Part shown: one piece after another, positions 1-64,000 of the stretch | Numbering within the stretch: position 1 is the first letter of the stretch | Layout: every line of letters starts with the position of its first letter | From: Candidatus Woesearchaeota archaeon | GTDB lineage: Archaea; Nanobdellota; Nanobdellia; Pacearchaeales; GW2011-AR1 | Assembly (NCBI GenBank): GCA_964581415.1 | Contig: CAZOOJ010000001.1 | Span: 36,096-100,095 of the forward strand | Length of the DNA: 64,000 bases | Reading direction: 5' to 3' | Program-made: the position numbers and the translations under genes | The notes under the pieces: model-generated | The model's input: only the letters and a program-made list of their open reading frames with translations | The model's database searches: none | Told to the model about the DNA's origin: nothing

Positions 1-615
1 ATTTTTTATTTTTAAGGATTTTTTAAATAAAGGGCAATTCAAGACAAAAGTTTCAAATTCTCCTCCTTCTCCTACTGGATTTACCTTATATTTTGATTTT
101 AGTTCCTTAATCTCATCTATAAATCTATTATCAATTTTTCTTCCAAGCCAGGACTTATCAAAAGGATAGGCAAAAACTCCTGTGAGTATAACTTTAAATT
201 TATTTTTTATTAGTTCCCTTAAATATTCCAATTCATTTCTTTTCCATAATGGAGTTATTGATTTTAAATCCAGTTTTTTACATATATTTTCTATACGGAA
301 CTTTTGATAATTAGATGCTAAAGCACCACTAATTATATTATTAATTTTGTATATTTTCTTTGCTTTTTTAATTGCTTTTTCCAAATCTTCAAGCTCTTTT
401 TCTTTTTCTCCTTTTGTTTTCTGAATTATCAGAGGAAGATTCATGACTTTTGCCTGATGTTTTGTTTTTTCAATTGAAGGAGTATGAAACATATAAGAAT
501 CTGGATTTTCTGAAAAAATTGAGATTAAACAAGTTAATTTATATCTTTTTTTCTTTGCTAAATATGCTGCATAAACAGAATCTTTTCCTCCTGAAAAAAG
601 AACTGCAGATTTCAT
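1..615 (-). CDS. PP-loop ATP pyrophosphatase of the MJ0570/Dph6-like family (putative diphthine-ammonia ligase). Its 3' end may run past the window start.
   Basis: Minus-strand ORF with its ATG at 613-615. The N-terminus is MKSAVLFSGGKDSVYAAYLA (SGGKDS PP-loop) and there is a C-terminal EGGEFETFVLNCPLF motif typical of the MJ0570 family. It is not in the ORF track because no stop lies inside the window. Confidence 0.55.
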   Translation of the reverse strand, partial: MKSAVLFSGGKDSVYAAYLAKKKRYKLTCLISIFSENPDSYMFHTPSIEKTKHQAKVMNLPLIIQKTKGEKEKELEDLEKAIKKAKKIYKINNIISGALASNYQKFRIENICKKLDLKSITPLWKRNELEYLRELIKNKFKVILTGVFAYPFDKSWLGRKIDNRFIDEIKELKSKYKVNPVGEGGEFETFVLNCPLFKKSLKIKN

Positions 616-687
616 AAGTTTAATAATGAAGAAGAAGTTTTTAAAATAGATTATCTGAGAAAATTTGAATAATTTTGATATATTTCC

Positions 688-1545
688 TTATTCTTTTTCA
701 TTTTCTTCCTCTAATTCAGAAAAAATAGAGGAATTGTGCTTTAAATATTCTTTTTTAAGCCATATATTAATTTCATCAAAAGGTTTTTCCTGTTCGAGCC
801 ATATTTTTTGTTGACTTTCTAAGTGCAAGAGAGGAACAAAAGATATTAACCTTTCATTTTTGTCTTTTCCTATAAACTCTGTATAGGAAATTCTTTTATA
901 TTCATTTTCTCTGAAATATTTAGATAATTTCTCATAAATCTCTTTTATTCTATTTTTTATATTAAATCTTTTTTCTGATAAAACAATATTTGTCTCTCTC
1001 AATGCATTTTTATTAATCATCACTTTTTGAATTCTTCTATTTTCTGTTGTTATTGCTCTATTAAGTGATTCAATAAGCTCTTTCAGAGTAACTTTTTTGA
1101 ATCTTGGCATAGGACTTTTTGGAATAAGTTCTGGAATTTCTTCGTTTGATTCTATTCTTTCCAAAGAGTATTTTTTCTTTTCTTCTTTTCCAAAAAGAAT
1201 TTCATCAATGCTCTTTAAATGTTTGTTTAAAAGAATTTCAGATTTTATTCTTAAAAGAAAAGAAGCTGCTAGAAGAACTTTGCTTGAAACAAAGAAATCT
1301 GCTTCTTCAAAATCAGAAATTTTTTCAAGATATTTATCAGATAAGATGATAATATCAACATTCCAAGGATCTAATTGTTCAGTATTTATTAAATCATAAA
1401 TTATATCTTTCCATCCAGTCTCTTTACTAAAAAGCACATTATGAATCTGTTCCTGATTCATATTGATTTTATCAGGCTCTTTTTCTTCCATAAACTTTAA
1501 AAGAATAGTTCTTTTATAAATATAACAATAATTAACTTTTGACAA
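688..1545 (-). CDS. scpA: Segregation and condensation protein A (ScpA kleisin)
   Basis: The N-terminal region (…IHNVLFSKETGWKDIIYDLINTEQLDPWNVDIIILSDKYLEKI… ADFFVSSKVLLAASFLLRIKSEILL) matches the ScpA/Rec8 kleisin N-terminal winged-helix signature. The true start may be the internal MEEKEP (~1491). Confidence 0.6.
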   Translation of the reverse strand: MSKVNYCYIYKRTILLKFMEEKEPDKINMNQEQIHNVLFSKETGWKDIIYDLINTEQLDPWNVDIIILSDKYLEKISDFEEADFFVSSKVLLAASFLLRIKSEILLNKHLKSIDEILFGKEEKKKYSLERIESNEEIPELIPKSPMPRFKKVTLKELIESLNRAITTENRRIQKVMINKNALRETNIVLSEKRFNIKNRIKEIYEKLSKYFRENEYKRISYTEFIGKDKNERLISFVPLLHLESQQKIWLEQEKPFDEINIWLKKEYLKHNSSIFSELEEENEKE

Positions 1546-2035
1546 TTACTACTTTAGACTCGATATCTCTTGTCATTTTTTAAGAGTAACAAAACCGAAA
1601 GGTTTAAATAATGCTATGAGTTCTATTTATTATCACCTCTTTTTCCCCAGGAGAAGCTTCAAGCTTACTGTTTTGTTGGCTTGGAGAATCTCCCAGGGTT
1701 ATATTAATTACTTAAAAAACTAGGAAATAATATTCATAATCTATAGATTACCAAAAATGGAGGAGAGAACTTAATTGACACTGCTCCTAGGTTTTATAAT
1801 CAAACTCAAAAAAAGAGAAAATTGCGGGCTTAATAAATTATTTTTATTAGATTAATTTGCCCTAGTTATATTTACAATACATCTTTAAATTTTATGTTTC
1901 TAACATAAAAAATTCATATTTATTAATTCTTCCTTGCATTTTTTCATATTTTACAAAAGCAAAATTTATAAAAACTTCAAAAGGATTACATATTTACATT
2001 CCTTGAGAGATAGTTGAAAGGAGGTTAAAATAGAA

Positions 2036-3331
2036 ATGATATATAAACAATATAAATTAATGACTTTTGTTATTATATCTTCTGTACTTCTTTTAACAGT
2101 TTTCATAAATGCTCAGAGCAATATTGAAAATACTCCAGAATCTTATTATATACATTCTGGCAGTTTCTTGATAAAAGGATTAGTTGAAGTAAGACATGAT
2201 TTTGGAAATGTTTTTTCAGCAGATCTTTCTAAAGGGCAGTTAAGAGCTATTCAAGTAATGGGAATAAAAACAGAACCAGTTGGAATATTTACTATTGTCG
2301 GGGTTGGTGACCCTTGCAGAAATGATAAAGAATGTGATGTAGGAGAGTATTGCGATAAAACTAATGCTGTTAGAGGTATGGGTGAATGTGCTCTGATAGA
2401 TGATGGGGATGGTGAAGAAGAAGAACCGGCTCCAGAACCTACGAGAGAATGTTATCCAGGAGACCAAATACCATGGGGAATTGAAAGAGTTTATGGTAAT
2501 TCTGATATAACCAGTACATCAGGTGGAGATGGTATAAATGTCGCTGTTCTTGATACAGGAGTTATGCAATCTCATTTGGATTTAAAAGATAGAATTGTTG
2601 CATGTGAAACAACTGTGACAAGATTTCCCCCTGACCGCAGTAATTGTGAAGATGGACACGGACATGGAACACATGTTGCAGGAACAATTCTTGCTGATGC
2701 AGGAGCAGATGAAAAAGGAATTTATGGAGTTGCATCAGAAGCAGATTTAATTGCAGTAAAAGTTTGTAACAGAAGAGGAGAATGTTATGGAGACGACATT
2801 GCAGCAGGTATAGATTATGCAACAACAAATAATGCAAATATAATTTCTATGAGTTTAGGAGGAAGTTCTCTAGATTCACAGATAAAAGATGCTGTTGATA
2901 GAGCAGTTGAAGCAGGAGTTTTAGTTATTGCTGCAGCAGGAAATTCTGGTCCTAATTTAGATACTATAAATTATCCAGGAGGATTTGCAAATGTAGTTTC
3001 AGTAGCTGCAACAGATAGTAATGACGAAGTTCCTGATTTTTCTTCAAGAGGAATTAATGCTGATGAATTTAAAGAGGCAGATAGATATTTAGAAGTTGCT
3101 GCACCAGGAATAAGTATATTATCAACATGGAATGATGGATGTTATAATACTATATCTGGAACAAGTATGGCTACACCACATATAAGTGGATTAGCTGCAA
3201 AATTATGGCAAGGTAATGCAGCAGATACAAGAACATATTTACAAAGCGTGGCAGAAGACATAACACAAGGACAAGATGCTGGAGAAGGATACGACCCTGC
3301 ATCTGGATTTGGATTGCCAATAGTTGCTTAA
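2036..3331 (+). CDS. Secreted subtilisin-like serine protease (peptidase S8)
   Basis: N-terminal signal peptide. The catalytic triad motifs VAVLDTGV (Asp), HGHGTHVAGTI (His) and GTSMATPHISG (Ser) are present. Confidence 0.9.
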   Translation: MIYKQYKLMTFVIISSVLLLTVFINAQSNIENTPESYYIHSGSFLIKGLVEVRHDFGNVFSADLSKGQLRAIQVMGIKTEPVGIFTIVGVGDPCRNDKECDVGEYCDKTNAVRGMGECALIDDGDGEEEEPAPEPTRECYPGDQIPWGIERVYGNSDITSTSGGDGINVAVLDTGVMQSHLDLKDRIVACETTVTRFPPDRSNCEDGHGHGTHVAGTILADAGADEKGIYGVASEADLIAVKVCNRRGECYGDDIAAGIDYATTNNANIISMSLGGSSLDSQIKDAVDRAVEAGVLVIAAAGNSGPNLDTINYPGGFANVVSVAATDSNDEVPDFSSRGINADEFKEADRYLEVAAPGISILSTWNDGCYNTISGTSMATPHISGLAAKLWQGNAADTRTYLQSVAEDITQGQDAGEGYDPASGFGLPIVA

Positions 3332-3362
3332 TTTTTTCTTTTTCTTTCTTTTTTTCTTTTAT
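3332..3362 (+). terminator. T-rich tract after the protease stop codon (archaeal oligo-T terminator candidate)
   Basis: ttttttctttttctttctttttttctttt lies immediately 3' of the TAA at 3329-3331. Confidence 0.35.
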
Positions 3363-3401
3363 TACATAAGGTTTACTTCTATTTTATTCTTAATTAAAAT
3401 T

Positions 3402-4595
3402 TTATTCATCTTCTTCAACATCCTTCCTTTTACTTAATGATAATCTATAATCCTGAATTATATCAACCATCTTTTTCAAATCCTTATCAATATTTCCACT
3501 AACAACTTTACTATTTAATCTTGGATAACAAACCATAGAAAGCTCTTCATACAATCCTTTGTCTTTCATTAACTGGATAAACTTTTCTTTATTCTCTCCT
3601 TCTGGAAGAACGATTTTATCAAATTCTTTAATAGAACATTTTTTATTTGAACCATAGACAATATCTACACCAAACTGCTTAGCATATGCAATTAACTTTT
3701 CTCTAAATTCTTCTTCAGCTTTTTTCAGTTCTGCCTGTTTGGTTTTAATCTCAGAAAACTCATCAACTAATTTAACTCCCTCATCTTCTTTAAACTTTTT
3801 AACATCTTCAATCTTCTTTAATTCAATTTCGTGTTTGAATGAGGGACACATTTCCTTGTAAACACAATAATCACATAATGCAGATTGTTTTCTTGGAAAT
3901 TCTTTTGCATTTTCAATTTCTTTAATTATATCACAAACTTCTTGCTGTAATTTTTCTAATTGTTCTTCAGTTCTTTCTGAAACAGCATCTTTGTTAAAAG
4001 CTAACATATGCCATATTAGTTTTACAGATTTTGCATCAGGAAATTTGTCCTTAACCCAAATAGAATAAAGAGCAAGTTGTCTGTCCTCATCAGCTTCTTC
4101 TTGGTCTTTCATCCTTGAATTTGTTTTATAATCACAGACATAATAATTTCCTTTGTCATCACAAGCCAATTTATCTATTCTTACATGCCACTGGTTGCCA
4201 TCAGGTAAAGTCATTTTATCCTGTGTTTCTAATCCTAAAATTGTAAGCTGGTCAAATGGTTTCATTCTCTCATAATAATGAGTAATAAATTTCTCTCCCA
4301 TTTTCTTATAATTATTTGCAGTTAGCTTTTCTTTCTCTGCCTTAACAATCAGAATATCATCAGAATAGTTTTTATCCCATAAATCTCTATAGAATTTAAT
4401 CAGCACATTCAGAGCAACTCTTTTATTAAACTTCTTTAGTTTATACAAATGTTCTAAAGTCTGATGTACCATGTCTCCCATAAAAGCTTCAATTGTAGTA
4501 GGAATATCTACTTTTACTTTGTCTATGTATTTCAGCTTATATTGGTAAGGGCAATTTTCATAAGTTGACACTCTTGAATGTGAATATGTTGCCAT
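3402..4595 (-). CDS. PD-(D/E)xK family nuclease, Cas4/RecB-like, with a 4-Cys cluster. It is stand-alone; no cas genes are nearby.
   Basis: N-terminus YSHSRVSTYENCPYQYKLKYID (PDDEXK_1-like). There is a VCDYKTN (D-x-K) motif and C-terminal CDYCVYKEMCP, which together with the N-terminal Cys fits the Cas4/AddB Fe-S arrangement. Confidence 0.5.
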   Translation of the reverse strand: MATYSHSRVSTYENCPYQYKLKYIDKVKVDIPTTIEAFMGDMVHQTLEHLYKLKKFNKRVALNVLIKFYRDLWDKNYSDDILIVKAEKEKLTANNYKKMGEKFITHYYERMKPFDQLTILGLETQDKMTLPDGNQWHVRIDKLACDDKGNYYVCDYKTNSRMKDQEEADEDRQLALYSIWVKDKFPDAKSVKLIWHMLAFNKDAVSERTEEQLEKLQQEVCDIIKEIENAKEFPRKQSALCDYCVYKEMCPSFKHEIELKKIEDVKKFKEDEGVKLVDEFSEIKTKQAELKKAEEEFREKLIAYAKQFGVDIVYGSNKKCSIKEFDKIVLPEGENKEKFIQLMKDKGLYEELSMVCYPRLNSKVVSGNIDKDLKKMVDIIQDYRLSLSKRKDVEEDE

Positions 4596-4688
4596 CTTAT
4601 TATTACGTGTAAATGAAGTGATTTAAGGTTTTCTATTGGGGGAATTATTTAATATGAAATTCCACTGGTTTTTTACAGTAGTGGTTTT

Positions 4689-4877
4689 TTATTCACTTCT
4701 TTCTCCATAAAGTTCTTTGTAGGTTTCCTCTTTAACAGTTTGAATATGCGGAGCTGAATAAATTATTCCATGTTTTCTACGCCATTCTTTACAACCAAGA
4801 TTATTTATTAAACAATTTGAAAATATTTTTTTTTCTTCTTTTCCTAATTCCTTAATTTTTTCATCTATATTTTTCAT
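4689..4877 (-). CDS. Hypothetical small protein (62 aa)
   Basis: ORF only; no recognisable motif. Confidence 0.2.
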   Translation of the reverse strand: MKNIDEKIKELGKEEKKIFSNCLINNLGCKEWRRKHGIIYSAPHIQTVKEETYKELYGERSE

Positions 4878-5245
4878 TTGTTTTTTTCCTTTGTTTGTTT
4901 GTGATTATGAACTCCCTTTGTAAGAGTTTCATTTCTTTTTCGCCTCTCGTTTGACTGCCTCTTTGAGCAGACTATAGCCATAACTCTGAATTTGTGAAGA
5001 ATTAATTATTCCTTTCATTACCATTATTAAATCAAATAAAAGCTCTTTATAAAAATTATTACATCCTAAGAGATATATATAAGATGGTTTTTACATCAAA
5101 TTTTTAAACTAATTCTATAAAATAATTTAATATATTTAACTTTTTTAATAATTTTTTTATAGAATTTTATTAATTTGATAAAATCAAGTAATTATTCGTT
5201 AATTATTTAAAATGAATTCTATTAAAAGGAATAAAAAGAGGAAAG

Positions 5246-6190
5246 ATGATAATAATAAATTTTATTTTATTTTTAGTATTTTTAGCAATATTAATCAAAT
5301 GTGCAGCATATGCTATTAAATATTCTTCAAATGTATCAAGAGCTCTAGGACTTCCTGAATTTATAGTAAGTTTTTTTATAGTAGCTTTGATCTCAGTACT
5401 TCCAGAACTAATGATTTCAATAGTGTCTGCTATTCAAGGAAATCCTGAATTAGGTTTTGGAACTCTATTGGGTTCAAATATAGCAGATTTAACTCTAATC
5501 TTTGGAATAGTTGCATTATTCTCTTATAAAGGCATAAAAGTTAAGAGTAAAGTTTTAGAAAATCATTTTTATTATCTTATTTTATTATTGTTTCCTCTAA
5601 TTCTTGGTTTTGATGGAAGATTCTCAAGAGTAGATGGTATAATATTAATTTTGTTAGGTTTATTCTTTCTCGGAAAAATATATCTTGATAGAAACAGATT
5701 TCATAAAAAATCAAATAAAAGAAGAAAACCTTTTCTTAAAAGCTTATTATTATTAATTTTAAGTGTAGGAATAATATTATTTAGTGCATTTCTAACTGTA
5801 AAATTTGCTGTAAATTTTGCATACGATATAAAATTATCAACTGTTTTTATTGGATTAACAATCCTTGCTTTAGGAACCTGCCTACCAGAATTAATTTTTT
5901 CTATAAAAGCTATAAGAAAAAAACATTATGATTTAGCAATAGGAGATATACTTGGAAATGTGCTTATTGATACTACAATAGTGTTAGGATTAGTTGCATT
6001 AATCTCTCCATTTAGTTATAATCCTTATAATATCTATATAATGGGAACCGCATTATTCCTTTCTGGAATTTTCGTAACAATATTTATGAAAACAGGAAAG
6101 TCAATAAATAAGCTTGAAGGAATTTTTTTAATACTCTTCTATATTCTTTTTGTTTTTGCTGAATTTTTCCTAAACAATCTTCTAAATTAA
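5246..6190 (+). CDS. Ca2+/cation antiporter family (CaCA, YrbG-like) membrane protein
   Basis: Multi-TM protein with two alpha-repeat motifs, GNPELGFGTLLGSNIADLTLIFG and GDILGNVLIDTTIVLG. Confidence 0.7.
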   Translation: MIIINFILFLVFLAILIKCAAYAIKYSSNVSRALGLPEFIVSFFIVALISVLPELMISIVSAIQGNPELGFGTLLGSNIADLTLIFGIVALFSYKGIKVKSKVLENHFYYLILLLFPLILGFDGRFSRVDGIILILLGLFFLGKIYLDRNRFHKKSNKRRKPFLKSLLLLILSVGIILFSAFLTVKFAVNFAYDIKLSTVFIGLTILALGTCLPELIFSIKAIRKKHYDLAIGDILGNVLIDTTIVLGLVALISPFSYNPYNIYIMGTALFLSGIFVTIFMKTGKSINKLEGIFLILFYILFVFAEFFLNNLLN

Positions 6191-6193
6191 ATC

Positions 6194-7345
6194 TCATAAA
6201 AATTTTTCTTTGTATAAATTCCATGTTCTGATAAACTCTGCATGAGGCCATGCTAAGGGCAAAACAGAATAAGCTAAACCTTTTTTGTACATTTCTGATT
6301 TTCTTACATTTTTTAGCATAATTTCTCTATCTTTTCTCATTATTCCTGCTTTTTTATATATTCTAACCCATCTCTCAAAGTCTTTTTTTGTTGCGATATG
6401 CTCAGGTAGTTCGGATTTATAGGAGATGTCCAAAATCCATCTTAGATATTTTTCAGCTTGTTTTTTTCTTTTCGCTCTAATGAAATATTTGCAAACCATC
6501 AGAGTAAAATGAGGCCAAGGTCCCCATCCTCCATTATTTCTTCCAATATGTCTCTTATATCTGCATATTCCTCCAAGTTTAGGATGCCATAATTCTTTTT
6601 CTATATTTTTTATAGTTGCTCTGATTTTTTTATTGTTATTTTTAAGAACTCCAAATTCAGCAATTGCATAAGCAGAAACATCAGGCTCTTTAGCAACTGA
6701 AGATGATTCTTTAATTCGAATAGTTTTAATAAAATATTCTCCATTCCAAAAATATTTTAATATATCTTTTTTTATTTTATTTATTTTAATTTTTGATTTA
6801 ATTCCTATCTCTTCAAGTTCTTTCAGAGCACCATAACACACTGAATTTGCCCAAATCTCAAGCCCTTCTTCAAAAGGAGGAAATTCATGAATACTGTTCG
6901 GAGTAAAAAATAAATTTTTCTTATCATTTAATTGTGAAAGAATATAATTTATTGATTTTTTTATTCTGCTCTTTTGTTGTTTTAAAAAGATTTCATCTTT
7001 GTTTTTCTGAATATATTTTGCAAAAGCATAAAGCACTAAACCAGTATTATCTAATTGAATTGGTTTATAACTTGCATCTTCACCTTTACGAGTAAGTCTC
7101 TGAGGAAAACTTCCATCTTTATTCTGAGATTTTAAAATAAATTTCAGGGCTCTTTTTGCTTTTTCTTTATAATCTAATTCAATCAATGCGAGTATGCAGA
7201 TAGAATGATCTCTTGGATAAATATAAGGATATCTTCCTTTAGGTGAAGAAGCTAATATTGCACCACTTTTTAATTGAAATTTTTTCAGAATTTCTATGCT
7301 TTTTGCATATATTTTTTCAGCTTTTTCAATTTCTTCTTTTTCCAT
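6194..7345 (-). CDS. Six-hairpin glycosidase-like protein (GH15/glucoamylase- or trehalase-related)
   Basis: YPYIYPRDHSICILAL resembles the GH15 'Y.Y.W.RD' block and QNKDGSF resembles the (alpha/alpha)6 barrel repeats. The family assignment is tentative. Confidence 0.4.
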   Translation of the reverse strand: MEKEEIEKAEKIYAKSIEILKKFQLKSGAILASSPKGRYPYIYPRDHSICILALIELDYKEKAKRALKFILKSQNKDGSFPQRLTRKGEDASYKPIQLDNTGLVLYAFAKYIQKNKDEIFLKQQKSRIKKSINYILSQLNDKKNLFFTPNSIHEFPPFEEGLEIWANSVCYGALKELEEIGIKSKIKINKIKKDILKYFWNGEYFIKTIRIKESSSVAKEPDVSAYAIAEFGVLKNNNKKIRATIKNIEKELWHPKLGGICRYKRHIGRNNGGWGPWPHFTLMVCKYFIRAKRKKQAEKYLRWILDISYKSELPEHIATKKDFERWVRIYKKAGIMRKDREIMLKNVRKSEMYKKGLAYSVLPLAWPHAEFIRTWNLYKEKFL

Positions 7346-7346
7346 T

Positions 7347-8081
7347 TTATTTAAACTTTTTTAAAACTATTTTATTTAATTCTTCAGGTCCTTTAACTAA
7401 AAAAGATTTGTCTGTAGATTTAAATAAAGGAAAATCATTTTTTGAATCCCCAAAAGAAAATGTCTTTATTTTTTTATTCTGTTTTTTAAACATTCTTATT
7501 AAAATTTTAGCAGCTTTTCCTTTGTCATTATCTCCTAAAAGATGGAAATAATTTCCTCCTTCAGTATAATTGAAACCTCTTCTTTTAATTTCTTTTACTA
7601 TTTTGTTTTTATCTTTTTTATTTTCTATTTTAAAAACCACATCGTATTCTCTTTTTTTTGCAAGTTTTGCTTCTTTTAAACTCAAACCTATCTGATTTGA
7701 AATTTCTTTAGCAGACATTTTATAAAAAGAAGTGACTTTAAATTTTTTATTGATATTTTTCATAATTTTAACTAATTTTTTATATGGAGTTCCTAATTCA
7801 ATTATAGAATAATTATCTCTTTTCTTTGATTTGAATTTAAAATCAAAATAATCTTTAGGAATAAAAATTGCTCCTCCATTTTCTGAAATAAAAGGTTCTT
7901 TATTTTTCATTTTTTTTCTATAGACTTCTATTTCTGCTCTGGTTTTGCTTGAGATTAATATTAAAGGAATTTTTTTATTTTTAAGAAGTTCTATTGCTTT
8001 TTTAGATTTTAAAAAGCTATAATTTTTATCAATGAGTGTTCCGTCTAAATCGCTGAATATCACCTCTTTAATTTTTTCCAT
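7347..8081 (-). CDS. HAD-IIB phosphatase, mannosyl/glucosyl-3-phosphoglycerate phosphatase-like (MpgP/YedP family)
   Basis: Motif I FSDLDGTLID and motif IV FGDSKNDFPLF. The size and spacing are typical of Cof/MpgP-type HAD-IIB enzymes. Confidence 0.55.
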   Translation of the reverse strand: MEKIKEVIFSDLDGTLIDKNYSFLKSKKAIELLKNKKIPLILISSKTRAEIEVYRKKMKNKEPFISENGGAIFIPKDYFDFKFKSKKRDNYSIIELGTPYKKLVKIMKNINKKFKVTSFYKMSAKEISNQIGLSLKEAKLAKKREYDVVFKIENKKDKNKIVKEIKRRGFNYTEGGNYFHLLGDNDKGKAAKILIRMFKKQNKKIKTFSFGDSKNDFPLFKSTDKSFLVKGPEELNKIVLKKFK

Positions 8082-8126
8082 ATTAAAACTTAGAAATCTT
8101 TATTTTAATAATTTTCTGAATTGAAA

Positions 8127-8366
8127 TTATTCTTTAGAAGATGCTTCTTCATTTTTTTTGCCTTCAAATTCACTGTAATGACATTTTCCGCAATAAGCTC
8201 TTCCTTGAGAAACATTTAGAAATACTCCTGGTCCGCATCTCGGACAGGTTCTAGCTCTTGTAATTTTATCACCTTCTATTTTATACTTAGAATATTTTTT
8301 TCCAGTAGGCTTGTTTTTATGAGGCTTTTTTCCTTTCTTTTTTGATTTAGCTTTTTTCTTTCCCAT
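8127..8366 (-). CDS. rps27ae: Ribosomal protein S27a (eS31)
   Basis: Lys-rich N-terminus plus the zinc-ribbon CPRCGPGVF…CGKC. Confidence 0.8.
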   Translation of the reverse strand: MGKKKAKSKKKGKKPHKNKPTGKKYSKYKIEGDKITRARTCPRCGPGVFLNVSQGRAYCGKCHYSEFEGKKNEEASSKE

Positions 8367-8368
8367 TT

Positions 8369-8824
8369 TTATTCTTTAGATTGCTCGCTCGCAGGCTCGC
8401 TCGATTTATCAGAATTTATTAATGAGGAATCTTCTTTAATTTTTTCTTTATCTGAAGATTCAGATTCATTAATAAGATTATTATTTCCTTCGGATTTTTC
8501 TTCTTGTTCTTTTTGAGGAGATTCTTGAACTTTTTCTTCTTCTAAAGCTTTCTTTTCTTCTTCAATTTCTTTTTTCTTCTTAATTTCTATCTTGTCCTTA
8601 TCTTCTTTTGAAGGATATATCTTTGCAATAACTGAAAAATCTTTTCTTCCAAATTTTCCTTTAATTGTCTTTATTTTTATACATTCTGGCTGAACTGAAA
8701 ATTTTTTGGATACTATATCTTTAATCTCTTTACGACTCGGAGTAATTTCTGCTTTAATTTCTCCTTTTATTTCCCTTCTTTTAAATAAAGGATTTTCTTT
8801 ATCTTCGATTATTTTAAATTCCAT
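8369..8824 (-). CDS. rps24e: Ribosomal protein S24e (eS24) with a long K/E/S-rich C-terminal extension
   Basis: MEFKIIEDKENPLFKRREIKGEI…TPSRKEIKD… matches the S24e N-terminal domain. About 70 aa of low-complexity tail follow. Confidence 0.75.
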   Translation of the reverse strand: MEFKIIEDKENPLFKRREIKGEIKAEITPSRKEIKDIVSKKFSVQPECIKIKTIKGKFGRKDFSVIAKIYPSKEDKDKIEIKKKKEIEEEKKALEEEKVQESPQKEQEEKSEGNNNLINESESSDKEKIKEDSSLINSDKSSEPASEQSKE

Positions 8825-8829
8825 TAGAA

Positions 8830-9021
8830 TTACCTGGTTTTAATTGCAAAGCTTCCTTTTTCATTTATTTTTAATTTTTTAGCAATTTCAGATTTTTCAG
8901 GATTAGATACAATTATTCTTCCCTTAAAACTTTCTGTTGATTCTTTAGAACCACAATTAGGACATTTCTCTCCTTCATAGATTCTGCCGCAATTTTTACA
9001 TGCTTTTGCTTTTGGTGTCAT
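8830..9021 (-). CDS. spt4: Transcription elongation factor Spt4 / RNA polymerase subunit E''
   Basis: ACKNCGRIYEGEKCPNCGS zinc ribbon plus the …RIIVSNPEKSEIAKKL… block characteristic of archaeal Spt4. It lies immediately downstream of rpoE'. Confidence 0.75.
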   Translation of the reverse strand: MTPKAKACKNCGRIYEGEKCPNCGSKESTESFKGRIIVSNPEKSEIAKKLKINEKGSFAIKTR

Positions 9022-9108
9022 TTTCTTATTTTTTATTTAATTAATATATGAAACAAATGGACTATGAATTCATTATGTTTATCTTTTTTTCTTTAAAATT
9101 AAATTTAT

Positions 9109-9720
9109 TCATTTCTTTTTACTTCCTGACTTTCCTTTAATAGTTTTTTCTTCAGCTTTTGCTGCTTTTGCTGCAGCTTTTTGTTTTTTTAATTTATCTT
9201 CTTTAATCCATTCTAATTTTCCTAATCCTGGTTGCCTCATAGTTAATCCTATCTTTGGTTCGTCTCCCTTATGACTTATAGCGATTATTCTTGCAAGACA
9301 AAAATCTCCTTGTTTTAGATTTCTTTTTGTTGATTTTCCTAATAAGGAATTTGCTTTACTAAAACTAACATAATCTTCCATTGTTTGTCCAATATGAATC
9401 ATTCCTCTCATAATTCCCATATCAATAAAAGCTCCAAAGTTAGTTATCTCTGAGATTATTCCATAAACTAATTCATGAAGTTCTGGTTTCCAAGTCAATA
9501 ATTTAAATTTTGAATTATAATATGTTGCTCCATCTCCAGGAATTATTATTCCTTCTCCGACTTCTAAAACATTTATTACAGAGATTACTCTTCCAAGTTC
9601 TTTATCATAATAATCACTATAAGTTTCAATTAATTGTCTTTCAACAGACTCTACTGTGGGTAATCCAAAAAATCTTGGAGCTACTCTTACATAATCTTCA
9701 ACTTCTGTTAAATAAAACAT
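9109..9720 (-). CDS. rpoE: DNA-directed RNA polymerase subunit E' (Rpb7 homolog, S1 domain)
   Basis: N-terminus MFYLTEVEDYVRVAPRFFG… and an S1-like GDFCLARII…IGLTMRQPGLG domain. The rpoE'-spt4-S24e-S27ae neighbourhood is conserved. Confidence 0.85.
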   Translation of the reverse strand: MFYLTEVEDYVRVAPRFFGLPTVESVERQLIETYSDYYDKELGRVISVINVLEVGEGIIIPGDGATYYNSKFKLLTWKPELHELVYGIISEITNFGAFIDMGIMRGMIHIGQTMEDYVSFSKANSLLGKSTKRNLKQGDFCLARIIAISHKGDEPKIGLTMRQPGLGKLEWIKEDKLKKQKAAAKAAKAEEKTIKGKSGSKKK

Positions 9721-9784
9721 TTTATCTGGAAAAAATAATAAGAATTGGTTTAAAAAAGTTGTTATTCAAGATAAAAAGACTTAC

Positions 9785-10156
9785 TTAAATAATTTCTAAC
9801 TTCTTCTTTCCTCTGATAATTAATTTGGGCTTTTTAATTTTCTTTTTTAATTCTCTATCAAGAGTCGCTACAGTTATATTTTCATTTTTATTAGCAAACT
9901 CTGCTATAGCATTATCCAAATTTCTTTTTTCAAATTTTATTTTTTCAAAAGAAGATTTATTTAGAATTTTTAAAGCCAAATCAGCAATCTCTCTATGACG
10001 CTGTTTTTGTCTTGATTTTTTTATCTTTTTTATTTCTCTTATAACATTTTCTGGAATTATAATTTTAAAACCTCTGAGTTTTAATTCTTCAAAAAAATCT
10101 ATTTTTTGCTTTATACAGATTAGAATAAAATTTGTGTCTAATAATATTTTTTTCAT
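9785..10156 (-). CDS. PIN-domain protein (Fcf1/VapC-like small nuclease)
   Basis: LLDTNFIL N-terminal acidic motif, then downstream conserved acidic residues. Size ~120 aa. Confidence 0.45.
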   Translation of the reverse strand: MKKILLDTNFILICIKQKIDFFEELKLRGFKIIIPENVIREIKKIKKSRQKQRHREIADLALKILNKSSFEKIKFEKRNLDNAIAEFANKNENITVATLDRELKKKIKKPKLIIRGKKKLEII

Positions 10157-10284
10157 AAGAAATTGAAGAATTTCTAATATTAAAAGTTACTGATTCTAAT
10201 TTTTAAAAAAGACAAATTAACTTTAAAATATTCAGATACGAACAAGAACCTAACATTTATTAATTAATAATCTCTTTATTTTTA

Positions 10285-10833
10285 ATGAAAGAGATGGATA
10301 ATATTCTAAGAATTTTTATAGAAACAAGAACAGCTATTGAAAATGATGAAGTTATAAAATTAAAAGATTTAAGTAATCAAACAATACATACAGCATCAAT
10401 AAGTCAAGATGCAGATAATATAGCTGTTGCAGTCATTGTTTATTCTTTAAGTAAGATAATAGAAAGAGAATATTTTAATAAGAAAAGAAAAGAAGAAATT
10501 ATTCTTCTGATTAATAATTTGATTTCTTCTATTGAAAGAAAAGATAAGAATAAAATTAAAAATAATTTAATTCAATTAAGAAATAGCTTAGAGAAATTTT
10601 CTGGAAAAATAAAAGATTATATTCGAGATGTTTTTATAAAATCAAGTATAAACAAAGCTTCTAAAATTTATGAGCATGGAATATCTATGGAAAAAACAGC
10701 AAGCCTTCTTGGAATAACTATGTTTGATTTAGCTGGTTATGCTGGACAAAAATCTTCAATTTCTGAAATTCCAGAGAATAAAACAATAAATGTTAAATCA
10801 AGAATTAAATTAGCCATGGAAATGTTTGAATGA
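10285..10833 (+). CDS. Hypothetical protein (182 aa)
   Basis: ORF with a possible C-terminal HTH (…GISMEKTASLLGITMFDLAGYAG…). No confident family. Confidence 0.3.
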   Translation: MKEMDNILRIFIETRTAIENDEVIKLKDLSNQTIHTASISQDADNIAVAVIVYSLSKIIEREYFNKKRKEEIILLINNLISSIERKDKNKIKNNLIQLRNSLEKFSGKIKDYIRDVFIKSSINKASKIYEHGISMEKTASLLGITMFDLAGYAGQKSSISEIPENKTINVKSRIKLAMEMFE

Positions 10834-10851
10834 AATGGAGAAGACAATAAA

Positions 10852-11535
10852 ATGAATAAAATAGTAATTTTTGATGCAAGCACTTTAATTAGTTTTTCAA
10901 TGAATGGAATGTTAGATATTATTAAAGATTTAAAAAAGAATTTTAATGGTAAATTTATAATAACAAAAGATGTGAAAAGAGAAGTTATTGATAAGCCAAT
11001 TGAAATAAAAAAATTTGAATTAGAAGCATTAAAAATCAAACAACTTTTAAATGAAAAGATTCTTGAAATGTCTTGTTCTCTAGGAATTAAAGAAGATGAA
11101 ATTTCTAAAAAAACTAAAGAAATAATAGAAAGAGCAAGAAATATTTTTATAGCAGATAAAAAAATAAATCTGATTGATTCTGGAGAATCTTCATGTCTCG
11201 CATTATCTGTTATTTTAAATAAAAAAGGAATAAAAAATATTATTTGTATTGATGAGAGAACCACAAGAATCTTATGTGAAAAACCAGAAAATCTCAAAAA
11301 ACTTATGGAGAAAAGATTACATGCAAAATTAAAATATATTAAAAAAGATTTTAAATTTTTCAATCAATTTAAAATTATTCGTTCTGTTGAATTAGTATAT
11401 GTCGCATATAAAAAGAACTTAATAAAGATAGGAAATGGAAAACTTTTAGATGCTTTGCTTTATGCTTTAAAATTTAAAGGATGTGCAATTTCAGGAGAAG
11501 AAATTGAAGAAATGAAAAGAATAGGCAAAGATTAA
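10852..11535 (+). CDS. Hypothetical protein, possible PIN-like nuclease fold
   Basis: VIFDASTLI…IDSGESS…CIDERT show a spaced acidic-residue pattern compatible with a PIN-like domain. Weak. Confidence 0.3.
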   Translation: MNKIVIFDASTLISFSMNGMLDIIKDLKKNFNGKFIITKDVKREVIDKPIEIKKFELEALKIKQLLNEKILEMSCSLGIKEDEISKKTKEIIERARNIFIADKKINLIDSGESSCLALSVILNKKGIKNIICIDERTTRILCEKPENLKKLMEKRLHAKLKYIKKDFKFFNQFKIIRSVELVYVAYKKNLIKIGNGKLLDALLYALKFKGCAISGEEIEEMKRIGKD

Positions 11536-11568
11536 AGCTTTAAAAATCAAGAAATTCTAATAAAATTA

Positions 11569-11639
11569 GGGTGCGTCGCTTAATGGTAAAGTGGTCGGCT
11601 CCAGCCCGACAGCTGGGGGTTCAATTCCCTCCGCGCCCA
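11569..11639 (+). tRNA. tRNA-Trp (anticodon CCA)
   Basis: Cloverleaf read by eye: acceptor GGGTGCG/CGCGCCC, anticodon stem GTCGG/CCGAC with loop CTCCAGC, and T-loop GTTCAATTCC. Confidence 0.8.
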
Positions 11640-11649
11640 TATTTTTAAA

Positions 11650-11829
11650 ATGAGACTTAATAATCTAGTTGATAAAATTGAATCTGTTTATAATTCTATA
11701 CTTACTGAAAAATTAGAAATTTATGAAATAATGAATTCAACACCAGGAATGTATAAATTAGAAATAACTAAAACAGCTATTAATCTTGTCAAAAAGATAT
11801 CTTTCCCATATCTTAATAAAAACAAATAA
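11650..11829 (+). CDS. Hypothetical small protein (59 aa)
   Basis: Uninterrupted ORF MRLNNLVDKIESVYNSIL… that sits just below the ORF-track length cutoff. Confidence 0.2.
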   Translation: MRLNNLVDKIESVYNSILTEKLEIYEIMNSTPGMYKLEITKTAINLVKKISFPYLNKNK

Positions 11830-11888
11830 AAATCTAATTATAATTACCGAAGAATTTAAAAAGAAAAAGTTATTTTTTTATTATCAAA

Positions 11889-12230
11889 ATGGAAAATGAA
11901 GAAAACAAAATAAAAATTGAAGTAGAAGACTATGATTTTGAAGAAAAAGTAATAGAGAAAAGCAAAGAGATACCTGTTATTGTTGATTTTTGGGCTGAAT
12001 GGTGCATGCCTTGTTTGATATTAGGGCCTATTTTAGAAAAAATTATAAGTGAGAATAAAGGAAAATTTATTTTAGCTAAATTAAATGTTGATAGAGCTCC
12101 TGTAATAAGTCAAAAATATCAAATAACAAGCATTCCTTCAGTTAAAATCTTCAAGAATGGAGAGATCGTTGATGAGTTTATTGGCGCTTTACCAGAATCT
12201 TCTGTAAGAGAATATCTTAATAAAATTTAA
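11889..12230 (+). CDS. trx: Thioredoxin (active site WCMPC)
   Basis: FWAEWCMPC active-site motif in a thioredoxin-fold sized protein. The SIPSVKIFKNG block is also present. Confidence 0.8.
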   Translation: MENEENKIKIEVEDYDFEEKVIEKSKEIPVIVDFWAEWCMPCLILGPILEKIISENKGKFILAKLNVDRAPVISQKYQITSIPSVKIFKNGEIVDEFIGALPESSVREYLNKI

Positions 12231-12242
12231 AGAACTAATCAG

Positions 12243-12815
12243 ATGTTTAATATAAGCAAGAATAGGTGTATAGGTTGTGGGCTTTGTAGAAATATATGTC
12301 CAGAGCAAATAATATTAGATATAAAAAAAGGAATTTCAGTAATAAAAAAACAAGATGAAGAATGTTTAAAAAAGGCTGTAAAGATCTGTCCTCAAAAAGC
12401 AATAAAAGAAATCAAACAAGACTTGCTTTTTGCTATAGGAACAGATGACAAGGAAAAGATAAAATCTGATGATCATATAGGAGAATCAAAATATTTTCAA
12501 ATATGGAAATTTTCAGCTAAGACTGGAAAATTATCTTTTATTGTTACAAGAGAAAATTCAAAGTATAGAGAAAACGAGAATAGAATTCATGGAGATCCTA
12601 ATAAAGCCGAAGCCACATCCTCTGTTATAGAAGATATAGATGTCTTAGTAGGGAAAATATTTGGACCAAATATTCTTAGAATAAAAAATAAATTTGTTTG
12701 TGCTGTGATTAGAGAACCAAAAATTAAAAAAGCAATAGAGATAATTAAAGGTAATATTAATGAAATAATAGAAGAACAGGAGAAAGAAGAAAAAAAAGGT
12801 ATAATATTGCAATAA
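12243..12815 (+). CDS. Ferredoxin-like Cys-motif domain fused to a dinitrogenase FeMo-cofactor-family (NifX/NifB-C/MTH1175-like) domain
   Basis: N-terminus CIGCGLCRNICPE … CLKKAVKICPQKAI. The C-terminus HIGESKYFQIW…HG…DVLVGKIFGPN fits PF02579-type proteins. Confidence 0.5.
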   Translation: MFNISKNRCIGCGLCRNICPEQIILDIKKGISVIKKQDEECLKKAVKICPQKAIKEIKQDLLFAIGTDDKEKIKSDDHIGESKYFQIWKFSAKTGKLSFIVTRENSKYRENENRIHGDPNKAEATSSVIEDIDVLVGKIFGPNILRIKNKFVCAVIREPKIKKAIEIIKGNINEIIEEQEKEEKKGIILQ

Positions 12816-12844
12816 TAAAAATTAATAAATTTAATTTTATAAAA

Positions 12845-13180
12845 ATGGCTAAGGTTGTTAAAAGCAAATGTTTAGGATGTGGAATCTGTTCAAATATTTG
12901 TCCAGAAGGAATAGAAGTAGTAAATGGAAAAGCGAGAATAAAAGATGAAAATGCAGATTGTTTAAAAGATGCTGCAAATGCTTGTCCTCAGGAAGCTATT
13001 TTATTAAACGAAAAAGAAACTGAAAAAGAAGATACAGAATTTAATCAGAATAATAATGAAAATAATTGGAAACCAGGAATTGGTCAAGGAAGAGGATTAG
13101 GTGCAGGCAGAGGAAGAGGTCTTGGTATAGGCCCAAGAAATGGAAGGGGAAGAGGAATGGGTAGAGGAAGAAGGAGATAG
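12845..13180 (+). CDS. Ferredoxin-like Cys-motif protein, a paralog of the 12243 N-domain, with a C-terminal RGG/RG-repeat tail
   Basis: CLGCGICSNICPE … CLKDAANACPQEAI, followed by GQGRGLGAGRGRGLGIGPRNGRGRGMGRGRRR. Confidence 0.45.
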   Translation: MAKVVKSKCLGCGICSNICPEGIEVVNGKARIKDENADCLKDAANACPQEAILLNEKETEKEDTEFNQNNNENNWKPGIGQGRGLGAGRGRGLGIGPRNGRGRGMGRGRRR

Positions 13181-13336
13181 TAAAAAAGTTGTAGAGATTT
13201 TATTAATTTTTTCTTAAAAATAACTATTAATATTTTAAATAATAAAAAAATCTACTTTTGATTAATATATTTAAAGTAAAATTAATTTATTATAAAATAA
13301 AAAAATAAGGATAATTTAAGAATATAAAAGAATAAA

Positions 13337-13522
13337 ATGCCCTGTAAATGGTTTAAAGTTTGCCCTCTGAGAAAATTAGAAAAACAAGGAAGAATTAGTA
13401 TGAAATGGAGAAAAGAGTATTGTTTATCAGATAAAAATTATAAGAACTGTAAAAGATTTCAGCTTGAAAAAAAAGGTATAAAACGTCCTGATAATATGCT
13501 GCCTAATGGTGAAAGAATCTGA
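13337..13522 (+). CDS. Small Cys-rich hypothetical protein (61 aa)
   Basis: MPCKWFKVCP…YCLSD…NCKRF shows a four-Cys spacing. The family is unknown. Confidence 0.3.
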   Translation: MPCKWFKVCPLRKLEKQGRISMKWRKEYCLSDKNYKNCKRFQLEKKGIKRPDNMLPNGERI

Positions 13523-13639
13523 ACAGATAATTTATTCTAATCAAAAGATTTAAATAGTCGTATGAATTATTTTTCATATGTAAGAAATTTCATATGAAAT
13601 TTCCAGTATTTCAAAAAATTAAAAGAAAAATTTTTCAAA

Positions 13640-13984
13640 ATGAAAGAAAATTCATTTAATCCTTATATAAATCACAGAACATATCATCTCTTTTTTAGTA
13701 ATCTCGCAAATCCTATAAAAATAGGAATAATTCTCAGTTTAAGAAATAGCAATAAAAATGTCACAGAATTATCCAAAGACCTTATGATTGAACAAAGCAA
13801 ACTTTCCCATTCTCTAAGATCTTTAAAAAACTGCAAAATTGTAGAAGTAAATAAAAAAGGAAAAGAAAGAATTTATTCTTTAAATGAAAAAATAATAATT
13901 CCCATGTTAAAACTTATTGAAAGACATGTGCATATTGATTGCAAATGTGAATGTTGTATTATGAAAGGAACTTGTAAAAAGTGA
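13640..13984 (+). CDS. ArsR/SmtB-family transcriptional regulator with a Cys-rich C-terminus
   Basis: wHTH pattern …VTELSKDLMIEQSKLSHSLRSLKNCKIVEVNKKGKERIYSL, and a C-terminal CKCECCIMKGTC. It overlaps the downstream gene by 4 nt. Confidence 0.5.
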   Translation: MKENSFNPYINHRTYHLFFSNLANPIKIGIILSLRNSNKNVTELSKDLMIEQSKLSHSLRSLKNCKIVEVNKKGKERIYSLNEKIIIPMLKLIERHVHIDCKCECCIMKGTCKK

Positions 13985-14376
13985 TAAATCAAAAAGAATT
14001 ATTAAAAGAAGCAGGATATTCAGATAAAGCAATTAAGTATTTTTTGAATAGAGAAGGTGTTGGAACAATTAAAAATGCAGATTCTTCTGCAAGATACAAA
14101 GGTCCTTGTGGAGATATTATGGAATTTTTTCTAAAAATTGAAGAGAATATTATAAAAGATGTAAAATTTCAGGCAATAGGCTGCGCAGGTGCTTATTCTT
14201 CTGGTTCAGCATTGACTAAAATGATAAAAAACAAACCTTTAATAGAAGCAGAGAAGATAACTGAAAGAGATATTTTTAATCATCTTGGAAAAATTCCAGA
14301 TTCTAAAATTCATTGTGCACGATTAGCATTAATTACTTTAAAAAAAGCAATTGAAGATTATGAGAAGAAAAAATGA
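13981..14376 (+). CDS. IscU/NifU-like Fe-S cluster scaffold protein
   Basis: Three conserved Cys in the IscU arrangement: GPCGD, GCAGA and HCARLA. Confidence 0.65.
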   Translation: MINQKELLKEAGYSDKAIKYFLNREGVGTIKNADSSARYKGPCGDIMEFFLKIEENIIKDVKFQAIGCAGAYSSGSALTKMIKNKPLIEAEKITERDIFNHLGKIPDSKIHCARLALITLKKAIEDYEKKK

Positions 14377-14413
14377 ACAACAAGTTTATAAATAAAATAG
14401 TCTCTTTAATAAT

Positions 14414-14968
14414 ATGTTATGGGTAGTTTGGATATTAGTTGCTGTACTTGCGTTGATTTTAATAATGTTTATTTATTATTTCAATAAATTTATAGTTTTA
14501 AGCAACAGAATAGAGAATTCTCTTTCTCAAATAGATGTTCAGCTTAGGAAAAGAGCTGACCTTGTTCCAAATCTTTTGAATTCTGTTAAAGGTTATGTTA
14601 AACATGAAAAAGCAATGATAACAAAAGTCACAGAAGCGAGAAAAGCATTGCTTGGTGCAAAAGATATTGTTGGAAAAATGAAAGCAGGAAATCAATTACA
14701 ATCAGCATTAAAGAGTATCTTTGCTCTTGCTGAAAATTATCCTCAGTTAAAAGCAAATGAAAATTTCTTGCATTTACAACAGGAATTGTCAGCGATTGAA
14801 GATAAAGTAGCATATTCAAGACAATTTTATAATGATTCGATTTTGGATTACAATAATTCAGTAAAAGTTTTCCCTGGAATTATTTTCGCAGGAATTTTTA
14901 ACAAAAAAGAAAAACCTTACTTAAAAATTCCTGAAGAAAAAAGGGCTGTTCCAAAAGTTGAGTTCTGA
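14414..14968 (+). CDS. LemA family membrane protein
   Basis: N-terminal TM helix, then NRIENSLSQIDVQLRKRADLVPNLLNSVKGY…, the LemA signature. Confidence 0.75.
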   Translation: MLWVVWILVAVLALILIMFIYYFNKFIVLSNRIENSLSQIDVQLRKRADLVPNLLNSVKGYVKHEKAMITKVTEARKALLGAKDIVGKMKAGNQLQSALKSIFALAENYPQLKANENFLHLQQELSAIEDKVAYSRQFYNDSILDYNNSVKVFPGIIFAGIFNKKEKPYLKIPEEKRAVPKVEF

Positions 14969-15488
14969 ATAAGTTAAGAATAGTAAATATTTTTGGTGGA
15001 AAAAAGTTTCTTTATTTTAATCTTTTAATTTTGGTTGTTAATATCTTCAAGCAAACAATTTTTAGAAAGATTCTTAATAACAAAAATTTAACAAAAAATC
15101 AAAAAGTAATTATAAACAAAGCACGAAAGAAAGAATTTGAAAAAGATGAATCGAAAAATTTTCCAAAAGACTATGAGCCAGAAACATTGTGGTTTTTTTG
15201 AAAATAACTATCAATAAAGATTATTCCTATTAAAACAATGATTCCAATAATCAAATAATGTTTTTTTTTTCAGATATAATATCAAATTAATTCATTATTT
15301 AGATTTACCAAATATTCCTAGTAGAGTTAGAGCATAAAGATTACCCATTTATTAAAACTAACATAATCTTCCTCATGTTAATTTTTAATAATTTAATTTT
15401 ATTAAGAACTATGACAAAATTATATCACCCAGGAACAGTTTTTTATTTCATAAAATAACTTTTTATACTCTTTTTTATTAATTAATTT

Positions 15489-16376
15489 ATGGTTAAGCAT
15501 GTTTCATTTTATGAACAAATTTCACAGAATAAAAGAAATTCTTTTTTTCTGATTATTTTTATATTCGCAATTCTCGTTCTTCTAAGTTATGTGATTGGAC
15601 TAATCTATTCTGAATTTTTTTTCTTTATTTTAATAATTGGAATTATAATTTCAATTTCTTATATTTTAATAAGTTATTATAATTCAGATAAAATTGCTCT
15701 TAAATCAGTAAATGCAAAATCCGCATCAGGGCAGGAGTACAGACAAATACATAATATTGTCGAGGGATTATGCCTTGCAAGTGGAATGCCAAAACCGAAA
15801 ATTTATATTATGAAAGGAGAGCAGATAAATGCTTTTGCAACAGGAAGAGATCCCAAACATTCTGTAATTTGCGTGACAGAAGGAGCATTGAAAAAATTAA
15901 ACAAGCAGGAATTGGAAGGAGTTCTCGGGCACGAACTTTCACATATTGCAAATTATGATATAAGATTTATGACTCTTACAGCTGTCTTAGTTGGAATGAT
16001 TGCAATTATCTCCCAAATATTTTTAAGAAGTTTATGGTTTAGTGGAGGAAGAAATAGAGATGGAAAAAGCGGTGCAATTTTAATGATAATAGGAATTCTT
16101 CTTGCAATTCTCGCACCAATTGTTGTTATGCTTGTTCAATTTGCAATTTCAAGAAAAAGAGAATATGCAGCAGACGCGTCTTCTGTAAAATTCACGAGAA
16201 GCCCTACAGGATTAATAAATGCCTTGAAAAAAATAAAAACAGAAAACACGCCGATAAAAGTTTCAGGAGCAGTTTCTCCTCTTTTCATTTCAGACCCTTT
16301 TAGAAAAAAAATGTCTGGTTTAACACAAACACATCCGCCAATTGAAGAAAGGATTAAAGTTTTGGAAAGAATGTAA
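15489..16376 (+). CDS. htpX: HtpX-like M48 zinc metalloprotease
   Basis: TM helices, HELSHI (HExxH) zinc motif and a downstream E. It has the typical LemA neighbour. Confidence 0.8.
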   Translation: MVKHVSFYEQISQNKRNSFFLIIFIFAILVLLSYVIGLIYSEFFFFILIIGIIISISYILISYYNSDKIALKSVNAKSASGQEYRQIHNIVEGLCLASGMPKPKIYIMKGEQINAFATGRDPKHSVICVTEGALKKLNKQELEGVLGHELSHIANYDIRFMTLTAVLVGMIAIISQIFLRSLWFSGGRNRDGKSGAILMIIGILLAILAPIVVMLVQFAISRKREYAADASSVKFTRSPTGLINALKKIKTENTPIKVSGAVSPLFISDPFRKKMSGLTQTHPPIEERIKVLERM

Positions 16377-16428
16377 ATTTGCTGTAAAATATTCGATAAT
16401 TTTAAAACTTCTTTATCTTTCTGTTTTT

Positions 16429-17226
16429 ATGAATATAGAAAAAAAAGTAAATCAGACAATTCAAAAGTATAAACTTTGCAATAAAGAAGAAAGAATTTTA
16501 GTAGCAATTTCAGGAGGAGAAGACTCTGCTGTAATAGCTTATTTATTAAAAAAATTAGGATATAAATTAGAAGCGATTCATATTGATCTAGGACTTGGGA
16601 AATATAGTAAAAATTGTCTGAAATCTGTAAATAAATTATGTGACAAATTGCAGATAAAACTTCATGTCTATTCTGTAAAAAAAGAAATTGGAAAAACTCT
16701 GTTGGAAATTTTTAAAAAAAACAATAAAAAATTGAATAATTGCTATTTATGCGGAATAATAAAAAAATGGATTTTAAATAAAAAAGCAAGAGAATTAAAA
16801 GCAAATAAGATAGCAACAGGACATAATTTTAATGATGAAATAGAAACTTTTCTTATGAATATTTTAAAAGGAAGTCCTGCTCTAAATTCAAATTTTAATC
16901 CAATTTTAAAAATAAAAACTAAAAAATTCATAATTAGAATAAAACCTTTATTTTTTGTTAAGAAAAAAGATATTGGAAGTTATTCTCAGAAATTTAATCT
17001 TCCAATTTATAGAAAAATTTGCCCTTATCGTAAAGAGACTTACAGAGTTGAGATTAGAAATTTTATTAATAAACTTTCAGATAAAGAAAAGGAAAATTTT
17101 ATGAAAAATTTCTTAAAATTGTCAAAAAAAATAAAAAAAGAAGATAAAAAAATTAATTACTGTAAAATTTGCGGAGAGCCCTCTAGAAAAGATATCTGCA
17201 AGAAATGTGAATTAATAATCAGATGA
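16429..17226 (+). CDS. PP-loop ATPase of the TtcA/NcsA (Ncs6/Ctu1-like) tRNA thiolation family
   Basis: SGGEDS PP-loop (LVAISGGEDSAV) and a C-terminal CKICGEPSRKDICKKC zinc finger. The start is set at the internal MNIEKK, because the ORF-track start (16342) overlaps htpX. Confidence 0.55.
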   Translation: MNIEKKVNQTIQKYKLCNKEERILVAISGGEDSAVIAYLLKKLGYKLEAIHIDLGLGKYSKNCLKSVNKLCDKLQIKLHVYSVKKEIGKTLLEIFKKNNKKLNNCYLCGIIKKWILNKKARELKANKIATGHNFNDEIETFLMNILKGSPALNSNFNPILKIKTKKFIIRIKPLFFVKKKDIGSYSQKFNLPIYRKICPYRKETYRVEIRNFINKLSDKEKENFMKNFLKLSKKIKKEDKKINYCKICGEPSRKDICKKCELIIR

Positions 17227-17274
17227 TTATTCTATCAGAAGAAGATTTAATAAGTCTAATTACTATTAAATTTT

Positions 17275-17736
17275 ATGGAGAATAAGTCGGAAATTCTTCT
17301 TAAATATATTGGACTACATAAAAGAGAAAAGAGATATCATGAATTATTTCCTTTCTTATTCAATAGATACGTAAATGAAGAGGATTTGAATTCTTTTAGA
17401 GGAAAATTAAGCAGAAAGAATAAAAAATTCGCAACTGAGGTTTATTATAAATTAGAAAACTTAAAGAGTTCTGCTTTAAAAAAAATTTCAGAATTGAATG
17501 GGACTATTTTAAGACATCCAAAGGATATTGATTCTAAATTATTAGTAGATTCTGTTTTTAGTTGCTTAATGAAGAAAAATTTGGAAAAAGAAATTTTAAA
17601 TAATTTTGATATCAGTAAAGAAACATTAAAAGAAAGATATTTAGAAAGAAGAAGTGTTAATCCTAAAATATTTGAAGAAATAGGAAAAAATCAAGTATTC
17701 TATATCTTTCTTTTTGAAAAATTCTTAAATAAATAG
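17275..17736 (+). CDS. Hypothetical protein (153 aa)
   Basis: ORF only. Confidence 0.25.
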   Translation: MENKSEILLKYIGLHKREKRYHELFPFLFNRYVNEEDLNSFRGKLSRKNKKFATEVYYKLENLKSSALKKISELNGTILRHPKDIDSKLLVDSVFSCLMKKNLEKEILNNFDISKETLKERYLERRSVNPKIFEEIGKNQVFYIFLFEKFLNK

Positions 17737-17804
17737 TGCTTTTTAACTGTAACTTCTTTTGTGAAGTTAGAAAGATTTAAATAATAAAGGTTTATTAATT
17801 TTAT

Positions 17805-17854
17805 TGTTTATACAATAAACAAAGGAGTTTAACTTTAGACATACAACATATTGT
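17805..17854 (+). promoter_or_regulatory. Candidate operator region upstream of nrdR: a 17-bp perfect palindrome plus an NrdR-box-like palindrome
   Basis: TGTTTATacaATAAACA (17805-17821) and ACAACATATTGT (17843-17854, one mismatch from a perfect palindrome). Both resemble the A/T-rich NrdR-box core. They lie 35-80 nt upstream of the NrdR ATG. Confidence 0.35.
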
Positions 17855-17886
17855 ACTTTCTTAAAGTTAAAAGAAGTATTCAAAAA

Positions 17887-18324
17887 ATGAACTGTCCATA
17901 CTGTGGAAGCAAAAATTTAAGAGTAACTAATAAAAGAGATTCTCCTGAAGGAATAAGAAGAAGAAGAGAATGCATAAAATGTAAAAAAAGATTTACAACT
18001 TACGAAAAGCCTGTAAAAGAAGAATTATGTATAATAAAAAAAGACAAGAGAAGAGAAAAGTTTAATAGAGAAAAATTAGAAGAAGGTATAAAAAAAGCAT
18101 TTGAAAAGCGTCCAATATCAAAAGAAAAGGTTGAAAAGATGATAAATTTAATTGAAGAACAAATTAGAAGAAGAGGAAGCAGAGAAATAGAAAGCTCAAA
18201 AATTGGTGAGTTAGTAATGAAAAAAATAAAAAAATTAGATAATGTTGCTTATATAAGATTTGCGTCTGTATATAGAGATTTTCAGGATATTAAAGATTTT
18301 AAAAAAGAATTAAGAGGAATGTAA
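17887..18324 (+). CDS. nrdR: Transcriptional repressor NrdR (zinc ribbon + ATP-cone)
   Basis: MNCPYCGS…RRRRECIKCKKRFTTYE matches the NrdR zinc-ribbon signature and is followed by an ATP-cone. The start is set at the internal MNCPYCGS. Its stop abuts the nrdD start. Confidence 0.75.
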   Translation: MNCPYCGSKNLRVTNKRDSPEGIRRRRECIKCKKRFTTYEKPVKEELCIIKKDKRREKFNREKLEEGIKKAFEKRPISKEKVEKMINLIEEQIRRRGSREIESSKIGELVMKKIKKLDNVAYIRFASVYRDFQDIKDFKKELRGM

Positions 18325-21300
18325 ATGGTAAATAAAATCAGAAAAAGAGATGGTAGTGTTGTTCTATTCAATCAAGATAAAATTACAGAAGCTATTTGGA
18401 AAGCTGTAAAATTTGTTGGAGGAAAAGATAAAGAAAAATCAAAATATTTATCAGATTTAATTCTAAAAAAATTAGAAGAGAAACATGGAAATTTAGGAAT
18501 ACCTGAAGTAGAAGAAGTGCAGGATTTGGTTGAAAAAATCCTTATTGAAGAAGGACATGCAAAAGTTGCAAAATCTTATATTTTATACAGAAAAAGTCGT
18601 GAAGAATTAAGAAATGTAAAAGGACTTTTTGATACTATTGAAGCTGTTGAAGATTATATTGGATTAAATGATTGGATGGTTAAAGAAAATTCAAATATGG
18701 GTTTTTCTCTGCAAGGACTTAATAATTACATATCTACAAAAATAGTAAGTAATTACTGGATGAGAAGAATTTATCCTGAAGCTATAAGAAATGCGCATGA
18801 AACAGGAAATTTACATATTCATGATTTGGGAATTTTAGGAGTCTATTGTGTAGGATGGGATTTGAAAGATTTGTTGTTAGTAGGATTTAAAGGAGTTAAA
18901 GGAAAAGTTGCATCAAAACCTCCAAAACATCTTAGAACAGCTTTAGGACAAATTATAAATTTCTTTTATACTCTGCAAGGAGAATCAGCAGGAGCACAAG
19001 CATTTTCTAATTTTGATACTCTATTAGCACCTTTCATAAGATATGATGCTCTGGATTATAAAGAAATAAAACAGTGTATGCAAGAATTTTTATTTAATCT
19101 TGCTGTTCCTACAAGAGTTGGATTCCAATGTATATCTGAAGATACAGAAATTTTAACTCCTAAGGGTTGGAAAGGATACTCGAAATTAGAAAAAGGAGAT
19201 ATAATTAAAACTTTTAATCTTAATAAAGGAAAAATAGAAAATCAAAAAATTAAAAGATTATTTAAGAAGCATTACACAGGAGAAATGTATAACTTAAAAA
19301 ATAGGATTCAGGATCAGTTAATTTCACCAAAACATAGAGTAGTTAGAAGGAGATTTAATTCAAAAGAATATGTTTTAGAAGAGATAGAGAGTATTAAGAA
19401 AAGAAAGGCTCCCCTCATAATTCCTATAACTGGAGGAAATACAAACAAAAAACAAAATATATCTAATGAGATGATAAAACTTCTTGCATGGATAATTGCA
19501 GAAGGAACTTCAGAACATTCAGGACAAAAACACAGGCAGTCTAGAAGAATTACAATTTATCAATCTAAATTAAAAAAACCAAAAGAGTACAAAGAAATAA
19601 TTAATCTCCTTAAAAAGATTAGATTAGATTATTCTGAAAGAGATTCATCACCTTCTTTAGGAAATTCTATTAAAATGATTAAATTAAATGCAAAGTCCTC
19701 AAAAAAAATTCATGACTTATTTGAAGATGATGAAAGAATTGACTTTATTCCTGAAAAATTATTGAACATGAATAAAGAGCAATCAAAATTATTTTTAGAA
19801 ATTTTCATAAAAGCAGATGGATTTGAAAAGTGTAAGATTGCAACAACAAATAAAAGTATTTTAGATGGATTACAGCAAATAGCTGTAAATGCAGAATATG
19901 GTTTCACTGTATTAGAAAAAGAACCAACAATTGGAAAAAAGATTATTTATGTTCTAAGATTAATAAAACATAAAGAAACCTATATCCAAAAAATAGAAAA
20001 GATAAATTATTCTGGAACAATTTGGTGTCCAAACACTGACAATGAAACAGTAATTGCTCGTCGTAATGGAAAAGTTTTTATCACAGGCAATACTCCATTT
20101 ACGAATATAACTATGGACTTAAAAGTTCCTTCTTATATGAAAGATGAAGCTATAATCATAGGAGGAATTCCACAAAAAGAGACCTATAAAGAATTTCAGC
20201 GTGAAATGAATCTGTTAAATAAAGCATTTGCTGAGATTATGATAGAAGGAGATTCTGAAGGAAGAGTCTTCACTTTTCCTATTCCTACTTATAATATCAC
20301 AAAAGATTTTGATTGGGAAAATCCTGAATATGATATGCTTTGGGAAATGACAGCTAAATATGGAATTCCTTATTTTTCCAATTTTATAAATTCAGATATG
20401 AATCCAGAAGATGCAAGAAGCATGTGTTGCAGACTCAGATTAGATCAGACAGAATTAAGAAAAAGAGGTGGAGGTTTATTTGGAGCCAATCCTTTAACTG
20501 GAAGTATAGGAGTAGTAACAATTAATATACCAAGATTAGGTTTTACTTCAAGAGATGAAGAAGATTTTTTTAACAAATTAGAAGATTTAATGGAACTTGC
20601 AAAAGAAAGTTTAGAAATAAAAAGAAAAAATCTTGAAAAACTTACAGAAAGAGGACTTTATCCTTATTCTAAATTCTATTTAAGAAATATTAATAAGAGA
20701 TTTGGAGAGTATTGGAAAAATCATTTTGCTACTATAGGTTTATTAGGAATGAATGAAGGTATAATGAATTTTATGCCTGGAGAAGATATAGGAACTGAAA
20801 GAGGAAAAGAATTTTCAGTAAAAGTCTTAGATTTTATGAGAAAAAAACTTGAAGAATATCAAAATGAAACAGGAAATATTTATAATTTAGAAGCAACTCC
20901 TGGAGAAGGAACCACATACAGATTTGCAAGAATTGACAAAAAGAGATTTGGAAGGATAATTACTGCAAATGAAAGAGCAGTAAGAAATGAAAAAGCTCCT
21001 CCTTATTACACAAATTCAACACAACTTCCTGTTAATTATACAACAGATTTATTTGAAGCTCTGGAATTACAGGATCCTTTACAAACAAGATATACTGGAG
21101 GAACAGTTTTTCATTCATTTGTCGGAGAAAGACTAAATAAGGAAGGAATAAAAAAATTAGTTAGAAAAATCTCTGAAAATTTCAGTCTGCCTTATTTTAC
21201 AATATCGCCTGTTTTTTCAGTTTGTCCGATTCATGGTTATATTGCAGGAGAGCATTTTTATTGCCCTAAATGCGATGCTGAGCATGGAATTGTAAGAAAT

Positions 21301-21357
21301 TCAGAAGGAAAAATTATCAGAAGAGAAAATGAAAAGAACATTCAAATAAAAAATTAA
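18325..21357 (+). CDS. nrdD: Anaerobic ribonucleoside-triphosphate reductase NrdD (class III RNR), interrupted in frame by an intein. This ORF lacks the glycyl-radical C-terminal motif.
   Basis: N-terminal ATP-cone and NrdD core blocks. A C-terminal Cys/His cluster CPIHGY…CPKCD is present. No RxxGY glycyl-radical motif occurs before the stop. Confidence 0.8.
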   Translation: MVNKIRKRDGSVVLFNQDKITEAIWKAVKFVGGKDKEKSKYLSDLILKKLEEKHGNLGIPEVEEVQDLVEKILIEEGHAKVAKSYILYRKSREELRNVKGLFDTIEAVEDYIGLNDWMVKENSNMGFSLQGLNNYISTKIVSNYWMRRIYPEAIRNAHETGNLHIHDLGILGVYCVGWDLKDLLLVGFKGVKGKVASKPPKHLRTALGQIINFFYTLQGESAGAQAFSNFDTLLAPFIRYDALDYKEIKQCMQEFLFNLAVPTRVGFQCISEDTEILTPKGWKGYSKLEKGDIIKTFNLNKGKIENQKIKRLFKKHYTGEMYNLKNRIQDQLISPKHRVVRRRFNSKEYVLEEIESIKKRKAPLIIPITGGNTNKKQNISNEMIKLLAWIIAEGTSEHSGQKHRQSRRITIYQSKLKKPKEYKEIINLLKKIRLDYSERDSSPSLGNSIKMIKLNAKSSKKIHDLFEDDERIDFIPEKLLNMNKEQSKLFLEIFIKADGFEKCKIATTNKSILDGLQQIAVNAEYGFTVLEKEPTIGKKIIYVLRLIKHKETYIQKIEKINYSGTIWCPNTDNETVIARRNGKVFITGNTPFTNITMDLKVPSYMKDEAIIIGGIPQKETYKEFQREMNLLNKAFAEIMIEGDSEGRVFTFPIPTYNITKDFDWENPEYDMLWEMTAKYGIPYFSNFINSDMNPEDARSMCCRLRLDQTELRKRGGGLFGANPLTGSIGVVTINIPRLGFTSRDEEDFFNKLEDLMELAKESLEIKRKNLEKLTERGLYPYSKFYLRNINKRFGEYWKNHFATIGLLGMNEGIMNFMPGEDIGTERGKEFSVKVLDFMRKKLEEYQNETGNIYNLEATPGEGTTYRFARIDKKRFGRIITANERAVRNEKAPPYYTNSTQLPVNYTTDLFEALELQDPLQTRYTGGTVFHSFVGERLNKEGIKKLVRKISENFSLPYFTISPVFSVCPIHGYIAGEHFYCPKCDAEHGIVRNSEGKIIRRENEKNIQIKN
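19129..20091 (+). mobile_element. Intein (321 aa) with a LAGLIDADG homing-endonuclease domain inside nrdD
   Basis: Begins with Cys in …VGFQ|CISEDTEILTP (Hint block A) and ends …KVFITGN|T (terminal Asn, +1 Thr). It contains LAGLIDADG-type motifs LLAWIIAEGTSE and LFLEIFIKADGFE. Confidence 0.75.
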
Positions 21358-21385
21358 ATAAAAAAATTGAAATGAAAATTTAAAA

Positions 21386-21586
21386 ATGGAAAAAGAAAAT
21401 CAAGAAATTAAAGAACAAGGAAATGAAAAAGCCGGAATTGAAAATACAAAAGAAAATAAAGAAGAATTTAATGGAAGTGAATGTGAAGTTTATTCCAGAG
21501 TTGTAGGATATCTAAGACCTATCAGCCAATGGAATGAAGGAAAGGTATCTGAATTCCGAGATAGAAAAAATTTCGAAGTTGCTTAA
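21386..21586 (+). CDS. Separate small ORF encoding the class III RNR glycyl-radical domain (NrdD C-terminal fragment)
   Basis: …CEVYSRVVGYLRPISQWNEGKVSEFRDRKNF aligns with the NrdD C-terminus (E. coli …RRVCGYLGSP…NAGKQEEVKRRV). It is preceded by a K/E/N-rich linker. The reading frame differs from nrdD and the two are separated by stop codons. Confidence 0.6.
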   Translation: MEKENQEIKEQGNEKAGIENTKENKEEFNGSECEVYSRVVGYLRPISQWNEGKVSEFRDRKNFEVA

Positions 21587-21604
21587 AGTTTTTTAATAAT
21601 TCCA

Positions 21605-22303
21605 ATGAAAATCTGCGGACTTCAAAAAACAACTTTGGTAGATTATCCAAAAAAAATAGCATGTACAATATTTATTTATGGATGTAATTTCAGATGTGGT
21701 TTTTGTCATAACCCTGAATTAGTTACTGAAAAAAATGAGAATATTTTTTCTGAAAAAGAAATTTTGGACTTTTTAGAAAAGAGAAAAAAATATTTAGAAG
21801 GTATCTGCATAACAGGAGGAGAACCTTTATTAACTTTAGAAAAGAATTTTTTAAGAGAAATAAAAAAACTTGGATACTTAATAAAAATTGATACAAATGG
21901 AAGTTTTCCTGAAAAACTTAAAGAAATAATTGATGAGGAGCTTGTAGATTTTGTTGCAATGGACATAAAATCTAGTAAGGAGAGATATAAAGAATTTATA
22001 AATGCAGATATTAATTTAGAAAAAATTGAAGAAAGTATAAGATTGATTTCAAAACTGGAAGATTATGAATTTAGAACCACAGTAATTGAGAATATGCATG
22101 ATTTGGAAGAAATGAAGAAAATTTCTAAATGGCTTAATAGTCTTATAGGAAAACCTAAAAAATATTCTCTTCAAGCATTTAAGAATAGTGGAAAAGTTTT
22201 AGATGAGAAATTTAAATACAAAAAAGACACTAGTGAAAAATTCATAAAAGAAATTAAGGAAGAGATAAAAGACAGCTTTGAAGATATTGAAACAAGATTT
22301 TAA
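21605..22303 (+). CDS. nrdG: Anaerobic RNR activating enzyme NrdG (radical SAM)
   Basis: CNFRCGFCHN CxxxCxxC radical-SAM motif near the N-terminus; ~230 aa. Confidence 0.85.
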   Translation: MKICGLQKTTLVDYPKKIACTIFIYGCNFRCGFCHNPELVTEKNENIFSEKEILDFLEKRKKYLEGICITGGEPLLTLEKNFLREIKKLGYLIKIDTNGSFPEKLKEIIDEELVDFVAMDIKSSKERYKEFINADINLEKIEESIRLISKLEDYEFRTTVIENMHDLEEMKKISKWLNSLIGKPKKYSLQAFKNSGKVLDEKFKYKKDTSEKFIKEIKEEIKDSFEDIETRF

Positions 22304-22336
22304 AAAGTTTTATAAATCTCATAATTCCTAAGTTCT

Positions 22337-22660
22337 ATGATAAATAATGATAAAATTCCTGAATTAACAGACAATGAATTTAATGATTTTGTGAAACAAG
22401 GAGTTGTTTTTATTAATTTTTTTAAAGAATGGAACATGTCTTGTCTTACGATGTCTCCGATATTAGAAGAAATAAGTGATAAATTCAAAAAGATAAAATT
22501 TGGAAAAATTGATATTGGAGAAAATCGAAATATTGCAAGAAAATTAGGCATTTTTTCAATTCCTGCTTTTTTTGTTTTTAAAAATGGAGAAATTATAGAA
22601 AAATTTGTTGGAATAGTTTCTGGAGAAGAAGTTGAAGAAAAGTTAAAGAATTTAGAATAA
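22337..22660 (+). CDS. Thioredoxin-fold protein with a degenerate active site (WNMSC instead of WCxPC)
   Basis: Clear paralog of the 11889 thioredoxin (FFKEWNMSCLTMSPILEEI vs FWAEWCMPCLILGPILEKI). The N-terminal active-site Cys is replaced by Asn. Confidence 0.55.
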   Translation: MINNDKIPELTDNEFNDFVKQGVVFINFFKEWNMSCLTMSPILEEISDKFKKIKFGKIDIGENRNIARKLGIFSIPAFFVFKNGEIIEKFVGIVSGEEVEEKLKNLE

Positions 22661-22761
22661 AAATTCTTATAAATTTACTTGAAAGTTAAAAGAATTAATT
22701 AGAAATGTAATCAAAAACCTATAACGAATATTTTTTAAACCAAATTGACTAATTTTAATCA

Positions 22762-22836
22762 GGCTCCGTAGCTCAGCCTGGATAGAGCACTAGGCTTTTA
22801 ACCTAGGTGTCGAGGGTTCAAATCCCTTCGGAGCCA
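22762..22836 (+). tRNA. tRNA-Lys (anticodon UUU)
   Basis: Acceptor GGCTCCG/CGGAGCC, D-arm GCTCAGCCTGGATAGAGC, anticodon stem CTAGG/CCTAG with loop CTTTTAA, and T-loop GGTTCAAATCC. Confidence 0.85.
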
Positions 22837-22995
22837 TTTTTTGAATTTTTAATTATAGAAGAATATTCTTCTATTAAGTTGCTAAATGTATTCTATATGA
22901 AAAGAAGTTTGGATTTAAGCTAAAATAAATTTTTAGAAGAAAGCAACCGGCTTTGTTTAATAAGTAAGAAAAACTGACGACTTTTTAAACAGAGA

Positions 22996-23481
22996 TTAAT
23001 TTTCTACTTGCTCAAAAGAAGCCATTTTAGTAAGAAATTCTCTTAATTCCCCATATAATTCTAAATGTTGTTTGTTTAACTCTATCCAGTGAGGTATTGA
23101 AGATTCCAATCTGGTAATCCCCTTCAAATCTTTAGGATATATATTGTGAGCAAAAATATCTCTTATTTTATAAAATTTTATCAATTTATTTTTAAAATCT
23201 TTATTTGTTTTTAACTCTTCTTTATTATGTTGGTTAACCTCGTTAATAATTTCTAATAATAAATTTGCTCTTGAACTTGCACCAAAATTTACTAAAAAGA
23301 ATTCATTAAATCTGAATATTTTACTTAAATTAAGGGGCTTCCAATTATCTTTTTCTTCTCCAAATTTTAAATCTAATCCAAAAGATTTTCTTATAATTTT
23401 ATTAGAAATATTGTCTATATCAATAGTCCTCATAATAACCTCATGCAATAATTCTTTGGGTAATTCAAATGGATTTTCCAT
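22996..23481 (-). CDS. Hypothetical protein (161 aa) directly downstream of, and overlapping, the transposase gene
   Basis: ORF only; possible passenger gene of the IS. Confidence 0.3.
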   Translation of the reverse strand: MENPFELPKELLHEVIMRTIDIDNISNKIIRKSFGLDLKFGEEKDNWKPLNLSKIFRFNEFFLVNFGASSRANLLLEIINEVNQHNKEELKTNKDFKNKLIKFYKIRDIFAHNIYPKDLKGITRLESSIPHWIELNKQHLELYGELREFLTKMASFEQVEN

Positions 23482-24506
23482 TATATTCTAATAGGTTCCT
23501 CTAATTTAAAGTTTGCTTTAATTCCAAGTTCACAGATTTCCTGAATCACAACACAAATGTTGTGACATAAAACTTTAACCAATAATTCATTAAATTGTGC
23601 GGTTTCTTTTTTACTTTTAATATGACTTCCGAATTTAGTTTTAATCATATGAAAACAAGTTTCAGAATTGCTCCTTTTATGATAGTGTGATAAAAATTCA
23701 ATTTGATTAAACATAAAGAAATGATACATCTTCTTCCAAATCTGAGAACCAGCCTTTTTTCCTGTTACGTTTTTCTTAAATGGAATATAGGGTGTTGCTC
23801 CAAAATCATTTATTACCTCGAAATTCTCCCTACTCAAATACGCTTTATCTCCACTTACTTCAGATATTTTGAAATTTTCTGCTGTTTTTTTAACAAGTCC
23901 TTTTAATTGTGGGCTATCTGCTTTATTCCCTTCAGTAATATTAACTCCTGTTATAATGTTGGTTTTAATACCGGAAAGAAGATGAGCTTTTAACCAGATT
24001 TTATATCTCCTTTCTTTGCCCCATTTATAATCAAACCATCTTGCAAATCGTGAAGTAGAAAATCCAGAAGAATCTATTGTGAAATCAGCTTCAACTTCTT
24101 TAAGAGGTAAGGAACTAATTATAATGAGTTGTTCTAAAATTGTCTTAACCTCTGGTTTGTTCATAAAGTTTGATAATGAAGAATAACAAGGAACCTTGTA
24201 GACTAACCCAAATTCTTTTGCTATTTTCATATCAGACATAAAACGCCTTAAAGAAAATCCTGTATAGATTTTCATAACAGAACCAAAGAGCATGTCATTA
24301 AAAGGCAAAGTTGGTCTACCAAATTTATAAAGAGGTTGTTCAATATTATCACATAAATCCTTAAGCAACTTCATAAAGAGTAATTTCTCGTTTGTTTGTG
24401 CTTTGTTGTATGCTGTCCATTCTTGACTATATTTTTTATTCTCCGTTAACTTTTTATATAACCATTCCTTTTCTTTTATGGATTCAAATTGTGCTTCGCG
24501 GTGCAT
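23481..24506 (-). CDS. DDE transposase (IS4/IS5-superfamily, DDE_Tnp_1-like)
   Basis: Spaced acidic residues in TIDSSGF… / …SGDKAYLS… / …SNSETCFHMIKTKFG, the D-D-E plus K/R pattern of IS4/IS5-type transposases. It sits next to the tRNA-Lys 3' end. Confidence 0.55.
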   Translation of the reverse strand: MHREAQFESIKEKEWLYKKLTENKKYSQEWTAYNKAQTNEKLLFMKLLKDLCDNIEQPLYKFGRPTLPFNDMLFGSVMKIYTGFSLRRFMSDMKIAKEFGLVYKVPCYSSLSNFMNKPEVKTILEQLIIISSLPLKEVEADFTIDSSGFSTSRFARWFDYKWGKERRYKIWLKAHLLSGIKTNIITGVNITEGNKADSPQLKGLVKKTAENFKISEVSGDKAYLSRENFEVINDFGATPYIPFKKNVTGKKAGSQIWKKMYHFFMFNQIEFLSHYHKRSNSETCFHMIKTKFGSHIKSKKETAQFNELLVKVLCHNICVVIQEICELGIKANFKLEEPIRI

Positions 24507-24516
24507 TTTGTGTCCT

Positions 24517-24581
24517 GGAGCCTTCGGGCTCCTTTAATTTATTATGATAGCCAACACTCAGCGTCCCATAACCGCTGAGTG
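24517..24581. other. Pair of perfect GC-rich hairpins in an AT-rich intergenic region
   Basis: GGAGCC-TTCG-GGCTCC (24517-24532) and CACTCAGCG-tcccataac-CGCTGAGTG (24555-24581). Both contain CCTTCGG/CCCATAA strings that are also found in the local tRNAs. Confidence 0.5.
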
Positions 24582-24609
24582 CCTTTCTCTTCGAAGAGTA
24601 TTATTCTTG

Positions 24610-25257
24610 TCATTTTTTCTGTCTTTTCTGAAGTGCTTGTTTTTGAGCAGAAAGTATTATTTCTGCTTGCTCTATTGAATCAATGTCTTTAGGGACTCTC
24701 ATATAGAGTCCGCCAGTTTTGAATTCAATAATGTTTGAAACGCCCACATTATTTTCTTTTTCCATTTCAAAACCTCCGTCGTCAAAAGATAAACCTTCTG
24801 ACTCGGAAGCATATTTCATTGCGTCATTAAATATTTTTTGTATCCTAAAAACTTCCTTATCTAACTTAGCTCTGTCTACTCCTGTTATGTCTATTAGTGC
24901 TAAAAGCATTCCCTCTTTGTCGGGAGATTTACTCCCCACCTTTTTTCTTATTTCTGATATTAAAGGAACTTTAGATAATATTTCGCCATAAGCCTTTTTC
25001 TCTTCATTTCCCAAGGGTTTTGCGATTCTGGTTCCCAAGTTAGTTAACTGGATTCCTTTAATTCCGCTTTTGATTAAACCTAATTGACGCAAGGTAACAA
25101 GTTTCTTAATGAATCCTCCACTATTTGTTGTTGAATGTCCCAACTTAGTAGCCAAACTCTCGTCGGAGCTGATGCTATTTTTATAAATTGTTTTCACAAT
25201 CTCTACGCATTGACTAAATGTCAATTCAGGTACATAGTAATTTCCTATTTTTGCCAT
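24610..25257 (-). CDS. Hypothetical protein (215 aa), possible N-terminal winged-helix
   Basis: ORF only. The N-terminal ~90 aa have a wHTH-like pattern (…GFIKKLVTLRQLGLIKSG…). Weak. Confidence 0.3.
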   Translation of the reverse strand: MAKIGNYYVPELTFSQCVEIVKTIYKNSISSDESLATKLGHSTTNSGGFIKKLVTLRQLGLIKSGIKGIQLTNLGTRIAKPLGNEEKKAYGEILSKVPLISEIRKKVGSKSPDKEGMLLALIDITGVDRAKLDKEVFRIQKIFNDAMKYASESEGLSFDDGGFEMEKENNVGVSNIIEFKTGGLYMRVPKDIDSIEQAEIILSAQKQALQKRQKK

Positions 25258-25508
25258 TTTACTTTATATTAGTAAGTTTACTCTAAATAGAGTAATATTA
25301 CCTTTAAATACTTTGTGGTGATAAAATTCAACAATATAATTGCTTTTCTAAAAGAAAAATAATCCAAATTTAAGAAAGGTTAAAATTTATAAAGATGTAA
25401 TTTTTGTAATGAATATGAAAAGAGGGTGGACAAAAGGTTTAAAAAATATAATTCTTGGTAATTCTACACAAAATAAAAATATAAATAGTTTAATTTTCTT
25501 TTTATAAA

Positions 25509-25814
25509 ATGAGTCAACAAGTTAATAAAGAATTTAAGAATAATGTTTTTAATAATATAGAGCAAACAGGAGAAAATTTTAAACAACAATTTGAAAAATT
25601 AATGAGTATTGCTCAAAAAAGAATAGATTCTCAAGTTAATTGTGCTAAATTTGAGGCAGCATATGGATTATCTATTTCTAAAAAAGAAAGGCAAAAAACT
25701 ATGAAAGATGTTAAAGAAATTAGAAAAGAATTATGGAAAGAGGCATTAAATAAAGCTAAAGGGAAATCTACCGATGCTTACGAAATTTATTGCGAGATTT
25801 GTTCATTTGATTAG
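25509..25814 (+). CDS. Hypothetical protein (101 aa)
   Basis: ORF only; convergent with, and slightly overlapping, the 25768-26394 gene. Confidence 0.25.
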   Translation: MSQQVNKEFKNNVFNNIEQTGENFKQQFEKLMSIAQKRIDSQVNCAKFEAAYGLSISKKERQKTMKDVKEIRKELWKEALNKAKGKSTDAYEIYCEICSFD

Positions 25815-26394
25815 TCCATTCTCTTATTTTAGAATTTGTTAAATTTTCTGCTTCAGGAATAATTTTTATTCTTACTTTTAATTTTAAGAGTTTCGTAGCT
25901 TTAGCAATATCTTTGTCTTCAGTAAAATAAACATTTATATTTTTCTGTCCTATAAGATTAGATAATATCTTACAATCATTTGGAAATGTATCGAATTTTT
26001 TAATATACATTTTTTTCTTAACTATACCCACCCATTTATTTCCAAGATTATTAAATTGTTTTTTATGTTTTATTTTATTTATTGAAAATTCTCTCAATAT
26101 CTCTTTTAGTTCATTTGTTGCTTTATCATGTGTATACCCTTTTTTCTTGATAAGTGTTTGGCGAGCTTCACCCAAGGCAATTTCTGTTGTATATATTTTT
26201 AAAACATTAAGGAAAACTCTATCTCTTATCTCTTGCTTAAATTCATCAGACCAAACTATATCAACTAATACATTTGCATCAAATCCGATTATATCTTCAT
26301 CATTGACAAAATCATTTCTTTCAGATGAGTTATACCTTTCTATTTTTTCTCCTTTTTTTCTCAATACAGATAATTTTCTTTCTTCTATTTCCAT
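25768..26394 (-). CDS. Hypothetical protein with a PIN-like nuclease domain (208 aa)
   Basis: IIGFDANVLVDIV (first Asp), …YTTEIALGEA (Glu), …NDCKIL, …FTEDKD acidic positions at PIN-like spacing, plus a ~35-aa N-terminal extension. Confidence 0.35.
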   Translation of the reverse strand: MEIEERKLSVLRKKGEKIERYNSSERNDFVNDEDIIGFDANVLVDIVWSDEFKQEIRDRVFLNVLKIYTTEIALGEARQTLIKKKGYTHDKATNELKEILREFSINKIKHKKQFNNLGNKWVGIVKKKMYIKKFDTFPNDCKILSNLIGQKNINVYFTEDKDIAKATKLLKLKVRIKIIPEAENLTNSKIREWTNQMNKSRNKFRKHR

Positions 26395-26444
26395 TTTGTC
26401 AAACCCCTAATTCTCTAAGGGAAATTCAATCAAGAAGTAAACCC

Positions 26445-26511
26445 CTTGACGCCTTCTCCTTCGGACACCCTAATTTAAGGCGTCCAAGAGTGGAATAAAT
26501 CCACTCAAGGA
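26445..26511. other. Compact GC-rich multi-hairpin element (Y-shaped: outer CCTT/AAGG, inner GACGCC…GGCGTC and AGTGGA-ataaa-TCCACT)
   Basis: Perfect inverted repeats read directly from the sequence. The element lies between the divergent PIN-like gene and the RM gene and contains CTCCTTCGGACACC, which resembles the tRNA-Lys 3' end TCCCTTCGGAGCCA. Confidence 0.45.
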
Positions 26512-26604
26512 GGTTAATTTTAGAAGGCTTAAGCATTTTTAAATTTTATTATAGATTTTCTATGAAATACAAATAATTAAAAATTAAAAATTCTTATTTG
26601 AATT

Positions 26605-29277
26605 ATGGATAAAGAAAGTGCAAAATTAGAAGTAGAAGAAATAGTTAGAAAATTTCTCTCTATCCCAAAAAACGAAAGGGATTCTATGCCTGAAGAAAAA
26701 ATAAAGAGTTGGTTTATTGAACCACTATTTGAGGCATTAGGTTGGAATAGGTATGATATGTCTAAAGAAGAAAGGATTTTGAAAGGTAGAGCTGATTATG
26801 TTGTTAGAATAGGAAATCAAGATAAATTAGTAATAGAAGCAAAGAAAACAAATGTTGGATTAAATGAAGAAGAGGGAAGACAAGCTGTTTCTTATGCTCA
26901 CCATAAGAATATCAAGTTTGCAGTTTTAACCAACTTCGCAAGAATAAGGGTTTTTCATGCATTATCAAATATCAAAAATATTGATAAAAATTTATTGAAA
27001 GATAAGACCGACTATTTAAGATTTAATTGTGAGGATTTTGTTAAGGATTTTGATAGATTATGGTTGTTATCAAGAGAGAGTTTTGAGCAAGGAGAAATAA
27101 ACAAACTCCTTGAGAATGTTGATAAAAAACTAATAAAACCTATCGATGAATCAATATTAACAGACTTACTTCAGTATAGAGAATGGCTATCTAAAGATTT
27201 GAAAAGCAAAAGAAGTTATTTAGAAGATTCTCAAATTGATGAGGTTGTTCAGATTTTGATTGATAGATTAATCTTTATGCGTTCTGTTGAGGATAGGGGC
27301 TTAGAAGCAAAAGATTTCTTATTAAAGATTATTAATGATGTTGAAAAAGGTTTTACAGATATGAATCTTTGGGCAGTGTTAAAAGCACAATTCCAAAGAT
27401 TTGATAAAACTTACAACTCAAAATTATTTCAAGATGGAATATTAGAAAAAGAGGGGTTTTTTGATAATAGGGTTCTTGTCAAAGTTATCAAAGGATTATA
27501 TTATGGAACTCAAGACCATCAAGAGAGATATATGTTTGATGAGATTCCTGTTGATTTATTGGGAAGTATCTATGAACAATATTTAGGGATTGTTTTAAGA
27601 GGAACAGAAAAGAGAGTTAAATTAGATTTGTTAAGTAAAAAAAGAAAAAAGATGGGAATATATTATACTCCCTCTTATATTGTGGATTATATTGTAAAAA
27701 ATACAATAGGAGAATATATTAAAAATAAATCTATTGATGAAATTTTAGATATTAAGGTTATAGACCCTGCGTGTGGTTCTGGTTCTTTTTTGATTAGAGC
27801 ATTTCAAGAATTAATAAACATAATTGAAGAGAGATTAAAAAATGGTGAGAAATCTAAAAAATATCAAAATACTTTCAAAGAATGGAAAGGGAAGTTAAGT
27901 TTAGGAGAGAAAACAACAATTTTAACTAATTGTATTTATGGTGTTGATTTGGATGAAAAAGCAGTTGAGTTAGCACAACTTAATTTATTGTTAAAGATAT
28001 TAGAAGAAGAAACAAGAGAAACAAGAAAAAGAGTTTTGCCTACTATGAAGGATAATATCAAGAATGGAAATAGTTTAATCTCTGATTCTCGTTTTGATAA
28101 GGCGTTTAATTGGAATGCTCAATTTCCCAAGATAAAAGAAGGGGGTTTTGATATTGTTATTGGAAATCCACCATATGTTGACTACTCTAAAATCAAAGGA
28201 ACAGATTATTTTAATAAAATTTATGAAAGTTCTAAAGTTAATAATAATGTTGTAAAATATAATTTATTCCAGTTATTCATTGAGAAATCTATAAGACTCT
28301 TAAAGGAAGGTGGAATGTTTGGGTTTATCAATCCAAATACATATTTATCAACTCAAAATGCATTTGCATTGAGGAAATTAATATTAGAAGAAACATCTTT
28401 AAAGAAGATAATTGATGTTTCACATTTAAGAGTTTTCAAAGACGCTTCGACTTATCCTGTAATAACTATTTTCAAAAATGGGAAAGAGAAAAAAAATAAG
28501 TTGGGTGTTGCTGTTATTGATGACGAAAAAGATTTAGTAGAAGAATTAAAATTAAATGAAATAAACCAAGAAGAGTTTGAAAAAGATAAAAAACTTAATT
28601 TTATGATTAGTTCAAACGAAGAAAATAAAGAGATTATGAGAAAGTTAGATTCTTGCGATAAACTAAAAGATTATCAAGAAACTTTTGTTTGGGGTTCTTC
28701 TATTACAGGATTTGCAAAACATAAAGCAAAAGAAAAAGAGAAAGATAAAAAATATTCTCCTGTAATTCAGACAAGAGATATAAAAAAATATTGCATAGAA
28801 TGGAAGGAAGAATATATTGAAAATAAAATTTATTCAGATAAATTAAAAGAATTATTTAAGAAGAAAAAACTTGTTATAGCAAGAGTTACAAAGGGCGTTC
28901 AAGCGACTATTGATAATAAAGGTTATTATGTTGGAAAATCTTCTATTTTAATTCCAAAAGATAAAGATTTATTTGAAATTCTTTTAGCCATCATCAATTC
29001 TAAACTTATTAACTATTATTATAAAATGAAATTTGAAACAACACATATGGCTGGGGGTTACATAAGATTTGATATTCCTTATTTAAAACTATTACCTATT
29101 AAATTGCCTGATGAAAAACAGGCAGAGAAGATAAAAGAATTAGTTAAGAGAATGATGGAATTATGCGAAAAGAAAGACGAGCAACAAATTAAAAATGTTG
29201 ATTATGAAATTAATGAAGAAATTTACAAATTATATGAAATTACAGGTAAGGAAAAGGAAGTTATAGAAAAATCTTAA
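26605..29277 (+). CDS. Type IIG/IIL restriction-modification enzyme (fused PD-(D/E)xK endonuclease, gamma-class N6-adenine methyltransferase and target-recognition domain; MmeI/Eco57I-like)
   Basis: N-terminal nuclease motif …GRADYVVRIGNQDKLVIEAKK (D…ExK). SAM motif I VIDPACGSGSFLI and catalytic motif IV IGNPPYVDY. A long C-terminal TRD-sized region follows. Total 890 aa. Confidence 0.75.
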   Translation: MDKESAKLEVEEIVRKFLSIPKNERDSMPEEKIKSWFIEPLFEALGWNRYDMSKEERILKGRADYVVRIGNQDKLVIEAKKTNVGLNEEEGRQAVSYAHHKNIKFAVLTNFARIRVFHALSNIKNIDKNLLKDKTDYLRFNCEDFVKDFDRLWLLSRESFEQGEINKLLENVDKKLIKPIDESILTDLLQYREWLSKDLKSKRSYLEDSQIDEVVQILIDRLIFMRSVEDRGLEAKDFLLKIINDVEKGFTDMNLWAVLKAQFQRFDKTYNSKLFQDGILEKEGFFDNRVLVKVIKGLYYGTQDHQERYMFDEIPVDLLGSIYEQYLGIVLRGTEKRVKLDLLSKKRKKMGIYYTPSYIVDYIVKNTIGEYIKNKSIDEILDIKVIDPACGSGSFLIRAFQELINIIEERLKNGEKSKKYQNTFKEWKGKLSLGEKTTILTNCIYGVDLDEKAVELAQLNLLLKILEEETRETRKRVLPTMKDNIKNGNSLISDSRFDKAFNWNAQFPKIKEGGFDIVIGNPPYVDYSKIKGTDYFNKIYESSKVNNNVVKYNLFQLFIEKSIRLLKEGGMFGFINPNTYLSTQNAFALRKLILEETSLKKIIDVSHLRVFKDASTYPVITIFKNGKEKKNKLGVAVIDDEKDLVEELKLNEINQEEFEKDKKLNFMISSNEENKEIMRKLDSCDKLKDYQETFVWGSSITGFAKHKAKEKEKDKKYSPVIQTRDIKKYCIEWKEEYIENKIYSDKLKELFKKKKLVIARVTKGVQATIDNKGYYVGKSSILIPKDKDLFEILLAIINSKLINYYYKMKFETTHMAGGYIRFDIPYLKLLPIKLPDEKQAEKIKELVKRMMELCEKKDEQQIKNVDYEINEEIYKLYEITGKEKEVIEKS

Positions 29278-29427
29278 TCTTTAATATCTCATAGACTTTT
29301 TAAACAGAAGCCCCTATTTAAACAAAGCCAAAGCAACCCAAAAATTTATAAACCGAGTTTTATTATCTTTTATTATTATAAAGTTGTTAAAGTTAATGTA
29401 AATTATGTAACTTTATACCCCTCCAGA

Positions 29428-29634
29428 ATGCATATTTTTCAATCAAAACATGTAAGATTAAACAAAAAAGAATCTGAAAAAATTCTTAGAGAATTAAATA
29501 TATCAAAAGTACAATTGCCAAAGATTTCTTTAAAAGATTCAGCTTTACCTGAAGGATGTGAAAGAGGAGACATAATTCAGATAGAAAGAAAGGATGATGG
29601 TAAAATATTTCCTTATTTTAGAGTAGTTGTGTAA
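29428..29634 (+). CDS. rpoH: DNA-directed RNA polymerase subunit H (Rpb5 homolog)
   Basis: …HVRLNKKESEKILRELNISKVQLPKISLKDSALPEG…GDIIQIERK…YFRVVV matches the RpoH consensus. It lies immediately upstream of rpoB. Confidence 0.8.
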   Translation: MHIFQSKHVRLNKKESEKILRELNISKVQLPKISLKDSALPEGCERGDIIQIERKDDGKIFPYFRVVV

Positions 29635-32600
29635 AATGAAGAACCATTTAATTATGAAAAATTATTTAGAGAATCATTCTTTAGTAGAATCTAACATAAC
29701 TTCTTTTAATAATTTCATTAAATATAAAATGCAGGAAATTGTAGACGAAGTTTCAAAAAATATTTCTGATGAAAACTTTGAAATTAATTTAGGAAAAATA
29801 AAAGTAGGAAAACCTGATGTGACTGAAGCTGATGGAAGCAATTCTTTAATAATGCCTTATGAGGCAAAGTTAAGAAATCTTACTTATTCTGCTCCCATAA
29901 GTTTAGAGATAACTGTAAAAAAAGATGATCAAGTGGATTCTGAACTTGTAGAGATTGGAAGAATTCCAATAATGGTTAGAAGTAAAAACTGCAATACTAA
30001 TGAAATGTCTGAAGAAGATTTAATAAAAAATTATAATGACCCTCTTGATCCTGGAGGATATTTTATAATTAAAGGAAATGAAAGAGTGATGGTTATGGCA
30101 GAAGACTTAGCAGAAAATCAGCCTTTTATAGAAAAAGATTCTAAAGGAGAAATTAATCTAAAATTATTTTCTTTAAAAGGAACATATAGAATACCTACTT
30201 TAATTTCAGAAGATAAAGAGGGAATTTTTGAACTTTCTTTTAGTAGATTTAAGAATATTCCTGCAGTGATAATCTTAAAAGCTTTGGGATTAGAAAAAGA
30301 ATCAGATATCGCGAAATATATTGGAGAAGAAACAGATAGCCTGATAATCAATCTCTATGAATTTGTTAATTTAGCAAAATCAGAAGATGCTCTCATGCAT
30401 ATTGCTGAAAAAGCGAATTTACAAGGAACTAAAAAGGAAATTTTAGATAGAGTAAAACAAAGAATTGATTCATATCTTCTTCCGCATATAGGGCAAAAAG
30501 AAGAAGACAGAATTAAAAAAGCAATAACTCTATGCAAACTAATAAAACAATTTTTAATATCTAAAAAAAATCCTAAATTAAGAACAGATAAAGACCATTA
30601 TGCTAACAAGAGAGTTCGACTTTCAGGAGATTTGTTATCAACTCTCTTTAGAGTTAATCTTGGAATTTTAATAAGAGATATACAATATTCTTTACAAAAA
30701 TCCTCAAAGAGAAGAAAGTTCTTTTCAATAAAAATAATTGCTAAATCAACATTATTTAGTCATAGAGTTGAATCTGCTATTGCTACAGGTTCATGGACAG
30801 GAGAGAGAAGCGGTGTTACTCAGAATATGCAAAAAACAAATTACCTTGACACAATTTCACAATTGCAGAGAGTTTCAAGTATGCTTCCTTCAGATCAGGA
30901 AAATTTTTTAGCAAGAACACTGCATCCTACACATTATGGAAGATTTTGTCCTATTGAAACTCCTGAAGGAACTGAGATTGGACTAAGAAAAAATCTTTCA
31001 ATATTAAGCAGAGTTTCTACGAGAATTCTTTTAGATGAAGATAAATTTCTAAGAGAATTAAAAGATTATGGTTTAGAAGAAGAAATGATTGAAGGAGATG
31101 AAGTTTTTTTCAATGGAAGATATATAGGAAATGTAAAAGATTCTAATGGATTTGTGGACAAAATAAAAGAAAAAAGAAGAGATAACAGACTACCCTCTCA
31201 GATGAATATAAAAAAGGATGAAAATTCACAAATGATTATTATTTCTACAGAACCAGGAAGAGTTTTAAGACCTTTAATAATTGTTGAAAATGGAAAGCCA
31301 AGACTAAATTCAGAACATTTGATAAAAGTGGAGCAAAAAGAATTAAAATGGGAGGATTTAGTTAAAAAAGGAATAATAGAATATTTAGATGCTGCTGAAG
31401 AAGAAAATTCCTTAGTAGCTTTATATGAAGAAGAAATAAACTCAGATTCTACGCATCTTGAAATTGATTCAACAGATCTTTTTGGAATTGTGACTTCTTT
31501 GGTTTCTTATGGAAATCATGATCAAAGTTCAAGATTAAATCGAGGAAGTAAAACACAAAAACAGGCTCTAGGAATTTATTCAGCTAACTATCATGTAAGA
31601 CTTGACACAGATGTTTCAATATTGCAGTATCCACAAAGACCCATAGTCAGAAGCTTTGTTTATGATACTCTAAAAACTTATCCTGCTGGACAGAATCTCG
31701 TTGTCGCTATTATGAGTTATGAGGGATATAATATGGAAGACGCTCTTGTGTTTAATAAAGGAAGTGTCGAAAGAGGTGTTGGAAGAAGTTTTTATTTTCG
31801 TCCTTATAGTGCTATTGAAATAAAATATGTAGGAGGGTTAAAAGACGAAATTGCTATTCTTGAAAAAGATGTTTCAGGATATAAAATAGAAGAGAATTAC
31901 AAATTTTTAGAAGATGATGGAATTGTCTATCCAGAAGCAGAAATTAATGAAGGAGAAGTGTTAATAGGAAAAATGTCTCCTCCTAAATTTTTATCAGAAG
32001 CGAGGGAAATTTCAATAAAAACAAAAAAAGATTCCAGTGTTACGATGAGACAGGAAGAAAAGGGAACTGTTGACGCTGTTTTTATAACTGAAGATGATGA
32101 AGGAAATAAAGTTGTTCAAGTTAGAACAAGAGATTTAAGAATTCCTGAAATAGGAGATAAATTTGCCACATCTCATGGACAAAAAGGTGTTATAGGAAGA
32201 ATCGCTCCTGAAGAAGATATTCCTTTTACATCAAACGGAGTTCGTCCTGATGTTATATTCAATCCACACAGTCTTCCAAGTAGAATGACAATAGGATATC
32301 TTTTAGAATTATTAGCTGGAAAAGTTGGTTCATTAAAAGGAGAAATCATGGATGGAACTCCTTTCTCAGGAGTCAGTAAGAAAGAATTAGAAAATCATCT
32401 TAGAGAATTAGGATTAAGATACGATGGAAAAGAAGTTATGTATAATGGAATTACAGGAAAAAAAATGAAGGCTAAAATATTCGTAGGAGATTTATATTAT
32501 TTAAAATTAAAATATATGGTTGCAAACAAGATTCATGGAAGAGCTTCAGGAAAAGTAGCTTTATTGACGAGACAGCCAATTGAAGGAAGATCAAGAGGAG

Positions 32601-32884
32601 GAGCATTGAGACTTGGAGAAATGGAACAACAAGCATTAGTTGCTCATGGTGCTTCTTTATTATTAAAAGAGAGATATGATTCTGATAAAATTACTCTTCC
32701 AATCTGTACAAAGTGCGGAGCTATTGGAATTAACGACACTATAAAAAATAAAGTTAGATGTCCTATATGTGGAAGTGAAGAGATAGAATTTATAGAAGTT
32801 TCATATGCATTTAAATTGCTTTTAGAAGAACTACAGGGATTACACATCTCTACAAATTTTAAATTAAAAAATAAATATGAATAA
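29627..32884 (+). CDS. rpoB: DNA-directed RNA polymerase subunit B (unsplit)
   Basis: Full-length Rpb2 homolog with conserved blocks (…GDKFATSHGQKGV…, …NPHSLPSRMTIG…, C-terminal zinc ribbon CTKCG…CPICG). Confidence 0.9.
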   Translation: MCKMKNHLIMKNYLENHSLVESNITSFNNFIKYKMQEIVDEVSKNISDENFEINLGKIKVGKPDVTEADGSNSLIMPYEAKLRNLTYSAPISLEITVKKDDQVDSELVEIGRIPIMVRSKNCNTNEMSEEDLIKNYNDPLDPGGYFIIKGNERVMVMAEDLAENQPFIEKDSKGEINLKLFSLKGTYRIPTLISEDKEGIFELSFSRFKNIPAVIILKALGLEKESDIAKYIGEETDSLIINLYEFVNLAKSEDALMHIAEKANLQGTKKEILDRVKQRIDSYLLPHIGQKEEDRIKKAITLCKLIKQFLISKKNPKLRTDKDHYANKRVRLSGDLLSTLFRVNLGILIRDIQYSLQKSSKRRKFFSIKIIAKSTLFSHRVESAIATGSWTGERSGVTQNMQKTNYLDTISQLQRVSSMLPSDQENFLARTLHPTHYGRFCPIETPEGTEIGLRKNLSILSRVSTRILLDEDKFLRELKDYGLEEEMIEGDEVFFNGRYIGNVKDSNGFVDKIKEKRRDNRLPSQMNIKKDENSQMIIISTEPGRVLRPLIIVENGKPRLNSEHLIKVEQKELKWEDLVKKGIIEYLDAAEEENSLVALYEEEINSDSTHLEIDSTDLFGIVTSLVSYGNHDQSSRLNRGSKTQKQALGIYSANYHVRLDTDVSILQYPQRPIVRSFVYDTLKTYPAGQNLVVAIMSYEGYNMEDALVFNKGSVERGVGRSFYFRPYSAIEIKYVGGLKDEIAILEKDVSGYKIEENYKFLEDDGIVYPEAEINEGEVLIGKMSPPKFLSEAREISIKTKKDSSVTMRQEEKGTVDAVFITEDDEGNKVVQVRTRDLRIPEIGDKFATSHGQKGVIGRIAPEEDIPFTSNGVRPDVIFNPHSLPSRMTIGYLLELLAGKVGSLKGEIMDGTPFSGVSKKELENHLRELGLRYDGKEVMYNGITGKKMKAKIFVGDLYYLKLKYMVANKIHGRASGKVALLTRQPIEGRSRGGALRLGEMEQQALVAHGASLLLKERYDSDKITLPICTKCGAIGINDTIKNKVRCPICGSEEIEFIEVSYAFKLLLEELQGLHISTNFKLKNKYE

Positions 32885-32886
32885 AA

Positions 32887-35800
32887 ATGGCTCAGGAAAT
32901 AATTCGTAAAAAAATTGGAGAAGTGGGATTTACTTTAATTAATCCTGAACAGATTAAAAAATTATCAGCTGCAAAGATTGTAACTCCAGAACTCTATAAT
33001 ATAGATGGTTATCCTGTTGACGGAGGATTAATGGATTTGCGATTAGGAGTAATTGACCCTGGACTAAGGTGCAGAACTTGCGGAGGAAGATTAAAAGAAT
33101 GTCTAGGACATCCAGGAAGTATAGATTTAGCAAGACCAGTAATTCATCTTAAATATGTTCCTCTAATTGAATTAGGATTGAGATGTTTTTGTAAAGAATG
33201 TGGAAAGCTTATGCTTTCAGATAAAGATTTAGAAAAATATTTCCCAAGTGAAAGAGCAAAAAAGGCAAAAGATTCAAAAAAATGTCCTCATTGTGGAGCT
33301 CTTCAAGATAAAATTAAAATAATGAAACCAACAAGTTTTTATGTAGGAAAAATGAGACTTTTTCCAACTCAGATAAGAGAAAAACTCGTTAATATTCCTG
33401 ATGAAGAACTTAAAAAAATAGGAATAAACGCAAAAAGTTGCAGACCTGAATGGGCTATTTTAACTTCTCTTTTAGTTCCTCCTGTAACTATCCGTCCAAG
33501 CATTATTTTAGAAAGTGGAGAGAGAAGCGAAGATGACTTAACACATAAACTCTCTGATATAATAAGAGCAAATCAGAGATTATGGGAAAATCTTAATGCA
33601 GGAGCTCCTGAAGTGATTATTGAAGATTTATGGGATTTATTACAATTTCATATTACAACTTTTTTTGATAATGCTGTTACGAGAATTCCTCCAGCAAGAC
33701 ATAGAAGCGGACAACCATTGAAGACAATAACAGAAAGAATTAAAGGAAAAGAAGGAAGAATTCGAAAAAATTTAGCAGGAAAAAGAGTAAATTATTCTGC
33801 AAGAACTGTAATCTCTCCAGATACTCATATAGAAATAAATGAGGTAGGAGTTCCTTATGAAATAGCAAAGATAGTTACAGTCTCTGAAACAGTTAATGAT
33901 ATTAATATCAAAAAACTAAAAGAGTTAATAAAAAGAGGGCAGAATTATCCTGGTGCGAATTATATAATAAGGCCAGACGGAAAAAGAAAAAAAATAACAT
34001 CAGATCTCAAAGAAGAAATCATAAGCGAACTTTCTCCAGATTACAAAGTTGAAAGGCATCTACAAGAAGGAGATGTTGTTTTATTTAATCGTCATCCTTC
34101 TTTACATCGTGGAAGTCTCATGGCTCATTTTGTAAAAATTCTTCCGGGAAGAACTTTTAGATTACATCCTGCTGTATGCACTTCTTATAACGCTGATTTT
34201 GATGGTGACGAAATGAATATACATTCTCCACAAACAGAAGAAGCAAGAACTGAAGCAAAAATTCTTCTAGATGTTAAAAATAATTTAATGTCTCCAAAAA
34301 ATAATGTAAATTTAATAGGAAATATAAAAGACAGCATAACTGGAGGTTATCTTCTTGGAATTAATGAATTTTCAAAAGAAGAAGCAGACCAAATATTATA
34401 TCATTCAGGAATAGATTATAATATCTCAAAAAAGAGTGTATCTGGATTAGAAATTTTTTCAAGTATTCTTCCAAAAATAAATTTTTCAAACAAAACAATA
34501 GAAATAAAAGAAGGAAAGATTATAAAAGGAATAATAAACAAAAGTTTATTTGGAGTAGAGGAAGGAGAATTCATCAAAGAACTCGATAAGAAATTTGGCA
34601 GAAACAAAACATTTGATATAATAAAGAAAGCATTTGATTTAGGAACAAATTATATTTCTGATAGAGGCATGACAATAGCTTTAGAAGATTTTGATTTGGA
34701 CGAATCTGTGATTAAAGAAGGAGAAAAAATTATAAAAGAATCTGAGAAAAAAACAGAAGAAGTTATTAAATCTTATGAAGAAAGCACTATAAATGTTATT
34801 CCTGGAAAAACTGCAGAAGAATCAAGAGAAATAAAGATTCTAAAAATATTAAATGAAGTAAGAACAAAAATTGGAGATATAGTTAAAGAAAAATTTCCTA
34901 AAGAAAATCCTGTTAGTCATATGATGGCTTCTGGAGGCGGAGGAAAAATTTTGAATATAACGCAGATGGCTAATTGTGTTGGGCAACAACAATTAGGAGG
35001 AAGAAGAATTGATTTTGGTTATACTAATAGAACATTATCTTTTTTTAGAAAAGGGGATTTGTCTCCAAAATCAAGAGGATTTATATATAGTTCATTTATA
35101 AAAGGTTTAAGACCTGATGAATTTTTCTTTGGAGCTGTAACTGGAAGAGATTCTTTAATGGATACTGCACTAAGAACTCCAAAATCAGGATATCTATACA
35201 GAAGGCTATCAAATGCTCTTCAGGATTTGAGAGTTGAATATGATAGAACAGTAAGAAATAGTAACAATGGTGTAATACAATTTAAATATGGAGAGGATGA
35301 ATTAGATGTTTCAGAACTTCATACTCAAAGCAAAATAGAGCCTGGAAGTGCTATAGGAATATTGACAGCACAATCTTTTGGAGAACCTTCAACACAGATG
35401 ATTATGAGAACTTTTCATATGGCTGGTGTTGCTGAAATGCAGGTAACTATGGGGCTTCCAAGACTTATAGAAATTTTTGATGCAAGAAAAAAACCTTCTT
35501 CTCCAAAAATGGAGATTTATCTTAATAAAGAATATGATAATGAAAAAGATGCAAAGGTATTTGCTGAAAGAATAAAGGAAGTTCCTTTAAAAGATATTGC
35601 AGATGAAATTAATATAAATTTCGGTGATAGAAAAATAGAGATTAAAATAAATAAAAAAGCATTAAAAAGAGTGCATATAGGTATAGATAAAATTTTAGAA
35701 AAATTACAAAATTCTGGTTTTAAAATAAAAGAAAAAGAGAACACAATAACTATTAATACAGGAAAACTTGACTTTAAACAAATTTATAAATTAAAAGAAA

Positions 35801-36372
35801 AACTCAAAAAAACTGTAATCTCAGGAATTAAAGGAATAGAACAAATTTTAGTTGTAAAAAAAGAAAATAATTTTATTATTATGACTTTAGGAACAAATTT
35901 GGAAGAGACTATGAAATTTAAAGAGGTTAATAAAAATAAAATAACCTCAAATGATTTGCATGAAGTTGCTGAAGTTTTTGGAATAGAAGCAGCAAGGCAT
36001 TCAATAATCAATGAGGTTAAAGATGTTCTAAAAACTCAGGGATTGGATGTTGATATGAGGCATCTTAAACTTATATCAGATGCTATGACAAATACAGGAG
36101 AAGTTAAAGGAGTTACAAGAATGGGTATTATTGCTCAAAAATCTTCAATATTAGCAAAAGCAACTTTTGAAACACCTGTAAAACAATTTGTTAATTCTAC
36201 ATTAAAAGGAAGCAAAGACAATCTTTCAAGTGTCATAGAAAATATAATTGTCAATCAGCCTGTTCCTGTTGGAACAGGATTGCCAGGATTGTTAGTTAAG
36301 GTAATAGGGCCTTTAAGCACGAAAAATAAAAAAATCGCAGAGAAAAAAATAGTAGAAGAAGTTAATAGATGA
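32887..36372 (+). CDS. rpoA: DNA-directed RNA polymerase subunit A as a single fused A'+A'' polypeptide (1161 aa)
   Basis: N-terminal zinc motifs, NADFDGDEMN catalytic loop, bridge helix …DTALRTPKSGYLYRRL…, and then, continuous in the same ORF, the trigger-loop region …AQSFGEPSTQMIMRTFHMAGVA… that is normally in A''. Confidence 0.85.
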   Translation: MAQEIIRKKIGEVGFTLINPEQIKKLSAAKIVTPELYNIDGYPVDGGLMDLRLGVIDPGLRCRTCGGRLKECLGHPGSIDLARPVIHLKYVPLIELGLRCFCKECGKLMLSDKDLEKYFPSERAKKAKDSKKCPHCGALQDKIKIMKPTSFYVGKMRLFPTQIREKLVNIPDEELKKIGINAKSCRPEWAILTSLLVPPVTIRPSIILESGERSEDDLTHKLSDIIRANQRLWENLNAGAPEVIIEDLWDLLQFHITTFFDNAVTRIPPARHRSGQPLKTITERIKGKEGRIRKNLAGKRVNYSARTVISPDTHIEINEVGVPYEIAKIVTVSETVNDINIKKLKELIKRGQNYPGANYIIRPDGKRKKITSDLKEEIISELSPDYKVERHLQEGDVVLFNRHPSLHRGSLMAHFVKILPGRTFRLHPAVCTSYNADFDGDEMNIHSPQTEEARTEAKILLDVKNNLMSPKNNVNLIGNIKDSITGGYLLGINEFSKEEADQILYHSGIDYNISKKSVSGLEIFSSILPKINFSNKTIEIKEGKIIKGIINKSLFGVEEGEFIKELDKKFGRNKTFDIIKKAFDLGTNYISDRGMTIALEDFDLDESVIKEGEKIIKESEKKTEEVIKSYEESTINVIPGKTAEESREIKILKILNEVRTKIGDIVKEKFPKENPVSHMMASGGGGKILNITQMANCVGQQQLGGRRIDFGYTNRTLSFFRKGDLSPKSRGFIYSSFIKGLRPDEFFFGAVTGRDSLMDTALRTPKSGYLYRRLSNALQDLRVEYDRTVRNSNNGVIQFKYGEDELDVSELHTQSKIEPGSAIGILTAQSFGEPSTQMIMRTFHMAGVAEMQVTMGLPRLIEIFDARKKPSSPKMEIYLNKEYDNEKDAKVFAERIKEVPLKDIADEININFGDRKIEIKINKKALKRVHIGIDKILEKLQNSGFKIKEKENTITINTGKLDFKQIYKLKEKLKKTVISGIKGIEQILVVKKENNFIIMTLGTNLEETMKFKEVNKNKITSNDLHEVAEVFGIEAARHSIINEVKDVLKTQGLDVDMRHLKLISDAMTNTGEVKGVTRMGIIAQKSSILAKATFETPVKQFVNSTLKGSKDNLSSVIENIIVNQPVPVGTGLPGLLVKVIGPLSTKNKKIAEKKIVEEVNR

Positions 36373-36452
36373 AAAAAAATTTAAAGAAATTTTTTAATTA
36401 AAATTTTTAAAGAAAGTTTTATAAACAAGATACTTCTAAAAAATTTATAAAA

Positions 36453-36869
36453 ATGGTGAATACTATTGATATGCAAGACATGAGATATCTAAATTTATTT
36501 GGAAAAATCACAAGAGTAAATACGAGATTCTGTTTTAAATATAACGGAGCTTTAATTTATTGTGTTCCAAAATCATTAATTCAAAAAGCAGTTGGAGAAA
36601 ACGGAAAGAATATCAAGCAGATTGGAAAGATACTTGGAACAAGGATTAAAATTATTCCAAAACCAAGAGGAGTTCAGGATTTAGAAGATTTTATGAAATT
36701 GATAATAAGTCCTGTTAATTTTAGAGATATGGAAATAAGAGACAAAGAAGTAATAGTAAATGCAGGAGCACAGAACAAAGCCGCATTAATAGGAAGAAAC
36801 AAAAGAAGATTTTTTGAGATGCAGAAAATAATTAGAAATTTTTTTGGAAGAGAGTTTAGAATTATTTGA
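36453..36869 (+). CDS. nusA: NusA-like KH-domain protein (archaeal NusA)
   Basis: KH motif …GENGKNIKQIGKILGTRIKII… and a second KH-like segment. Its position after rpoA is conserved. Confidence 0.55.
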   Translation: MVNTIDMQDMRYLNLFGKITRVNTRFCFKYNGALIYCVPKSLIQKAVGENGKNIKQIGKILGTRIKIIPKPRGVQDLEDFMKLIISPVNFRDMEIRDKEVIVNAGAQNKAALIGRNKRRFFEMQKIIRNFFGREFRII

Positions 36870-36958
36870 ATATGAGAATTACTTATCTTAAAATTTAAAT
36901 TAAAATCAGTTTTATCATTAACAACAACTTTTAAAAACTAATTTTATTCTTAATTATT

Positions 36959-37381
36959 ATGGGATTAAAAAATGCAATAAAGCAGATTAAAAAAAGAAAG
37001 AAATTTCGATGGAAAGACAGAAAATATAAAGCAAAAACTTTAGGACTCTATAAAAAATCAGATCCTCTTCAGGGTGCGAGTCAAGCTAAAGGAATTGTTC
37101 TTTCAAAATTTCAAAAAGAAGCTGCACAGCCAAATTCTGCTATGAGAAAATGCTGCAGAGTTCAACTTAAAAAAAATGGAAGGACTGTAGGAGCTTTTAT
37201 ACCAGGAAATCTTGCACAAAAATTCATCGATGAGCATGATGAAGTACTGATTGAAAGAATCGGTGGAAAACAAGGAAGAGCAAAAGGAGATATTCGAGGT
37301 ATAAGATTTCAGATTATTAAAGTAAATGATCAGCCTTTAGACAGATTAGTAAAAGGCAAGATTGAAAAGGGAAGGAGATAG
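36959..37381 (+). CDS. rps12: Ribosomal protein S12 (uS12)
   Basis: …[26 protein letters not shown]… is a highly conserved uS12 block. Confidence 0.9.
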
Positions 37382-37382
37382 A

Positions 37383-37826
37383 ATGGATGGAAGAACTGGA
37401 ACAGGAAATTCAGAAAAGTATTCTTTTCCATTTGTAATTCCTAAAGAGACTAAAGAAATGTCAAAAAAAGAAGCAAGATTATTAGTTAATCGTTTATTTC
37501 CTATAAATAGAAAAAGAGGAGAATTAGCAAATGAAAATAAACCAAAACTTCAAGAAATAATTGAGAATATTGGCAATTTATCAGGAGATAATTTTAATTA
37601 TCATGGTTATATTACAAATAAAGGAATTCATCAAGGAGTGACAGGAAAAAGAGAAGGATATTTTTTAATTGATGAAAAAACAGGAAATGCTTATCAAATA
37701 CCTAAAAAAAGAGTAATAATAAATGATGGAACAATTGAAGGAGTTTTCACTGATATGAAGAATATAAAAAGAGATACTAATCCTGCAGAAGGAAGGTTTT
37801 ACGGAATAATTAAATTAAAAAATTAA
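37383..37826 (+). CDS. Hypothetical protein (147 aa) inserted between rps12 and rps7
   Basis: ORF MDGRTGTGNSEKYSF… with GGAGA just upstream. The ORF-track start (37362) overlaps rps12, so the downstream ATG is used. No family recognised. Confidence 0.35.
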   Translation: MDGRTGTGNSEKYSFPFVIPKETKEMSKKEARLLVNRLFPINRKRGELANENKPKLQEIIENIGNLSGDNFNYHGYITNKGIHQGVTGKREGYFLIDEKTGNAYQIPKKRVIINDGTIEGVFTDMKNIKRDTNPAEGRFYGIIKLKN

Positions 37827-37827
37827 A

Positions 37828-38439
37828 ATGACATCACAAACTTTACCAAAATTCAAAATTTTTGATTTATATGAAACAACAGAAATAAATGTAGAGGATG
37901 TTGGATTAAAAAATGTGATAAATTTAGAGCCAAAGTTATCTTTAAAAAGTCATGGAAGAAATGTTCAGAAATTTGGACAAACTAAAACAAACATTGTTGA
38001 AAGACTCATAAATCGAGTGAGTGTCGCAGGACATAGAGGAAAAAAACACAGAATTATTCTGGGACATTCCACAGGAAAATATTCAAAAAATTCAAAAATT
38101 GTTTTAGAAGCTTTTAGAATTATTGAAAAAAGAACAAATAAAAATCCTGTTGAAATTCTAGTAAGAGCTATTGAAAATTCAGCTCCAAGAGATGAAATAA
38201 CAGTAATTGAATATGGAGGTGCAAAATATCCTCAAGCAGTTGATGTTTCTCCATTAAGAAGAGTTAATTTAGCATTAAGAAATCTTGTTCATGGTGCTTC
38301 AGATAAAGCGTTTAATAAAAAGAAAACAATAGCACAAGGAATTGCAGAAGAGATTATTCTTGCTTCTGAAAAAAACGGAGAAAGTTTTGCAATAAAGAAA
38401 AAGAACGAGTCTGAAAAGCAGGCTGATTCTGCGAGATAA
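37828..38439 (+). CDS. rps7: Ribosomal protein S7 (uS7)
   Basis: …IVERLINRV…VLEAFRIIEKRT…NPVEILVRAIENSAPRDEIT…SPLRRVNLALRNL… matches the uS7 blocks. Confidence 0.9.
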   Translation: MTSQTLPKFKIFDLYETTEINVEDVGLKNVINLEPKLSLKSHGRNVQKFGQTKTNIVERLINRVSVAGHRGKKHRIILGHSTGKYSKNSKIVLEAFRIIEKRTNKNPVEILVRAIENSAPRDEITVIEYGGAKYPQAVDVSPLRRVNLALRNLVHGASDKAFNKKKTIAQGIAEEIILASEKNGESFAIKKKNESEKQADSAR

Positions 38440-38470
38440 AGTGAATAAATTAAAATATTTAATTTAGAGA

Positions 38471-38668
38471 ATGATTATAGGTAGTTTGGGATATTTCTGC
38501 GTAAAAAGTTGTGATATGTATAAAGATATAAAAAAACTTGAGCAAAAACTTGAAGAAATGAATAAACAAATCATTCCCCTAGAAAAAGAGATGAAGAATT
38601 ATAAAATTCCTTTTAAAGAATCTTTTTTTGTTGAAAGAATAAAAGAGAATCATAACAATAATTTTTAA
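38471..38668 (+). CDS. Hypothetical small protein (65 aa)
   Basis: ORF only; coiled-coil-like. Confidence 0.2.
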   Translation: MIIGSLGYFCVKSCDMYKDIKKLEQKLEEMNKQIIPLEKEMKNYKIPFKESFFVERIKENHNNNF

Positions 38669-38692
38669 AAATATTGAAGTTTATTTTAAATT

Positions 38693-39064
38693 ATGACTCC
38701 AAAAGAACCTCCTTCAAAATTATATATTTCTGGACATGCTTTAACTAAAAGCATAGATAAAAAAGAGATTCCTTATCTTTTTGAAAAAGATAATAGAGAA
38801 AGAAGAAAATTTTTAAAAGAGAGATTTCAAAAACCCTGTTCTGCTGAAGTTTTAAAAGAATCTCAATTGCCTGAATCTATTAAAAAAAGCAGTCTGTTAC
38901 ATCATAGTAAAGAAAAAGATAGATATATTCTTTTAGATCGCGACTCTAATATTTTCTGTGTAGTTTGTTATAAAGAAAATATTGGAACAATAGTTAGTAT
39001 TGATTCTTTTGATAGATATAAAAAAGGATTCAGATTAAGTGAGATAGTAAAAGGAAAACAATAA
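38693..39064 (+). CDS. Hypothetical protein (123 aa)
   Basis: ORF only. Confidence 0.25.
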   Translation: MTPKEPPSKLYISGHALTKSIDKKEIPYLFEKDNRERRKFLKERFQKPCSAEVLKESQLPESIKKSSLLHHSKEKDRYILLDRDSNIFCVVCYKENIGTIVSIDSFDRYKKGFRLSEIVKGKQ

Positions 39065-39125
39065 AAAACTTTAAAAACAAATTTCTCAATTAAGTTATAT
39101 TCTTTAATAATTAGAAGAAGATAAC

Positions 39126-41291
39126 ATGGTAGAAGAAAAAACAAAAAAAATTTGGAAGTTGATGGAAAAGCAGGATCACATTCGTAACATAGCAATTGCC
39201 GCACATATCGACCACGGAAAAACAACTTTCTCTGACAATCTCTTATCCGGAGCTGGAATGCTTTCAAAAGAAACAGCAGGAAAACAAAGATTCTTAGATT
39301 TTCATGAAGATGAATCAACAAGAGGAATTACAATTGACTCTGCATCTGTTTCAATGATTCATACATTTAAAGGAGAAGACTATTTGATTAATTTAATTGA
39401 TACTCCAGGACATGTTGATTTTGGTGGAGATGTTACAAGAGCAATGAGAGCTGTTGATGGATGTGTTGTTTTATGCTGTGCTGTTGAAGGAGTCATGCCA
39501 CAAACAGAGACTGTTTTAAGACAAGCATTAAAAGAACTTGTAAAACCTGTTTTATTCATAAACAAAGTTGACAGATTAATCAAAGAAGTAAAACTAACTC
39601 CTCAGGAAATGGAGAAAAAATTTATTTCTATAATTGAGCATGTTAATGAATTAATTGAAAATATTGCTCCAGAAGGATATAAAGAGAAATGGAAAGTTTC
39701 TGTTAGTGATGGAAGCGTTGCATTTGGTTCTGCATTTCACAACTGGGCTTTAAGTTTTCCTTATATGGAAAAAAAAGGAATTACTTTTAAAGATGTTATT
39801 GATGCTTATGAAAAAGATAGTTATAAAGAATTAGCAAAAAAAGCTCCATTGCATGAAGTTGTTTTAGAAATGAGCATTAAGCATCATCCTAATCCACTTC
39901 AGGCACAACCCTATAGAATTCCAAGAATATGGTTTGGAGATTCTGAATCTGAAATTGGAAAAGCATTAAAAAAATGCGATATAAAAGGCCCTCCTGTTTT
40001 TGTTCCTATTAAAATTGTTGTTGACAAGCATGCAGGAGAAGTTGCTGCAGGAAGATTATTTTCTGGAACAATAAAACAGGGTGATGAAGTTTATATGAAT
40101 CTTGCAAAAAGAAACATAAGAGTTCAGCAGGTTTCTGTTTATAAAGGAGCCCAGAGAATAATTGTTGATGAAGTTTCTGCAGGAAACATCATAGGAGTTG
40201 TTGGTTTAAAAGATGTTTTTGCAGGAGAAACAGTAAGTAAAGAGCCAATAGAAGCTTTTGAGGCAATAAAGCATTTATTTGAACCTGTTGTTACAAAATC
40301 TATTGAAGCTAAAAAAGCAGCTGATTTGCCAAAATTAATTGAAGTTTTAAAACATGTTGCTAAGGAAGACCCTTCTATAAAAGTTGAAATCAATGAACAA
40401 ACTGGAGAAAGTTTAATTTCAGGAATGGGGGAGTTGCATTTAGAAATTATTGAGAATAGAATTAAAAGTGAAAAAGGATTAGATGTCAAAACTTCACAGC
40501 CCATTATAGTTTACAGAGAAACAATAGGAAAAGAATCTTCTGTAGTTGAAGGAAGAAGTCCAAACAAACATAATAGTTTTTTTCTAAAAGTTGCTCCTTT
40601 AGAAGAAAAGATTTATGAAGCAATAAAATCTGGAGAACTTCCTGAAGGAAGAATCAAAAAGAAAAATCAAGAGATTGCAGAAAGTCTCTCAAATCTCGGA
40701 TGGACAGGTGATGAAATAAGAAATGTAAAAGAGATTTACAATGGAAATTTATTTTTAGATGAAACAAGGGGAGAAGTTCACATTCAAGAAGTAATTGAAA
40801 TGATTATGGATGCATTTGAAAAAGTAATGGATCAGGGTTCTTTAGCAAGAGAGCCTTGTATGAGAATGAAAGTTTCTTTAGTTGATATAAAGCTTCATGA
40901 AGATGCAATTCATAGAGGTCCAGCTCAGGTTTATCCTGCTATAAGAGAAGGAATAACAGGAGCAATTAAAAAAGCAGATCCTTTTTTGTTTGAACCTTTG
41001 CAAATTCAGGTTATAGAGATGCCTGATAAATTTCTAGGAGGAATAACAAAATTAATAGGAAGCAAAAGAGGACAGATAATTAACATAGAACAAGAGGGAA
41101 CAATAGCAAAAATGAAAGCAAAACTTCCTGTTGCAGAAATGTTAGGATGGAGTAATGATTTGAGAAGCGCCACAGAAGGAAGAGGAAATTCATCAATTCT
41201 TGACCAGTTATTTGAAAAAGTTCCAAAAAGTCTGGAAGCTGATGTTATTAGAAAAATAAGAGAAAGGAAAGGATTGAGTGAAAATCAGTGA
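39126..41291 (+). CDS. fusA: Translation elongation factor 2 (aEF-2)
   Basis: G-domain motifs AHIDHGKTT, DTPGHVDF and NKVDR. The diphthamide-site region …DAIHRGPAQV… is present. Confidence 0.9.
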   Translation: MVEEKTKKIWKLMEKQDHIRNIAIAAHIDHGKTTFSDNLLSGAGMLSKETAGKQRFLDFHEDESTRGITIDSASVSMIHTFKGEDYLINLIDTPGHVDFGGDVTRAMRAVDGCVVLCCAVEGVMPQTETVLRQALKELVKPVLFINKVDRLIKEVKLTPQEMEKKFISIIEHVNELIENIAPEGYKEKWKVSVSDGSVAFGSAFHNWALSFPYMEKKGITFKDVIDAYEKDSYKELAKKAPLHEVVLEMSIKHHPNPLQAQPYRIPRIWFGDSESEIGKALKKCDIKGPPVFVPIKIVVDKHAGEVAAGRLFSGTIKQGDEVYMNLAKRNIRVQQVSVYKGAQRIIVDEVSAGNIIGVVGLKDVFAGETVSKEPIEAFEAIKHLFEPVVTKSIEAKKAADLPKLIEVLKHVAKEDPSIKVEINEQTGESLISGMGELHLEIIENRIKSEKGLDVKTSQPIIVYRETIGKESSVVEGRSPNKHNSFFLKVAPLEEKIYEAIKSGELPEGRIKKKNQEIAESLSNLGWTGDEIRNVKEIYNGNLFLDETRGEVHIQEVIEMIMDAFEKVMDQGSLAREPCMRMKVSLVDIKLHEDAIHRGPAQVYPAIREGITGAIKKADPFLFEPLQIQVIEMPDKFLGGITKLIGSKRGQIINIEQEGTIAKMKAKLPVAEMLGWSNDLRSATEGRGNSSILDQLFEKVPKSLEADVIRKIRERKGLSENQ

Positions 41292-41603
41292 TTTCTCCTT
41301 TAGTACAATAATTCTTTAAATATCAAATATCTAAAAAGATTATATCTAGAAAAAAATTAGTTGATTTAACAAAACTTCAAAAAGAGATTAAAAATAATCT
41401 GGGGCTTGTTGAAATCTCCGATAAATCCAATAACAAAAGATGTAGAGAATCCAGAAAAAGCTGGAGTAACATCGTTTAAAGCGATGAGAACTGCCTACGA
41501 TAACATTTTAAGTTATCTTAAAAGAGGTGATATATAGAATTCTAATGGAAAGAAGATTTAATTGATTAAATCAAAACACTTCCTATTATCGAAAATATGA
41601 ACT

Positions 41604-41840
41604 TCAACTCTCTTTAATTTTCTCCTCAATTATCTGTGAAATAGACTTTCCTGTTTTTTCTCTAAGTTTTTTCAGTTTATTTATAGTATCTACTGATAAA
41701 GTCAAATCTATCCTTTTTTTTTGAAAAGGAAGTTGATGAGTCTTATCATAGTTTTCCAAAATTTGAAAGGCTTCTTTATTCTCTTTCAAAATTTGTTTTA
41801 TTTCTTTTATTTTCATTTTATCGCAGTTTTTAATCTCCAC
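41604..41840 (-). CDS. Ribbon-helix-helix (CopG-like) putative antitoxin, encoded downstream of the Doc toxin gene
   Basis: C-terminal …RIDLTLSVDTINKLKKLREKTGKSISQIIEE… shows a beta-strand plus helix RHH pattern. It overlaps the Doc ORF by 28 nt. Confidence 0.45.
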   Translation of the reverse strand: MEIKNCDKMKIKEIKQILKENKEAFQILENYDKTHQLPFQKKRIDLTLSVDTINKLKKLREKTGKSISQIIEEKIKES

Positions 41841-42154
41841 TCAATATTTCTTATCTCCTGAATATTTTTTTTAGTAATTGAAGTTAACTGATAAATCAGC
41901 ATGTCTCTGTCTACTTTTTTCTTTTTTTCTTTAGCAAATGCAAATACTAAAAACATTGCTGTTCGTTTATTTCCATCTGAAAAAGGATGGTCTACTAATA
42001 TTGCTCTTAACAAATAAGCAAGTTGCTTGTAAGGGCCTATTTTACTATCTTCAATTTTTCTGAAAGCAAAATCCAAACTGGAATCACTTCTAAGATTCCC
42101 TCCAAATCCCTGATTAATTCTTAATAGGTCTTTCTTACTAATTTTCATACACAT
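41813..42154 (-). CDS. doc: Doc/Fic-family toxin (death-on-curing)
   Basis: HPFSDGNKRTA matches the Doc variant (HxFx(D/N)GNKR) of the Fic motif. Size 113 aa. Confidence 0.7.
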   Translation of the reverse strand: MCMKISKKDLLRINQGFGGNLRSDSSLDFAFRKIEDSKIGPYKQLAYLLRAILVDHPFSDGNKRTAMFLVFAFAKEKKKKVDRDMLIYQLTSITKKNIQEIRNIEWRLKTAIK

Positions 42155-42190
42155 AAATAATAGTTATTGATTTATAAATATTTTGTTTCT

Positions 42191-42991
42191 TTAAATCAAA
42201 ACACTCGCAATCATCAGCAATGCAAAGATTAAAACAAACCATCCAAAATTAATTTTTCTTGAAAATTTCATTAATCCTGAAATAGTTAAAAGTCCGAAAA
42301 CAAAAGAAGCTAATAATCCATAAATTGCAGTTCCTGAAAAGATTTTTATAAACTCATTAAAATTAAGAAATATATTTCCAAATAAAATAATTGGAAGACT
42401 CATTAAAAAACTTAATCTTAATGCAGTTGTATCGTCGAACTTTCTAAGAAGTAAAATTGAAATTGTAATTCCTGAACGTGATATTCCTGGAAAGCTCGCA
42501 AAACTTTGAGCGATTCCAAGTAAAATTCCATCTTTATTTTCCAAACTTCTTTCTCTTTTCAAACCTCTCTTTTTTATTTTTATCTGAATTATTCCAGTAA
42601 ATAATAAAAGAATTCCCACTAAGAAAGTTATAGTCTTTCCTGTAAATTCAAATTTCTCTAATATTAATATTTTTAAAATAAGCAAACCAAGAAAACTCGT
42701 AATTAAAGTTGAAATAATTAAAAATTTTAAAGTTTTTTTTGAGAATTCGTCCTGATATTTGTATTTAAACAAAGTTGTAAAAAGTTGAATAACTTCTTTT
42801 CTAAAATAAATCAGTGCTGCAAAAAATGTTCCTAAATGCAAAAATAAAAGAGTATGAATTAATTTGTCAATTTCAGTAATTCCAAAAAGATTAGACATAA
42901 TAAGAATAATAATTCCACTAGAACTTAAAGGAAGCCATTCTGTAATTCCCTGAATAGTTCCTATTATTAATTGTTGAATAATTGTGAGCAT
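42191..42991 (-). CDS. uppP: Undecaprenyl-diphosphatase (UppP/BacA family)
   Basis: N-terminus …GTIQGITEWLPLSSSGIIILI… is the UppP signature (E-x-LP-x-SSSGH-like). It is a multi-TM protein and has the …SRSGITI… second motif. Confidence 0.7.
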   Translation of the reverse strand: MLTIIQQLIIGTIQGITEWLPLSSSGIIILIMSNLFGITEIDKLIHTLLFLHLGTFFAALIYFRKEVIQLFTTLFKYKYQDEFSKKTLKFLIISTLITSFLGLLILKILILEKFEFTGKTITFLVGILLLFTGIIQIKIKKRGLKRERSLENKDGILLGIAQSFASFPGISRSGITISILLLRKFDDTTALRLSFLMSLPIILFGNIFLNFNEFIKIFSGTAIYGLLASFVFGLLTISGLMKFSRKINFGWFVLIFALLMIASVLI

Positions 42992-43171
42992 GTTTTAATT
43001 ATAAAAAGAGAGTTAAAAAATATTTTGTAGATAATATTCTAATTATTTTATTCTGTAATTCTCCAAATTTTTTGAATATAAAACTTGCAAATAAATTTTT
43101 CTCACAGAAAAATTTATAAAGGCATATTTTTTTAAATTAACACTAAACATTTTTAATAATCAAATTATAAA

Positions 43172-44458
43172 ATGGCAAAAGAAAAACCAAATATGAATGT
43201 TGTGTTTGTAGGGCACATCGATGCTGGAAAATCAACAATAGTCGGACAGCTTTTATTTCAAAGTGGTGCTGTTTCTGAACAAGAAATGAAAAAATTAAGA
43301 GAAGAAGCTGAAAAACACGGAAAAGTTGGTTTTGAATTTGCATACATCATGGATAAAATAAGAGAAAGCAGAGAAAGAGGAGTTACAATTGATTTATCTT
43401 ATAAAAAGATAATGACTCAAAAATATCAGATAACAATCATTGATGCACCTGGACATAGAGATTTTGTTAAAAATATGATTACAGGAGCAAGTCAGGCAGA
43501 CGCTGCATTTTTAGTTATTGCTGCTCCAGCAGGTGTTCAGCTTCAGACTACAGAGCATTTATGGTTATTAAGAACCATGGGTGTAAAAAATATCTGTATT
43601 GCAATTAATAAGATGGATGCTGTAGGATATAAAGAAGAAACTTTTAATAAAGTTAAAGAAGATATGGGAAAATTATTACAAGGTGTGGGAATCAAACCTG
43701 AAGACACTACATTTATTGCATGCTCTGGATTAAAGGGAGATAATATAACTAAAAAATCAGAAAATATGCCTTGGTATAAAGGACCAACTATCTTAGAGCA
43801 ATTTGATTCATTTCCAGAACCAAAATTACCAACTGAATTACCATTAAGAATGCCTGTTCAAGATGTTTATGAGATTACAGGTATTGGAACTGTTCCTGTT
43901 GGAAAAATTGAAACAGGAATTATGAAGATTGGGCAAAAAGTAAAGGTTCTTCCAGGAAGAACAGGAAAAGGAATTGAAGGAGAAGTAAAATCAATAGAAA
44001 TGCATCATGAATCTCTACCAGAAGCTTCAGCAGGAGATAATGTTGGAATTAATATTAGAGGAGTCGGTAAAAAGGACATTGCAAGAGGAGATATTATTTG
44101 TGCCTCTGAAAAACCAACTCCAGTTGTAGAAGAATTTATAGCTACAGTAACAGTAATTAATCATCCAAGTGTATTAGCAAAAGGATATACACCAGTATTT
44201 CATATTCACACTGCACAAGTTCCGTGCCAGTTTATTGAATTAATAGCTCAGATTGATCCAAGAACAGGAGAAACAATTAAGGAGAATCCTGACTTTCTAA
44301 AAAATGGTGATTCAGCAAAAGTAAGAATCAAACCACAAGGAAATCTATGCTTAGAAACTCAGAAAGAAAATCCATTCACAAGCAGATTTGCAGTAAGAGA
44401 TGCTGGAGCAACAGTTGCTGCAGGAATGTGCACTGAAATTGTCAAGAAAAAGGAATAA
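43172..44458 (+). CDS. tuf: Translation elongation factor 1-alpha (aEF-1alpha)
   Basis: GHIDAGKST, DAPGHRDF and NKMD G-motifs. 428 aa. Confidence 0.9.
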   Translation: MAKEKPNMNVVFVGHIDAGKSTIVGQLLFQSGAVSEQEMKKLREEAEKHGKVGFEFAYIMDKIRESRERGVTIDLSYKKIMTQKYQITIIDAPGHRDFVKNMITGASQADAAFLVIAAPAGVQLQTTEHLWLLRTMGVKNICIAINKMDAVGYKEETFNKVKEDMGKLLQGVGIKPEDTTFIACSGLKGDNITKKSENMPWYKGPTILEQFDSFPEPKLPTELPLRMPVQDVYEITGIGTVPVGKIETGIMKIGQKVKVLPGRTGKGIEGEVKSIEMHHESLPEASAGDNVGINIRGVGKKDIARGDIICASEKPTPVVEEFIATVTVINHPSVLAKGYTPVFHIHTAQVPCQFIELIAQIDPRTGETIKENPDFLKNGDSAKVRIKPQGNLCLETQKENPFTSRFAVRDAGATVAAGMCTEIVKKKE

Positions 44459-44512
44459 TTCTAAAGGTTTAATTTTAGGAAAAATAAAAAAATAATAAAA
44501 ACTAAATTAAAA

Positions 44513-44746
44513 ATGCCAGCGCCAATTTCAGTAGAAATATATTATGATAAAAGAAGTAATAAAGAAATAAACTCTCTCAATAAAAAATTATCTGAATTAA
44601 CAAGAAAATGTGGAGGAGAATGTTATTCAAATAATCATTCGTTTAACTCTATCTTTGGTAATATTAAAAAAGTGGATAAATTTCATTATTATATTGGTGA
44701 ATTATTTCCAGGAATGAATATTAAAATTTCTTTTCCTTATAAATAG
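44513..44746 (+). CDS. Hypothetical protein (77 aa) at the position where rps10 is normally found. It is not recognisably S10.
   Basis: ORF only. It lacks S10 hallmarks such as GPIPLP in any frame. Confidence 0.2.
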   Translation: MPAPISVEIYYDKRSNKEINSLNKKLSELTRKCGGECYSNNHSFNSIFGNIKKVDKFHYYIGELFPGMNIKISFPYK

Positions 44747-45248
44747 ATTTTAAAAAACAGATTTTTTTAAATAAGTCTTTATTTTAGCCTACTTTTTACA
44801 GAAATCTTAAGCAGTTAAAATGAAATTTATTCTAAGTAAGAATAAGATTACAATCTATCAATATTTATTAACAAAATCTGGAAAATTCATAATGAAATTA
44901 TTTTTTCTTAGTTAAAAAATGTTTTGTATTATAGAGCTTTGTGTATAAGTCTTGATTAGAGGAATTGACTTTTTAACAAATACTGCTTATTTAATAAAGC
45001 CAAAAAAAACAAAAAACTTTATAAAGACATTTAAGCATTTTATCATAGAAAAATACTAATAATATAAAATTATTACATATCACTATCACAATTTATTAAT
45101 TTAAGCAAATCATGCTTTTTTGAAGGTGAAATGTTAATTAGATAACAAATTAACTAGCAGTATTTTTCTAAAAAACTCTTCAGAGTTTTAAAAATTAAAT
45201 AGAATAAAATGAAGATAATAGATTTTCAGATATTTAAAGGAGTTAGAA

Positions 45249-46376
45249 ATGGCAAAAATAAGTCCTGTATCAACAAAATATATGGTTTATGCAAATTTCA
45301 GAGTTGAAGGTGCATTAGAAAAACCAGATGTAATTGGAGCTATATTTGGACAGACAGAAGGACTTTTAGGAAGTGATTTGGAAATGAGAGAACTTCAAAA
45401 AGAAGGGAAAATAGGAAGAATAGAAGTTGAATTAGAAAGAAAAAATAAAATAACATCAGGAATAATTAAGATTCCTACAGCCTTAGATCAGTCAGAAACG
45501 ACTTTAATTGCAGCAGCTATTGAAACAATAGAAAGAATGGGGCCTTGTGACTCTCAAATAGAAGTTGAAAAAATTGAGGATGTTAGAGGAAACAAAAGAG
45601 ATTACATTGTTGATAGAGCTAAAAAACTTATGAGAGGTATTGCAGGTTCAACAAATTCTAGAGAAATTTCAGATCAGATAAAAGATTCAACAAGAATTGC
45701 AGACATAACTGAATATGGAAAAGAAAAACTTCCTTGCGGAAATCTTTCAGAAAAAGAGATAATTGTTGTAGAAGGAAGAGCTGATGTTATAAATCTGATG
45801 AGATATGGAATTAATAATGTAATAGGAATGAATGGAACGAAACTTCCAGATTCAATTAATGAATTAGGCAAAGAAAAAAACTTAACTTTATTTGTTGATG
45901 GTGATAGAGGAGGTAAACTAATTATTCAAAATGTGTTGGATAATGCAAATATAACATACATAACCATAGCACCTGATGGAAAAGAAGTTGAAGAACTAAC
46001 AGGCAAAGAAATTTTTATGAATTTGAGAAAAAAAATTTCTGTAGAGGAATTTTTATCCAGAGAACAGCATTCTTTTAAAGATAGAAATAACTTTAGAAAA
46101 ATTGAAAACAAAGAAAAACTTAAAGAAGTTTTTGAAGAAAATAAAAACTCAAAAAAAGCTGTTCTCTTGGATTCTTCTTTTAATGAAATAAAAAAAGTTT
46201 CAGTCAAAGGTTTGGGAATTGCATTAAAGAGAGGGCAGAATAAACCTTTCGCAATTGTAATTGATGGAATCGCAACAAGAAATCTAATAAATTCTGCAGA
46301 AGAATCTGAAGTGAAGATAATAGCAGCAAAAAATTTTGCAACAACAGATACAACTCTCCAATTAATGAGTTTTTGA
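45249..46376 (+). CDS. dnaG: Archaeal DnaG-like primase (TOPRIM domain)
   Basis: N-terminus …FRVEGALEKPDVIGAIFGQTEGLLG… is the archaeal DnaG signature. TOPRIM motifs IIVVEGRADV and LFVDGDRGG are present. Confidence 0.8.
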   Translation: MAKISPVSTKYMVYANFRVEGALEKPDVIGAIFGQTEGLLGSDLEMRELQKEGKIGRIEVELERKNKITSGIIKIPTALDQSETTLIAAAIETIERMGPCDSQIEVEKIEDVRGNKRDYIVDRAKKLMRGIAGSTNSREISDQIKDSTRIADITEYGKEKLPCGNLSEKEIIVVEGRADVINLMRYGINNVIGMNGTKLPDSINELGKEKNLTLFVDGDRGGKLIIQNVLDNANITYITIAPDGKEVEELTGKEIFMNLRKKISVEEFLSREQHSFKDRNNFRKIENKEKLKEVFEENKNSKKAVLLDSSFNEIKKVSVKGLGIALKRGQNKPFAIVIDGIATRNLINSAEESEVKIIAAKNFATTDTTLQLMSF

Positions 46377-46626
46377 GTATTTTATTATATTGTAAAAATT
46401 CTAAATTGAAATGATTTGTATTTTATTCAAATGAAACATTAAAATTGAGAAATTCAAGTTATATAATTCATGTTAAAATTTCTTAAAGAGAATATTCAAG
46501 TTTTAAAGATTTTAATTTTCACCTAATGTTACTAACAGAAAGTTATTTTTGTAACTATCTAATTACAACAATAGTAAAATTTATAAATACTCATTAAATT
46601 AATATCTTACAAAAAACAAAGGTTTT

Positions 46627-47895
46627 TTGGCAATTAAAATGGAAAATAAAATGAAAACAAAGAACATCGTAAGTTCTTTTCTAGCAATTTTAACAGTGTT
46701 ATTCTTAGTTTCTACAGTGAGTGCAACTGAAATAGCAGACATTACAAGTATGAAAATAAACGGAATAACTGTAACTTCCTGTAATAACTGTAATAATAAT
46801 CCTATAAGTGTTATTGCTGGAGAAATAATTAGTGCGGACGTTTATTTCATAGCTGAACAAAATGCATCTAATGTAAGGATGAAAGTCATGCTTGAAGGAA
46901 TCAAAGAAGATGTAAGTGCTAAAACAAATTTCTTTGATATTGAAGCTGGACATAGATATTCTAAAAGTGTTTCTTTAAGAGTTCCATATGAACTTAAAGA
47001 TGAAGTCAGTAGAGACATAACTCTTGAGATGAAGATATGGAATAGTGATTATGAAGCAGAAATTGATGAGATAGTTTTGAGAGTACAAAGACCTTCTTAT
47101 AATTTAGATATTATGTCAATAAGCACACATCAAAATATTGAAGCAGGAGAAACAATTCCAGTAGACATAGTGATAAAAAATATTGGTTATAACGATTTAG
47201 ATGATTTGTATATAACTGCAAAAATTCCTGGATTGGGTGTTGAAAAAAAAGCTTATTTCGGAGATTTAGTTTCAGCTGAATGCTGTGAAAATGATCCAGA
47301 TTGCTGTAATAGTAATGATGAAGATAGTGTTAGAGGAAGATTATATCTAGAAATTCCATATGACGCTAAAGAAGGAATCTACACTCTTGAAGTAGAAGCT
47401 GACAACAGTGATTTAAGCATCAGTAAAACTGAGCAAATCTACATAAGAAATGATTTCTCTGAAGGAAATGTAATTGTGTCTTCTTCAATAAGAAATGTTG
47501 CAGTTGGTGAAAACGCTGAATTTGATTTAGTGATAGTTAATCCTACAAACAAATTGAAAGTTTACAGAATAGTTACAACATCCTCTGGATTCTTGGATAC
47601 AGAAGCAAGTCAAACAGTAATAGCTGTTCCTGCAGGTTCAAGTGAAAGAGTTAAAATTACAGCTGTAGCAGAGAAAGAAGGAGAATATAGTTTCAATATG
47701 CATATCTTCTCAGGAGAAGAGCTTGTAAACACTAAAGAATTAAAAGTTAATGTATCTGGAAATGGAATAACAAATCCAGTAGTTATCTTGACAATTGTGT
47801 TAGCAATAATCTTCTTAGTGTTATTAGTAATTCTAATTATGTTGTTAGGAAAGAAACCTAAAAAGTCAGAAGAATTTGGAGAAAGTTACTACTAA
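46627..47895 (+). CDS. Secreted cell-surface protein with a C-terminal transmembrane anchor
   Basis: N-terminal signal peptide, Cys-rich CCENDPDCCNSNDED segment, repeated beta-rich segments, and a C-terminal hydrophobic helix followed by a basic tail (…LLGKKPKK…). Confidence 0.45.
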   Translation: MAIKMENKMKTKNIVSSFLAILTVLFLVSTVSATEIADITSMKINGITVTSCNNCNNNPISVIAGEIISADVYFIAEQNASNVRMKVMLEGIKEDVSAKTNFFDIEAGHRYSKSVSLRVPYELKDEVSRDITLEMKIWNSDYEAEIDEIVLRVQRPSYNLDIMSISTHQNIEAGETIPVDIVIKNIGYNDLDDLYITAKIPGLGVEKKAYFGDLVSAECCENDPDCCNSNDEDSVRGRLYLEIPYDAKEGIYTLEVEADNSDLSISKTEQIYIRNDFSEGNVIVSSSIRNVAVGENAEFDLVIVNPTNKLKVYRIVTTSSGFLDTEASQTVIAVPAGSSERVKITAVAEKEGEYSFNMHIFSGEELVNTKELKVNVSGNGITNPVVILTIVLAIIFLVLLVILIMLLGKKPKKSEEFGESYY

Positions 47896-48233
47896 ATTTT
47901 TTCTTTATTTTAATTTTTTATTTTTGTTTAACTTTCTCTTTTTTATTTTTGAATTTATATTCTGAAAAATAAGGCTTTAATACTGAGCTTATAAATATAA
48001 ATTAAGTTATTCTTTAATAGGTTGTTTTTGATAATTTATTTTTAAGGAATTAAATTCTGTAGGAATTATTATTAATTAGATAAAATTCTATGATGAAAAA
48101 ATATAGTTTTATCAAATCTAAAAATAATTAATTATTTAAAGGAATATAGAATAAAATGATTCTTATTGGAAGAAGTATATTAGAAAGCAAGAGAAATTAT
48201 TCTATATTTAATTACTTCTAATCAAATTCTTAT

Positions 48234-51092
48234 CTAAACTCTCAAACTGATTATTTTACTAATTCCTTCATGCATGCTTACTCCATAAAGATTTGTTGCT
48301 CTTGTTACAACTTCATCATTATGAGTTATTACTATATATTGTCCTTTTTTCATATATTTATTCAAAAGTCCTGCAAGTCTTTCTGAATTTCTTTTGTCAA
48401 GAGCAGCATCAATTTCATCAAGCATATAGAAATAATAAGGATTTAATTCCTGTATAGCAAAGATTAGAGATAAAGCAACAAGAGTCTGTTCTCCACCAGA
48501 AAGAGAAGTAACTTCAAAATATTTTCCATGTCCTGTTTTAACAACTATATTAACACCTCCTTCAAAAGGCTCTTTTTTATTCTCAAGTTCAAGCCATACT
48601 CTTCCTTTCATGCTCAGTTGGGAAAAGTTTTTTGAAAAAATTTCATTTAGAGAATTAAGAGTTTTGATAAATGTTTTTTTCTTTTTAATATCAATTTCAG
48701 AAATAATCTTTAGAACACTCTCTTTTTCTTTTACTATAATCTCCATTTTATCTTTTATAGAATCGTATTCTTTTTTTATAGACTCATAAACTTCTAAAGA
48801 ACGCAAATTTGGACTGCCTATTTTTGAAAAAATTTCTTGTGCTTTTTCAAGTCTTTGAATTAAATTCTCTCTTTTTGTATTTATAACTTCAATATTTTCA
48901 AATTCAGCAAATTCTGCTTCAAGATTTTCAGTTTCAGCATCAATTCTAGCTTTATGAATTTTAAGTTCATTTATCTCTCTTTCAAAATTTTCTATAGAAT
49001 TCTTTTGAGATAAAGAAAAATATTCGTTTTCTTTTATTTTTTTATTCAATTCTTCTGTTTGCCTAATCAGCTCTTTAAATTTCTTATTTAATTCTTCTTC
49101 ATTATTTCTTTTTTCATTTAAAGATTTATTTTTCAGCTCTATCTCTCTTTCTATTTCTTTTATCTCCTCATTCAACTCTTCTTCATTATTTTCTAACTGC
49201 TTTAAACTTATTTTTGCACGATCTAATTCTCTCTTTTTAAACAAAATCTCCGAATCTATTGTTTCTTCTGTTCTTAAGGAAATTTCCTGAAGCTCAATTC
49301 TAAAAGTTTCGCATTTTTGTTCTATGTTTAAACTATTTTCAGTTGAGATTTCTAAATATCTTTCTCTCTTTTTTAATTCAGAAAGTTCTTTTTTTTCATT
49401 TTCTTTTTTACCTTGAAGATTTTTAATTTGTTCTTTTTTCCCTTCAATATTTGAAAGTTTAATCAAATCAGATTCTCTTCTTAGTATATCTGAATTAATC
49501 TGTTCTATATCCTGTTTTAAAATTTCTCTTTTTTTTCCAATCTCACTTGATTGTTTATCTGATTCTTTTATCTGTTCTTTTAAAAGATTGATTTTCTCAT
49601 TTACTTTTTCATTTATGTAATCTATATGCTCTTTAGTGATTTTATTTCTACAAAGAGGGCATATATCTTTTTTTGGGATATCTTCTAACAATTTTTTTTG
49701 TCTTTCTATTTCATATTCGTTTGTATGAGATTTCTTTTCAAGTTCTATCTCCATTTTATTAAGTTTATCCAAAGAGTTTTCTTTTTCTTTTAAAGAAATT
49801 TTCAATTTTTCAAGTTTCTGAAAATCTGATTTTTTATCAAATAATTCTATTGACAGATTCTCTATTTGTTTTATTAAAAAATTAGATTCATTAGTGTAAT
49901 TTTTCAGAAGATTTTCTTTATCAGAAATTCTCTGTTTTAAAGATTTTAATTCTGATTTAAGAAGATAATATTTCTTTCTTTGTTTTTCTAACTTTTCAAG
50001 CTCTTTCTTTTTTTCTTTTAATTCATCCTGTTTTTTTATGTCTATAGAAGATTCATTCTGAAGCTGATTTAGAGAAAATTCATTATTTTTTATTGAATTC
50101 TGAAATTCTTTTTTTTGATTTTTCAATTCAAGGATTTTCTTTTTAAAATTATCAAATTTAACATTAAGTCCTGCTAATTCAGCTCTCAAATCTGCTATTT
50201 CTTTATTAAGTTTCTCTTGTTCTAATCCTGTTGAATCTTTTATTCTCAGATTTATTGAATTAATCTTTGATTGAAAATTTCTTGTAGAGCTTTCAATATT
50301 CAAAAGAATTTTTTTTATTTTTTCAATTTCTTTGTATTTTTTTTCTATTTCATTATTTGTCAAGTCTGCGTCTTTCTTCTTTTTGTTTAAATCGTAATTT
50401 ATTATGCTCGCTTTATATCTTCTAATATCTTTTTCAATTTTTTTATATCTCAATGCTTGCTGTCTTTCTTTTTCAAGATTATTTAAATAAGAGGTTCTTT
50501 CCTTTAGAATAGCTAAAATCTCTTTTAAGTTTTCTTCAATTTTTTCTAGTTCTTTCAGAGATTTGGTTTTACGAGACTCATAAATTGAAATTCCTGAAAC
50601 TTCTTCAATTATTCTTCTTCTTTCTTCAGTATGCATTCTTACAAAATTCTGAATTTCTCCCTGCAGAATTATATTAAATCCATTAGGGTCTATTCCTGCC
50701 TGTGCCAGCAAAAATAAAACTTCCTGTCTTGTTTTTGTTTCATCATTAATTTTATAAATGCTTTGTCCATTTTTCCTTACAATTCTTTTTATAGAAAGTT
50801 CATCTTTATCTAATGAAAAAACATTATTTGAATTATCAAAAATTAATTCTACACTTGCTTCTTTTGAAGGAGAAATATTTTTTGTTCCTAAAAAGATAAG
50901 ATTCTGTGATTTTGTAGCTCTCATAGATTTTATGCTTAATCTTCCTAAAACAAAACAAAGCGCATCTGTGATATTACTTTTACCAGAACCATTAGTTCCT
51001 ATTATAATATTTATTCCAGGTGTAAAAAGAATTTCTGTTTTTCTTGGAAAACTTTTAAATCCTTTTACCACCAATTTTTTTATATAGGTCAT
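48234..51092 (-). CDS. SMC-like ATPase (SMC-type head domains and a long coiled coil) with a central CPxC zinc-hook motif and no hinge domain
   Basis: N-terminus MTYIKKLVVKGFKSF…GTNGSGKSNITDALCFVLG (SMC Walker A). C-terminus LSGGEQTLVALSLIFAIQ…FYMLDEIDAALD (SMC signature/D-loop). The mid-protein …DICPLCRNKI… sits in continuous heptad coiled coil. 952 aa. Confidence 0.7.
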   Translation of the reverse strand: MTYIKKLVVKGFKSFPRKTEILFTPGINIIIGTNGSGKSNITDALCFVLGRLSIKSMRATKSQNLIFLGTKNISPSKEASVELIFDNSNNVFSLDKDELSIKRIVRKNGQSIYKINDETKTRQEVLFLLAQAGIDPNGFNIILQGEIQNFVRMHTEERRRIIEEVSGISIYESRKTKSLKELEKIEENLKEILAILKERTSYLNNLEKERQQALRYKKIEKDIRRYKASIINYDLNKKKKDADLTNNEIEKKYKEIEKIKKILLNIESSTRNFQSKINSINLRIKDSTGLEQEKLNKEIADLRAELAGLNVKFDNFKKKILELKNQKKEFQNSIKNNEFSLNQLQNESSIDIKKQDELKEKKKELEKLEKQRKKYYLLKSELKSLKQRISDKENLLKNYTNESNFLIKQIENLSIELFDKKSDFQKLEKLKISLKEKENSLDKLNKMEIELEKKSHTNEYEIERQKKLLEDIPKKDICPLCRNKITKEHIDYINEKVNEKINLLKEQIKESDKQSSEIGKKREILKQDIEQINSDILRRESDLIKLSNIEGKKEQIKNLQGKKENEKKELSELKKRERYLEISTENSLNIEQKCETFRIELQEISLRTEETIDSEILFKKRELDRAKISLKQLENNEEELNEEIKEIEREIELKNKSLNEKRNNEEELNKKFKELIRQTEELNKKIKENEYFSLSQKNSIENFEREINELKIHKARIDAETENLEAEFAEFENIEVINTKRENLIQRLEKAQEIFSKIGSPNLRSLEVYESIKKEYDSIKDKMEIIVKEKESVLKIISEIDIKKKKTFIKTLNSLNEIFSKNFSQLSMKGRVWLELENKKEPFEGGVNIVVKTGHGKYFEVTSLSGGEQTLVALSLIFAIQELNPYYFYMLDEIDAALDKRNSERLAGLLNKYMKKGQYIVITHNDEVVTRATNLYGVSMHEGISKIISLRV

Positions 51093-51134
51093 TAAGAAGA
51101 AAATATTTGGTTCTTTTTAAAGATTAAGATTAGA

Positions 51135-51809
51135 TTAAAAGTCTCCTAATTTTTTTTGCTCTATCTCTTCAAAAACATTTTTCCATGTTATCCATGTCTT
51201 TCTAAAAATTCCCTTGTTTTTATGTTTCTTTGCGTTTTCTTTTAGAAATCTTTTAGTTATTGGATCTGAACAATAACCAGAACCAATTCCATCTCCATAA
51301 ATTTCCTTAAGTTTGGAAATTTCTTTTTCTCTAGTAATCTTAGCTAAGATAGATGCTGCTGAAACAGAAACATGATTTTTATCAGCTTTATGTTCGCAGG
51401 AAATTTCTAAATTAGAAAGATTTTTTATCTTTGTTTTTAAAAAATCCTGCCATTTGGAAATTATTGTAGAGGGACAATCAACAATAACTTTTATCTTTTT
51501 AAATCCTTTATTTATCTTATTTATTATTTTAGCGCAAGCAATTGCTTCAACTTTATTTAGATTGATTCCATTTAAAGAATTTCCATCAATTTCTTCAGGA
51601 TAAATAGTTATAATTTCAAATGTTTCAGCTTTTTCCTTTATTTTTTCAGCTAAAAATTCTCTTCTTCTTTGAGTAAGCTGTTTAGAGTCTCTTACACCTA
51701 ATTTTTTTAATTCTCTTTCTGCATTTTCATTAATTAAACAGCCTGCAAGAACCATTGGGCCTATTACCGGACCTCTTCCAGCATCATCAATTCCAAGTTT
51801 AATTTGCAT
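51135..51809 (-). CDS. rnhB: Ribonuclease HII
   Basis: N-terminus …LGIDDAGRGPVIGPMVLAGC… is the RNase HII catalytic-site signature. Confidence 0.85.
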   Translation of the reverse strand: MQIKLGIDDAGRGPVIGPMVLAGCLINENAERELKKLGVRDSKQLTQRRREFLAEKIKEKAETFEIITIYPEEIDGNSLNGINLNKVEAIACAKIINKINKGFKKIKVIVDCPSTIISKWQDFLKTKIKNLSNLEISCEHKADKNHVSVSAASILAKITREKEISKLKEIYGDGIGSGYCSDPITKRFLKENAKKHKNKGIFRKTWITWKNVFEEIEQKKLGDF

Positions 51810-52002
51810 AATTTGGAGAAAAAAAGTCTGTATATAAAACTTCCTATATTTTCAAATCTTAATATTAAAATCAGGACTCTAGAGATTCCTTTAAAAAAAT
51901 AGAATTTTATAATCTTTTTATTTATAGATAGATTCTCATTAAAGTCTATTAAAAATATTTATATAAGCAAGTTATTATCTTAAAAGAAGTTATAAAAAAC
52001 AA

Positions 52003-52084
52003 GCCGCTGTCGCATAGTGGTTATTGCACGGCACTGGAGCTGCCGGCCCTTCGGGGCGCCCAGGTTCGATTCCTGGCAGCGGCG
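52003..52084 (+). tRNA. tRNA-Ser (anticodon GGA), long variable arm
   Basis: Acceptor GCCGCTG/CAGCGGC, anticodon stem CGGCA/TGCCG with loop CTGGAGC, variable arm GCCC-TTCG-GGGC, and T-arm CCAGG-TTCGATT-CCTGG. Confidence 0.8.
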
Positions 52085-52103
52085 TTTATGCAGTTGAAAA
52101 TCA

Positions 52104-52185
52104 GCCCTCATCGCATAATGGTATTGCAACGGACTCGAGCTCCGTGTCCTTTTTGGACGTCCCTGTTCGATTCAGGGTGAGGGCG
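52104..52185 (+). tRNA. tRNA-Ser (anticodon CGA), long variable arm
   Basis: Acceptor GCCCTCA/TGAGGGC, anticodon stem ACGGA/TCCGT with loop CTCGAGC, variable arm GTCC-TTTTT-GGAC, and T-arm CCCTG-TTCGATT-CAGGG. Confidence 0.8.
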
Positions 52186-52228
52186 TATTCGGAAAGTTTT
52201 ATAAGTAAAAACAGATAATCAGTAATAT

Positions 52229-52304
52229 AGCGGGATGGAGCAGTCTGGAGTGCTCGTCGGGCCCATAACCCGGAGGTCGCGTGGTTCAAATCCCGCTCCC
52301 GCTA
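52229..52304 (+). tRNA. Initiator tRNA-Met (anticodon CAU; A1:U72 archaeal initiator type)
   Basis: AGCGGGA…TCCCGCT acceptor, and anticodon stem-loop TCGGG-CCCATAA-CCCGG, closely matching archaeal tRNAi. The T-stem appears to carry one extra (bulged) T (GCG[T]GG/CCCGC). Confidence 0.75.
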
Positions 52305-52313
52305 TTCTTTAAA

Positions 52314-52730
52314 ATGCAGACATTTTTACCATATCCAAATATTGAAAAATCATTAAAAGTTTTAGATAACAAAAGGCTTGGAAAGCAGAGAGTTGAAGCT
52401 TATCAGATATTAAATATTCTTCTCAATAGAACTAAAACAAAAGGATGGAAAAATCATCCTGCTGTAAAAATGTGGAAAGGGCATTCTAATGCTTTAAAAT
52501 TATACTTTAATAAATCTCTAGAAGAATGGATTAAAAGAGGATATAAAAATAATATGAAATTAGAAAAAATTAGAGGAAAAATTAAAATGCCTAGATGGTT
52601 CGGAAATAAAAAATTTCATGCATCTCATAGAAGCAATTTATTAAGAAAAGATAAAAAATATTATTCTAAATTTAAATGGAAAGAAAAGAATAATCTGCCT
52701 TATGTTTGGAATATAAAAGAAATTATTTAA
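52314..52730 (+). CDS. Hypothetical protein, weakly Pyr_excise-like (possible pyrimidine-dimer DNA glycosylase family)
   Basis: MQTFLPYPNIEKSLKVLDNKRLGKQRVEAYQIL resembles the …YLD.K.L…REA…L N-terminal block of the family. The start is set at the ATG after the tRNA; the ORF-track start lies inside tRNAi. Confidence 0.3.
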   Translation: MQTFLPYPNIEKSLKVLDNKRLGKQRVEAYQILNILLNRTKTKGWKNHPAVKMWKGHSNALKLYFNKSLEEWIKRGYKNNMKLEKIRGKIKMPRWFGNKKFHASHRSNLLRKDKKYYSKFKWKEKNNLPYVWNIKEII

Positions 52731-52783
52731 AACAATAAATCTTTATATTTTGAATATATAAAATATAAAAAAGGAGGTAAAAA

Positions 52784-53008
52784 ATGAAAAAAGATGTGTT
52801 TGAAAAGTTGTCTGCTTTAATTATTGCTGCTTTTGGATTAGTTGCTGCTTTGGCTTGGAATGGAGCAATTCAATCAATTTTTAAACAGGTGTTTGGAGAT
52901 TCTGAAACTATCGTAGCAATGTTATTTTATGCAACAATTGTTACTATAATAGCAGTAATAGTGGCTATTTGGATTGGAAAATTAGAAGCAAAAGCAAATA
53001 AGAAATAA
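52784..53008 (+). CDS. Small membrane protein (74 aa)
   Basis: Two hydrophobic helices; good SD-like AGGAGG upstream (52773-52778). Confidence 0.35.
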   Translation: MKKDVFEKLSALIIAAFGLVAALAWNGAIQSIFKQVFGDSETIVAMLFYATIVTIIAVIVAIWIGKLEAKANKK

Positions 53009-53440
53009 AAATTAATATCTGTATAGAAATTGCATTAGATTAATGATTATAATTGCAAAACCAATTACTATTCTTATTGTTTGTGTAGATTGTCTTTTCA
53101 ATGAAGTAGAAGGATGCTCAAAAATCCTCACAAATCCTTCAATAACAAAAAAATTGCAACCAGAAATGCAAGTATATCTCTAGCTATTGAATCAAAAGAG
53201 CTACATCCTTCATCAACAGAAGTTTGGTCAATTGTTTGAGTATAAAAAGTCACAGAAATAACTATTGCACATAAAAAATGTAAAAAGAAGTGTCTGGTTA
53301 ATGTTTTTCATATTTATTATTTAAAAATAAAATTTATAAATTTTTTAGATTTCAAAATAAAAACTCTTAAATCTTCTTAATTAATTTTTATTAATAATAA
53401 TCCAAAAGTTTAAATTACAAAAAAAATATATAAAATTGAT

Positions 53441-53521
53441 GCCCTGATCGCATAATGGTATTGCACCAGATTGCTAATCTGGATCCTTCGGGATGCGCAG
53501 GTTCGATTCCTGCTCAGGGCG
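53441..53521 (+). tRNA. tRNA-Ser (anticodon GCU), long variable arm
   Basis: Acceptor GCCCTGA/TCAGGGC, anticodon stem CCAGA/TCTGG with loop TTGCTAA, variable arm ATCC-TTCG-GGAT, and T-arm GCAGG-TTCGATT-CCTGC. Confidence 0.8.
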
Positions 53522-53799
53522 TTTTCTTGGAAAAAAATAAATAGTTTAACTCCCTAAGAGAAATAGAGCTAAAATGTACAATATCCCAACTAATTAATAA
53601 CTATGCTTCTATTTTCTTTTTCTTCTATTTCTTCTCCACAAGAATTATAAAATTTACTCTCCTCACTTAACTTAAAATTACATTTATTGCATTTCATTTT
53701 TCTTAAATTTTGTAGAATTAAGACCAATTAACTTAACAACATATCTTAAAGATTAAATTTATAAATCTCAAGAATATTATTTTATAAAAGAAGTGAAAA

Positions 53800-54069
53800 A
53801 TGAAGAATCATTTTGATATAAAAAAGAGATTAATTAGCCACAAAAAGTTAGCACAAGAAAGAACAATTTTGGCTAATGAAAGAAATACCCTCGCTTATGT
53901 AAGAACTGGTTTTAGCTCTTTTGTTTTAGGTATCGCTTTAATAAAATTATTTGAAGAACATATTAAATATGTTTATGCAGGTTATGGTGCATTAAGCATG
54001 GGAATAATTTTAATTTTGTTTGGTTTAATTTATTATCCTTTAAGAAAAAAGAAGATACTTTCTTACTAA
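53800..54069 (+). CDS. DUF202 (YidH-like) small membrane protein
   Basis: …LAQERTILANERNTLAYVRTGFSSFVLGIAL… matches the DUF202 N-terminal motif. Two TM helices. Confidence 0.5.
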   Translation: MKNHFDIKKRLISHKKLAQERTILANERNTLAYVRTGFSSFVLGIALIKLFEEHIKYVYAGYGALSMGIILILFGLIYYPLRKKKILSY

Positions 54070-54141
54070 TTTATAAAAAAGTTTAGAAAAAATCGAAAAC
54101 CAAAACATTTAAAAAAGTTTTTTTTTTAGTTTGAGTATAAA

Positions 54142-54897
54142 ATGGAAAAATCAGAGGAAAAACAAAAAAAACAGGATAAAAATAAGCAAAATTTTTGGAA
54201 GAATGGGGCTATTTTGGTTTTAGCTGTTTTGGTTGTTGGAAGTTTTATAATTTTTTCAGGTGGAGATAATAATTCTAATTTAACTGGCAATGTTATTGCG
54301 ACAGTAAATGGAGAAAAAATAACTTCTGAGGAAGTCGAAGCTATTCAGCAATTATTTGTTCAACAAGGGCAACAAATCTCTGAAGAAGACGCTTTAGAAC
54401 AAGTTATAAATCAAGAATTAATCTCACAAGAAATGAAAAAAGGAGATTATTCTATTTCAACTGAAGAAGCAGAATCTATAATAAAAGAGCAAATTGCAAT
54501 GCAGGGCGCATCTTTAGAAGATTATAAGCAACAACTTTCTCAACAAGGAATTTCTTATGAAGAACAATTAGATTCTATTAAAGAAGAATTAGCAGTTCAA
54601 AAATATTTAGAAACTCAACTGGAGGGAGAAAGTTTTGAAGTTAGTGAAGAAGAAACTCGGGAATTTTATGAAATGTATGAACAGCAATCTCCAGAAGAAA
54701 TACCCTCTTATGATGAATTAGAACCTGAGATAATTGCAACATTAAAACAACAAAAACAACAAGAAGCAGTGAATATTCTTATTCAGGAACTTAGAGGAAA
54801 TGCAGAAATAGAATATTTACAAGAAGTAGATTCTAAAGCAGAAGCAATAGAAGAAATGCCAATTGAGGGAGAAATTCCTGTTGAGATTACTGAATAA
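54142..54897 (+). CDS. Membrane-anchored acidic protein with a SurA/PrsA-N-like chaperone segment (no PPIase domain)
   Basis: Signal-anchor helix, then …NVIATVNGEKITSEEVEAIQQ… resembling the N-terminal domain of SurA/PrsA foldases. The rest is Q/E-rich. Confidence 0.3.
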   Translation: MEKSEEKQKKQDKNKQNFWKNGAILVLAVLVVGSFIIFSGGDNNSNLTGNVIATVNGEKITSEEVEAIQQLFVQQGQQISEEDALEQVINQELISQEMKKGDYSISTEEAESIIKEQIAMQGASLEDYKQQLSQQGISYEEQLDSIKEELAVQKYLETQLEGESFEVSEEETREFYEMYEQQSPEEIPSYDELEPEIIATLKQQKQQEAVNILIQELRGNAEIEYLQEVDSKAEAIEEMPIEGEIPVEITE

Positions 54898-55193
54898 AAA
54901 AATTAATTTTAGTTCTATTTTTTAAAATGTGTTAATAGAATTCTCCTTTTTAGAAAAAAGAAGCAGAAGAAGGCAGTGGCTCACGAAAACAAATACAGCA
55001 ACAATTTTTATTGTCAATAATTACACTTTTTAACAAACTTCTGCACTCCTCAAGTAGCAATCTCATTTTAAAAGAAGAATATTCATAGCTGTTTCAAGGT
55101 AAATAAACAGAGCAACAAACTTTTCATAAAACACCTCACGAGATATTTAACCTTAGTTTAAGGTAGCAACATTTTTGCTTAGAATATTAGAAT

Positions 55194-55420
55194 TTATTCA
55201 GTGATCTTACTTTGTAAATCATCTAAGTTAAAAGGTCCTATGTTATTTTGTTTCATCTCTGCATCAATACCATCGCCTTCAAATCTAGGAATTATATGAA
55301 CATGAAAATGAGGATGATGATGCTTCTCCTATAAACTATTTATTAGCAAGTCAAATAAACTTCTGTGCAGAATTACTTAATCATCATGCAGAATTGATTT
55401 TCCACACAAAACCTTCATCT
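55194..55420 (-). pseudogene. HIT-family (histidine triad) hydrolase remnant with an intact C-terminal HxHxH segment and a degraded N-terminal part
   Basis: Minus-strand …EKHHHPHFHVHIIPRFEGDGIDAEMKQNNIGPFNLDDLQSKITE* ends at 55194. Upstream in the same frame a stop occurs immediately. Upstream fragments such as …NQFCMMIK*FCTEVY… lie in other frames with stops. The surrounding ~770 bp has no intact ORF. Confidence 0.4.
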
Positions 55421-55669
55421 TCAAAAGATTTAAATAATCAAAATAGATAATTAATATTAAAATGGATTTTATAGGGGGGTGTTATTAGTTTAACTGAAAA
55501 AATTACTGCAGGAATATTTCCTTCATCTATTATAACCTTAGGATTTCTTCTTTCATTTTTATTTACAATTGCTTTTTATGTTTATTTTGCTCTTTCCTGG
55601 AGTGTAATTGCAAAAAAATTAAAATATAAAAATTATTGGCTTGCGTGGATACCTTTTGCAAATCTTGCA

Positions 55670-55909
55670 ATGATTCTTCAACTTGGAGAATTTCACTGGG
55701 CTCTTATTTTCTTATTTTTAATTCCTATTTTGGGATGGATTGCTCTTTCTGTTTTAATAATTATTGCTATGTGGAGAATCTTTGAAAAAAGAAAATATCC
55801 TGGATGGTTTAGTTTATCTCTAATACTTCCTAAAATAGGAGGAGTATTATATTTAATAATAATTGGTTTTGTTGCATGGAAAGACAGAAAAAAACCTATT
55901 AAATTCTAA
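55670..55909 (+). CDS. Small membrane protein, possibly N-terminally extended beyond the annotated ATG
   Basis: Hydrophobic ORF. The reading frame stays open upstream to 55562 (…SWSVIAKKLKYKNYWLAWIPFANLA…) but has no ATG there. Confidence 0.3.
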   Translation: MILQLGEFHWALIFLFLIPILGWIALSVLIIIAMWRIFEKRKYPGWFSLSLILPKIGGVLYLIIIGFVAWKDRKKPIKF

Positions 55910-55913
55910 TTAT

Positions 55914-56609
55914 TTAAGAATTATCAGAAGAGATAGAAATTCTTTGTTTTCCTTTAATATCTAAACTTTCAATATTTCCCTTAAAATTCAACTGATTTTC
56001 AACTGTCAAACTTCCCTGAAAATTCTTTATTAAAATATTATCTTCATCTAAGTGAAAAAAAGATCCTTTTTCAATTAATTCAATTTCTCCAGAAGTTTTA
56101 TAATCTAATTCTTTAATGAATATTCCATCATTTATCTTTAGAAAGTTATAAAAAATAGTTTCATCAAGGTTAATTTTTATTGTTTCCTTAGAATCAGGAA
56201 GAACAGGAACTCCATTAATAGAAATTTGAGATGCTTTTCCTTTTAATTTTGAAATTTCTTCTTGATTAAAAAAAATGTCTCCTTCAAAATTTTCTATTAT
56301 AATAAAATTCTCACTTGCCTCTAAAGGAAATTTCCCTTCTCCAATAGATAAAAAAGATGCTGAACTTCCTCTTATGTCTATTTTTGAAAATTCTCCGCTT
56401 AAAGATAAAGAAGTCTTGTCTAAACTAGCTGAAATCTCAATAGTATTATTTAAACTATCTGATTCTCTTAAAATTGTTTTGCCTATAAAAGAAAAACCTC
56501 CAAAAACAGAAGTATAAACAACCAAGAAAACCAATAATAAAAAAATCACTATTATAATCATCTTCGTTTTATGCTTATTAACATGTGCTAAATGATGTTC
56601 ATTATACAT
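55914..56609 (-). CDS. Membrane-anchored beta-rich protein (DUF4097/LiaF-C-like, putative)
   Basis: N-terminal TM helix followed by repetitive beta-strand-like segments (…IESLDIKGKQRISISSDNS). Confidence 0.3.
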   Translation of the reverse strand: MYNEHHLAHVNKHKTKMIIIVIFLLLVFLVVYTSVFGGFSFIGKTILRESDSLNNTIEISASLDKTSLSLSGEFSKIDIRGSSASFLSIGEGKFPLEASENFIIIENFEGDIFFNQEEISKLKGKASQISINGVPVLPDSKETIKINLDETIFYNFLKINDGIFIKELDYKTSGEIELIEKGSFFHLDEDNILIKNFQGSLTVENQLNFKGNIESLDIKGKQRISISSDNS

Positions 56610-57069
56610 TTTTCCTTCCTCCTACTCTTTTTTTACGCATTTGCTGTTCTAAAATTAATGCAAAATTTTTTGGATTATTTATATTTTTTATAGGTGTAGT
56701 TGATTCTGCAGAGAAGAGATGGACACTCACATTTCCAAAATTTAATATTCTCTGCCACCATTTTTGTGAAACATCCACATCACTTATAGCGAAAAGATCT
56801 ATTCTCTTAGCAGTTTTATTAATATAACCTTCTATATGAACTACTGAATTAGCAGATATTTCATATTTGCTTTTTAATCTGTGAATTTCTGTTCCTAAGA
56901 TTAATAAGAATATAAAGATTACTGTTACAAGAAAAACAGACTTATTTATAGAAAATCCTTTTAATTCTAAAAATAAAATCAGTAATAATAAAAAAACACC
57001 CATAAAATAAATAGGAATATATAATTTTCTAGAATTTGTAGTAGATAAAATAGTATCTTCTTTTCCCAT
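56602..57069 (-). CDS. Membrane protein with a bacterial-PH (bPH_2/DUF304, YdbS-like) domain
   Basis: Two TM helices, then …YEISANSVVHIEGYINKTAKRIDLFAISDVDVSQKWWQRILNFGNVSV… typical of bPH_2. The start is set at the internal MGKED to avoid the 90-nt overlap with dtdA. Confidence 0.45.
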   Translation of the reverse strand: MGKEDTILSTTNSRKLYIPIYFMGVFLLLLILFLELKGFSINKSVFLVTVIFIFLLILGTEIHRLKSKYEISANSVVHIEGYINKTAKRIDLFAISDVDVSQKWWQRILNFGNVSVHLFSAESTTPIKNINNPKNFALILEQQMRKKRVGGRKNV

Positions 57070-57100
57070 TAGTATTAAAGAAAATACAATCTTATAAATA

Positions 57101-57937
57101 TTATTCTTTTTGCATATCACCTGTTCTTTTATATTGCAGATAGAACTTATCAAGAATTTTAACAGCCTGTTGCCTGCTTTCAGAATTTCCAAGTCCTTTC
57201 CAATCTAAAAGAATAAAATCAACTTCTTCTTCTGTTTTTTCAATTGCCTCTCTAATCATTTCTTCTTTTAAAGGAAGAACATATTGTGGAATTATATGAC
57301 TTAAAGCAACATTAGAATTTAATTGGACTTTGTTAAAATTAGGACAATAATGAGGGCCTCCAATTCCTATTGCAATTTCATTATAAGGATTTTCTTTAAA
57401 TCCTTCTATAGTATCAAAAATTGTTTTTGCTATAACAAAACCTGCTCTTCTATCTTTCCATTCCTCTTCTGTAGAACCTATTTCAATGAACATGCATGGC
57501 TTTTCTATTAAAGGTCCATGATGAGTGCATTCCAAAGTTATCTGATAATTATTAAGTTTATATTTTTCTAAATTCTCTTTTAATTTTTCAAAAGCTTGTT
57601 TTTGAAATAAAGCAGAAGTTTTACAGACTTTCTCAGGTTCTCCTCCTAATTTCGGTGAAATAAAAAGCCAATTTCCAGGAGAATGAATAGAAAGAGTTTT
57701 AGTATGTTTTTCAGATTGATGTTTTGAAGCGAATATTATAAAATCATACTTGTTAATTTTTTCTAAATCTAAATTCTCTGTATAGATTATTTCCTCTCCG
57801 CATAAATAAAAATCAAAACTTGGTTTATTATTCATAGAAGAAATCAGAGGATTTTGCCGAAACTGAGATAGGGCTGTAGTTATGTTTATTCCTGCTGTGT
57901 CTTTTTTGCTTGCAATAACAAGATATCTTGAATACAT
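57101..57937 (-). CDS. dtdA: Archaeal-type D-aminoacyl-tRNA deacylase (DtdA)
   Basis: …ECTHHGPLIEKPCMFIEIGSTEEEWKDRRAG…, …GIGGPHYCP… and …LDWKG… match the DtdA blocks (ATHHGPT…FFIEIGSSEEEW…, GIGGGHYAP, VDWKG). Confidence 0.8.
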   Translation of the reverse strand: MYSRYLVIASKKDTAGINITTALSQFRQNPLISSMNNKPSFDFYLCGEEIIYTENLDLEKINKYDFIIFASKHQSEKHTKTLSIHSPGNWLFISPKLGGEPEKVCKTSALFQKQAFEKLKENLEKYKLNNYQITLECTHHGPLIEKPCMFIEIGSTEEEWKDRRAGFVIAKTIFDTIEGFKENPYNEIAIGIGGPHYCPNFNKVQLNSNVALSHIIPQYVLPLKEEMIREAIEKTEEEVDFILLDWKGLGNSESRQQAVKILDKFYLQYKRTGDMQKE

Positions 57938-57973
57938 GATTAATTATAAAAACTCTCTTTCTTAAATATTTTT

Positions 57974-58213
57974 ATGCAATATTTAATAAAGATACTAATT
58001 GGAATTTTTATATTAATTTTAGGAATATTTCTAGGAAACCTTCTCGCGAGATGGACAAAAGAAGAGCTCAAATCTGGAGAGAAATATTTCAAATCAATTA
58101 TTCTTCTGAGTTTTATAGGAACAATAGTAACTTTAATAATCAAAAATGATATTTTATTTTTTACATTTTTGTTTATAATTATAGTTACTAGTAGATGTTT
58201 GAAGAAGAATTAA
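57974..58213 (+). CDS. Small membrane protein (79 aa)
   Basis: Two hydrophobic helices. It is more plausible than the overlapping antisense ORF 57940-58143. Confidence 0.25.
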   Translation: MQYLIKILIGIFILILGIFLGNLLARWTKEELKSGEKYFKSIILLSFIGTIVTLIIKNDILFFTFLFIIIVTSRCLKKN

Positions 58214-58402
58214 AAATAAAAAACAAAGATGGTTGAGAAAATTATTTCTTTTTTCCTTCTTTTTTCTTAGATTTCTTTTTAGCCATTTTAAACCTCCTTT
58301 TTCAACTAAAAAAAGATTGCACTTTAGTTTAAATATTTACAGAATCATTTAAAAAAGACATCAATTCATAAGTTTAATAAAGTAATTTCTTCTTGAGAAT
58401 TT

Positions 58403-59101
58403 ATGCTATATTTAATAGGATTGGGCTTGAATAAAGAAAGTTTTACATATGAAACAATGAATTCTATAAAAAATTGTAGAAGGATTTATTTAGAGAATTA
58501 TACTGTAGATTTTCCTTATGATATTAAAGAACTGCAGGAATTAATTGGAAAAAAAATTATTGAACTTAAAAGAGAAGAAGTTGAAGACAATATACTATTA
58601 AAAGAAGCAAAAGAGCAGAATATTGCATTGTTAGTTTATGGTTCTCCATTAGTTGCTACTACACATATCTCTTTAATATTAGAAGCAAAAAAAAGAAAGA
58701 TTAGTTTTAAAATAATTTCCAATGCTTCAATTTTAGATGCGATTTCAGAAACAGGACTGCAATTATATAAATTTGGAAAAATAGCAAGTCTTCCGAAATT
58801 TGAAGCAGATAGTTTTATGAAGATTGTAAAAGAAAATCAATCTATCAATGCTCATAGTTTGATTTTGATAGATATTGGATTAAATCTTAAAGAGAGTTTA
58901 GAAAAATTAGAAAAAGTATCTAAAAGATATAAGATTAAATTAAATAAAATTTTAATTTGTTCTAGATTAGGAACAAATCAGAGTAAAATTTATTATGATT
59001 CAGTAAAAAATTTAAAAAACAAAAAAATTCAAAGTCCTTATTGTTTTATTATTCCAGACAAACTTCATTTTTTAGAAGAAGAATTTTTAAAGAGTCTTTA
59101 A
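58403..59101 (+). CDS. dph5: Diphthine synthase (Dph5)
   Basis: MLYLIGLGLNKE…RIYLENYT… is the tetrapyrrole-methylase-fold Dph5 N-terminus; ~230 aa. Confidence 0.85.
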   Translation: MLYLIGLGLNKESFTYETMNSIKNCRRIYLENYTVDFPYDIKELQELIGKKIIELKREEVEDNILLKEAKEQNIALLVYGSPLVATTHISLILEAKKRKISFKIISNASILDAISETGLQLYKFGKIASLPKFEADSFMKIVKENQSINAHSLILIDIGLNLKESLEKLEKVSKRYKIKLNKILICSRLGTNQSKIYYDSVKNLKNKKIQSPYCFIIPDKLHFLEEEFLKSL

Positions 59102-59137
59102 AGATAAATTTATATATTCTTTAAACTATAAATTATA

Positions 59138-60439
59138 ATGAACAAAAAACTCTTAATATTTTTAATAATATTTTTTTCAGTTGCTTTAGTAACATCTACA
59201 ACTCTATTGTTTATTTTTCCATATTTCCCAAATCAGTCTCCTTTAGCAAATGAAACTGGCTCAACATTACAAGGAATTCAGGAAGTTGTAAATGCAAACA
59301 ATGAATTTGCTTTTGATTTATATTCAGAATTAGATAAATCTAATGGAAATAATATCTTCTATTCACCTTATAGTATTTCTGCTGCATTAGCAATGACTTA
59401 TGAAGGTGCTAAAGAACAAACAGCAGATGAGATAAAATCTGTTTTTCATTTTCCAGAAGAGAATGTATTAAGATCTAATTTTGCAGCAATTTATAATAAT
59501 ATCAATGAAAAAAATAAAGAATATGAATTAAGAACAGGAAATGCTTTATGGGCTCAGTATGATTACCCTTTTCTTGAAGAATATATGAATAGAGTTGAAC
59601 AATATTATGGAGGAAAAGCAGCAAATTTGGATTTTATTAGAGAAACAGAAAAATCAAGACAAACAATCAATTCATTTATTGAAGAACAGACTAATAATAA
59701 AATTAAGAATTTAATTCCTCTAGGTGTGCTTAATTCAATGACAAGGCTTGTTCTAACAAATGCTATTTACTTTAAAGGAACATGGGAATGGGAATTTGAT
59801 AAATCTGATACTCGTGAACAGGATTTTAAAATAACTCCAATAAATATTGTTAAAACACAAATGATGCATATGAATCCTAAAAAAGCTGAATTTAATTATG
59901 CTGAATTAGAAAAATTACAAATTTTAGAACTTCCATATAAAGGAGAAAAAATTTCTATGTTAATTTTATTACCAAAACAAGGAGAAACATATGATTTTGA
60001 AACAGGAGAAAGAATTAATTATGATTATACTCTTGAAGATATAGAACTATCATCTGAAAAACTTAAGGAATATAAATTTCAAATGCAGGAAACAAAGTTG
60101 GATTCAATATCTCTTCCAAAATTTGAATTTGATACAAAGTATTTTATGAAAGATACATTAAGTGCAATGGGAATGCCACTAGCATTTGATATAAAAAATG
60201 CAGATTTTTCAGGAATGACTGAATATGAAGATTTGTTTATCAGTTCTGTAATTCATCAAGCATATGTTAAAGTTGATGAAAAAGGAACAGAAGCAGCTGC
60301 AGCAACTGCTGTAAGTATGAAGGCAACAAGTAGTATGCCGAATTTCTTCAGAGCAGACCATCCATTTATATTTATAATTCAGGAAAAAGAAACAGGAAAT
60401 ATACTGTTTATGGGAAAAGTTGTAAATCCTGCTAAATAA
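59138..60439 (+). CDS. Secreted serpin (serine protease inhibitor)
   Basis: Signal peptide. NIFYSPYSISAALAMTYEGA is a serpin N-terminal motif. The C-terminal serpin signature …ADHPFIFIIQEKETGNILFMGKVVNP is present, with reactive-centre-loop region …GTEAAAATAVSM…. Confidence 0.9.
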   Translation: MNKKLLIFLIIFFSVALVTSTTLLFIFPYFPNQSPLANETGSTLQGIQEVVNANNEFAFDLYSELDKSNGNNIFYSPYSISAALAMTYEGAKEQTADEIKSVFHFPEENVLRSNFAAIYNNINEKNKEYELRTGNALWAQYDYPFLEEYMNRVEQYYGGKAANLDFIRETEKSRQTINSFIEEQTNNKIKNLIPLGVLNSMTRLVLTNAIYFKGTWEWEFDKSDTREQDFKITPINIVKTQMMHMNPKKAEFNYAELEKLQILELPYKGEKISMLILLPKQGETYDFETGERINYDYTLEDIELSSEKLKEYKFQMQETKLDSISLPKFEFDTKYFMKDTLSAMGMPLAFDIKNADFSGMTEYEDLFISSVIHQAYVKVDEKGTEAAAATAVSMKATSSMPNFFRADHPFIFIIQEKETGNILFMGKVVNPAK

Positions 60440-60580
60440 AGTTCTTAAGAAAAATTTAAAAACATTTATTTTATAGAATTATAATGTCTAAGAGAATTTT
60501 AAATATTAGAAAGATTATCTTAGCTGGAAATATTCTAAACAGAATTATAATTATTTGATTGCAATCTTTGGATTCAAAGA

Positions 60581-60871
60581 TTGCAGGAAGTTTTAATGGA
60601 TTTATTAGATAATATGGGTTATGAAGGAAATGGAAAGCGTAGTCTTGACTATGAAGAAAAAAGAATACTTTTAAGAAACATTAGAGAAGGAAAATATTCC
60701 TTTGCAAAAGAATTTGCAGATATCTTAATAAGTAAAAGAAGAGTAACAGTTACCTCTATAAATAATGCTTCATTTAAGTTAGTAGACAGATTAAAAAGAC
60801 TAAATCCAGAAAAAGCAAAAGAGTTATGTAAAATATTTGGGAGTTATGATTGGAATTATTGGTTAGATTAA
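60581..60871 (+). CDS. Hypothetical protein (96 aa)
   Basis: ORF only. Confidence 0.25.
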   Translation: MQEVLMDLLDNMGYEGNGKRSLDYEEKRILLRNIREGKYSFAKEFADILISKRRVTVTSINNASFKLVDRLKRLNPEKAKELCKIFGSYDWNYWLD

Positions 60872-60906
60872 AAATTTAAAAATAAAAAAAACATTGAATA
60901 GATAAA

Positions 60907-63696
60907 ATGTATGACTTTAAAACTGTTGAAAGTGAAGTTAAGGAAATTTGGAAGAAGAATAAAAAAGAAATAGAGAAATCTATCCAATACGATTCTAAAA
61001 AAAAATTATTTTCTTTTTTGGAAGGACCTCCAACTGCAAATGCTCCTCCAGGATTGCATCATCTTGAAGCGAGAACATACAAAGATTTAATATGTAGATT
61101 TAGATTTATGCAGGGATTTTCTGTTCCTAGAAAGGGAGGTTGGGACTGTCACGGATTACCTGTTGAAGTTCAGGTAGAAAAAAAATTAAAATTAGATTCT
61201 AAAAAAGATATAGAAAAATATGGAGTTAAAAAATTCATAAATCAATGCAAAAAAGATGTTTTTTCAAATATTTCTGAATGGAATATTTCAACAGAAGAGT
61301 TAGGCTATTGGATTGATTTAAAAAATCCTTATGTGACTTTAGAGAACAATTATATTGAAAGTGTCTGGTGGAGTCTGAAAGAGCTTTATAATAAAAAAAT
61401 GCTTTATGAAGACTATAAAGTCGTGCCCTTTTGTCCAAGATGTGGAACACCTCTGTCAAGTCATGAAGTTTCATTAGGATATAAAGACATAACAGAAGAA
61501 TCTGTTTATATTGCATTTAAATTAAAAGGAAAATCTAATGAATATATTCTTGCCTGGACTACAACTCCATGGACTCTTCCTGGAAATGTTGCATTGGCTG
61601 TAGGAGAAGATATTGATTATGTCAAAGTAAAATTAGAAGATGGAAATAGTTTAATTTTAGGAAGAGAAAGATTAAATGTTCTTAAAGAAGATTATAAAAT
61701 AATAGAAGAATTAAAAGGAAAAAATTTGGTTGGAATAGGCTATGAACCTTTATATAAAATAAAGCAAGCTGAAAATGAAAATTCCCATAAAATTATTCTA
61801 GCTGATTTTGTAACAACAGAGGATGGAACAGGAGTTGTCCATACAGCAGGAATGTATGGAGAAGATGATTATGAAGTTTGTAAAAAAGAGAATCTCCCTT
61901 TAGTTCATACAGTCAATCAAAACGGAACTTTCAATGAACTTGTTCCAAAATGGCAGGGCAGATTTGTCAAAGATGTTGAAGACGAAATAAAAGAAGATTT
62001 AAAACAAAGAAGTTTGCTCTATAAAACAGAAAAAACAACACACTCTTATCCTTTTTGCTGGAGATGTGATTCTCCTTTATTGTATTATGCAGTAAATTCC
62101 TGGTTTGTTAAAGTTAGTTCCATCAGAGATAAACTGGTAAAAATAAACAAAGAAATAAACTGGGAGCCTAAACATATTCGTGACGGAAGATTTGGAAAAT
62201 GGCTAGAAGGAGCAAAGGATTGGTCCTTATCTCGTTTCAAGTTCTGGGGTACTCCTCTTCCTATTTGGAAATGTGAATGTGGAAAAGAAAAAGTTATTGG
62301 AAGTATTAGAGAATTAAAGGAAAATTCTATTCAAAAAATTACAGGAGAAATTGATTTGCATAAATCAACAATTGACAACATAAAATTAAAATGTGAATGT
62401 GGAAAACAAATGAAAAGAATTCCTGATGTAATTGACTGTTGGTATGATTCTGGAAGCGCTCCTTTCGCGCAGTTTCATTATCCTTTTGAAAATAAAAAGG
62501 AATTTGAAAAAAGATTTCCTTATGATTATGTTTCAGAAGCAATAGATCAAACCAGAGGATGGTTTTATACTATGCATGTATTAGCAACGATTTTATTTAA
62601 CAAATCTGCTTACAAAAATGTCATATGTGCTGGACACATAGTGGATGAAAAAGGTGAAAAAATGAGCAAAAGTAAAGGAAATATAATTAATCCCAAAGAT
62701 ATAATTGACAGAACAGGAGTGGATGCGATTCGTCTTCAATTTTGCACAGCAGACGCAGGTAATTCAAAAAGATTTTCCTATGATATGATGAAAGAGTCTG
62801 TTATTCCTTTTTTAACAATTCTTTATAATGCTAATAGATATTATATGCAGTTAGAAAATAAAAAATCTAAAGAAAAATTAGAAGATAAATGGATTTTAAG
62901 CAGACTTAATTCTGTTATTAAAAAAATTACTGAAAATTTAGAGAATTATAGAATAGATATTTCTTTTAATGAAATTCAAAATTTTGTAATTAATGATTTT
63001 TCAAGAAGTTATATTAAGATAACTAGGAATAGAGAGGACATCTCCAGAATTATTGAAAAAATTTTAAAGAATATCTCTTTATTACTTGCTCCATTCGCAC
63101 CTTATATATCAGAAAAAATATTTTCTCAATTCAGCAAAGATTCTGTACATTTAAGTAAATGGCCAAAAGTAGACGAGAAAAAAATTGACAAGAAACTTGA
63201 AGAAAATTTTGATATTGTTTTTGAAATAATTGAAAAAGGATTAGCAAAAAGAAATTCTGTGGAAATAGGATTAAGATGGCCTTTAAAAAAAGCAATTATA
63301 TCTGGAAATTTAAAGTTAGATAAGGAGCTTCAAGAAATAATTAAATCTCAATTAAATATTAAAAAAATTGAATTTCAAAAAAAAGACAGAGACATTTTAG
63401 TGGAATTAGATATTTCTAAGGATTCTGAACTTGAAGCAGAAGGTTATGCAAGAGAAATATCGAGAAACATTCAAGCATTTAGAAAAAAATTAGGATTGCA
63501 GCAGAAAGAAAAAGTTAAAACAAAAATTATTACTGATGAAAATTTCAAAAAAATTTTGGAAAAAAATATAAAATTTATAGTGAAAAGAACCAACTTAAAA
63601 AAATTAGAAATTGTTACAACTGAAAAGGAAAGATTTAAAAATAATGTTGATTTTAAAATAAAAGATAAAAGAGGAAGAATAATAATCTTTAATTAA
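60907..63696 (+). CDS. ileS: Isoleucyl-tRNA synthetase
   Basis: GPPTANAPPGLHHLEA (HIGH region), GWDCHGLPVE, zinc/editing-region CWRCDSPLLYYAVNSWF, DWSLSRFKFWGTPLPIW and KMSKSKGN. Confidence 0.8.
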   Translation: MYDFKTVESEVKEIWKKNKKEIEKSIQYDSKKKLFSFLEGPPTANAPPGLHHLEARTYKDLICRFRFMQGFSVPRKGGWDCHGLPVEVQVEKKLKLDSKKDIEKYGVKKFINQCKKDVFSNISEWNISTEELGYWIDLKNPYVTLENNYIESVWWSLKELYNKKMLYEDYKVVPFCPRCGTPLSSHEVSLGYKDITEESVYIAFKLKGKSNEYILAWTTTPWTLPGNVALAVGEDIDYVKVKLEDGNSLILGRERLNVLKEDYKIIEELKGKNLVGIGYEPLYKIKQAENENSHKIILADFVTTEDGTGVVHTAGMYGEDDYEVCKKENLPLVHTVNQNGTFNELVPKWQGRFVKDVEDEIKEDLKQRSLLYKTEKTTHSYPFCWRCDSPLLYYAVNSWFVKVSSIRDKLVKINKEINWEPKHIRDGRFGKWLEGAKDWSLSRFKFWGTPLPIWKCECGKEKVIGSIRELKENSIQKITGEIDLHKSTIDNIKLKCECGKQMKRIPDVIDCWYDSGSAPFAQFHYPFENKKEFEKRFPYDYVSEAIDQTRGWFYTMHVLATILFNKSAYKNVICAGHIVDEKGEKMSKSKGNIINPKDIIDRTGVDAIRLQFCTADAGNSKRFSYDMMKESVIPFLTILYNANRYYMQLENKKSKEKLEDKWILSRLNSVIKKITENLENYRIDISFNEIQNFVINDFSRSYIKITRNREDISRIIEKILKNISLLLAPFAPYISEKIFSQFSKDSVHLSKWPKVDEKKIDKKLEENFDIVFEIIEKGLAKRNSVEIGLRWPLKKAIISGNLKLDKELQEIIKSQLNIKKIEFQKKDRDILVELDISKDSELEAEGYAREISRNIQAFRKKLGLQQKEKVKTKIITDENFKKILEKNIKFIVKRTNLKKLEIVTTEKERFKNNVDFKIKDKRGRIIIFN

Positions 63697-63772
63697 CTAC
63701 CTAAGAGTAATTTAAAAGGTTACGCTTGTAGGATAATAATCTTTAAAAATAGAGGTAAACTTTAAAAAGAAA

Positions 63773-64000
63773 ATGATTGTCAAAGAAGAATTTTTAAGTA
63801 GGTTAAGAAAAATTTTTGATTTAAATCTTTATGAAGTAAAAGTTTGGGCTGCTCTTCTCTCTAGAGGAAATTCAACTGCAGGAGAATTAAGCAATATATC
63901 TGATGTTCCACGTTCAAGAACTTATGATATTTTAGAAAGTCTAGAGAAAAAAGGTTTTGTTATTATGAAACTTGGAAAACCAATAAGATTTGTTGCTTTA
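63773..64000 (+). CDS. TrmB-family transcriptional regulator (N-terminal part; continues past the window end)
   Basis: …LYEVKVWAALLSRGNSTAGELSNISDVPRSRTYDILESLEKKGFV… is a TrmB-type wHTH. Confidence 0.55.
   Translation, partial: MIVKEEFLSRLRKIFDLNLYEVKVWAALLSRGNSTAGELSNISDVPRSRTYDILESLEKKGFVIMKLGKPIRFVAL

Follow-up and report, generated by a model that had tools for sequence, protein, structure and literature searches.

In class III ribonucleotide reductases (RNRs), as in other glycyl-radical enzymes, the catalytic chain itself is described as bearing the radical glycine. The window analyzed here, a 64 kb stretch of DNA from a DPANN-type archaeon, carries an nrdD gene whose product stops short of that glycine and, just downstream, a small open reading frame (ORF) that appears to carry it, which raises the question of whether the locus is a broken gene, a sequencing artefact or an enzyme naturally made from two polypeptides. 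A preliminary description made from the sequence had reported a 1010-aa NrdD ORF without the radical motif and, 28 nt downstream in another frame, a 66-aa ORF resembling the NrdD C-terminus. Both observations hold, as the match of the large ORF to the NRDD profile (PF13597) reaches only position 530 of 562 and the small ORF fills positions 531-562. Taking the evidence below together, we think it probable that the two ORFs together specify a class III RNR that is naturally split and obligately made of two polypeptides.

Layout of the locus and domain content of its products

All genes of the locus lie on the forward strand. Upstream is nrdR (17887..18324), encoding a repressor with a Zn-ribbon and an ATP-cone (Pfam Zn_ribbon_NrdR, 1.6e-15; ATP-cone, 2.4e-22), whose stop abuts the nrdD start; gene callers start it at ATG 17887 and the mechanical ORF at TTG 17851, and it is annotated as 145 aa in loci L001/L002. 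The nrdD core gene (18325..21357; PF13597, 8.6e-174; NF006126) specifies a 1010-aa precursor and ends in TAA. Its product comprises an ATP-cone forming the allosteric activity site (aa 4-93, 18334..18603; PF03477, 6.4e-19), a 10-stranded barrel, the finger loop SMCCRLRLD and a zinc ribbon, without a glycyl-radical loop. The barrel passes curated models by wide margins (PF13597, 579.7 bits against a cutoff of 26.2; NF006126, 1011 against 548; TIGR02487, 491.6 against 326), and all invariant core residues are kept. The best models for the core are all NrdD models, and class II RNR models match only the ATP-cone.

The 1010-aa length is explained by a 321-aa intein with LAGLIDADG homing-endonuclease motifs (19129..20091; NrdD aa 269-589), which weakly matches intein_Nterm and Intein_splicing and whose removal leaves a mature core of 689 aa. 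The preliminary description had missed this element, as it had the wide spread of the split arrangement. The intein sits between GFQ and TPFTNITMD, begins with Cys, ends in GN and is followed by Thr at the +1 position; relatives without it read through the insertion site as ...VGFQTPFTNITMD..., and the closest relatives (P0379-P0385) are intein-free proteins of 689-691 aa.

At its C-terminal end the core retains the zinc ribbon CPIHGYIAGEHFYCPKC (21223..21273), recognized by reading the sequence and by alignment. Its zinc site, CPIH...CPKC (core aa 967-983), has residues C218, H221, C231 and C234 invariant in alignment A2 and aligns with the CxxC...CxxC zinc site of the P. copri NrdD. The stop follows just past the ribbon, the ORF finishing in ...CPIHGYIAGEHFYCPKCDAEHGIVRNSEGKIIRRENEKNIQIKN after a K/E/N-rich tail of 27 aa, DAEHGIVRNSEGKIIRRENEKNIQIKN (21274..21357 with the TAA), that is lineage-specific by comparison with relatives' tails and by DNA alignment with L099 and L100. 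The RVxGY motif was not found in this tail, and SRVVGY is instead encoded by the 66-aa ORF. As a cryptic radical site we considered the IGY/HGI residues that follow CPKCD and rejected them: they are absent in the split relatives L020, L021, L023, L025 and L032, and their counterpart in fused NrdD forms is the EAEG linker.

An A-rich intergenic spacer of 28 nt (21358..21385), flanked by stops in each of the three frames, separates the core gene from the mini-ORF (21386..21586), which has its own ATG. In the predicted 66-aa protein, aa 1-32 form an N-terminal extension that is acidic and rich in K, and after it comes the conserved CEVYSRVVGYLRPISQWNEGKVSEFRDRKNF, in which the glycyl-radical loop reads SRVVGYLRP and Gly41 (codon 21506-21508) is the residue that would carry the radical. 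In a Pfam scan of the mini-ORF PF13597 was the sole match (E 1.2e-9, 37.8 bits against a cutoff of 26.2), and the pyruvate formate-lyase (PFL) domain Gly_radical (PF01228) was not matched. The NRDD profile thus divides cleanly between the two ORFs, and NCBIfam NF006126 divides likewise. The pattern YSRVVG..P..N.GK..E...R is invariant in 20 free-standing homologues. The mini-ORF evolves under purifying selection, with a pN of 0.19 and a saturated pS of 0.83 in a pooled comparison of its core.

Adjoining the mini-ORF is an intact nrdG (21605..22303) for a radical-SAM activase, the expected generator of the glycyl radical (TIGR02495 NrdG2, 5.5e-57, 192 bits against a cutoff of 131; Radical_SAM, 7e-21). 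A thioredoxin-fold protein follows (22337..22660; PF00085, 1.7e-18), with WNMSC where WCGPC is expected; it is possibly an operon member, of uncertain role, and the close relatives L099 and L100 have no such gene at the matching position. No recognizable ribosome-binding site precedes the mini-ORF, nor does one precede the other genes of the operon.

When core and mini-protein were modeled with AF2 as a concatenated chain, the glycine was placed at the tip of a canonical beta-hairpin (pLDDT ~85) and the model matched the NrdD structures 8P2C, 9D3X, 4U3E and 1H7A; because the chain was concatenated and the input alignment included fused homologues, this model is not independent evidence of docking. 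The concatenated low-complexity junction found no match in the PDB, and a fused relative was used as the query instead. The glycyl-radical domain (GRD) of solved NrdDs is mobile and forms a semi-independent module (PMC11226230).

Reproducibility, conservation and spread of the split

The preliminary description had offered a recent A-rich insertion that introduced a stop and a frameshift as one origin of the split, and had looked to a read-level indel that might restore a continuous frame. Neither idea survived comparison. The same 371-nt junction sequence recurs with 100% identity in five further assemblies, which come from five samples (JGI 3300077563, JGI 3300077562, SRR2986055, SRR2989655 and SRR1179181). 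Stops in the small-ORF frame fall at 21347, 21359 and 21368 and those in the large-ORF frame at 21355 and 21373, so that a single indel in the A-rich tract cannot fuse the frames; joining the ORFs takes at least two changes, and the window holds no open path between the frames through one shift or one stop suppression. Identity of the junction across assemblies and this layout of stops together rule out a sequencing or assembly error. An alternative genetic code is ruled out as well, since TAA, TGA and TAG all end ORFs in the window and the nrdD stop is TAA, as is interruption of the junction by an intron or homing endonuclease, the spacer being just 28 nt and the mobile element of this gene being the intein ~1.3 kb upstream.

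Comparison with related NrdDs, which had been proposed as a check on the split, revealed that 117 of the 120 closest full-length relatives (76-86% identity) also end after the zinc ribbon without RVxGY, and because of this the truncated form can be taken as the clade's standard enzyme. An independent search with the C-terminal part found ~90 of 120 relatives likewise ending before the radical loop. The nrdD stop position is kept in relatives of 85-86% identity, with the tails of P0379-P0385 ending in ...NIQIKN. In the two closest relatives, L099 and L100, the stop lies at the same position as in the window but the spacers are 3 and 6 nt, the frames differ from those of the window and both ORFs are intact; there the two ORFs are in frame with a single TAA between them, and low-level readthrough to a fused chain is conceivable.

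The partner ORF is as regular as the truncation. Across 185k species-representative genomes, a separate GRD ORF of 40-70 aa lay within ~750 nt at all 16 evaluable truncated nrdD loci, among them all seven closest DPANN loci. The spacer between core and mini-ORF varies among relatives between -89 and +187 nt, with every frame represented, and the core tail and mini-protein extension shrink from 27 and 32 aa here to as little as 8-9 and 4-8 aa. In Aminobacterium/Synergistales and in Bacillota the order is nrdD-nrdG-GRD with a good Shine-Dalgarno sequence, an order that excludes frameshifting or readthrough in Synergistales and Bacillota. Free-standing homologues of the mini-protein number in the hundreds: an exhaustive HMMER profile search returned 5066 matches, and 149 of the best 150 cluster representatives were 42-115 aa long, ~130 of these 150 being Met-initiated with N-termini unrelated to NrdD and ~9 using an alternative start. 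The split is therefore a conserved, selected arrangement in many microbes and not an error. Historically it arose in the short linker between zinc ribbon and radical loop, which spans 3-10 residues in fused relatives, and the event is old.

GRD proteins of another kind adjoin full-length NrdDs in some CPR bacteria (L012, L035, L040, L043, L070, L080 and L085), and orphan copies occur in bacteria and on phage contigs. All seven GRD proteins beside full-length NrdDs carry a zinc ribbon of their own, whereas none of the 16 partners of truncated cores does, and the window's mini-protein, which lacks one, belongs with the latter class.

Alternative readings and known systems

Set against these observations, a pseudogene or artefact, in which a sequencing error or recent mutation broke nrdD and left a meaningless remnant, is very improbable and is refuted by the comparative data. 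Such a reading would draw on the indel-prone, low-complexity A-rich junction and on the poor conservation of the core tail and the mini-ORF extension, but the identical junctions, the two or more changes needed for fusion, the retention of the stop position at 85% identity, the purifying selection on the small ORF and the recurrence of the same architecture in distant lineages, with varied gaps, frames and gene order, all contradict it. Ligation of the chains by protein trans-splicing, with the core tail and the mini-protein N-terminus as halves of a split intein, is more improbable again even though a conventional intein already resides in the same nrdD: the 27-aa tail and 32-aa extension are far shorter than split-intein halves (~100 aa for an N-intein, ~35 aa for a C-intein), they dwindle to a few residues in some relatives without conserved sequence, and neither contains intein block motifs or a Pfam/NCBIfam intein match. 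Translational recoding, whether by frameshifting, readthrough or ribosomal bypass, would yield one NrdD chain of the usual kind from the two ORFs, and we also regard this as quite unlikely. The ORFs are adjacent on the same strand, those of L099 and L100 share a frame, and an AAT before the stop together with the AAT that opens the downstream frame at 21371 forms a formal take-off and landing pair; however, AAT is extremely common at 27% GC and so the pairing is not significant, three stops lie in the target frame directly upstream of the ATG and two in the source frame, and the variable spacers, the nrdG interposed in Synergistales and Bacillota and the start codon that nearly every mini-ORF possesses all speak against recoding.

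A further reading is a spare-part role, in which the mini-protein would be a repair module like GrcA/YfiD for a full-length NrdD encoded elsewhere and the truncated core a decaying or regulatory paralogue. The window covers only 64 kb, and the rest of the genome could contain another full-length nrdD or an RNR of a different class; the free-standing GRD proteins beside full-length NrdDs in some CPR bacteria and the orphan copies in bacteria and phages speak for this role too. Yet the truncated core scores 1011 bits on the NrdD equivalog model with every invariant core residue in place, 117 of its 120 closest relatives are truncated alike, and by its missing zinc ribbon the mini-protein groups with the partners of truncated cores. 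DPANN genomes are small, which makes a second RNR in this one unlikely, and we judge the spare-part role to be unlikely overall. A two-polypeptide enzyme remains our favored explanation for the locus.

Such an enzyme can be compared with systems already described. Canonical single-chain class III RNRs (T4, E. coli, T. maritima, P. copri and S. thermophilus) have in common with it the barrel, the ATP-cone, the finger-loop Cys, the zinc ribbon, the RVVGY loop and an adjacent NrdG, and it differs from them in placing the radical loop and the C-terminal segment that follows on a polypeptide of their own, the break falling within the 3-10-residue linker. In class I RNRs (alpha2-beta2) a stable radical resides on a separate smaller subunit and is delivered to the catalytic active-site cysteine. 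The likeness is one of analogy only, namely a radical on a separate smaller subunit, as beta is a ferritin-like metalloprotein that acts by long-range radical transfer, whereas here a 40-70-aa homologue of the NrdD C-terminus would be inserted directly into the barrel.

Among glycyl-radical enzymes the nearest parallels are GrcA/YfiD and phage T4 Y06I, small free-standing proteins with a disordered N-terminus and a radical-bearing segment that are activated and work in trans for pyruvate formate-lyase, and a June 2026 review knows spare-part proteins only for formate-lyases, denying them explicitly to every other class (PMC13450708). The suggestion in the preliminary description of a GrcA/YfiD-like stand-alone radical domain is correct as to form, the mini-protein being small, free-standing and homologous to the C-terminus of a glycyl-radical enzyme. 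It does not fit as to role: with no radical glycine left on the core, the mini-protein is a required subunit and not a spare. It is homologous, moreover, to the NrdD C-terminus (PF13597) and not to that of PFL, and its partner is genetically truncated, so that it would be obligatory instead of a rescue device. A full-length partner with its own radical glycine is present at L012 and similar loci and absent from the window locus.

Detached C-terminal modules are also found in class II RNRs. The split NrdJa/NrdJb enzymes, for example those of Pseudomonas and Thermus phage phiYS40, are encoded by two consecutive ORFs a few nucleotides apart, with a zinc-finger C-terminal module on the second chain (PMC9669993, PMC3653736). 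The present locus resembles these in its two adjacent, co-oriented ORFs with a 28-nt spacer and in its detached C-terminal module, but those enzymes are B12-dependent, use no glycyl radical and have as their detached part the reductant-shuttling C-terminus and not the radical site. Of the RNR genes of phages, nrdD is the one most frequently fragmented, with 6 cases (PMC3653736), and in Jug phages RNA splicing was not seen between the 230-aa and terminal 91-aa nrdD fragments (PMC12880540). Those fragments have been explained by mobile sequences that interrupt the gene at various positions, in contrast to the 28 nt without an intervening element and the conserved domain-boundary break, common to archaea and bacteria, described here.

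Proposed mechanism and implications

In the mechanism we propose, intein splicing would yield a NrdD core without a radical loop, and the co-transcribed 66-aa protein would supply that loop in trans. NrdG would take a hydrogen atom from Gly41 of the mini-protein, and the radical-bearing beta-hairpin would enter the core barrel in the manner of the covalently attached loop of fused NrdDs and make a thiyl radical on the core finger loop. Oxygen cleaves the chain of a glycyl-radical enzyme at the radical glycine. One plausible benefit of the split would thus be that oxygen damage could be mended by a new ~7.7-kDa peptide and not an ~80-kDa intein-containing protein, and a free peptide should be more accessible to the activase.

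In a search of the openly available full-text literature we found no account of an NrdD radical domain encoded in trans. Our comparisons indicate that an entire clade of NrdDs works with its radical loop on a separate 40-70-residue peptide. It may be, with about equal chances of proving right or wrong, that NrdD-type mini-proteins form a large, unrecognized family of exchangeable radical cofactors for class III RNR that operate in three modes: as obligate partners of truncated cores (the window and most DPANN/CPR/Synergistota relatives), as zinc-ribbon spare parts beside full-length NrdDs, and as phage or bacterial orphans that would re-arm the host's NrdD during infection or following damage by oxygen. 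If so, the spare-part principle of GrcA would reach from formate-lyases to a DNA-precursor enzyme, and nature would offer a minimal NrdG substrate of 40 aa. Confirmation of the two-polypeptide enzyme would change the annotation of such NrdDs, which without the motif might be classed as inactive, and would provide a natural minimal peptide for the study of NrdG activation and radical-domain docking. It would also offer cheap repair as an explanation of how anaerobes with small genomes tolerate oxygen, and class III would gain a separate radical subunit, as in class I, which bears on models of RNR evolution.

The nrd operon and the split in its reductase coding sequence

The nrd genes of the window form a compact operon, all on the + strand, in which the stop of nrdR (17887-18324) abuts the start of nrdD (18325-21357), a 1010-aa ORF ending in ...CPIHGYIAGEHFYCPKCDAEHGIVRNSEGKIIRRENEKNIQIKN, and in which a 66-aa mini-ORF (21386-21586) lies 28 nt past nrdD in another frame and reads MEKENQEIKEQGNEKAGIENTKENKEEFNGSECEVYSRVVGYLRPISQWNEGKVSEFRDRKNFEVA. 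Downstream follow nrdG (21605-22303), a thioredoxin-fold gene (22337-22660) and a tRNA-Lys. In profile comparisons the match of the large ORF to Pfam NRDD ends at position 530 of 562, and positions 531-562 are matched by the small ORF (E 1.2e-9, above the gathering score), with an identical partition for NCBIfam NF006126. So clean a partition bears out the preliminary description, which had placed the radical loop on a separate 66-aa ORF. That description also gave the length of the large ORF correctly but missed its cause, an intein of 321 aa (19129-20091, +) that bears two LAGLIDADG-like motifs, such that the ORF is 1010 aa long and the mature core 689 aa. The intein is placed between ...VGFQ and TPFTNITMD..., with Cys as its first residue, GN as its end and Thr at +1, and it is a recent acquisition, since the closest relatives (85-86% identical) are without it; inteins also occur in other relatives (P0448, P0452, P0474, and P0498).

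The window comes from a DPANN-type archaeon of low GC (27%): it encodes EF-2, an S7 203 aa in length, and RNA polymerase domains of the archaeal kind, and the NrdDs nearest to its own are from Woesearchaeota, Pacearchaeota, and Nanoarchaeota. NrdR is a repressor typical of bacteria; here its gene lies directly 5' of nrdD in a DPANN-type archaeal genome, and a Patescibacteria locus (L010) and the relative L100 share this layout, suggesting that the operon was transferred horizontally as a unit. The thioredoxin active site is WCGPC, and the thioredoxin-fold protein has WNMSC at that position, so that a role as a classical disulfide reductase is unlikely given the replacement of the nucleophilic Cys by Asn. 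Close relatives do not keep its gene in their operons and carry dCMP deaminase or dihydroorotate dehydrogenase at this position. Shortly downstream of the operon are a DDE transposase (23481-24506, -) and an Eco57I/MmeI-like combined restriction-modification enzyme (26605-29277, +). Most archaea make the largest RNA polymerase subunit as two chains, A' and A''; in the window a single 1161-aa ORF (32887-36372, +) carries Rpb1 domains 1-5.

Conservation of the split among relatives

One earlier reading held that a recent A-rich insertion, or an error, had interrupted a single gene, in which case an indel in the A-rich tract might restore the frame. We reject both sequencing error and recent frameshift, as five further assemblies from five samples share the 371-nt junction at 100% identity and stops occur in the downstream frame (21347, 21359, and 21368) as well as in the upstream frame (21355 and 21373), such that no single indel in the tract could join the ORFs. 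All three stop codons are normally used within the window. Frameshifting or readthrough can be ruled out for loci of Synergistales, Aminobacterium, and one Bacillota MAG because there the mini-ORF comes last, after nrdD and nrdG. In Aminobacterium the stop of nrdD lies within nrdG, a strong Shine-Dalgarno sequence (AAGGGGG) precedes the mini-ORF, and the mini-protein was found in 192 blocks of the collection.

The split is the rule among the NrdDs of this clade, a point the preliminary description had left to be checked, and is also found outside it. With the intein-free core as query, 117 of the best 120 full-length relatives (76-86% identity) stop soon after the zinc ribbon without RVxGY, and 3 are fused, with the loop on the NrdD chain; a C-terminal 261-aa query gave ~90 truncated versus ~29 fused forms among the matches listed (≤456 aa). 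A scan of species representatives (one genome per species) yielded 70 classifiable loci, of which 53 were fused, 16 were truncated and had sequence available beyond the stop, and one (L034) was left out of the partner count because its contig ends directly past the nrdD stop. A separate radical-loop ORF of 40-70 aa was present at 16/16 evaluable truncated loci. Among these are all seven closest DPANN loci, where the mini-ORF sits between nrdD and nrdG and the spacers run from -89 to +17 nt; the others come from Falkowbacteria, Micrarchaeota, a gammaproteobacterial MAG, Elusimicrobium (two), Acetothermia, and an unclassified bacterium.

Evaluating the junction in the two closest loci with gene context (L099 and L100, 85-86% identity, from other samples), we found the nrdD stop unchanged after ...NIQIKN, spacers of 3 and 6 nt that leave the ORFs in frame in both, and mini-ORFs of 62 and 69 aa in which the same core follows an acidic N-terminal extension. 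The junction drifts while both ORFs are retained. For the mini-ORF core (28 codons, eight DPANN loci) the pooled pN was 0.19 versus a pS of 0.83 (saturated), with dN/dS of ~0.1-0.3 where calculable. An approximate neighbour-joining tree of the cores grouped the split forms of DPANN together and put those of CPR, Synergistota, and Bacillota in a second clade; because the Elusimicrobium and Acetothermia splits nest within fused forms, this tree suggests at least three origins of the split.

The break point and predicted docking

Fused relatives read ...CPxHGYxxGxHxxCPxC, then 3-10 residues, then (C/T)EVYSRVVGYLRP..., as in a Paceibacterota NrdD with CPKCAIEQPCEVYSRVVGY. In the window the core keeps the zinc ribbon and the mini-protein has the loop and the surface tail. 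The core tail and the N-terminal extension of the mini-protein are low-complexity additions at the old linker. The glycyl-radical domain of solved NrdDs has high mobility and semi-rigid-body behaviour (PMC11226230).

Some truncated cores have long tails ending in (E/D)R(N/D)IIxAIA or GGDxxGE(D/N) (P0168, P0191, P0195, P0198, P0199, P0204, P0220, P0222, and P0230; P0144, P0147, P0149, and P0153), and these conserved motifs may be docking peptides. In Elusimicrobium (L049:~5340-5730 and L090:~7690-8098) the tail of the core (KAQKIEDIEKQIALLEEQLYSK) and the N-terminal part of the mini-protein (MTTQERQNIETKISELKAARAEVKG) both resemble heptad helices, which hints at a coiled-coil tether between the two.

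AlphaFold2, run on one chain in which the mini-protein follows the intein-free core and with homologues of the truncated, the fused, and the mini-protein kind in the alignment, gave a model with a mean pLDDT of 83 and a pTM of 0.77. It predicts the loop as a beta-hairpin (strands 723-728 and 731-734) with glycine 730 at the tip (pLDDT ~85), followed by a short helix (pLDDT ~85), with low confidence for the added linker (~690-720) and the finger loop (384-403). The top Foldseek matches of the model are the NrdD structures 8P2C, 9D3X, 4U3E, and 1H7A. The model is consistent with canonical docking and is not independent support for it, because the chain was artificially joined and fused homologues were in the alignment.

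Spare parts, subunits, and a probable two-subunit reductase

We searched 1.84 billion cluster representatives exhaustively by profile, which revealed 5066 matches (2887 at E≤1e-10); 149 of the best 150 are 42-115 aa long, and ~130 of those 149 start with Met and have N-termini unrelated to NrdD. Two arrangements occur besides the split form. One type, in Paceibacterota, Moranbacteria, and related MAGs, consists of 81-95-aa proteins with their own zinc ribbon and radical loop, encoded between full-length fused nrdD and nrdG (L012:5001-5288; L035, L040, L043, L070, L080, and L085). A zinc ribbon of their own is found in 7/7 partners of fused nrdD versus 0/16 partners of truncated cores, and the former are candidates for true class III RNR 'spare part' proteins. 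Orphan mini-proteins also occur far from any nrdD in bacterial and archaeal contigs (L011:4501-4851; L014-L016, 113 aa; L017/L018:5001-5141). The 113-aa orphan gene has varied neighbourhoods and keeps a non-coding stretch of ~400-480 nt upstream, which might hold a regulatory element. In 64 of the 80 best viral-contig loci (L101-L180, IMG/VR) the mini-gene has neither NrdD core nor nrdG within 4 kb; of two that were checked, one (L172:3797-4129) has an SU10-type major capsid gene 1.5 kb away and the other (L110:4009-4161) adjoins a Mu-F-like head protein gene, a parallel to Y06I of phage T4, a GrcA homologue. The spare-type and orphan mini-proteins appear to be genuine class III RNR counterparts of GrcA.

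The alternative in the preliminary description, a stand-alone radical domain like GrcA/YfiD (the PFL radical spare part), was right in form, as in both cases the radical segment comes on a small protein of its own. The window mini-protein differs in being homologous to NrdD rather than PFL, so is not a GrcA/YfiD family member, and in having a genetically truncated partner, which makes its predicted role that of an obligate subunit and not a spare. Split class II NrdJa/NrdJb resembles the window in gene layout only (PMC9669993). Fragmentation of phage nrdD is known and has been ascribed to introns and homing endonucleases (PMC3653736), and in Jug phages the terminal 91-aa fragment is unspliced (PMC12880540). 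Full-text literature searches gave no account of an NrdD radical domain encoded in trans, and a 2026 review knows spare-part proteins for formate-lyases only (PMC13450708); some mini-ORFs are already labelled 'anaerobic ribonucleoside-triphosphate reductase' by database pipelines, and so had been seen previously and not interpreted.

The locus most likely encodes an obligate two-subunit class III RNR. NrdG, the radical-SAM activase, would turn Gly41 of the mini-protein into the radical, probably while this peptide is free or loosely tethered, and the hairpin would then fill the barrel, from where the radical would move on to the finger-loop cysteine. Oxygen cuts glycyl-radical enzymes at the radical glycine (PMC13450708), and a detachable radical peptide, here of 7.7 kDa, would allow cheap repair of such oxygen damage.

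Follow-up and report, generated by a model that had tools for sequence, protein, structure and literature searches.

A probable cargo-carrying IS903-group transposon with a type IIG restriction-modification gene upstream of rpoH in a DPANN archaeon

The window analysed here, a stretch of 64,000 nucleotides (64 kb) from a DPANN archaeon, contains a block of 6.4 kb between a tRNA-Lys gene and the RNA polymerase genes. The features of the block and of its neighbours are as follows.

22762-22836, + strand: tRNA-Lys(UUU) (ARAGORN; Rfam tRNA, 69.8 bits)
22940-22948: target-site duplication, left copy, AAAGCAACC
22949-22964, + strand: terminal inverted repeat at the ORF161 end, GGCTTTGTTTAATAAG; first 12 nt as at the other end, 14/16 overall
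22979-22993: subterminal 15-nt motif GACTTTTTAAACAGA, first copy; direct repeat near the other end
22996-23481, - strand: ORF161, all-alpha, R-x4-H-N motif; ATGA overlap with the transposase stop codon
23481-24506, - strand: IS5-family (IS903-group) DDE transposase, 341 aa, intact (Pfam DDE_Tnp_1, 7e-19)
24517-24532: GC-rich hairpin GGAGCC-TTCG-GGCTCC, just upstream of the transposase start (terminator-like scan)
24557-24579: GC-rich hairpin CTCAGCG-N9-CGCTGAG, also just upstream of the transposase start (same scan)
24610-25257, - strand: ORF215, 215 aa, uncharacterised family with an N-terminal winged-helix-like region
25509-25814, + strand: ORF101, small helical protein, convergent with the PIN gene (47-nt 3' overlap)
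25768-26394, - strand: ORF208, PIN-domain (VapC-like) nuclease with an N-terminal extension of ~35 aa
26605-29277, + strand: single-chain type IIG restriction-modification (RM) enzyme, 890 aa (Pfam HSDR_N_2, N6_Mtase, Eco57I, MmeI_Mtase, TaqI_C)
29294-29308: subterminal motif GACTTTTTAAACAGA, second copy; holds a T5 run 17 nt past the RM stop codon
29317-29329, - strand: terminal inverted repeat at the RM end; the + strand reads TTTAAACAAAGCC
29330-29338: target-site duplication, right copy, AAAGCAACC
29339-29392, + strand: native promoter block of the rpoH operon, CAAAAATTTATAAACC (BRE/TATA-like box) plus CTTTTATTATTATAAAGTTGTTAAAG
29428-29634: rpoH, followed by rpoB and rpoA

The tRNA-Lys gene, the 161-aa ORF, the DDE transposase, three further ORFs, the 890-aa fused enzyme and rpoH-rpoB-rpoA all lie where the initial annotation had placed them. 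It had the 161-aa ORF follow the tRNA immediately; the order is right, but 159 nt separate the two. Passenger genes occur on both sides of the transposase gene. The RM enzyme was classified by PADLOC as REase_MTase_IIG (2e-119) and has more than 4900 homologues. It consists of a PD-(D/E)XK nuclease, a gamma-class N6-adenine methyltransferase (NPPY) and a TaqI_C-type specificity domain; the motifs D64...E78-x-K80, DPACGSG and NPPY can be read in its sequence, and the enzyme reads as intact. MmeI/Eco57I-type IIG (IIL) enzymes likewise hold a nuclease and a methyltransferase of these classes and a C-terminal specificity domain in one chain of about 900 aa. The MmeI helical-spacer, TRD and C-terminal domains were not detected here, however, MmeI_N stayed sub-threshold, and the predicted specificity domain is of the TaqI_C type.

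One of the three smaller ORFs had been called PIN-like, which holds for ORF208: residues D39, E76, D140 and D160 are conserved, Foldseek matched VapC20 and VapC2 (E 3e-5, probability 1.00, TM 0.72), and PF01850 is present in some homologues. The PIN_8 match of ORF101 was sub-threshold. With a type IIG enzyme and a PIN nuclease, the content is of the defence type, as proposed earlier. The ORF215 family comprises 297 cluster representatives at E<=1e-3, and its profile weakly matches the Csa3 wHTH domain (E 0.03). ORF161 is the terminal gene of the element family. None of its 45 homologues (57-89% identity) has a Pfam domain, and R107, H112 and N113 are invariant. The AlphaFold2 model (pLDDT 80) has five helices, and a fold search with it gave no significant match. 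ORF161 is translationally coupled to the transposase, whose expression the two hairpins may insulate or regulate.

The synteny of related genomes supports the earlier suggestion that the block is accessory. tRNA-Lys lies 85-500 bp upstream of rpoH in about 35 related Pacearchaeota/Woesearchaeota genomes, other relatives carry unrelated genes in the spacer (e.g. adenylate kinase, an RNR-like gene, M1 peptidase), and the proteins of all six island genes had no tblastn match in 80 syntenic tRNA-Lys/rpoH loci; on this comparison, the block is accessory. Once the element and one copy of the duplication are subtracted, a spacer of 201 nt remains, within the 85-500 nt of the relatives, which have the same promoter block. 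For the same species, no allele with an empty site was recovered. Base composition deviates only mildly: GC3 is 0.243 in the transposase gene and 0.292 in ORF215, the highest in the window, against 0.160 +/- 0.037 for the window; the other island genes fall inside the window range.

The inserted DNA runs from 22949 to 29329 (6381 bp), not from 22837 to 29300 as first drawn. Its terminal inverted repeats are perfect over 12 bp, GGCTTTGTTTAA, and the only two perfect copies of this sequence in the 64 kb lie, inverted, at the edges of the island. Adjoining the outer side of both is the identical 9-mer AAAGCAACC, the left copy of which sits in native sequence resembling 'AGAAAGCAAAAG' of relatives that lack the element. 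A scan of the whole window for a 9-mer and 12-mer followed by the reverse-complement 12-mer and the same 9-mer returned this case only; 300 simulated windows gave three cases, all AT-only, and none of comparable G+C. Just inside the ends, the 15-nt direct repeat was not matched in length in any of 200 shuffles, and the motif is kept after the ORF161 homologues in three related loci (L150, L100, L103).

These ends bear on the reading of the block as a tRNA-targeted integrative or defence island, in which a tyrosine or serine recombinase, perhaps since lost, would have integrated a circular element into the tRNA-Lys 3' end. The block does adjoin a tRNA gene, its content is accessory and includes defence-type genes, and tRNA genes are known to harbour inserted RM-plus-integrase units (PMC2853133). 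Yet the junction lies 112 nt beyond the tRNA, Pfam and NCBIfam searches found no integrase domain in any ORF, the tRNA 3' end is nowhere directly repeated in the 64 kb, the ends are 12-bp inverted repeats with a 9-bp duplication, and a second copy of the element, described below, lacks a tRNA in the 115 nt beside its left end. Position, too, is constant with respect to the rpoH promoter block rather than the tRNA. The tRNA-integrating island, the core of the initial annotation, was rejected for its missing integrase, missing tRNA-derived att repeat and IS903-type ends, and could be right only against very long odds. tRNA-Lys is the left neighbour of the element, outside it and not an integration target.

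The block may also be a mosaic assembled piece by piece, with a fluid spacer gathering a small IS, an RM gene and toxin modules, so that the outer repeats would not bound one mobile unit. This fits the unrelated genes that different relatives hold in the spacer and the confinement of deviant GC3 to the transposase and ORF215. Every cargo module also occurs alone elsewhere: an RM gene of 80% identity lies outside any such element in L108-L110, and in L146-L148, in an unrelated context, an ORF101 homologue (52% identity) is convergent to a PIN homologue (63% identity). However, no internal copy of GGCTTTGTTTAA was found that would bound a smaller IS, and because it is the outermost inverted repeats that the 9-bp duplication encloses, the last event moved the full 6381 bp. 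In a second genomic background, the whole cargo set stands, at 100% identity, inside the same inverted repeats but with another duplication. The mosaic is therefore improbable as an account of how the unit arrived here; such a history probably explains how the cargo was assembled.

The transposase was compared with IS903B, whose inverted repeat is GGCTTTGTTGAATAAATC (PMC10569121) and which makes a 9-bp direct repeat (PMC10569121; Table 1 of PMC2577343). Its score against NCBIfam IS5_2 was 140.4 bits, only at the cutoff of 140. Pairwise alignment with the IS903B transposase gave 27% identity (E 5e-16), with D145, D220, E282 and the Y-x2-R-x3-E-x6-K motif aligned. The best plasmid-borne matches are IS903B copies flanked by the IS903B inverted repeat. 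The inverted repeat of the element matches 15 of the 18 positions of GGCTTTGTTGAATAAATC, its termini start GGCTTTGTT-AATAA, the duplication is 9 bp in both, and an A-rich half-site stands beside it, CAAAA here and TRAAW in IS903. The two differ in that IS903 and IS903B are bacterial and a component of Tn903, and their transposase has 307 aa or more against 341 aa here. At 6.4 kb with five passenger genes, the element is far outside the usual format of its group, about 1.05 kb with one ORF. It is also single-copy in the window, and its exact transposase was found in one context only.

Taken together, the ends, the duplication and the transposase make it very likely that 22949-29329 forms a single DDE transposon with cargo, belonging to the IS903 group of the IS5 family. 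Transporter IS (tIS) or unit transposons have one transposase and one inverted-repeat pair around genes not involved in transposition, and we take the element to be one of these in ISfinder terms: it encloses passenger genes and is flanked as a whole by duplicated target, although here the passengers stand to either side of the transposase gene. What the DNA itself shows are the termini, the duplication and a second insertion; the chemistry would be that of IS903. The 341-aa transposase would bind the two GGCTTTGTTTAA termini and mobilise the whole 6381-bp unit, which would be joined to a target opened by cuts staggered by 9 bp; repair of the staggered ends would leave the AAAGCAACC duplication.

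The second copy comes from two other metagenomes (contigs L005, L098 and L099, hereafter L005-type), and is known solely from contigs of 1-5 kb. It differs from the element in the window by one SNP and an internal deletion of 1557 bp, and is flanked at both ends by its own 9-bp duplication, TTCCAAACC. Its site is equivalent to that in the window, 15 nt upstream of the TATA-like box of rpoH, with a left flank unrelated to the window's and a right flank identical at 46 of 52 positions. Each duplication is perfect and the two differ at 5 of 9 positions, which requires separate insertion events. Truncated relics lie at the same position upstream of rpoH in three related species (L150, L006, L012), where, as in the L005-type copy, the RM-end repeat motif keeps its distance from the promoter block. 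Two further species have such relics before the promoter of a proteasome gene (L103, L100); past the L103 relic come 9 nt and the identical box CAAAAATTTATAAACC. A near-identical copy with its own duplication and relics at an equivalent position argue that the unit moves whole and probably targets promoters.

In the window, too, 15 nt lie between the element and the TATA-like box of the rpoH-rpoB-rpoA operon downstream of it, and the right edge of the element is 98 nt before the rpoH start codon. The promoter block is undamaged by the insertion and is kept in ten aligned relatives, whether or not they carry the element; similar boxes also occur upstream of other genes in the window. Based on the L005-type copy and the two sets of relics, the family probably chooses target sites that lie a fixed distance from promoter boxes of the BRE/TATA type, with the rpoH promoter block the probable determinant of target choice here, and it seems to have settled repeatedly right before strong promoters. 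This targeting is the least certain step. It is contested by a single ancient insertion without target specificity, made by an IS903-like element upstream of rpoH in an ancestor of this Pacearchaeota subclade and then inherited, inverted, truncated or refreshed by recombination, which would replace the promoter-targeting part only. Consistent with such descent, the repeat-promoter junctions of L150, L006 and L012 lie at equal nucleotide distance, as in orthologous DNA, their adjoining 9-mers resemble one diverged sequence ending ...CACC or ...AACC, and the IS903 target motif is a loose one, WTTYA-N9-TRAAW (PMC2577343). Against it stand the differing perfect duplications, an L005-type interior of about 100% identity beside a flank of 88%, the same element end, 9 nt and promoter box at the proteasome gene, and the occurrence of both element orientations. 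A single ancient insertion is thus a possible but somewhat doubtful account. The relics could in part descend from one old insertion, and the number of independent promoter hits is uncertain.

Promoter targeting would set the element, apparently at a fixed position beside promoter boxes, apart from the loose palindromic preference of IS903. Reproducible landing just upstream of promoters has parallels: in E. coli, IS5 inserts ahead of the glpFK, flhDC and bgl promoters, and in yeasts, Ty3 or Tf1 target promoters. Their mechanisms, DNA structure and tethering to transcription factors, are not known to be linked to that of the element.

RM genes between imperfect terminal inverted repeats with an 8-9-bp duplication were described by Furuta, Abe & Kobayashi 2010 (PMC2853133), in one case a type IIG gene with a degenerate transposase. 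The element shares with those units an RM gene inside terminal inverted repeats and a short target duplication; it differs in having an intact transposase that can be assigned to a defined IS group, and in its further nuclease modules, second insertion event and DPANN archaeal host. The cargo presumably serves as a defence or addiction cassette, which would stabilise the element and benefit the host.

Between tRNA-Lys and the rpoH-rpoB-rpoA cluster of this DPANN archaeon (about 27% G+C), the block first described as an island is a single IS903-group transposon of 6381 bp (22949-29329) with five passenger genes. Its ORFs, named by their length in amino acids, and the genes on either side are listed below.

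22762-22836: tRNA-Lys(UUU), found by ARAGORN and Rfam
22996-23481, minus strand: ORF161, 161 aa
23481-24506, minus strand: DDE transposase, 341 aa (Pfam DDE_Tnp_1, 7e-19; NCBIfam IS5_2, 140.4 bits against a cutoff of 140)
24610-25257, minus strand: ORF215, 215 aa
25509-25814, plus strand: ORF101, 101 aa
25768-26394, minus strand: ORF208, 208 aa
26605-29277, plus strand: fused restriction-modification (RM) enzyme, 890 aa (HSDR_N_2, N6_Mtase, Eco57I, MmeI_Mtase and TaqI_C; PADLOC REase_MTase_IIG, 2e-119)
From 29428: rpoH, then rpoB and rpoA

By ORF coordinates, Pfam and PADLOC, the content and order of ORFs after tRNA-Lys are as the initial annotation gave them; the tRNA was the sole match of an Rfam scan. 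The window's proteins and tRNA-Lys were mapped onto each of 80 species-representative loci around rpoB, in which the order NrdD-NrdG-Trx-tRNA-Lys-rpoH-rpoB recurs. The nearest RpoB relatives carry the labels Pacearchaeota, Woesearchaeota or Nanoarchaeota. The distance from tRNA-Lys to rpoH is 85-500 bp in many relatives and 57 bp in one Hydrothermarchaeales genome; the 6591 bp in the window is the largest gap among the loci compared, and the longer gaps of relatives hold unrelated genes (adenylate kinase, an RNR-like protein, an M1 peptidase). With tRNA-Lys close to rpoH in relatives and no tblastn hit to any of the six proteins in all 80 loci, the block is accessory, as had been proposed. The expected deviation in composition was found in part of the block and was small: the only GC3 outliers are the transposase (0.243) and ORF215 (0.292) against 0.160 +/- 0.037 for the window, and the codon-usage distance of the RM gene is somewhat above that of other long genes.

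The window and its relatives show other features too. In many relatives an intron of about 50-100 nt, missed by ARAGORN, interrupts tRNA-Lys(UUU) after position 39-43 (for example L006 8874-8999, L007 8894-9011 and L150 4552-4706); the window copy is intron-less. A cluster of tRNA-Ser(GGA), tRNA-Ser(CGA) and tRNA-Met lies at 52003-53522, with tRNA-Ser(GCT) 1.1 kb beyond. NrdD (18325-21357) has an insertion of about 320 aa, at about residues 270-588, which runs from CISEDTEIL to ...VFITGN/T and splits the NRDD domain in two. It is probably an intein, since the NrdD proteins of relatives L006, L011 and L012 match contiguously without it; the Intein_splicing match is weak (E 0.004). The glycyl-radical C-terminus of NrdD is encoded apart, by a 66-aa ORF past a stop codon (21386-21586), and NrdD is split in relatives also, where 'NrdDc' matches are separate.

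The ends of the element were found by direct comparison of the two junction regions. Generic repeat searches (22-30 kb and 22.8-24.7 kb) missed them and ranked AT-rich chance repeats above them. At the left junction AAAGCAACC (22940-22948) is followed by GGCTTTGTTTAA (22949-22960), and at the right junction TTTAAACAAAGCC (29317-29329) is followed by AAAGCAACC (29330-29338). The terminal inverted repeat is thus perfect over 12 bp and matches at 14/16 positions over a longer stretch, with a 9-bp direct duplication outside both copies. The 12-mer GGCTTTGTTTAA occurs exactly twice in the window, inverted, once at each edge of the element. A scan for the whole architecture (9-mer, 12-mer inverted repeat, same 9-mer) found this sole instance in the window; 300 Markov-simulated windows yielded three, all AT-only and none of comparable G+C. 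An IR-like 12-mer at 25746-25757 was set aside: it has two mismatches, lies inside the ORF101 coding sequence and is within chance expectation. An IR-like match in L124 was also judged to be chance.

The termini, the duplication length and the transposase alignment all match IS903, which identifies the block as one IS903-group transposon. IS903B has the IRL GGCTTTGTTGAATAAATCG, the IRR GGCTTTGTTGAATAAATCAG and a 9-bp direct repeat (PMC10569121; PMC2577343 Table 1), and the element's inverted repeats are GGC-initial like these (GGCTTTGTTTAATAAG and GGCTTTGTTTAAATAG, compared with GGCTTTGTTGAATAAATC in IS903B). The transposase is 27% identical to that of IS903B (E 5e-16), and D145, D220, E282 and a Y-x2-R-x3-E-x6-K signature align between the two. 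Its top plasmid matches are IS903B copies bounded by the IS903B inverted repeat. A blastn search of plasmids with the IS region found no match. A DDE_Tnp_1-type transposase, GGC-initial inverted repeats and a 9-bp duplication are traits of the IS5 family, IS903 group, and the element has all of them. It differs from the group's compact format of about 1-1.5 kb, with a transposase alone, in being 6381 bp long with five further ORFs, and is therefore an IS-derived cargo transposon rather than a plain IS.

Two other explanations of the block were considered. The initial annotation took it for a tRNA-targeted integrative or defence island inserted at the 3' end of tRNA-Lys (22837-29300), and its position next to the tRNA invites that reading, which has to be abandoned: Pfam, NCBIfam, PHROGs and PADLOC scans found no tyrosine or serine recombinase (integrase) in the six ORFs, there is no att repeat in that no second copy of the tRNA 3' end (28 nt or 16 nt) occurs in the 64 kb even with three mismatches, and the junction lies outside the tRNA, 112 nt downstream. 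In a compound transposon like Tn903 the cargo would be carried between two IS copies; this was rejected because there is a single transposase gene and no internal copy of the inverted repeat. Only 52 nt separate the RM stop codon from the right inverted repeat.

Evidence that the IS903-group element has moved comes from a second copy. The window locus itself was found by exact-protein look-ups in several JGI and Logan assemblies at 99.99-100% identity. Contigs from two further metagenomes (L005/L098 and L099) carry another copy, known from these short contigs alone, which lacks 23780-25336 through an internal deletion and has a left flank unrelated to that of the window; its remaining differences all cluster around the right junction. 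L005 was at first a candidate for a mere deletion variant with a rearranged left flank, which was dropped when its own perfect 9-bp duplication, TTCCAAACC, was found outside the same inverted repeats. AAAGCAACC and TTCCAAACC differ at 5/9 positions while the interiors of the copies are about 100% identical, so the two copies represent separate insertion events. Judged from these sequences, there have been at least two insertions of the complete unit together with its cargo. Scans of viral contigs found no match to either element end or to the RM enzyme, ORF215 or ORF208. Contigs L093, L002, L004 and L087, from two independent assemblies, end at or beside the boundaries 22948 and 29230-29330, as would be expected if those populations were polymorphic for the insertion.

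Removing the element and one copy of the duplication leaves a tRNA-Lys-to-rpoH spacer of 201 nt, and the reconstructed empty-site junction would read ...TTTTTAGAAG-AAAGCAACC-CAAAAATTTATAAACC. Among the listed matches of an RpoH metagenome scan there was no same-species empty site, all being at most 65% identical. The sequence in which the duplicated 9-mer lies is similar to the 'AGAAAGCAAAAG' of five element-free relatives (L009, L011, L013, L016 and L017), where 'AGAAAGCAAAAG' precedes a conserved block of two boxes, AAAAGGTTTTTAAAYC ... CTTTTATTATT..AAGTTGTTAAA. This block is intact after insertion (29339-29392) and is strikingly conserved in those five and in L029, although Pacearchaeota RpoH proteins are only 50-70% identical. 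It is probably the promoter and leader of the RNA-polymerase operon. Boxes like CAAAAATTTATAAACC also occur upstream of other genes in the window, which makes this motif probably the organism's BRE/TATA consensus. A promoter scan with a bacterial model gave 38 matches against 37.7 expected.

Both insertions lie at the same 9 + 6 nt distance from the TTTATAAA box, and the promoter block after the second copy's duplication is 46/52 identical to that of the window. Apparent remnants of the element were found at several loci.

L150: tRNA-Lys, about 45 nt of the transposase 3' end, an ORF161 homologue (86% nucleotide identity) and the ORF161-side inverted repeat, in opposite orientation
L006 (nearest species representative): IR-like GACTTTTTAAACAAAGCC at the rpoH position; other genes stand where the cargo would be
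L012: IR-like GGACTTTGAAACAAATCC at the rpoH position; other genes stand where the cargo would be
L103 and L100: an ORF161 homologue and its 50-nt terminal segment before a proteasome gene

In L150 the inverted repeat directly adjoins ACCCCCACC, and the rpoH promoter block is as far from it as in the window; in L103, 9 nt separate the inverted repeat from the box CAAAAATTTATAAACC, identical to that of the window. Together, the two insertions and the relics suggest targeting of promoter-proximal sites. One old, inherited insertion could account for part of the pattern at rpoH. IS903 prefers the target WTTYA-N9-TRAAW (PMC2577343), which is matched here at the A-rich right half-site only; repeated landing at the same nucleotide in a 27% G+C genome exceeds what this preference alone explains. 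If promoter targeting is right, the insertion site would sit at a fixed distance (9 bp of duplication and about 6 nt more) upstream of BRE/TATA-type boxes, the targets would be operons with high expression, among them rpoH-rpoB-rpoA and the proteasome, with the promoter side serving as a safe harbour, and a multi-gene defence cassette would be ferried between the genomes of ultra-small DPANN archaea. We give an even chance to the joint reading, that of an archaeal, IS903-related, promoter-targeting cargo transposon which ferries a defence cassette and whose ORF161 is kept after the transposase decays.

The largest passenger is a predicted type IIG enzyme, with nuclease, methyltransferase and specificity domains in one polypeptide and intact catalytic motifs (D...ExK, DPACGSG and NPPY). 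HSDR_N_2 (37.7 bits), Eco57I (140), N6_Mtase (87) and TaqI_C (55.8) all score above their cutoffs. Its description as MmeI/Eco57I-like holds for the Eco57I and MmeI_Mtase domains and fails for strict MmeI membership: MmeI_Mtase alone passes (58.4 bits), MmeI_N is below its cutoff (23.8 against 27), and Pfam found no helical spacer, MmeI_TRD or MmeI_C. BREX PglX was also rejected (BREX_1_MTaseX 125 bits against a cutoff of 500, no BREX genes nearby). Homologues number in the thousands, some about 80% identical in quite different contexts. In another Woesearchaeota MAG (L108, 6718-13699), an 80%-identical RM gene lies between secE and spt5(nusG)-L11 together with several small ORFs and an IS240/IS6-type transposase, a second case of RM plus IS edging a universally conserved operon; a 215-aa ORF there is unrelated to ORF215. 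About 1.7 kb downstream of 79%-identical RM genes in L109 (11413-12024) and L110 (9422-10081), an ORF of 203-219 aa resembles residues 46-211 of the window transposase (28% identity, E 3e-15) and may be a relic of a related IS. The nearest non-identical homologue, P0047 (90% identity), is on a 3.8-kb contig labelled Minisyncoccales (CPR) bacterium; either the contig was binned wrongly or the gene has recently been exchanged between DPANN archaea and CPR bacteria.

ORF208 is a PIN/VapC-fold protein, with conserved acidic residues D39, E76, D140 and D160 and a Foldseek match to VapC structures (E 3e-5, probability 1.00). It shares the PIN fold with VapBC type II toxin-antitoxin systems but not their usual layout with the antitoxin in one operon, as no upstream co-directional antitoxin ORF is present at the locus. 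Its conserved partner is ORF101, which is convergent with overlapping 3' ends, and the pair recurs in L146-L148. The family to which ORF215 belongs has no name and counts about 300 cluster representatives; it gives a weak winged-helix signal of the Csa3 type.

ORF161 overlaps the transposase stop codon, has an invariant R107-x4-H112-N113 motif and is modelled as all-alpha. It had no Pfam match even at E<=10, and fold and profile searches gave nothing significant. HEPN nucleases have an R-x4-6-H motif in a four-helix up-down bundle; that ORF161 might be a HEPN-like RNase is a hypothesis for which these searches gave no confirmation. Its homologues are 57-89% identical even where the transposase is lost, which suggests that the gene is under selection in its own right. 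ORF193 of L006 was dismissed as a divergent homologue (BLASTP E 0.066, hhalign probability 0.3%). In L105-L107 (about 8001-8471), a PD-(D/E)XK gene has its stop codon overlapped by a 62%-identical homologue. The cluster around them includes a type I RM system and two nucleotidyltransferase/HEPN-like pairs, a defence-island context for the family.

Transposon-like RM units bounded by inverted repeats and 8-bp duplications are known from bacteria; in one of them the RM gene is of type IIG and the transposase is degenerate (PMC2853133), whereas that of the present element is intact. Archaeal IS-like transposons are reported to have typically one or two genes (PMC6563490). Set beside these, the element is a derivative of the IS903 group in a DPANN archaeon, with an intact transposase, a multi-gene nuclease cargo and documented re-insertion, and with an apparent preference for promoter-adjacent sites.

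Accessory genes beside a tRNA need not mean an integrase-type island, and a plausible mis-annotation is corrected here. Across the divide between bacteria and archaea, the IS903-type ends and the duplication of 9 bp can still be recognised. Pacearchaeota cannot be grown alone, and to our knowledge almost nothing is known of how their defence genes move. The element is a precisely delimited, apparently recently active transposon in this group, in which a restriction enzyme, a PIN nuclease and an R-x4-H protein, all predicted, travel as one unit. If its fixed position reflects real targeting, it would be a tractable case of promoter-directed DDE transposition in archaea and a possible starting point for a site-directed insertion tool.

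Follow-up and report, generated by a model that had tools for sequence, protein, structure and literature searches.

A hinge-less archaeal SMC protein carrying a predicted Rad50-type zinc hook in place of the hinge

Is the hinge of an SMC protein merely a dimerisation module, or is it an essential DNA-binding and entry-gate element? Its role is a long-running question in chromosome biology. The main evidence that it can be replaced comes from engineered chimeras (PMC5344682; PMC6969161). The question is raised here by a 64,000-nucleotide stretch of DNA (hereafter the window) from contig CAZOOJ010000001.1 of a small archaeon, in which a first-pass annotation pointed to an SMC-type ATPase without a hinge but with a Rad50-style CPxC motif at its centre. 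The observation held: an ORF with an ATG start is found at exactly 48234-51092 on the minus strand, it encodes 952 amino acids, and the Walker A motif (GTNGSGKS, 50976-50999), the segment LSGGEQ...FYMLDEID (48408-48503) and the central loop KDICPLCRNKIT (49635-49670) are all present. The features of the locus are as follows.

48234..51092 (-): whole gene, 952-aa hinge-less SMC with a central predicted zinc hook
50589..51092 (-): N-terminal half of the ATPase head (aa 1-168), with Walker A GTNGSGKS (50976-50999) and Q-loop Q144
49671..50588 (-): N-terminal coiled-coil strand of the arm (aa 169-474)
49635..49670 (-): hook loop KDICPLCRNKIT (aa 475-486), with the CPLC putative zinc-ligand motif at 49650-49661
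48615..49634 (-): C-terminal coiled-coil strand of the arm (aa 487-826)
48234..48614 (-): C-terminal half of the ATPase head (aa 827-952 plus stop), with signature LSGGE (48489-48503), Walker B FYMLDEID (48408-48431), D-loop, and H-loop H924
688..1545 (-): ScpA kleisin, the presumed partner, whose real start is probably M19, giving 688-1491
51135..51809 (-): RNase HII (PF01351, 163 bits), 42 bp upstream of the SMC gene and co-oriented

The heads of the protein are of SMC type. Pfam finds SMC_N (196 bits), and in the comparison with NCBIfam profiles the SMC_prok_A model TIGR02169 (501 bits) and TIGR02168 (493 bits) score far above the Rad50 models (63-101 bits, against cutoffs of 700-1087), the ASRP model NF045487 (95 bits, against a cutoff of 300) and arcadin-4 (34.6 bits). 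The protein nevertheless scores below the SMC equivalog cutoffs (501 against 729, and 493 against 567), as expected when the hinge is missing. By phmmer against PDB, the Pyrococcus Smc head scores 349 bits and Rad50 heads about 50; the N-terminal half matches aa 1-184 of the Pyrococcus Smc head 4i99, while the C-terminal half matches Pyrococcus Smc C-terminal head chains. By Foldseek, the Smc head-ScpA structures 5xns and 4i99 give TM 0.88-0.90 normalised to the target. Among 35 full-length relatives, down to 37% identity, G32, N34, G35, G37, K38, S39 and Q144 are invariant in the N-terminal half of the head, as are L864-E868, D892, E893, D895 and H924 in the C-terminal half.

A detectable hinge had been named beforehand as grounds for abandoning the reading, yet no SMC_hinge (PF06470) is found in the protein even at E<=1, nor in any of the 120 closest homologues, although it is found readily, at 115 bits, in the nearest canonical relatives. 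There is no room for it either, since only 12 residues lie between the arm helices of the AlphaFold model (mean pLDDT 80). In this model, helices 169-211, 220-287, 289-345, 353-416 and 424-474 form the N-terminal strand and helices 487-585, 590-606, 612-729, 741-758 and 765-826 the C-terminal strand of a predicted antiparallel hairpin. The first-pass annotation had described an uninterrupted coiled coil of about 700 residues; this needs correction, as the model shows three paired breaks, at about 212-219 with 730-764, 346-352 with 607-611, and 417-423 with 586-589. The N-terminal strand is collinear with canonical SMC N arms up to about aa 455-498 and the C-terminal strand with canonical C arms from about aa 486 onward. 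Strand lengths are tightly fixed across homologues, and a longer N strand goes with a longer C strand. More than 140 independent homologues from many samples share the architecture, so that an assembly deletion of the hinge was rejected.

What is found at the tip of the arm is of Rad50/ASRP type by sequence profile and by fold. CPLC (aa 478-481 of 952) is the only C..C in the protein, uses two of its four cysteines and lies at the midpoint. C478, P479 and C481 are invariant in 120/120 close homologues and in the 35 full-length relatives, and the motif is present in every full-length member of about 20 clusters at 50% identity. Pfam Rad50_zn_hook (PF04423) scores 18.9 bits here and 24.8 and 26.6 bits in two homologues, above the 24.3 cutoff. 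A profile of the apex hits the Rad50 hook crystal structures 1L8D (E 7e-9) and 6ZFF (1.3e-8) and human RAD50 5GOX (5e-3), the next hits being noise, and the extended motif CP-x-C-x3-(I/L)-T-x-E-H matches the Pyrococcus Rad50 hook, which is known to dimerise. NCBIfam hits of the apex fragments fall on the hook regions of Rad50, ASRP, arcadin-4 and SbcC models. The modelled apex fragment (pLDDT 94) has 1L8D as its rank-1 PDB fold match (TM 0.87, rmsd 2.4 Å), but the Foldseek E-value for this small hairpin is not significant (0.014) and prefoldin hairpins follow closely, so the match is used only as corroboration. Scores for Rad50 and for ASRP are similar (up to 23.7 bits for ASRP), leaving the donor of the hook unresolved, and convergence cannot be formally excluded.

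Regarding its relationships, the family is clade-wide in MAGs labelled Pacearchaeota or Nanoarchaeota. In neighbour-joining trees, built on heads only, the hinge-less proteins form one clade (98/100) nested with hinge-bearing SMCs labelled Woesearchaeota (100/100). The named closest hinge-bearing relatives are all labelled Woesearchaeota, which gives a taxon-partitioned, orthologue-like pattern, and the heads are about 40% identical to canonical SMCs. RNase HII lies upstream of the SMC gene in hook-type relatives, in canonical Woesearchaeota-labelled loci and in a short hook-less variant, and this conserved linkage marks the orthologous SMC locus. The surface protein encoded downstream in the window is conserved within the hook clade (3e-74) but shows no significant sequence similarity to the one downstream of a Woesearchaeota SMC (E 0.06); synteny across the two groups therefore rests on RNase HII and on faint FixG_C Pfam hits. 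A scan of GTDB genomes with the family alignment, for which the patterns chosen were the universal Walker motifs, returned at least 80 loci, mostly ordinary bacterial and archaeal SMCs, which provided outgroups but neither the distribution of the hook family nor its co-occurrence per genome.

With regard to partners, the ScpA reported by the first-pass annotation at 688-1545 is confirmed (PF02616, 53 bits, profile positions 1-229 of 232), and the gene is called as 267 aa on another contig carrying the same region. It lies 47 kb from the SMC gene, neither adjacent to it nor in an operon with it, so that its presence leaves undecided whether the two proteins act together, their physical interaction not having been assayed. 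No ScpB was found within about 84 kb: the gene downstream of ScpA is a diphthamide-synthase-like ATP pyrophosphatase, and unannotated small ORFs gave no ScpB hit at E<=1. An mre11 gene forming a pair with Rad50-like heads had likewise been set as a condition against the reading, but the heads group with SMC, and no Mre11, Metallophos or Rad50 gene and no second SMC occurs in the window or in about 10 kb beyond each end (about 84 kb in all, the rest of the genome not having been examined); nor does mre11 or rad50 lie next to the gene in relatives. A second hinge-bearing SMC or a Rad50-Mre11 pair elsewhere in the genome cannot be excluded.

The interpretation given in the first-pass annotation, a kleisin-binding condensin whose arms dimerise through a zinc hook if this is the organism's only SMC, is supported, every condition that it had named against itself having come out in its favour. 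The architecture that it called intermediate between SMC and Rad50 should, however, be read as a derived chimera and not as an ancestral intermediate, since the clade is nested within hinge-bearing SMCs. We consider it likely, with good but not complete confidence, that the gene encodes the condensin-type SMC ATPase of a Pacearchaeota-like DPANN archaeon in which the ancestral hinge, about 165-215 aa, has been replaced by a short Rad50/ASRP-type zinc hook. In this view each monomer folds back on itself, its two terminal halves forming a canonical SMC ABC-ATPase head and about 300 residues from each side an antiparallel arm of near-normal length, roughly 45 nm, with CPLC in the loop at its tip. 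Two monomers would be joined by tetrahedral coordination of one Zn2+ by four cysteines, two from each hook, as in Rad50; ATP would engage the heads; and ScpA would bridge one head's neck to the other head's cap, the resulting tripartite ring organising and segregating the chromosome as Smc-ScpA(B) does. The analysis itself demonstrates the domain architecture, its conservation across the clade, the SMC affinity of the heads, the Rad50/ASRP affinity of the apex, the derived phylogenetic position and the orthology of the locus, whereas zinc binding, dimerisation, ScpA binding, a loop-extrusion-type function and the status of sole SMC are inferred, no experiment or multimer model having shown zinc binding or dimerisation.

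Other readings can be envisaged, although all appear unlikely. The least improbable is a specialised SMC paralogue, for example for repair or tethering, coexisting with a canonical hinge-bearing Smc-ScpA elsewhere in the genome. Only about 84 kb were seen, ScpA is not adjacent, and archaea do have extra hook-bearing SMC-like proteins, the ASRPs (PMC9389158); however, the gene occupies the same RNase HII-linked locus as the canonical SMC of Woesearchaeota-labelled relatives, and the taxon partition, the head identity and the invariant ATPase motifs also speak for an orthologue. This positional orthology supports only indirectly that it is the only SMC. Very unlikely is a divergent Rad50 or SbcC-like double-strand-break repair ATPase working with an Mre11 encoded elsewhere: the hook is of Rad50 type and weak whole-length hits to Rad50 models exist, but these score five-fold lower than the SMC models, the head phylogeny nests the protein within SMC, and no Mre11 lies adjacent here or in relatives, so that this reading is already largely refuted.

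Equally improbable is membership of the archaea-specific SMC-related proteins (ClsN/coalescin, Sph1/2) or of arcadin-4-like proteins, which naturally have a hook and no kleisin. ASRPs have zinc hooks (PMC9389158) and the apex fragments hit the ASRP model about as well as the Rad50 models, but the whole protein fails that model, has full-length SMC arms at 952 aa whereas the model is 593 positions long, and has heads nested inside bona fide SMCs. It is also improbable that the CPxC is an intramolecular metal or redox site, or just a conserved turn, with dimerisation through the arms or heads only. Biochemical data are lacking, sister lineages at the same locus have neither hinge nor CxxC, and hinge-less, CxxC-less SMCs also exist in marine Actinobacteria (PMC12153180) and in CPR bacteria, so that apical dimerisation modules may be dispensable in some SMCs. 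Two cysteines alone, however, cannot complete a zinc site within one chain, as the other two (C46, C594) are remote, and both the match to the Pyrococcus Rad50 hook and the invariance of the motif across the hook clade argue for an intermolecular hook. Defence-system SMC-like proteins (Wadjet, Lamassu), which were not scanned for with PADLOC, are unlikely given the housekeeping synteny and the SMC_prok scores.

Compared with prokaryotic Smc-ScpA(B), such as Pyrococcus Smc, the protein shares head sequence and fold, collinear arms of near-normal length, a ScpA gene in the window and an orthologous locus, but a CPxC loop of roughly 12 residues takes the place of the hinge and no ScpB was found in the region examined. 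With Rad50/SbcC it shares the apical CPxC motif with the archaeal extension (I/L)TxEH, but not the heads. With the ASRPs and arcadin-4 it shares a hook instead of a hinge, but its arms are much longer, its heads are true SMC heads and a kleisin gene is present. The same architecture, SMC heads and arms with a Rad50-type hook, is that of a chimera reported in 2017 (PMC5344682), which was shown to be able to support Smc function; it is a laboratory construct in a bacterium, whereas the present protein is natural, archaeal and conserved across a whole clade. The reverse swap works in yeast Rad50 (PMC6969161). We found no publication describing such a natural form, and literature searches on DPANN or Pacearchaeota with Rad50, Mre11 or SMC gave nothing usable. 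The hinge-less SMC variants of marine Actinobacteria-like bacteria (Sussfeld et al., 2025; PMC12153180) also have SMC-type heads and arms, but they are bacterial and explicitly lack the CXXC motif, and they resemble more closely the CPR SMCs and the hook-less Pacearchaeota variants of 779-804 aa.

A whole archaeal clade appears to have made at the orthologous SMC locus the same hinge-to-hook swap as the engineered chimeras, keeping arm length tightly fixed and keeping ScpA. If so, evolution has run the experiment independently, and the clade offers a set of natural sequences for testing what the apex of an SMC must do. The case also documents exchange or convergence of modules between branches of the SMC superfamily. 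A more far-reaching hypothesis, which we regard as unlikely although it is not excluded, is that in these reduced Pacearchaeota genomes the hook-SMC is the only SMC-superfamily ATPase, having captured its hook from a Rad50 or ASRP gene that was then lost. It would then both organise the chromosome with ScpA and tether DNA by hook-mediated bridging between complexes, as Rad50 does, which would be a natural single-protein merger of condensin and Rad50 functions and a natural proof that the hinge is dispensable for SMC-kleisin action. Some members of the same clade have lost the CxxC altogether, and the hook is therefore not indispensable in every lineage; this third state at the same locus, with neither hinge nor hook and with shorter arms, gives a graded natural series. 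Current annotation pipelines simply label these proteins 'SMC'.

The minus strand of window 48234-51092 carries an ORF of 952 aa with an ATG start, and the observation made in the first-pass annotation holds, all the motifs that it had cited being present at the expected places. The window has about 27% G+C and its genes are archaeal housekeeping genes, namely those for RNA polymerase subunits, ribosomal proteins S12 and S7, EF-2, EF-1alpha, a DnaG-type primase, RNase HII, tRNA synthetases and six tRNAs. The following features can be found in addition to the SMC gene:
688-1545: full-length ScpA kleisin (PF02616, 53 bits)
59138-60439 (+), 2036-3331 (+) and 3402-4595 (-): a full-length serpin (384 bits), a secreted subtilase and a Cas4-like PD-(D/E)XK nuclease, the latter with no CRISPR context seen
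17851-18324: NrdR-like regulator
18325-21357 (+): anaerobic ribonucleotide reductase NrdD, 1010 aa
21605-22303: the activase
23481-24506 (-) and 26605-29277 (+): a DDE transposase (IS element) and an 890-aa fused type IIG restriction-modification enzyme (Eco57I/MmeI-like methylase plus TaqI_C specificity domain)
32887-36372 (+): largest RNA polymerase subunit, a single ORF of 1161 aa covering Rpb1 domains 1-5
46627-47895 (+): 422-aa predicted surface protein, convergent to the SMC gene
52003-52305 (+): tRNA cluster Ser(GGA)-Ser(CGA)-Met(CAT)
53440-53522 (+): tRNA-Ser(GCT)

The detection of a hinge domain by a profile search had been set in advance as an outcome that would overturn the first reading, but Pfam finds only SMC_N (196 bits) and generic P-loop families, and no SMC_hinge even at E<=1. 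Among the four cysteines of the protein, two form its only C..C motif, CPLC, at residues 478-481 of 952. The comparison of the heads with SMC, Rad50 and archaeal SMC-like models, also requested beforehand, was clearly in favor of SMC. NCBIfam ranks the two prokaryotic SMC equivalogs, TIGR02169 (501 bits) and TIGR02168 (493 bits), far above everything else, each matching in two stretches that cover head plus arm on either side of a missing middle, while the best Rad50 model reaches 101 bits, ASRP 95 bits, SbcC 45 bits and arcadin-4 35 bits. Both SMC scores are below the equivalog cutoffs (729 and 567), which is what a missing hinge would produce. Against all PDB sequences, the best matches are Pyrococcus Smc head constructs (5xei, 349 bits; 5xns, 317 bits; 4i99, 279 bits), followed by bacterial Smc and eukaryotic SMC1-4 heads, whereas Rad50 heads score about 50 bits. 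An AlphaFold2 model built on 35 family members (mean pLDDT 80.3) superposes on the Pyrococcus Smc head-ScpA crystal structures with a target-normalised TM of 0.88-0.90. Considering also that the Walker A, Q-loop, signature motif, Walker B, D-loop and H-loop residues are invariant across relatives down to 37% identity, the heads are SMC heads and look catalytically competent.

In this model, the arm helices run from 169 to 474 and from 487 to 826 and are joined by a 12-residue loop, KDICPLCRNKIT. Contrary to the first-pass annotation, the arms are not one uninterrupted coiled coil, since three paired discontinuities can be found, at about 212-219 with 730-764, which is joint-like, at 346-352 with 607-611 and at 417-423 with 586-589. 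Pairwise phmmer alignments to the nearest hinge-bearing SMCs are collinear from residue 1 to about 455-498, and again from about 486 to the C terminus. As an example, residues 460-673 (214 aa) of P0170, one of these hinge-bearing relatives, correspond to residues 459-485 here, and in another one, P0158, about 165 aa are replaced. The same canonical relatives carry a clear PF06470 hinge at about 503-634; the hinge has thus been excised and the arms retained at nearly full length. In 141 hook-bearing homologues the two spacings are almost fixed, with 439 residues from Walker A to the first cysteine in 103 of them and 383 residues from the second cysteine to LSGGE in 114 of them, and where the N strand is longer, the C strand is longer too. 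This is expected if the CPxC marks the apex of an antiparallel coiled coil whose length is under selection, and recalls the 'tuned arms' of Buermann et al. (PMC5344682).

C478, P479 and C481 are invariant in 120 of 120 homologues at 62-100% identity, as are T486 and H489 in that set, and the three residues remain invariant in 35 full-length relatives down to 37% identity. Every full-length member of about 20 clusters at 50% identity has CP-x-C-x3-(I/L/V)-(T/D/S)-x-(E/D)-H at its center, while the hinge-bearing relatives have no CxxC, and conservation rises locally at the apex to 0.65, against 0.53 for the arms. Pfam's Rad50_zn_hook scores 18.9 bits on the apex of this protein, and 24.8 and 26.6 bits in two homologues, above the gathering score of 24.3. 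When a profile of residues 430-530 from 26 members was searched against all PDB sequences, the leading hits were the Rad50 hook crystal structures 1L8D (E 7e-9) and 6ZFF (1.3e-8) and human RAD50 5GOX (5e-3), the alignment showed the shared core CP(V/L)C-x3-(L/I)T-x-EH, and the next hits are unrelated coiled coils with E>0.02. NCBIfam hits of the apex fragments fall on the hook regions of archaeal Rad50 models, ASRP, arcadin-4 and SbcC, and on no SMC model. The fragment is predicted with a pLDDT of 93.7 to fold into a helix-loop-helix hairpin, of which the top match among 350,000 PDB chains is the Rad50 hook structure 1L8D (TM 0.87, rmsd 2.4 A), although the E-value of 0.014 is not significant by itself and prefoldin hairpins follow. 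As two cysteines cannot complete a zinc site within one chain, the natural reading is an intermolecular four-cysteine Zn site, as in Rad50; this step is inferred, neither a multimer model nor biochemistry having been part of the analysis. Some lineages inside the clade have lost the CxxC and shortened the arms, so that the hook is not indispensable everywhere.

Thousands of relatives can be found in the protein collection. The 120 closest are all about 950 aa and none has a hinge domain; where named, they are 'chromosome segregation protein SMC' from Pacearchaeota or Nanoarchaeota MAGs, and a 37%-identical member is also labelled Pacearchaeota, taxon labels being those of the depositors. An exhaustive search of representatives shows a step between full-length, single-stretch matches of 946-1023 aa, which are the hook family, and two-stretch matches of 1100-1200 aa, which are canonical SMCs and of which the named members are all labelled Woesearchaeota. 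In a neighbour-joining tree of concatenated head domains from 94 sequences (about 400 columns), rooted on Bacillales, all hook SMCs plus four variants of 779-804 aa fall in one clade with 98/100 bootstrap support. This clade together with the Woesearchaeota-labelled canonical SMCs forms an exclusive group in 100/100 replicates, from which the Micrarchaeota, Aenigmatarchaeota, euryarchaeal, Asgard and bacterial SMCs are excluded. The archaeal outgroups whose middle was checked by Pfam carry a hinge, whereas for the full-length bacterial and archaeal SMCs this rests on their canonical length. The hinge is therefore ancestral and the hook derived. The interpretation in the first-pass annotation is supported, except that the architecture, which it had placed between SMC and Rad50, is that of a chimera and not of a relic intermediate.

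The four short variants (proteins P0140, P0141, P0142 and P0147, with locus L087 10001-12415), one of them labelled Pacearchaeota, have neither a hinge domain nor any CxxC, and each arm strand is about 75 aa shorter; what joins their apices is not known. As they sit at the same RNase HII-linked locus, one orthologous locus shows three apex states, i.e., hinge, hook and neither. SMCs of Saccharibacteria and Patescibacteria (CPR; loci L018 8169-10421, L023 6933-9179 and L075 2456-4738) are only about 750-760 aa, with no SMC_hinge Pfam hit and no CxxC, while those of Aenigmatarchaeota (locus L011) and relatives keep a hinge on short arms, with about 820 aa in total. Loss or shrinkage of the SMC apex thus seems recurrent in ultra-small lineages. 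In two hook-type proteins (P0121 and P0127) and two hinge-type proteins (P0175 and P0177), insertions of about 520-550 aa split the Walker A motif (GPNGSGK|C...HN|SN...) and have the hallmarks of an intein in the P-loop of SMC; the protein of the window has none.

With regard to whether the hook protein is the SMC orthologue of its lineage or an additional paralogue, the neighbourhood in two relatives at 63-65% identity is the same as in the window, with IleRS, D-aminoacyl-tRNA deacylase, RNase HII, then SMC, then a convergent surface protein, DnaG and EF-1alpha, and with EF-2 also within the stretch examined for one of them. In two Woesearchaeota-labelled contigs the canonical, hinge-bearing SMC also lies downstream of a co-oriented RNase HII, followed in one of them by a convergent FixG_C-like surface protein, and a third canonical locus lies beside the RNA polymerase/S12/S7/EF-2 cluster, with FixG_C-like proteins downstream. 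The surface protein of the window has a signal/anchor at the N terminus, Ig-like DUF7490/FixG_C hits and a C-terminal transmembrane helix, and is conserved in that position in hook-clade relatives (39% identity, E 3e-74), but the FixG_C-like proteins that follow canonical SMC genes in Woesearchaeota-like contigs show no detectable sequence similarity to it. Shared position plus taxon-partitioned labels argue that the hook protein is the SMC orthologue of the lineage, modified in place, and against an extra paralogue, although this evidence is indirect because whole genomes were not inspected. Regarding partners, the ScpA kleisin is called as a 267-aa gene elsewhere, and the gene downstream of it encodes a diphthamide-synthase-like enzyme. 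The genes whose presence had been named beforehand as a test were sought as well, and no ScpB, Mre11 or second SMC, nor a Rad50, was found among all ORFs of at least 100 aa in the window or in about 10 kb beyond either end.

The analysis itself establishes an SMC head with intact ATPase motifs, arms of roughly canonical length, a Rad50/ASRP-type CPxC loop at the apex and a kleisin gene in the genome. It can be hypothesized from this that two protomers would be joined at the apex by one Zn2+ bound to four cysteines, that the heads would engage on ATP, that ScpA would bridge neck and cap to close the ring, and that the complex would act on the chromosome like Smc-ScpA, all of these steps being inferred. 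The inference is made credible by two experiments: B. subtilis Smc with its hinge replaced by the P. furiosus Rad50 hook supports growth, provided arm length is right (PMC5344682), and yeast Rad50 works with a MukB or BsSmc hinge in place of its hook (PMC6969161). Hook-bearing members of the SMC superfamily are known, namely Rad50/SbcC and the archaeal ASRPs ClsN and Sph1/2 (PMC9389158), but this protein fails the head-model tests for both. Full-text searches, in a literature collection too incomplete for absence to count as proof, found no description of a natural SMC orthologue carrying a zinc hook, and databases label these proteins simply as SMC. Hinge-less SMCs were reported in 2025 from marine Actinobacteria-like bacteria, explicitly without a CXXC motif (PMC12153180).

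Elsewhere in the window, the three-tRNA cluster lies just upstream of and divergent from the RNase HII-SMC pair, with the tRNA-Ser(GCT) 1.1 kb further on, and the mechanical ORFs at 52024-52289 are these tRNA genes read as protein. The NRDD Pfam match of NrdD is split into two stretches, which suggests a large insertion, possibly an intein; its gene is preceded by that of the NrdR-like regulator and followed by that of the activase. The transposase and the restriction-modification enzyme together look like a small mobile or defence island inside otherwise housekeeping DNA. While the largest RNA polymerase subunit is a single ORF here, it is split into 845-aa and 377-aa genes (A' and A'') in a related Woesearchaeota-like contig, and the RpoB gene is also single here but split there.
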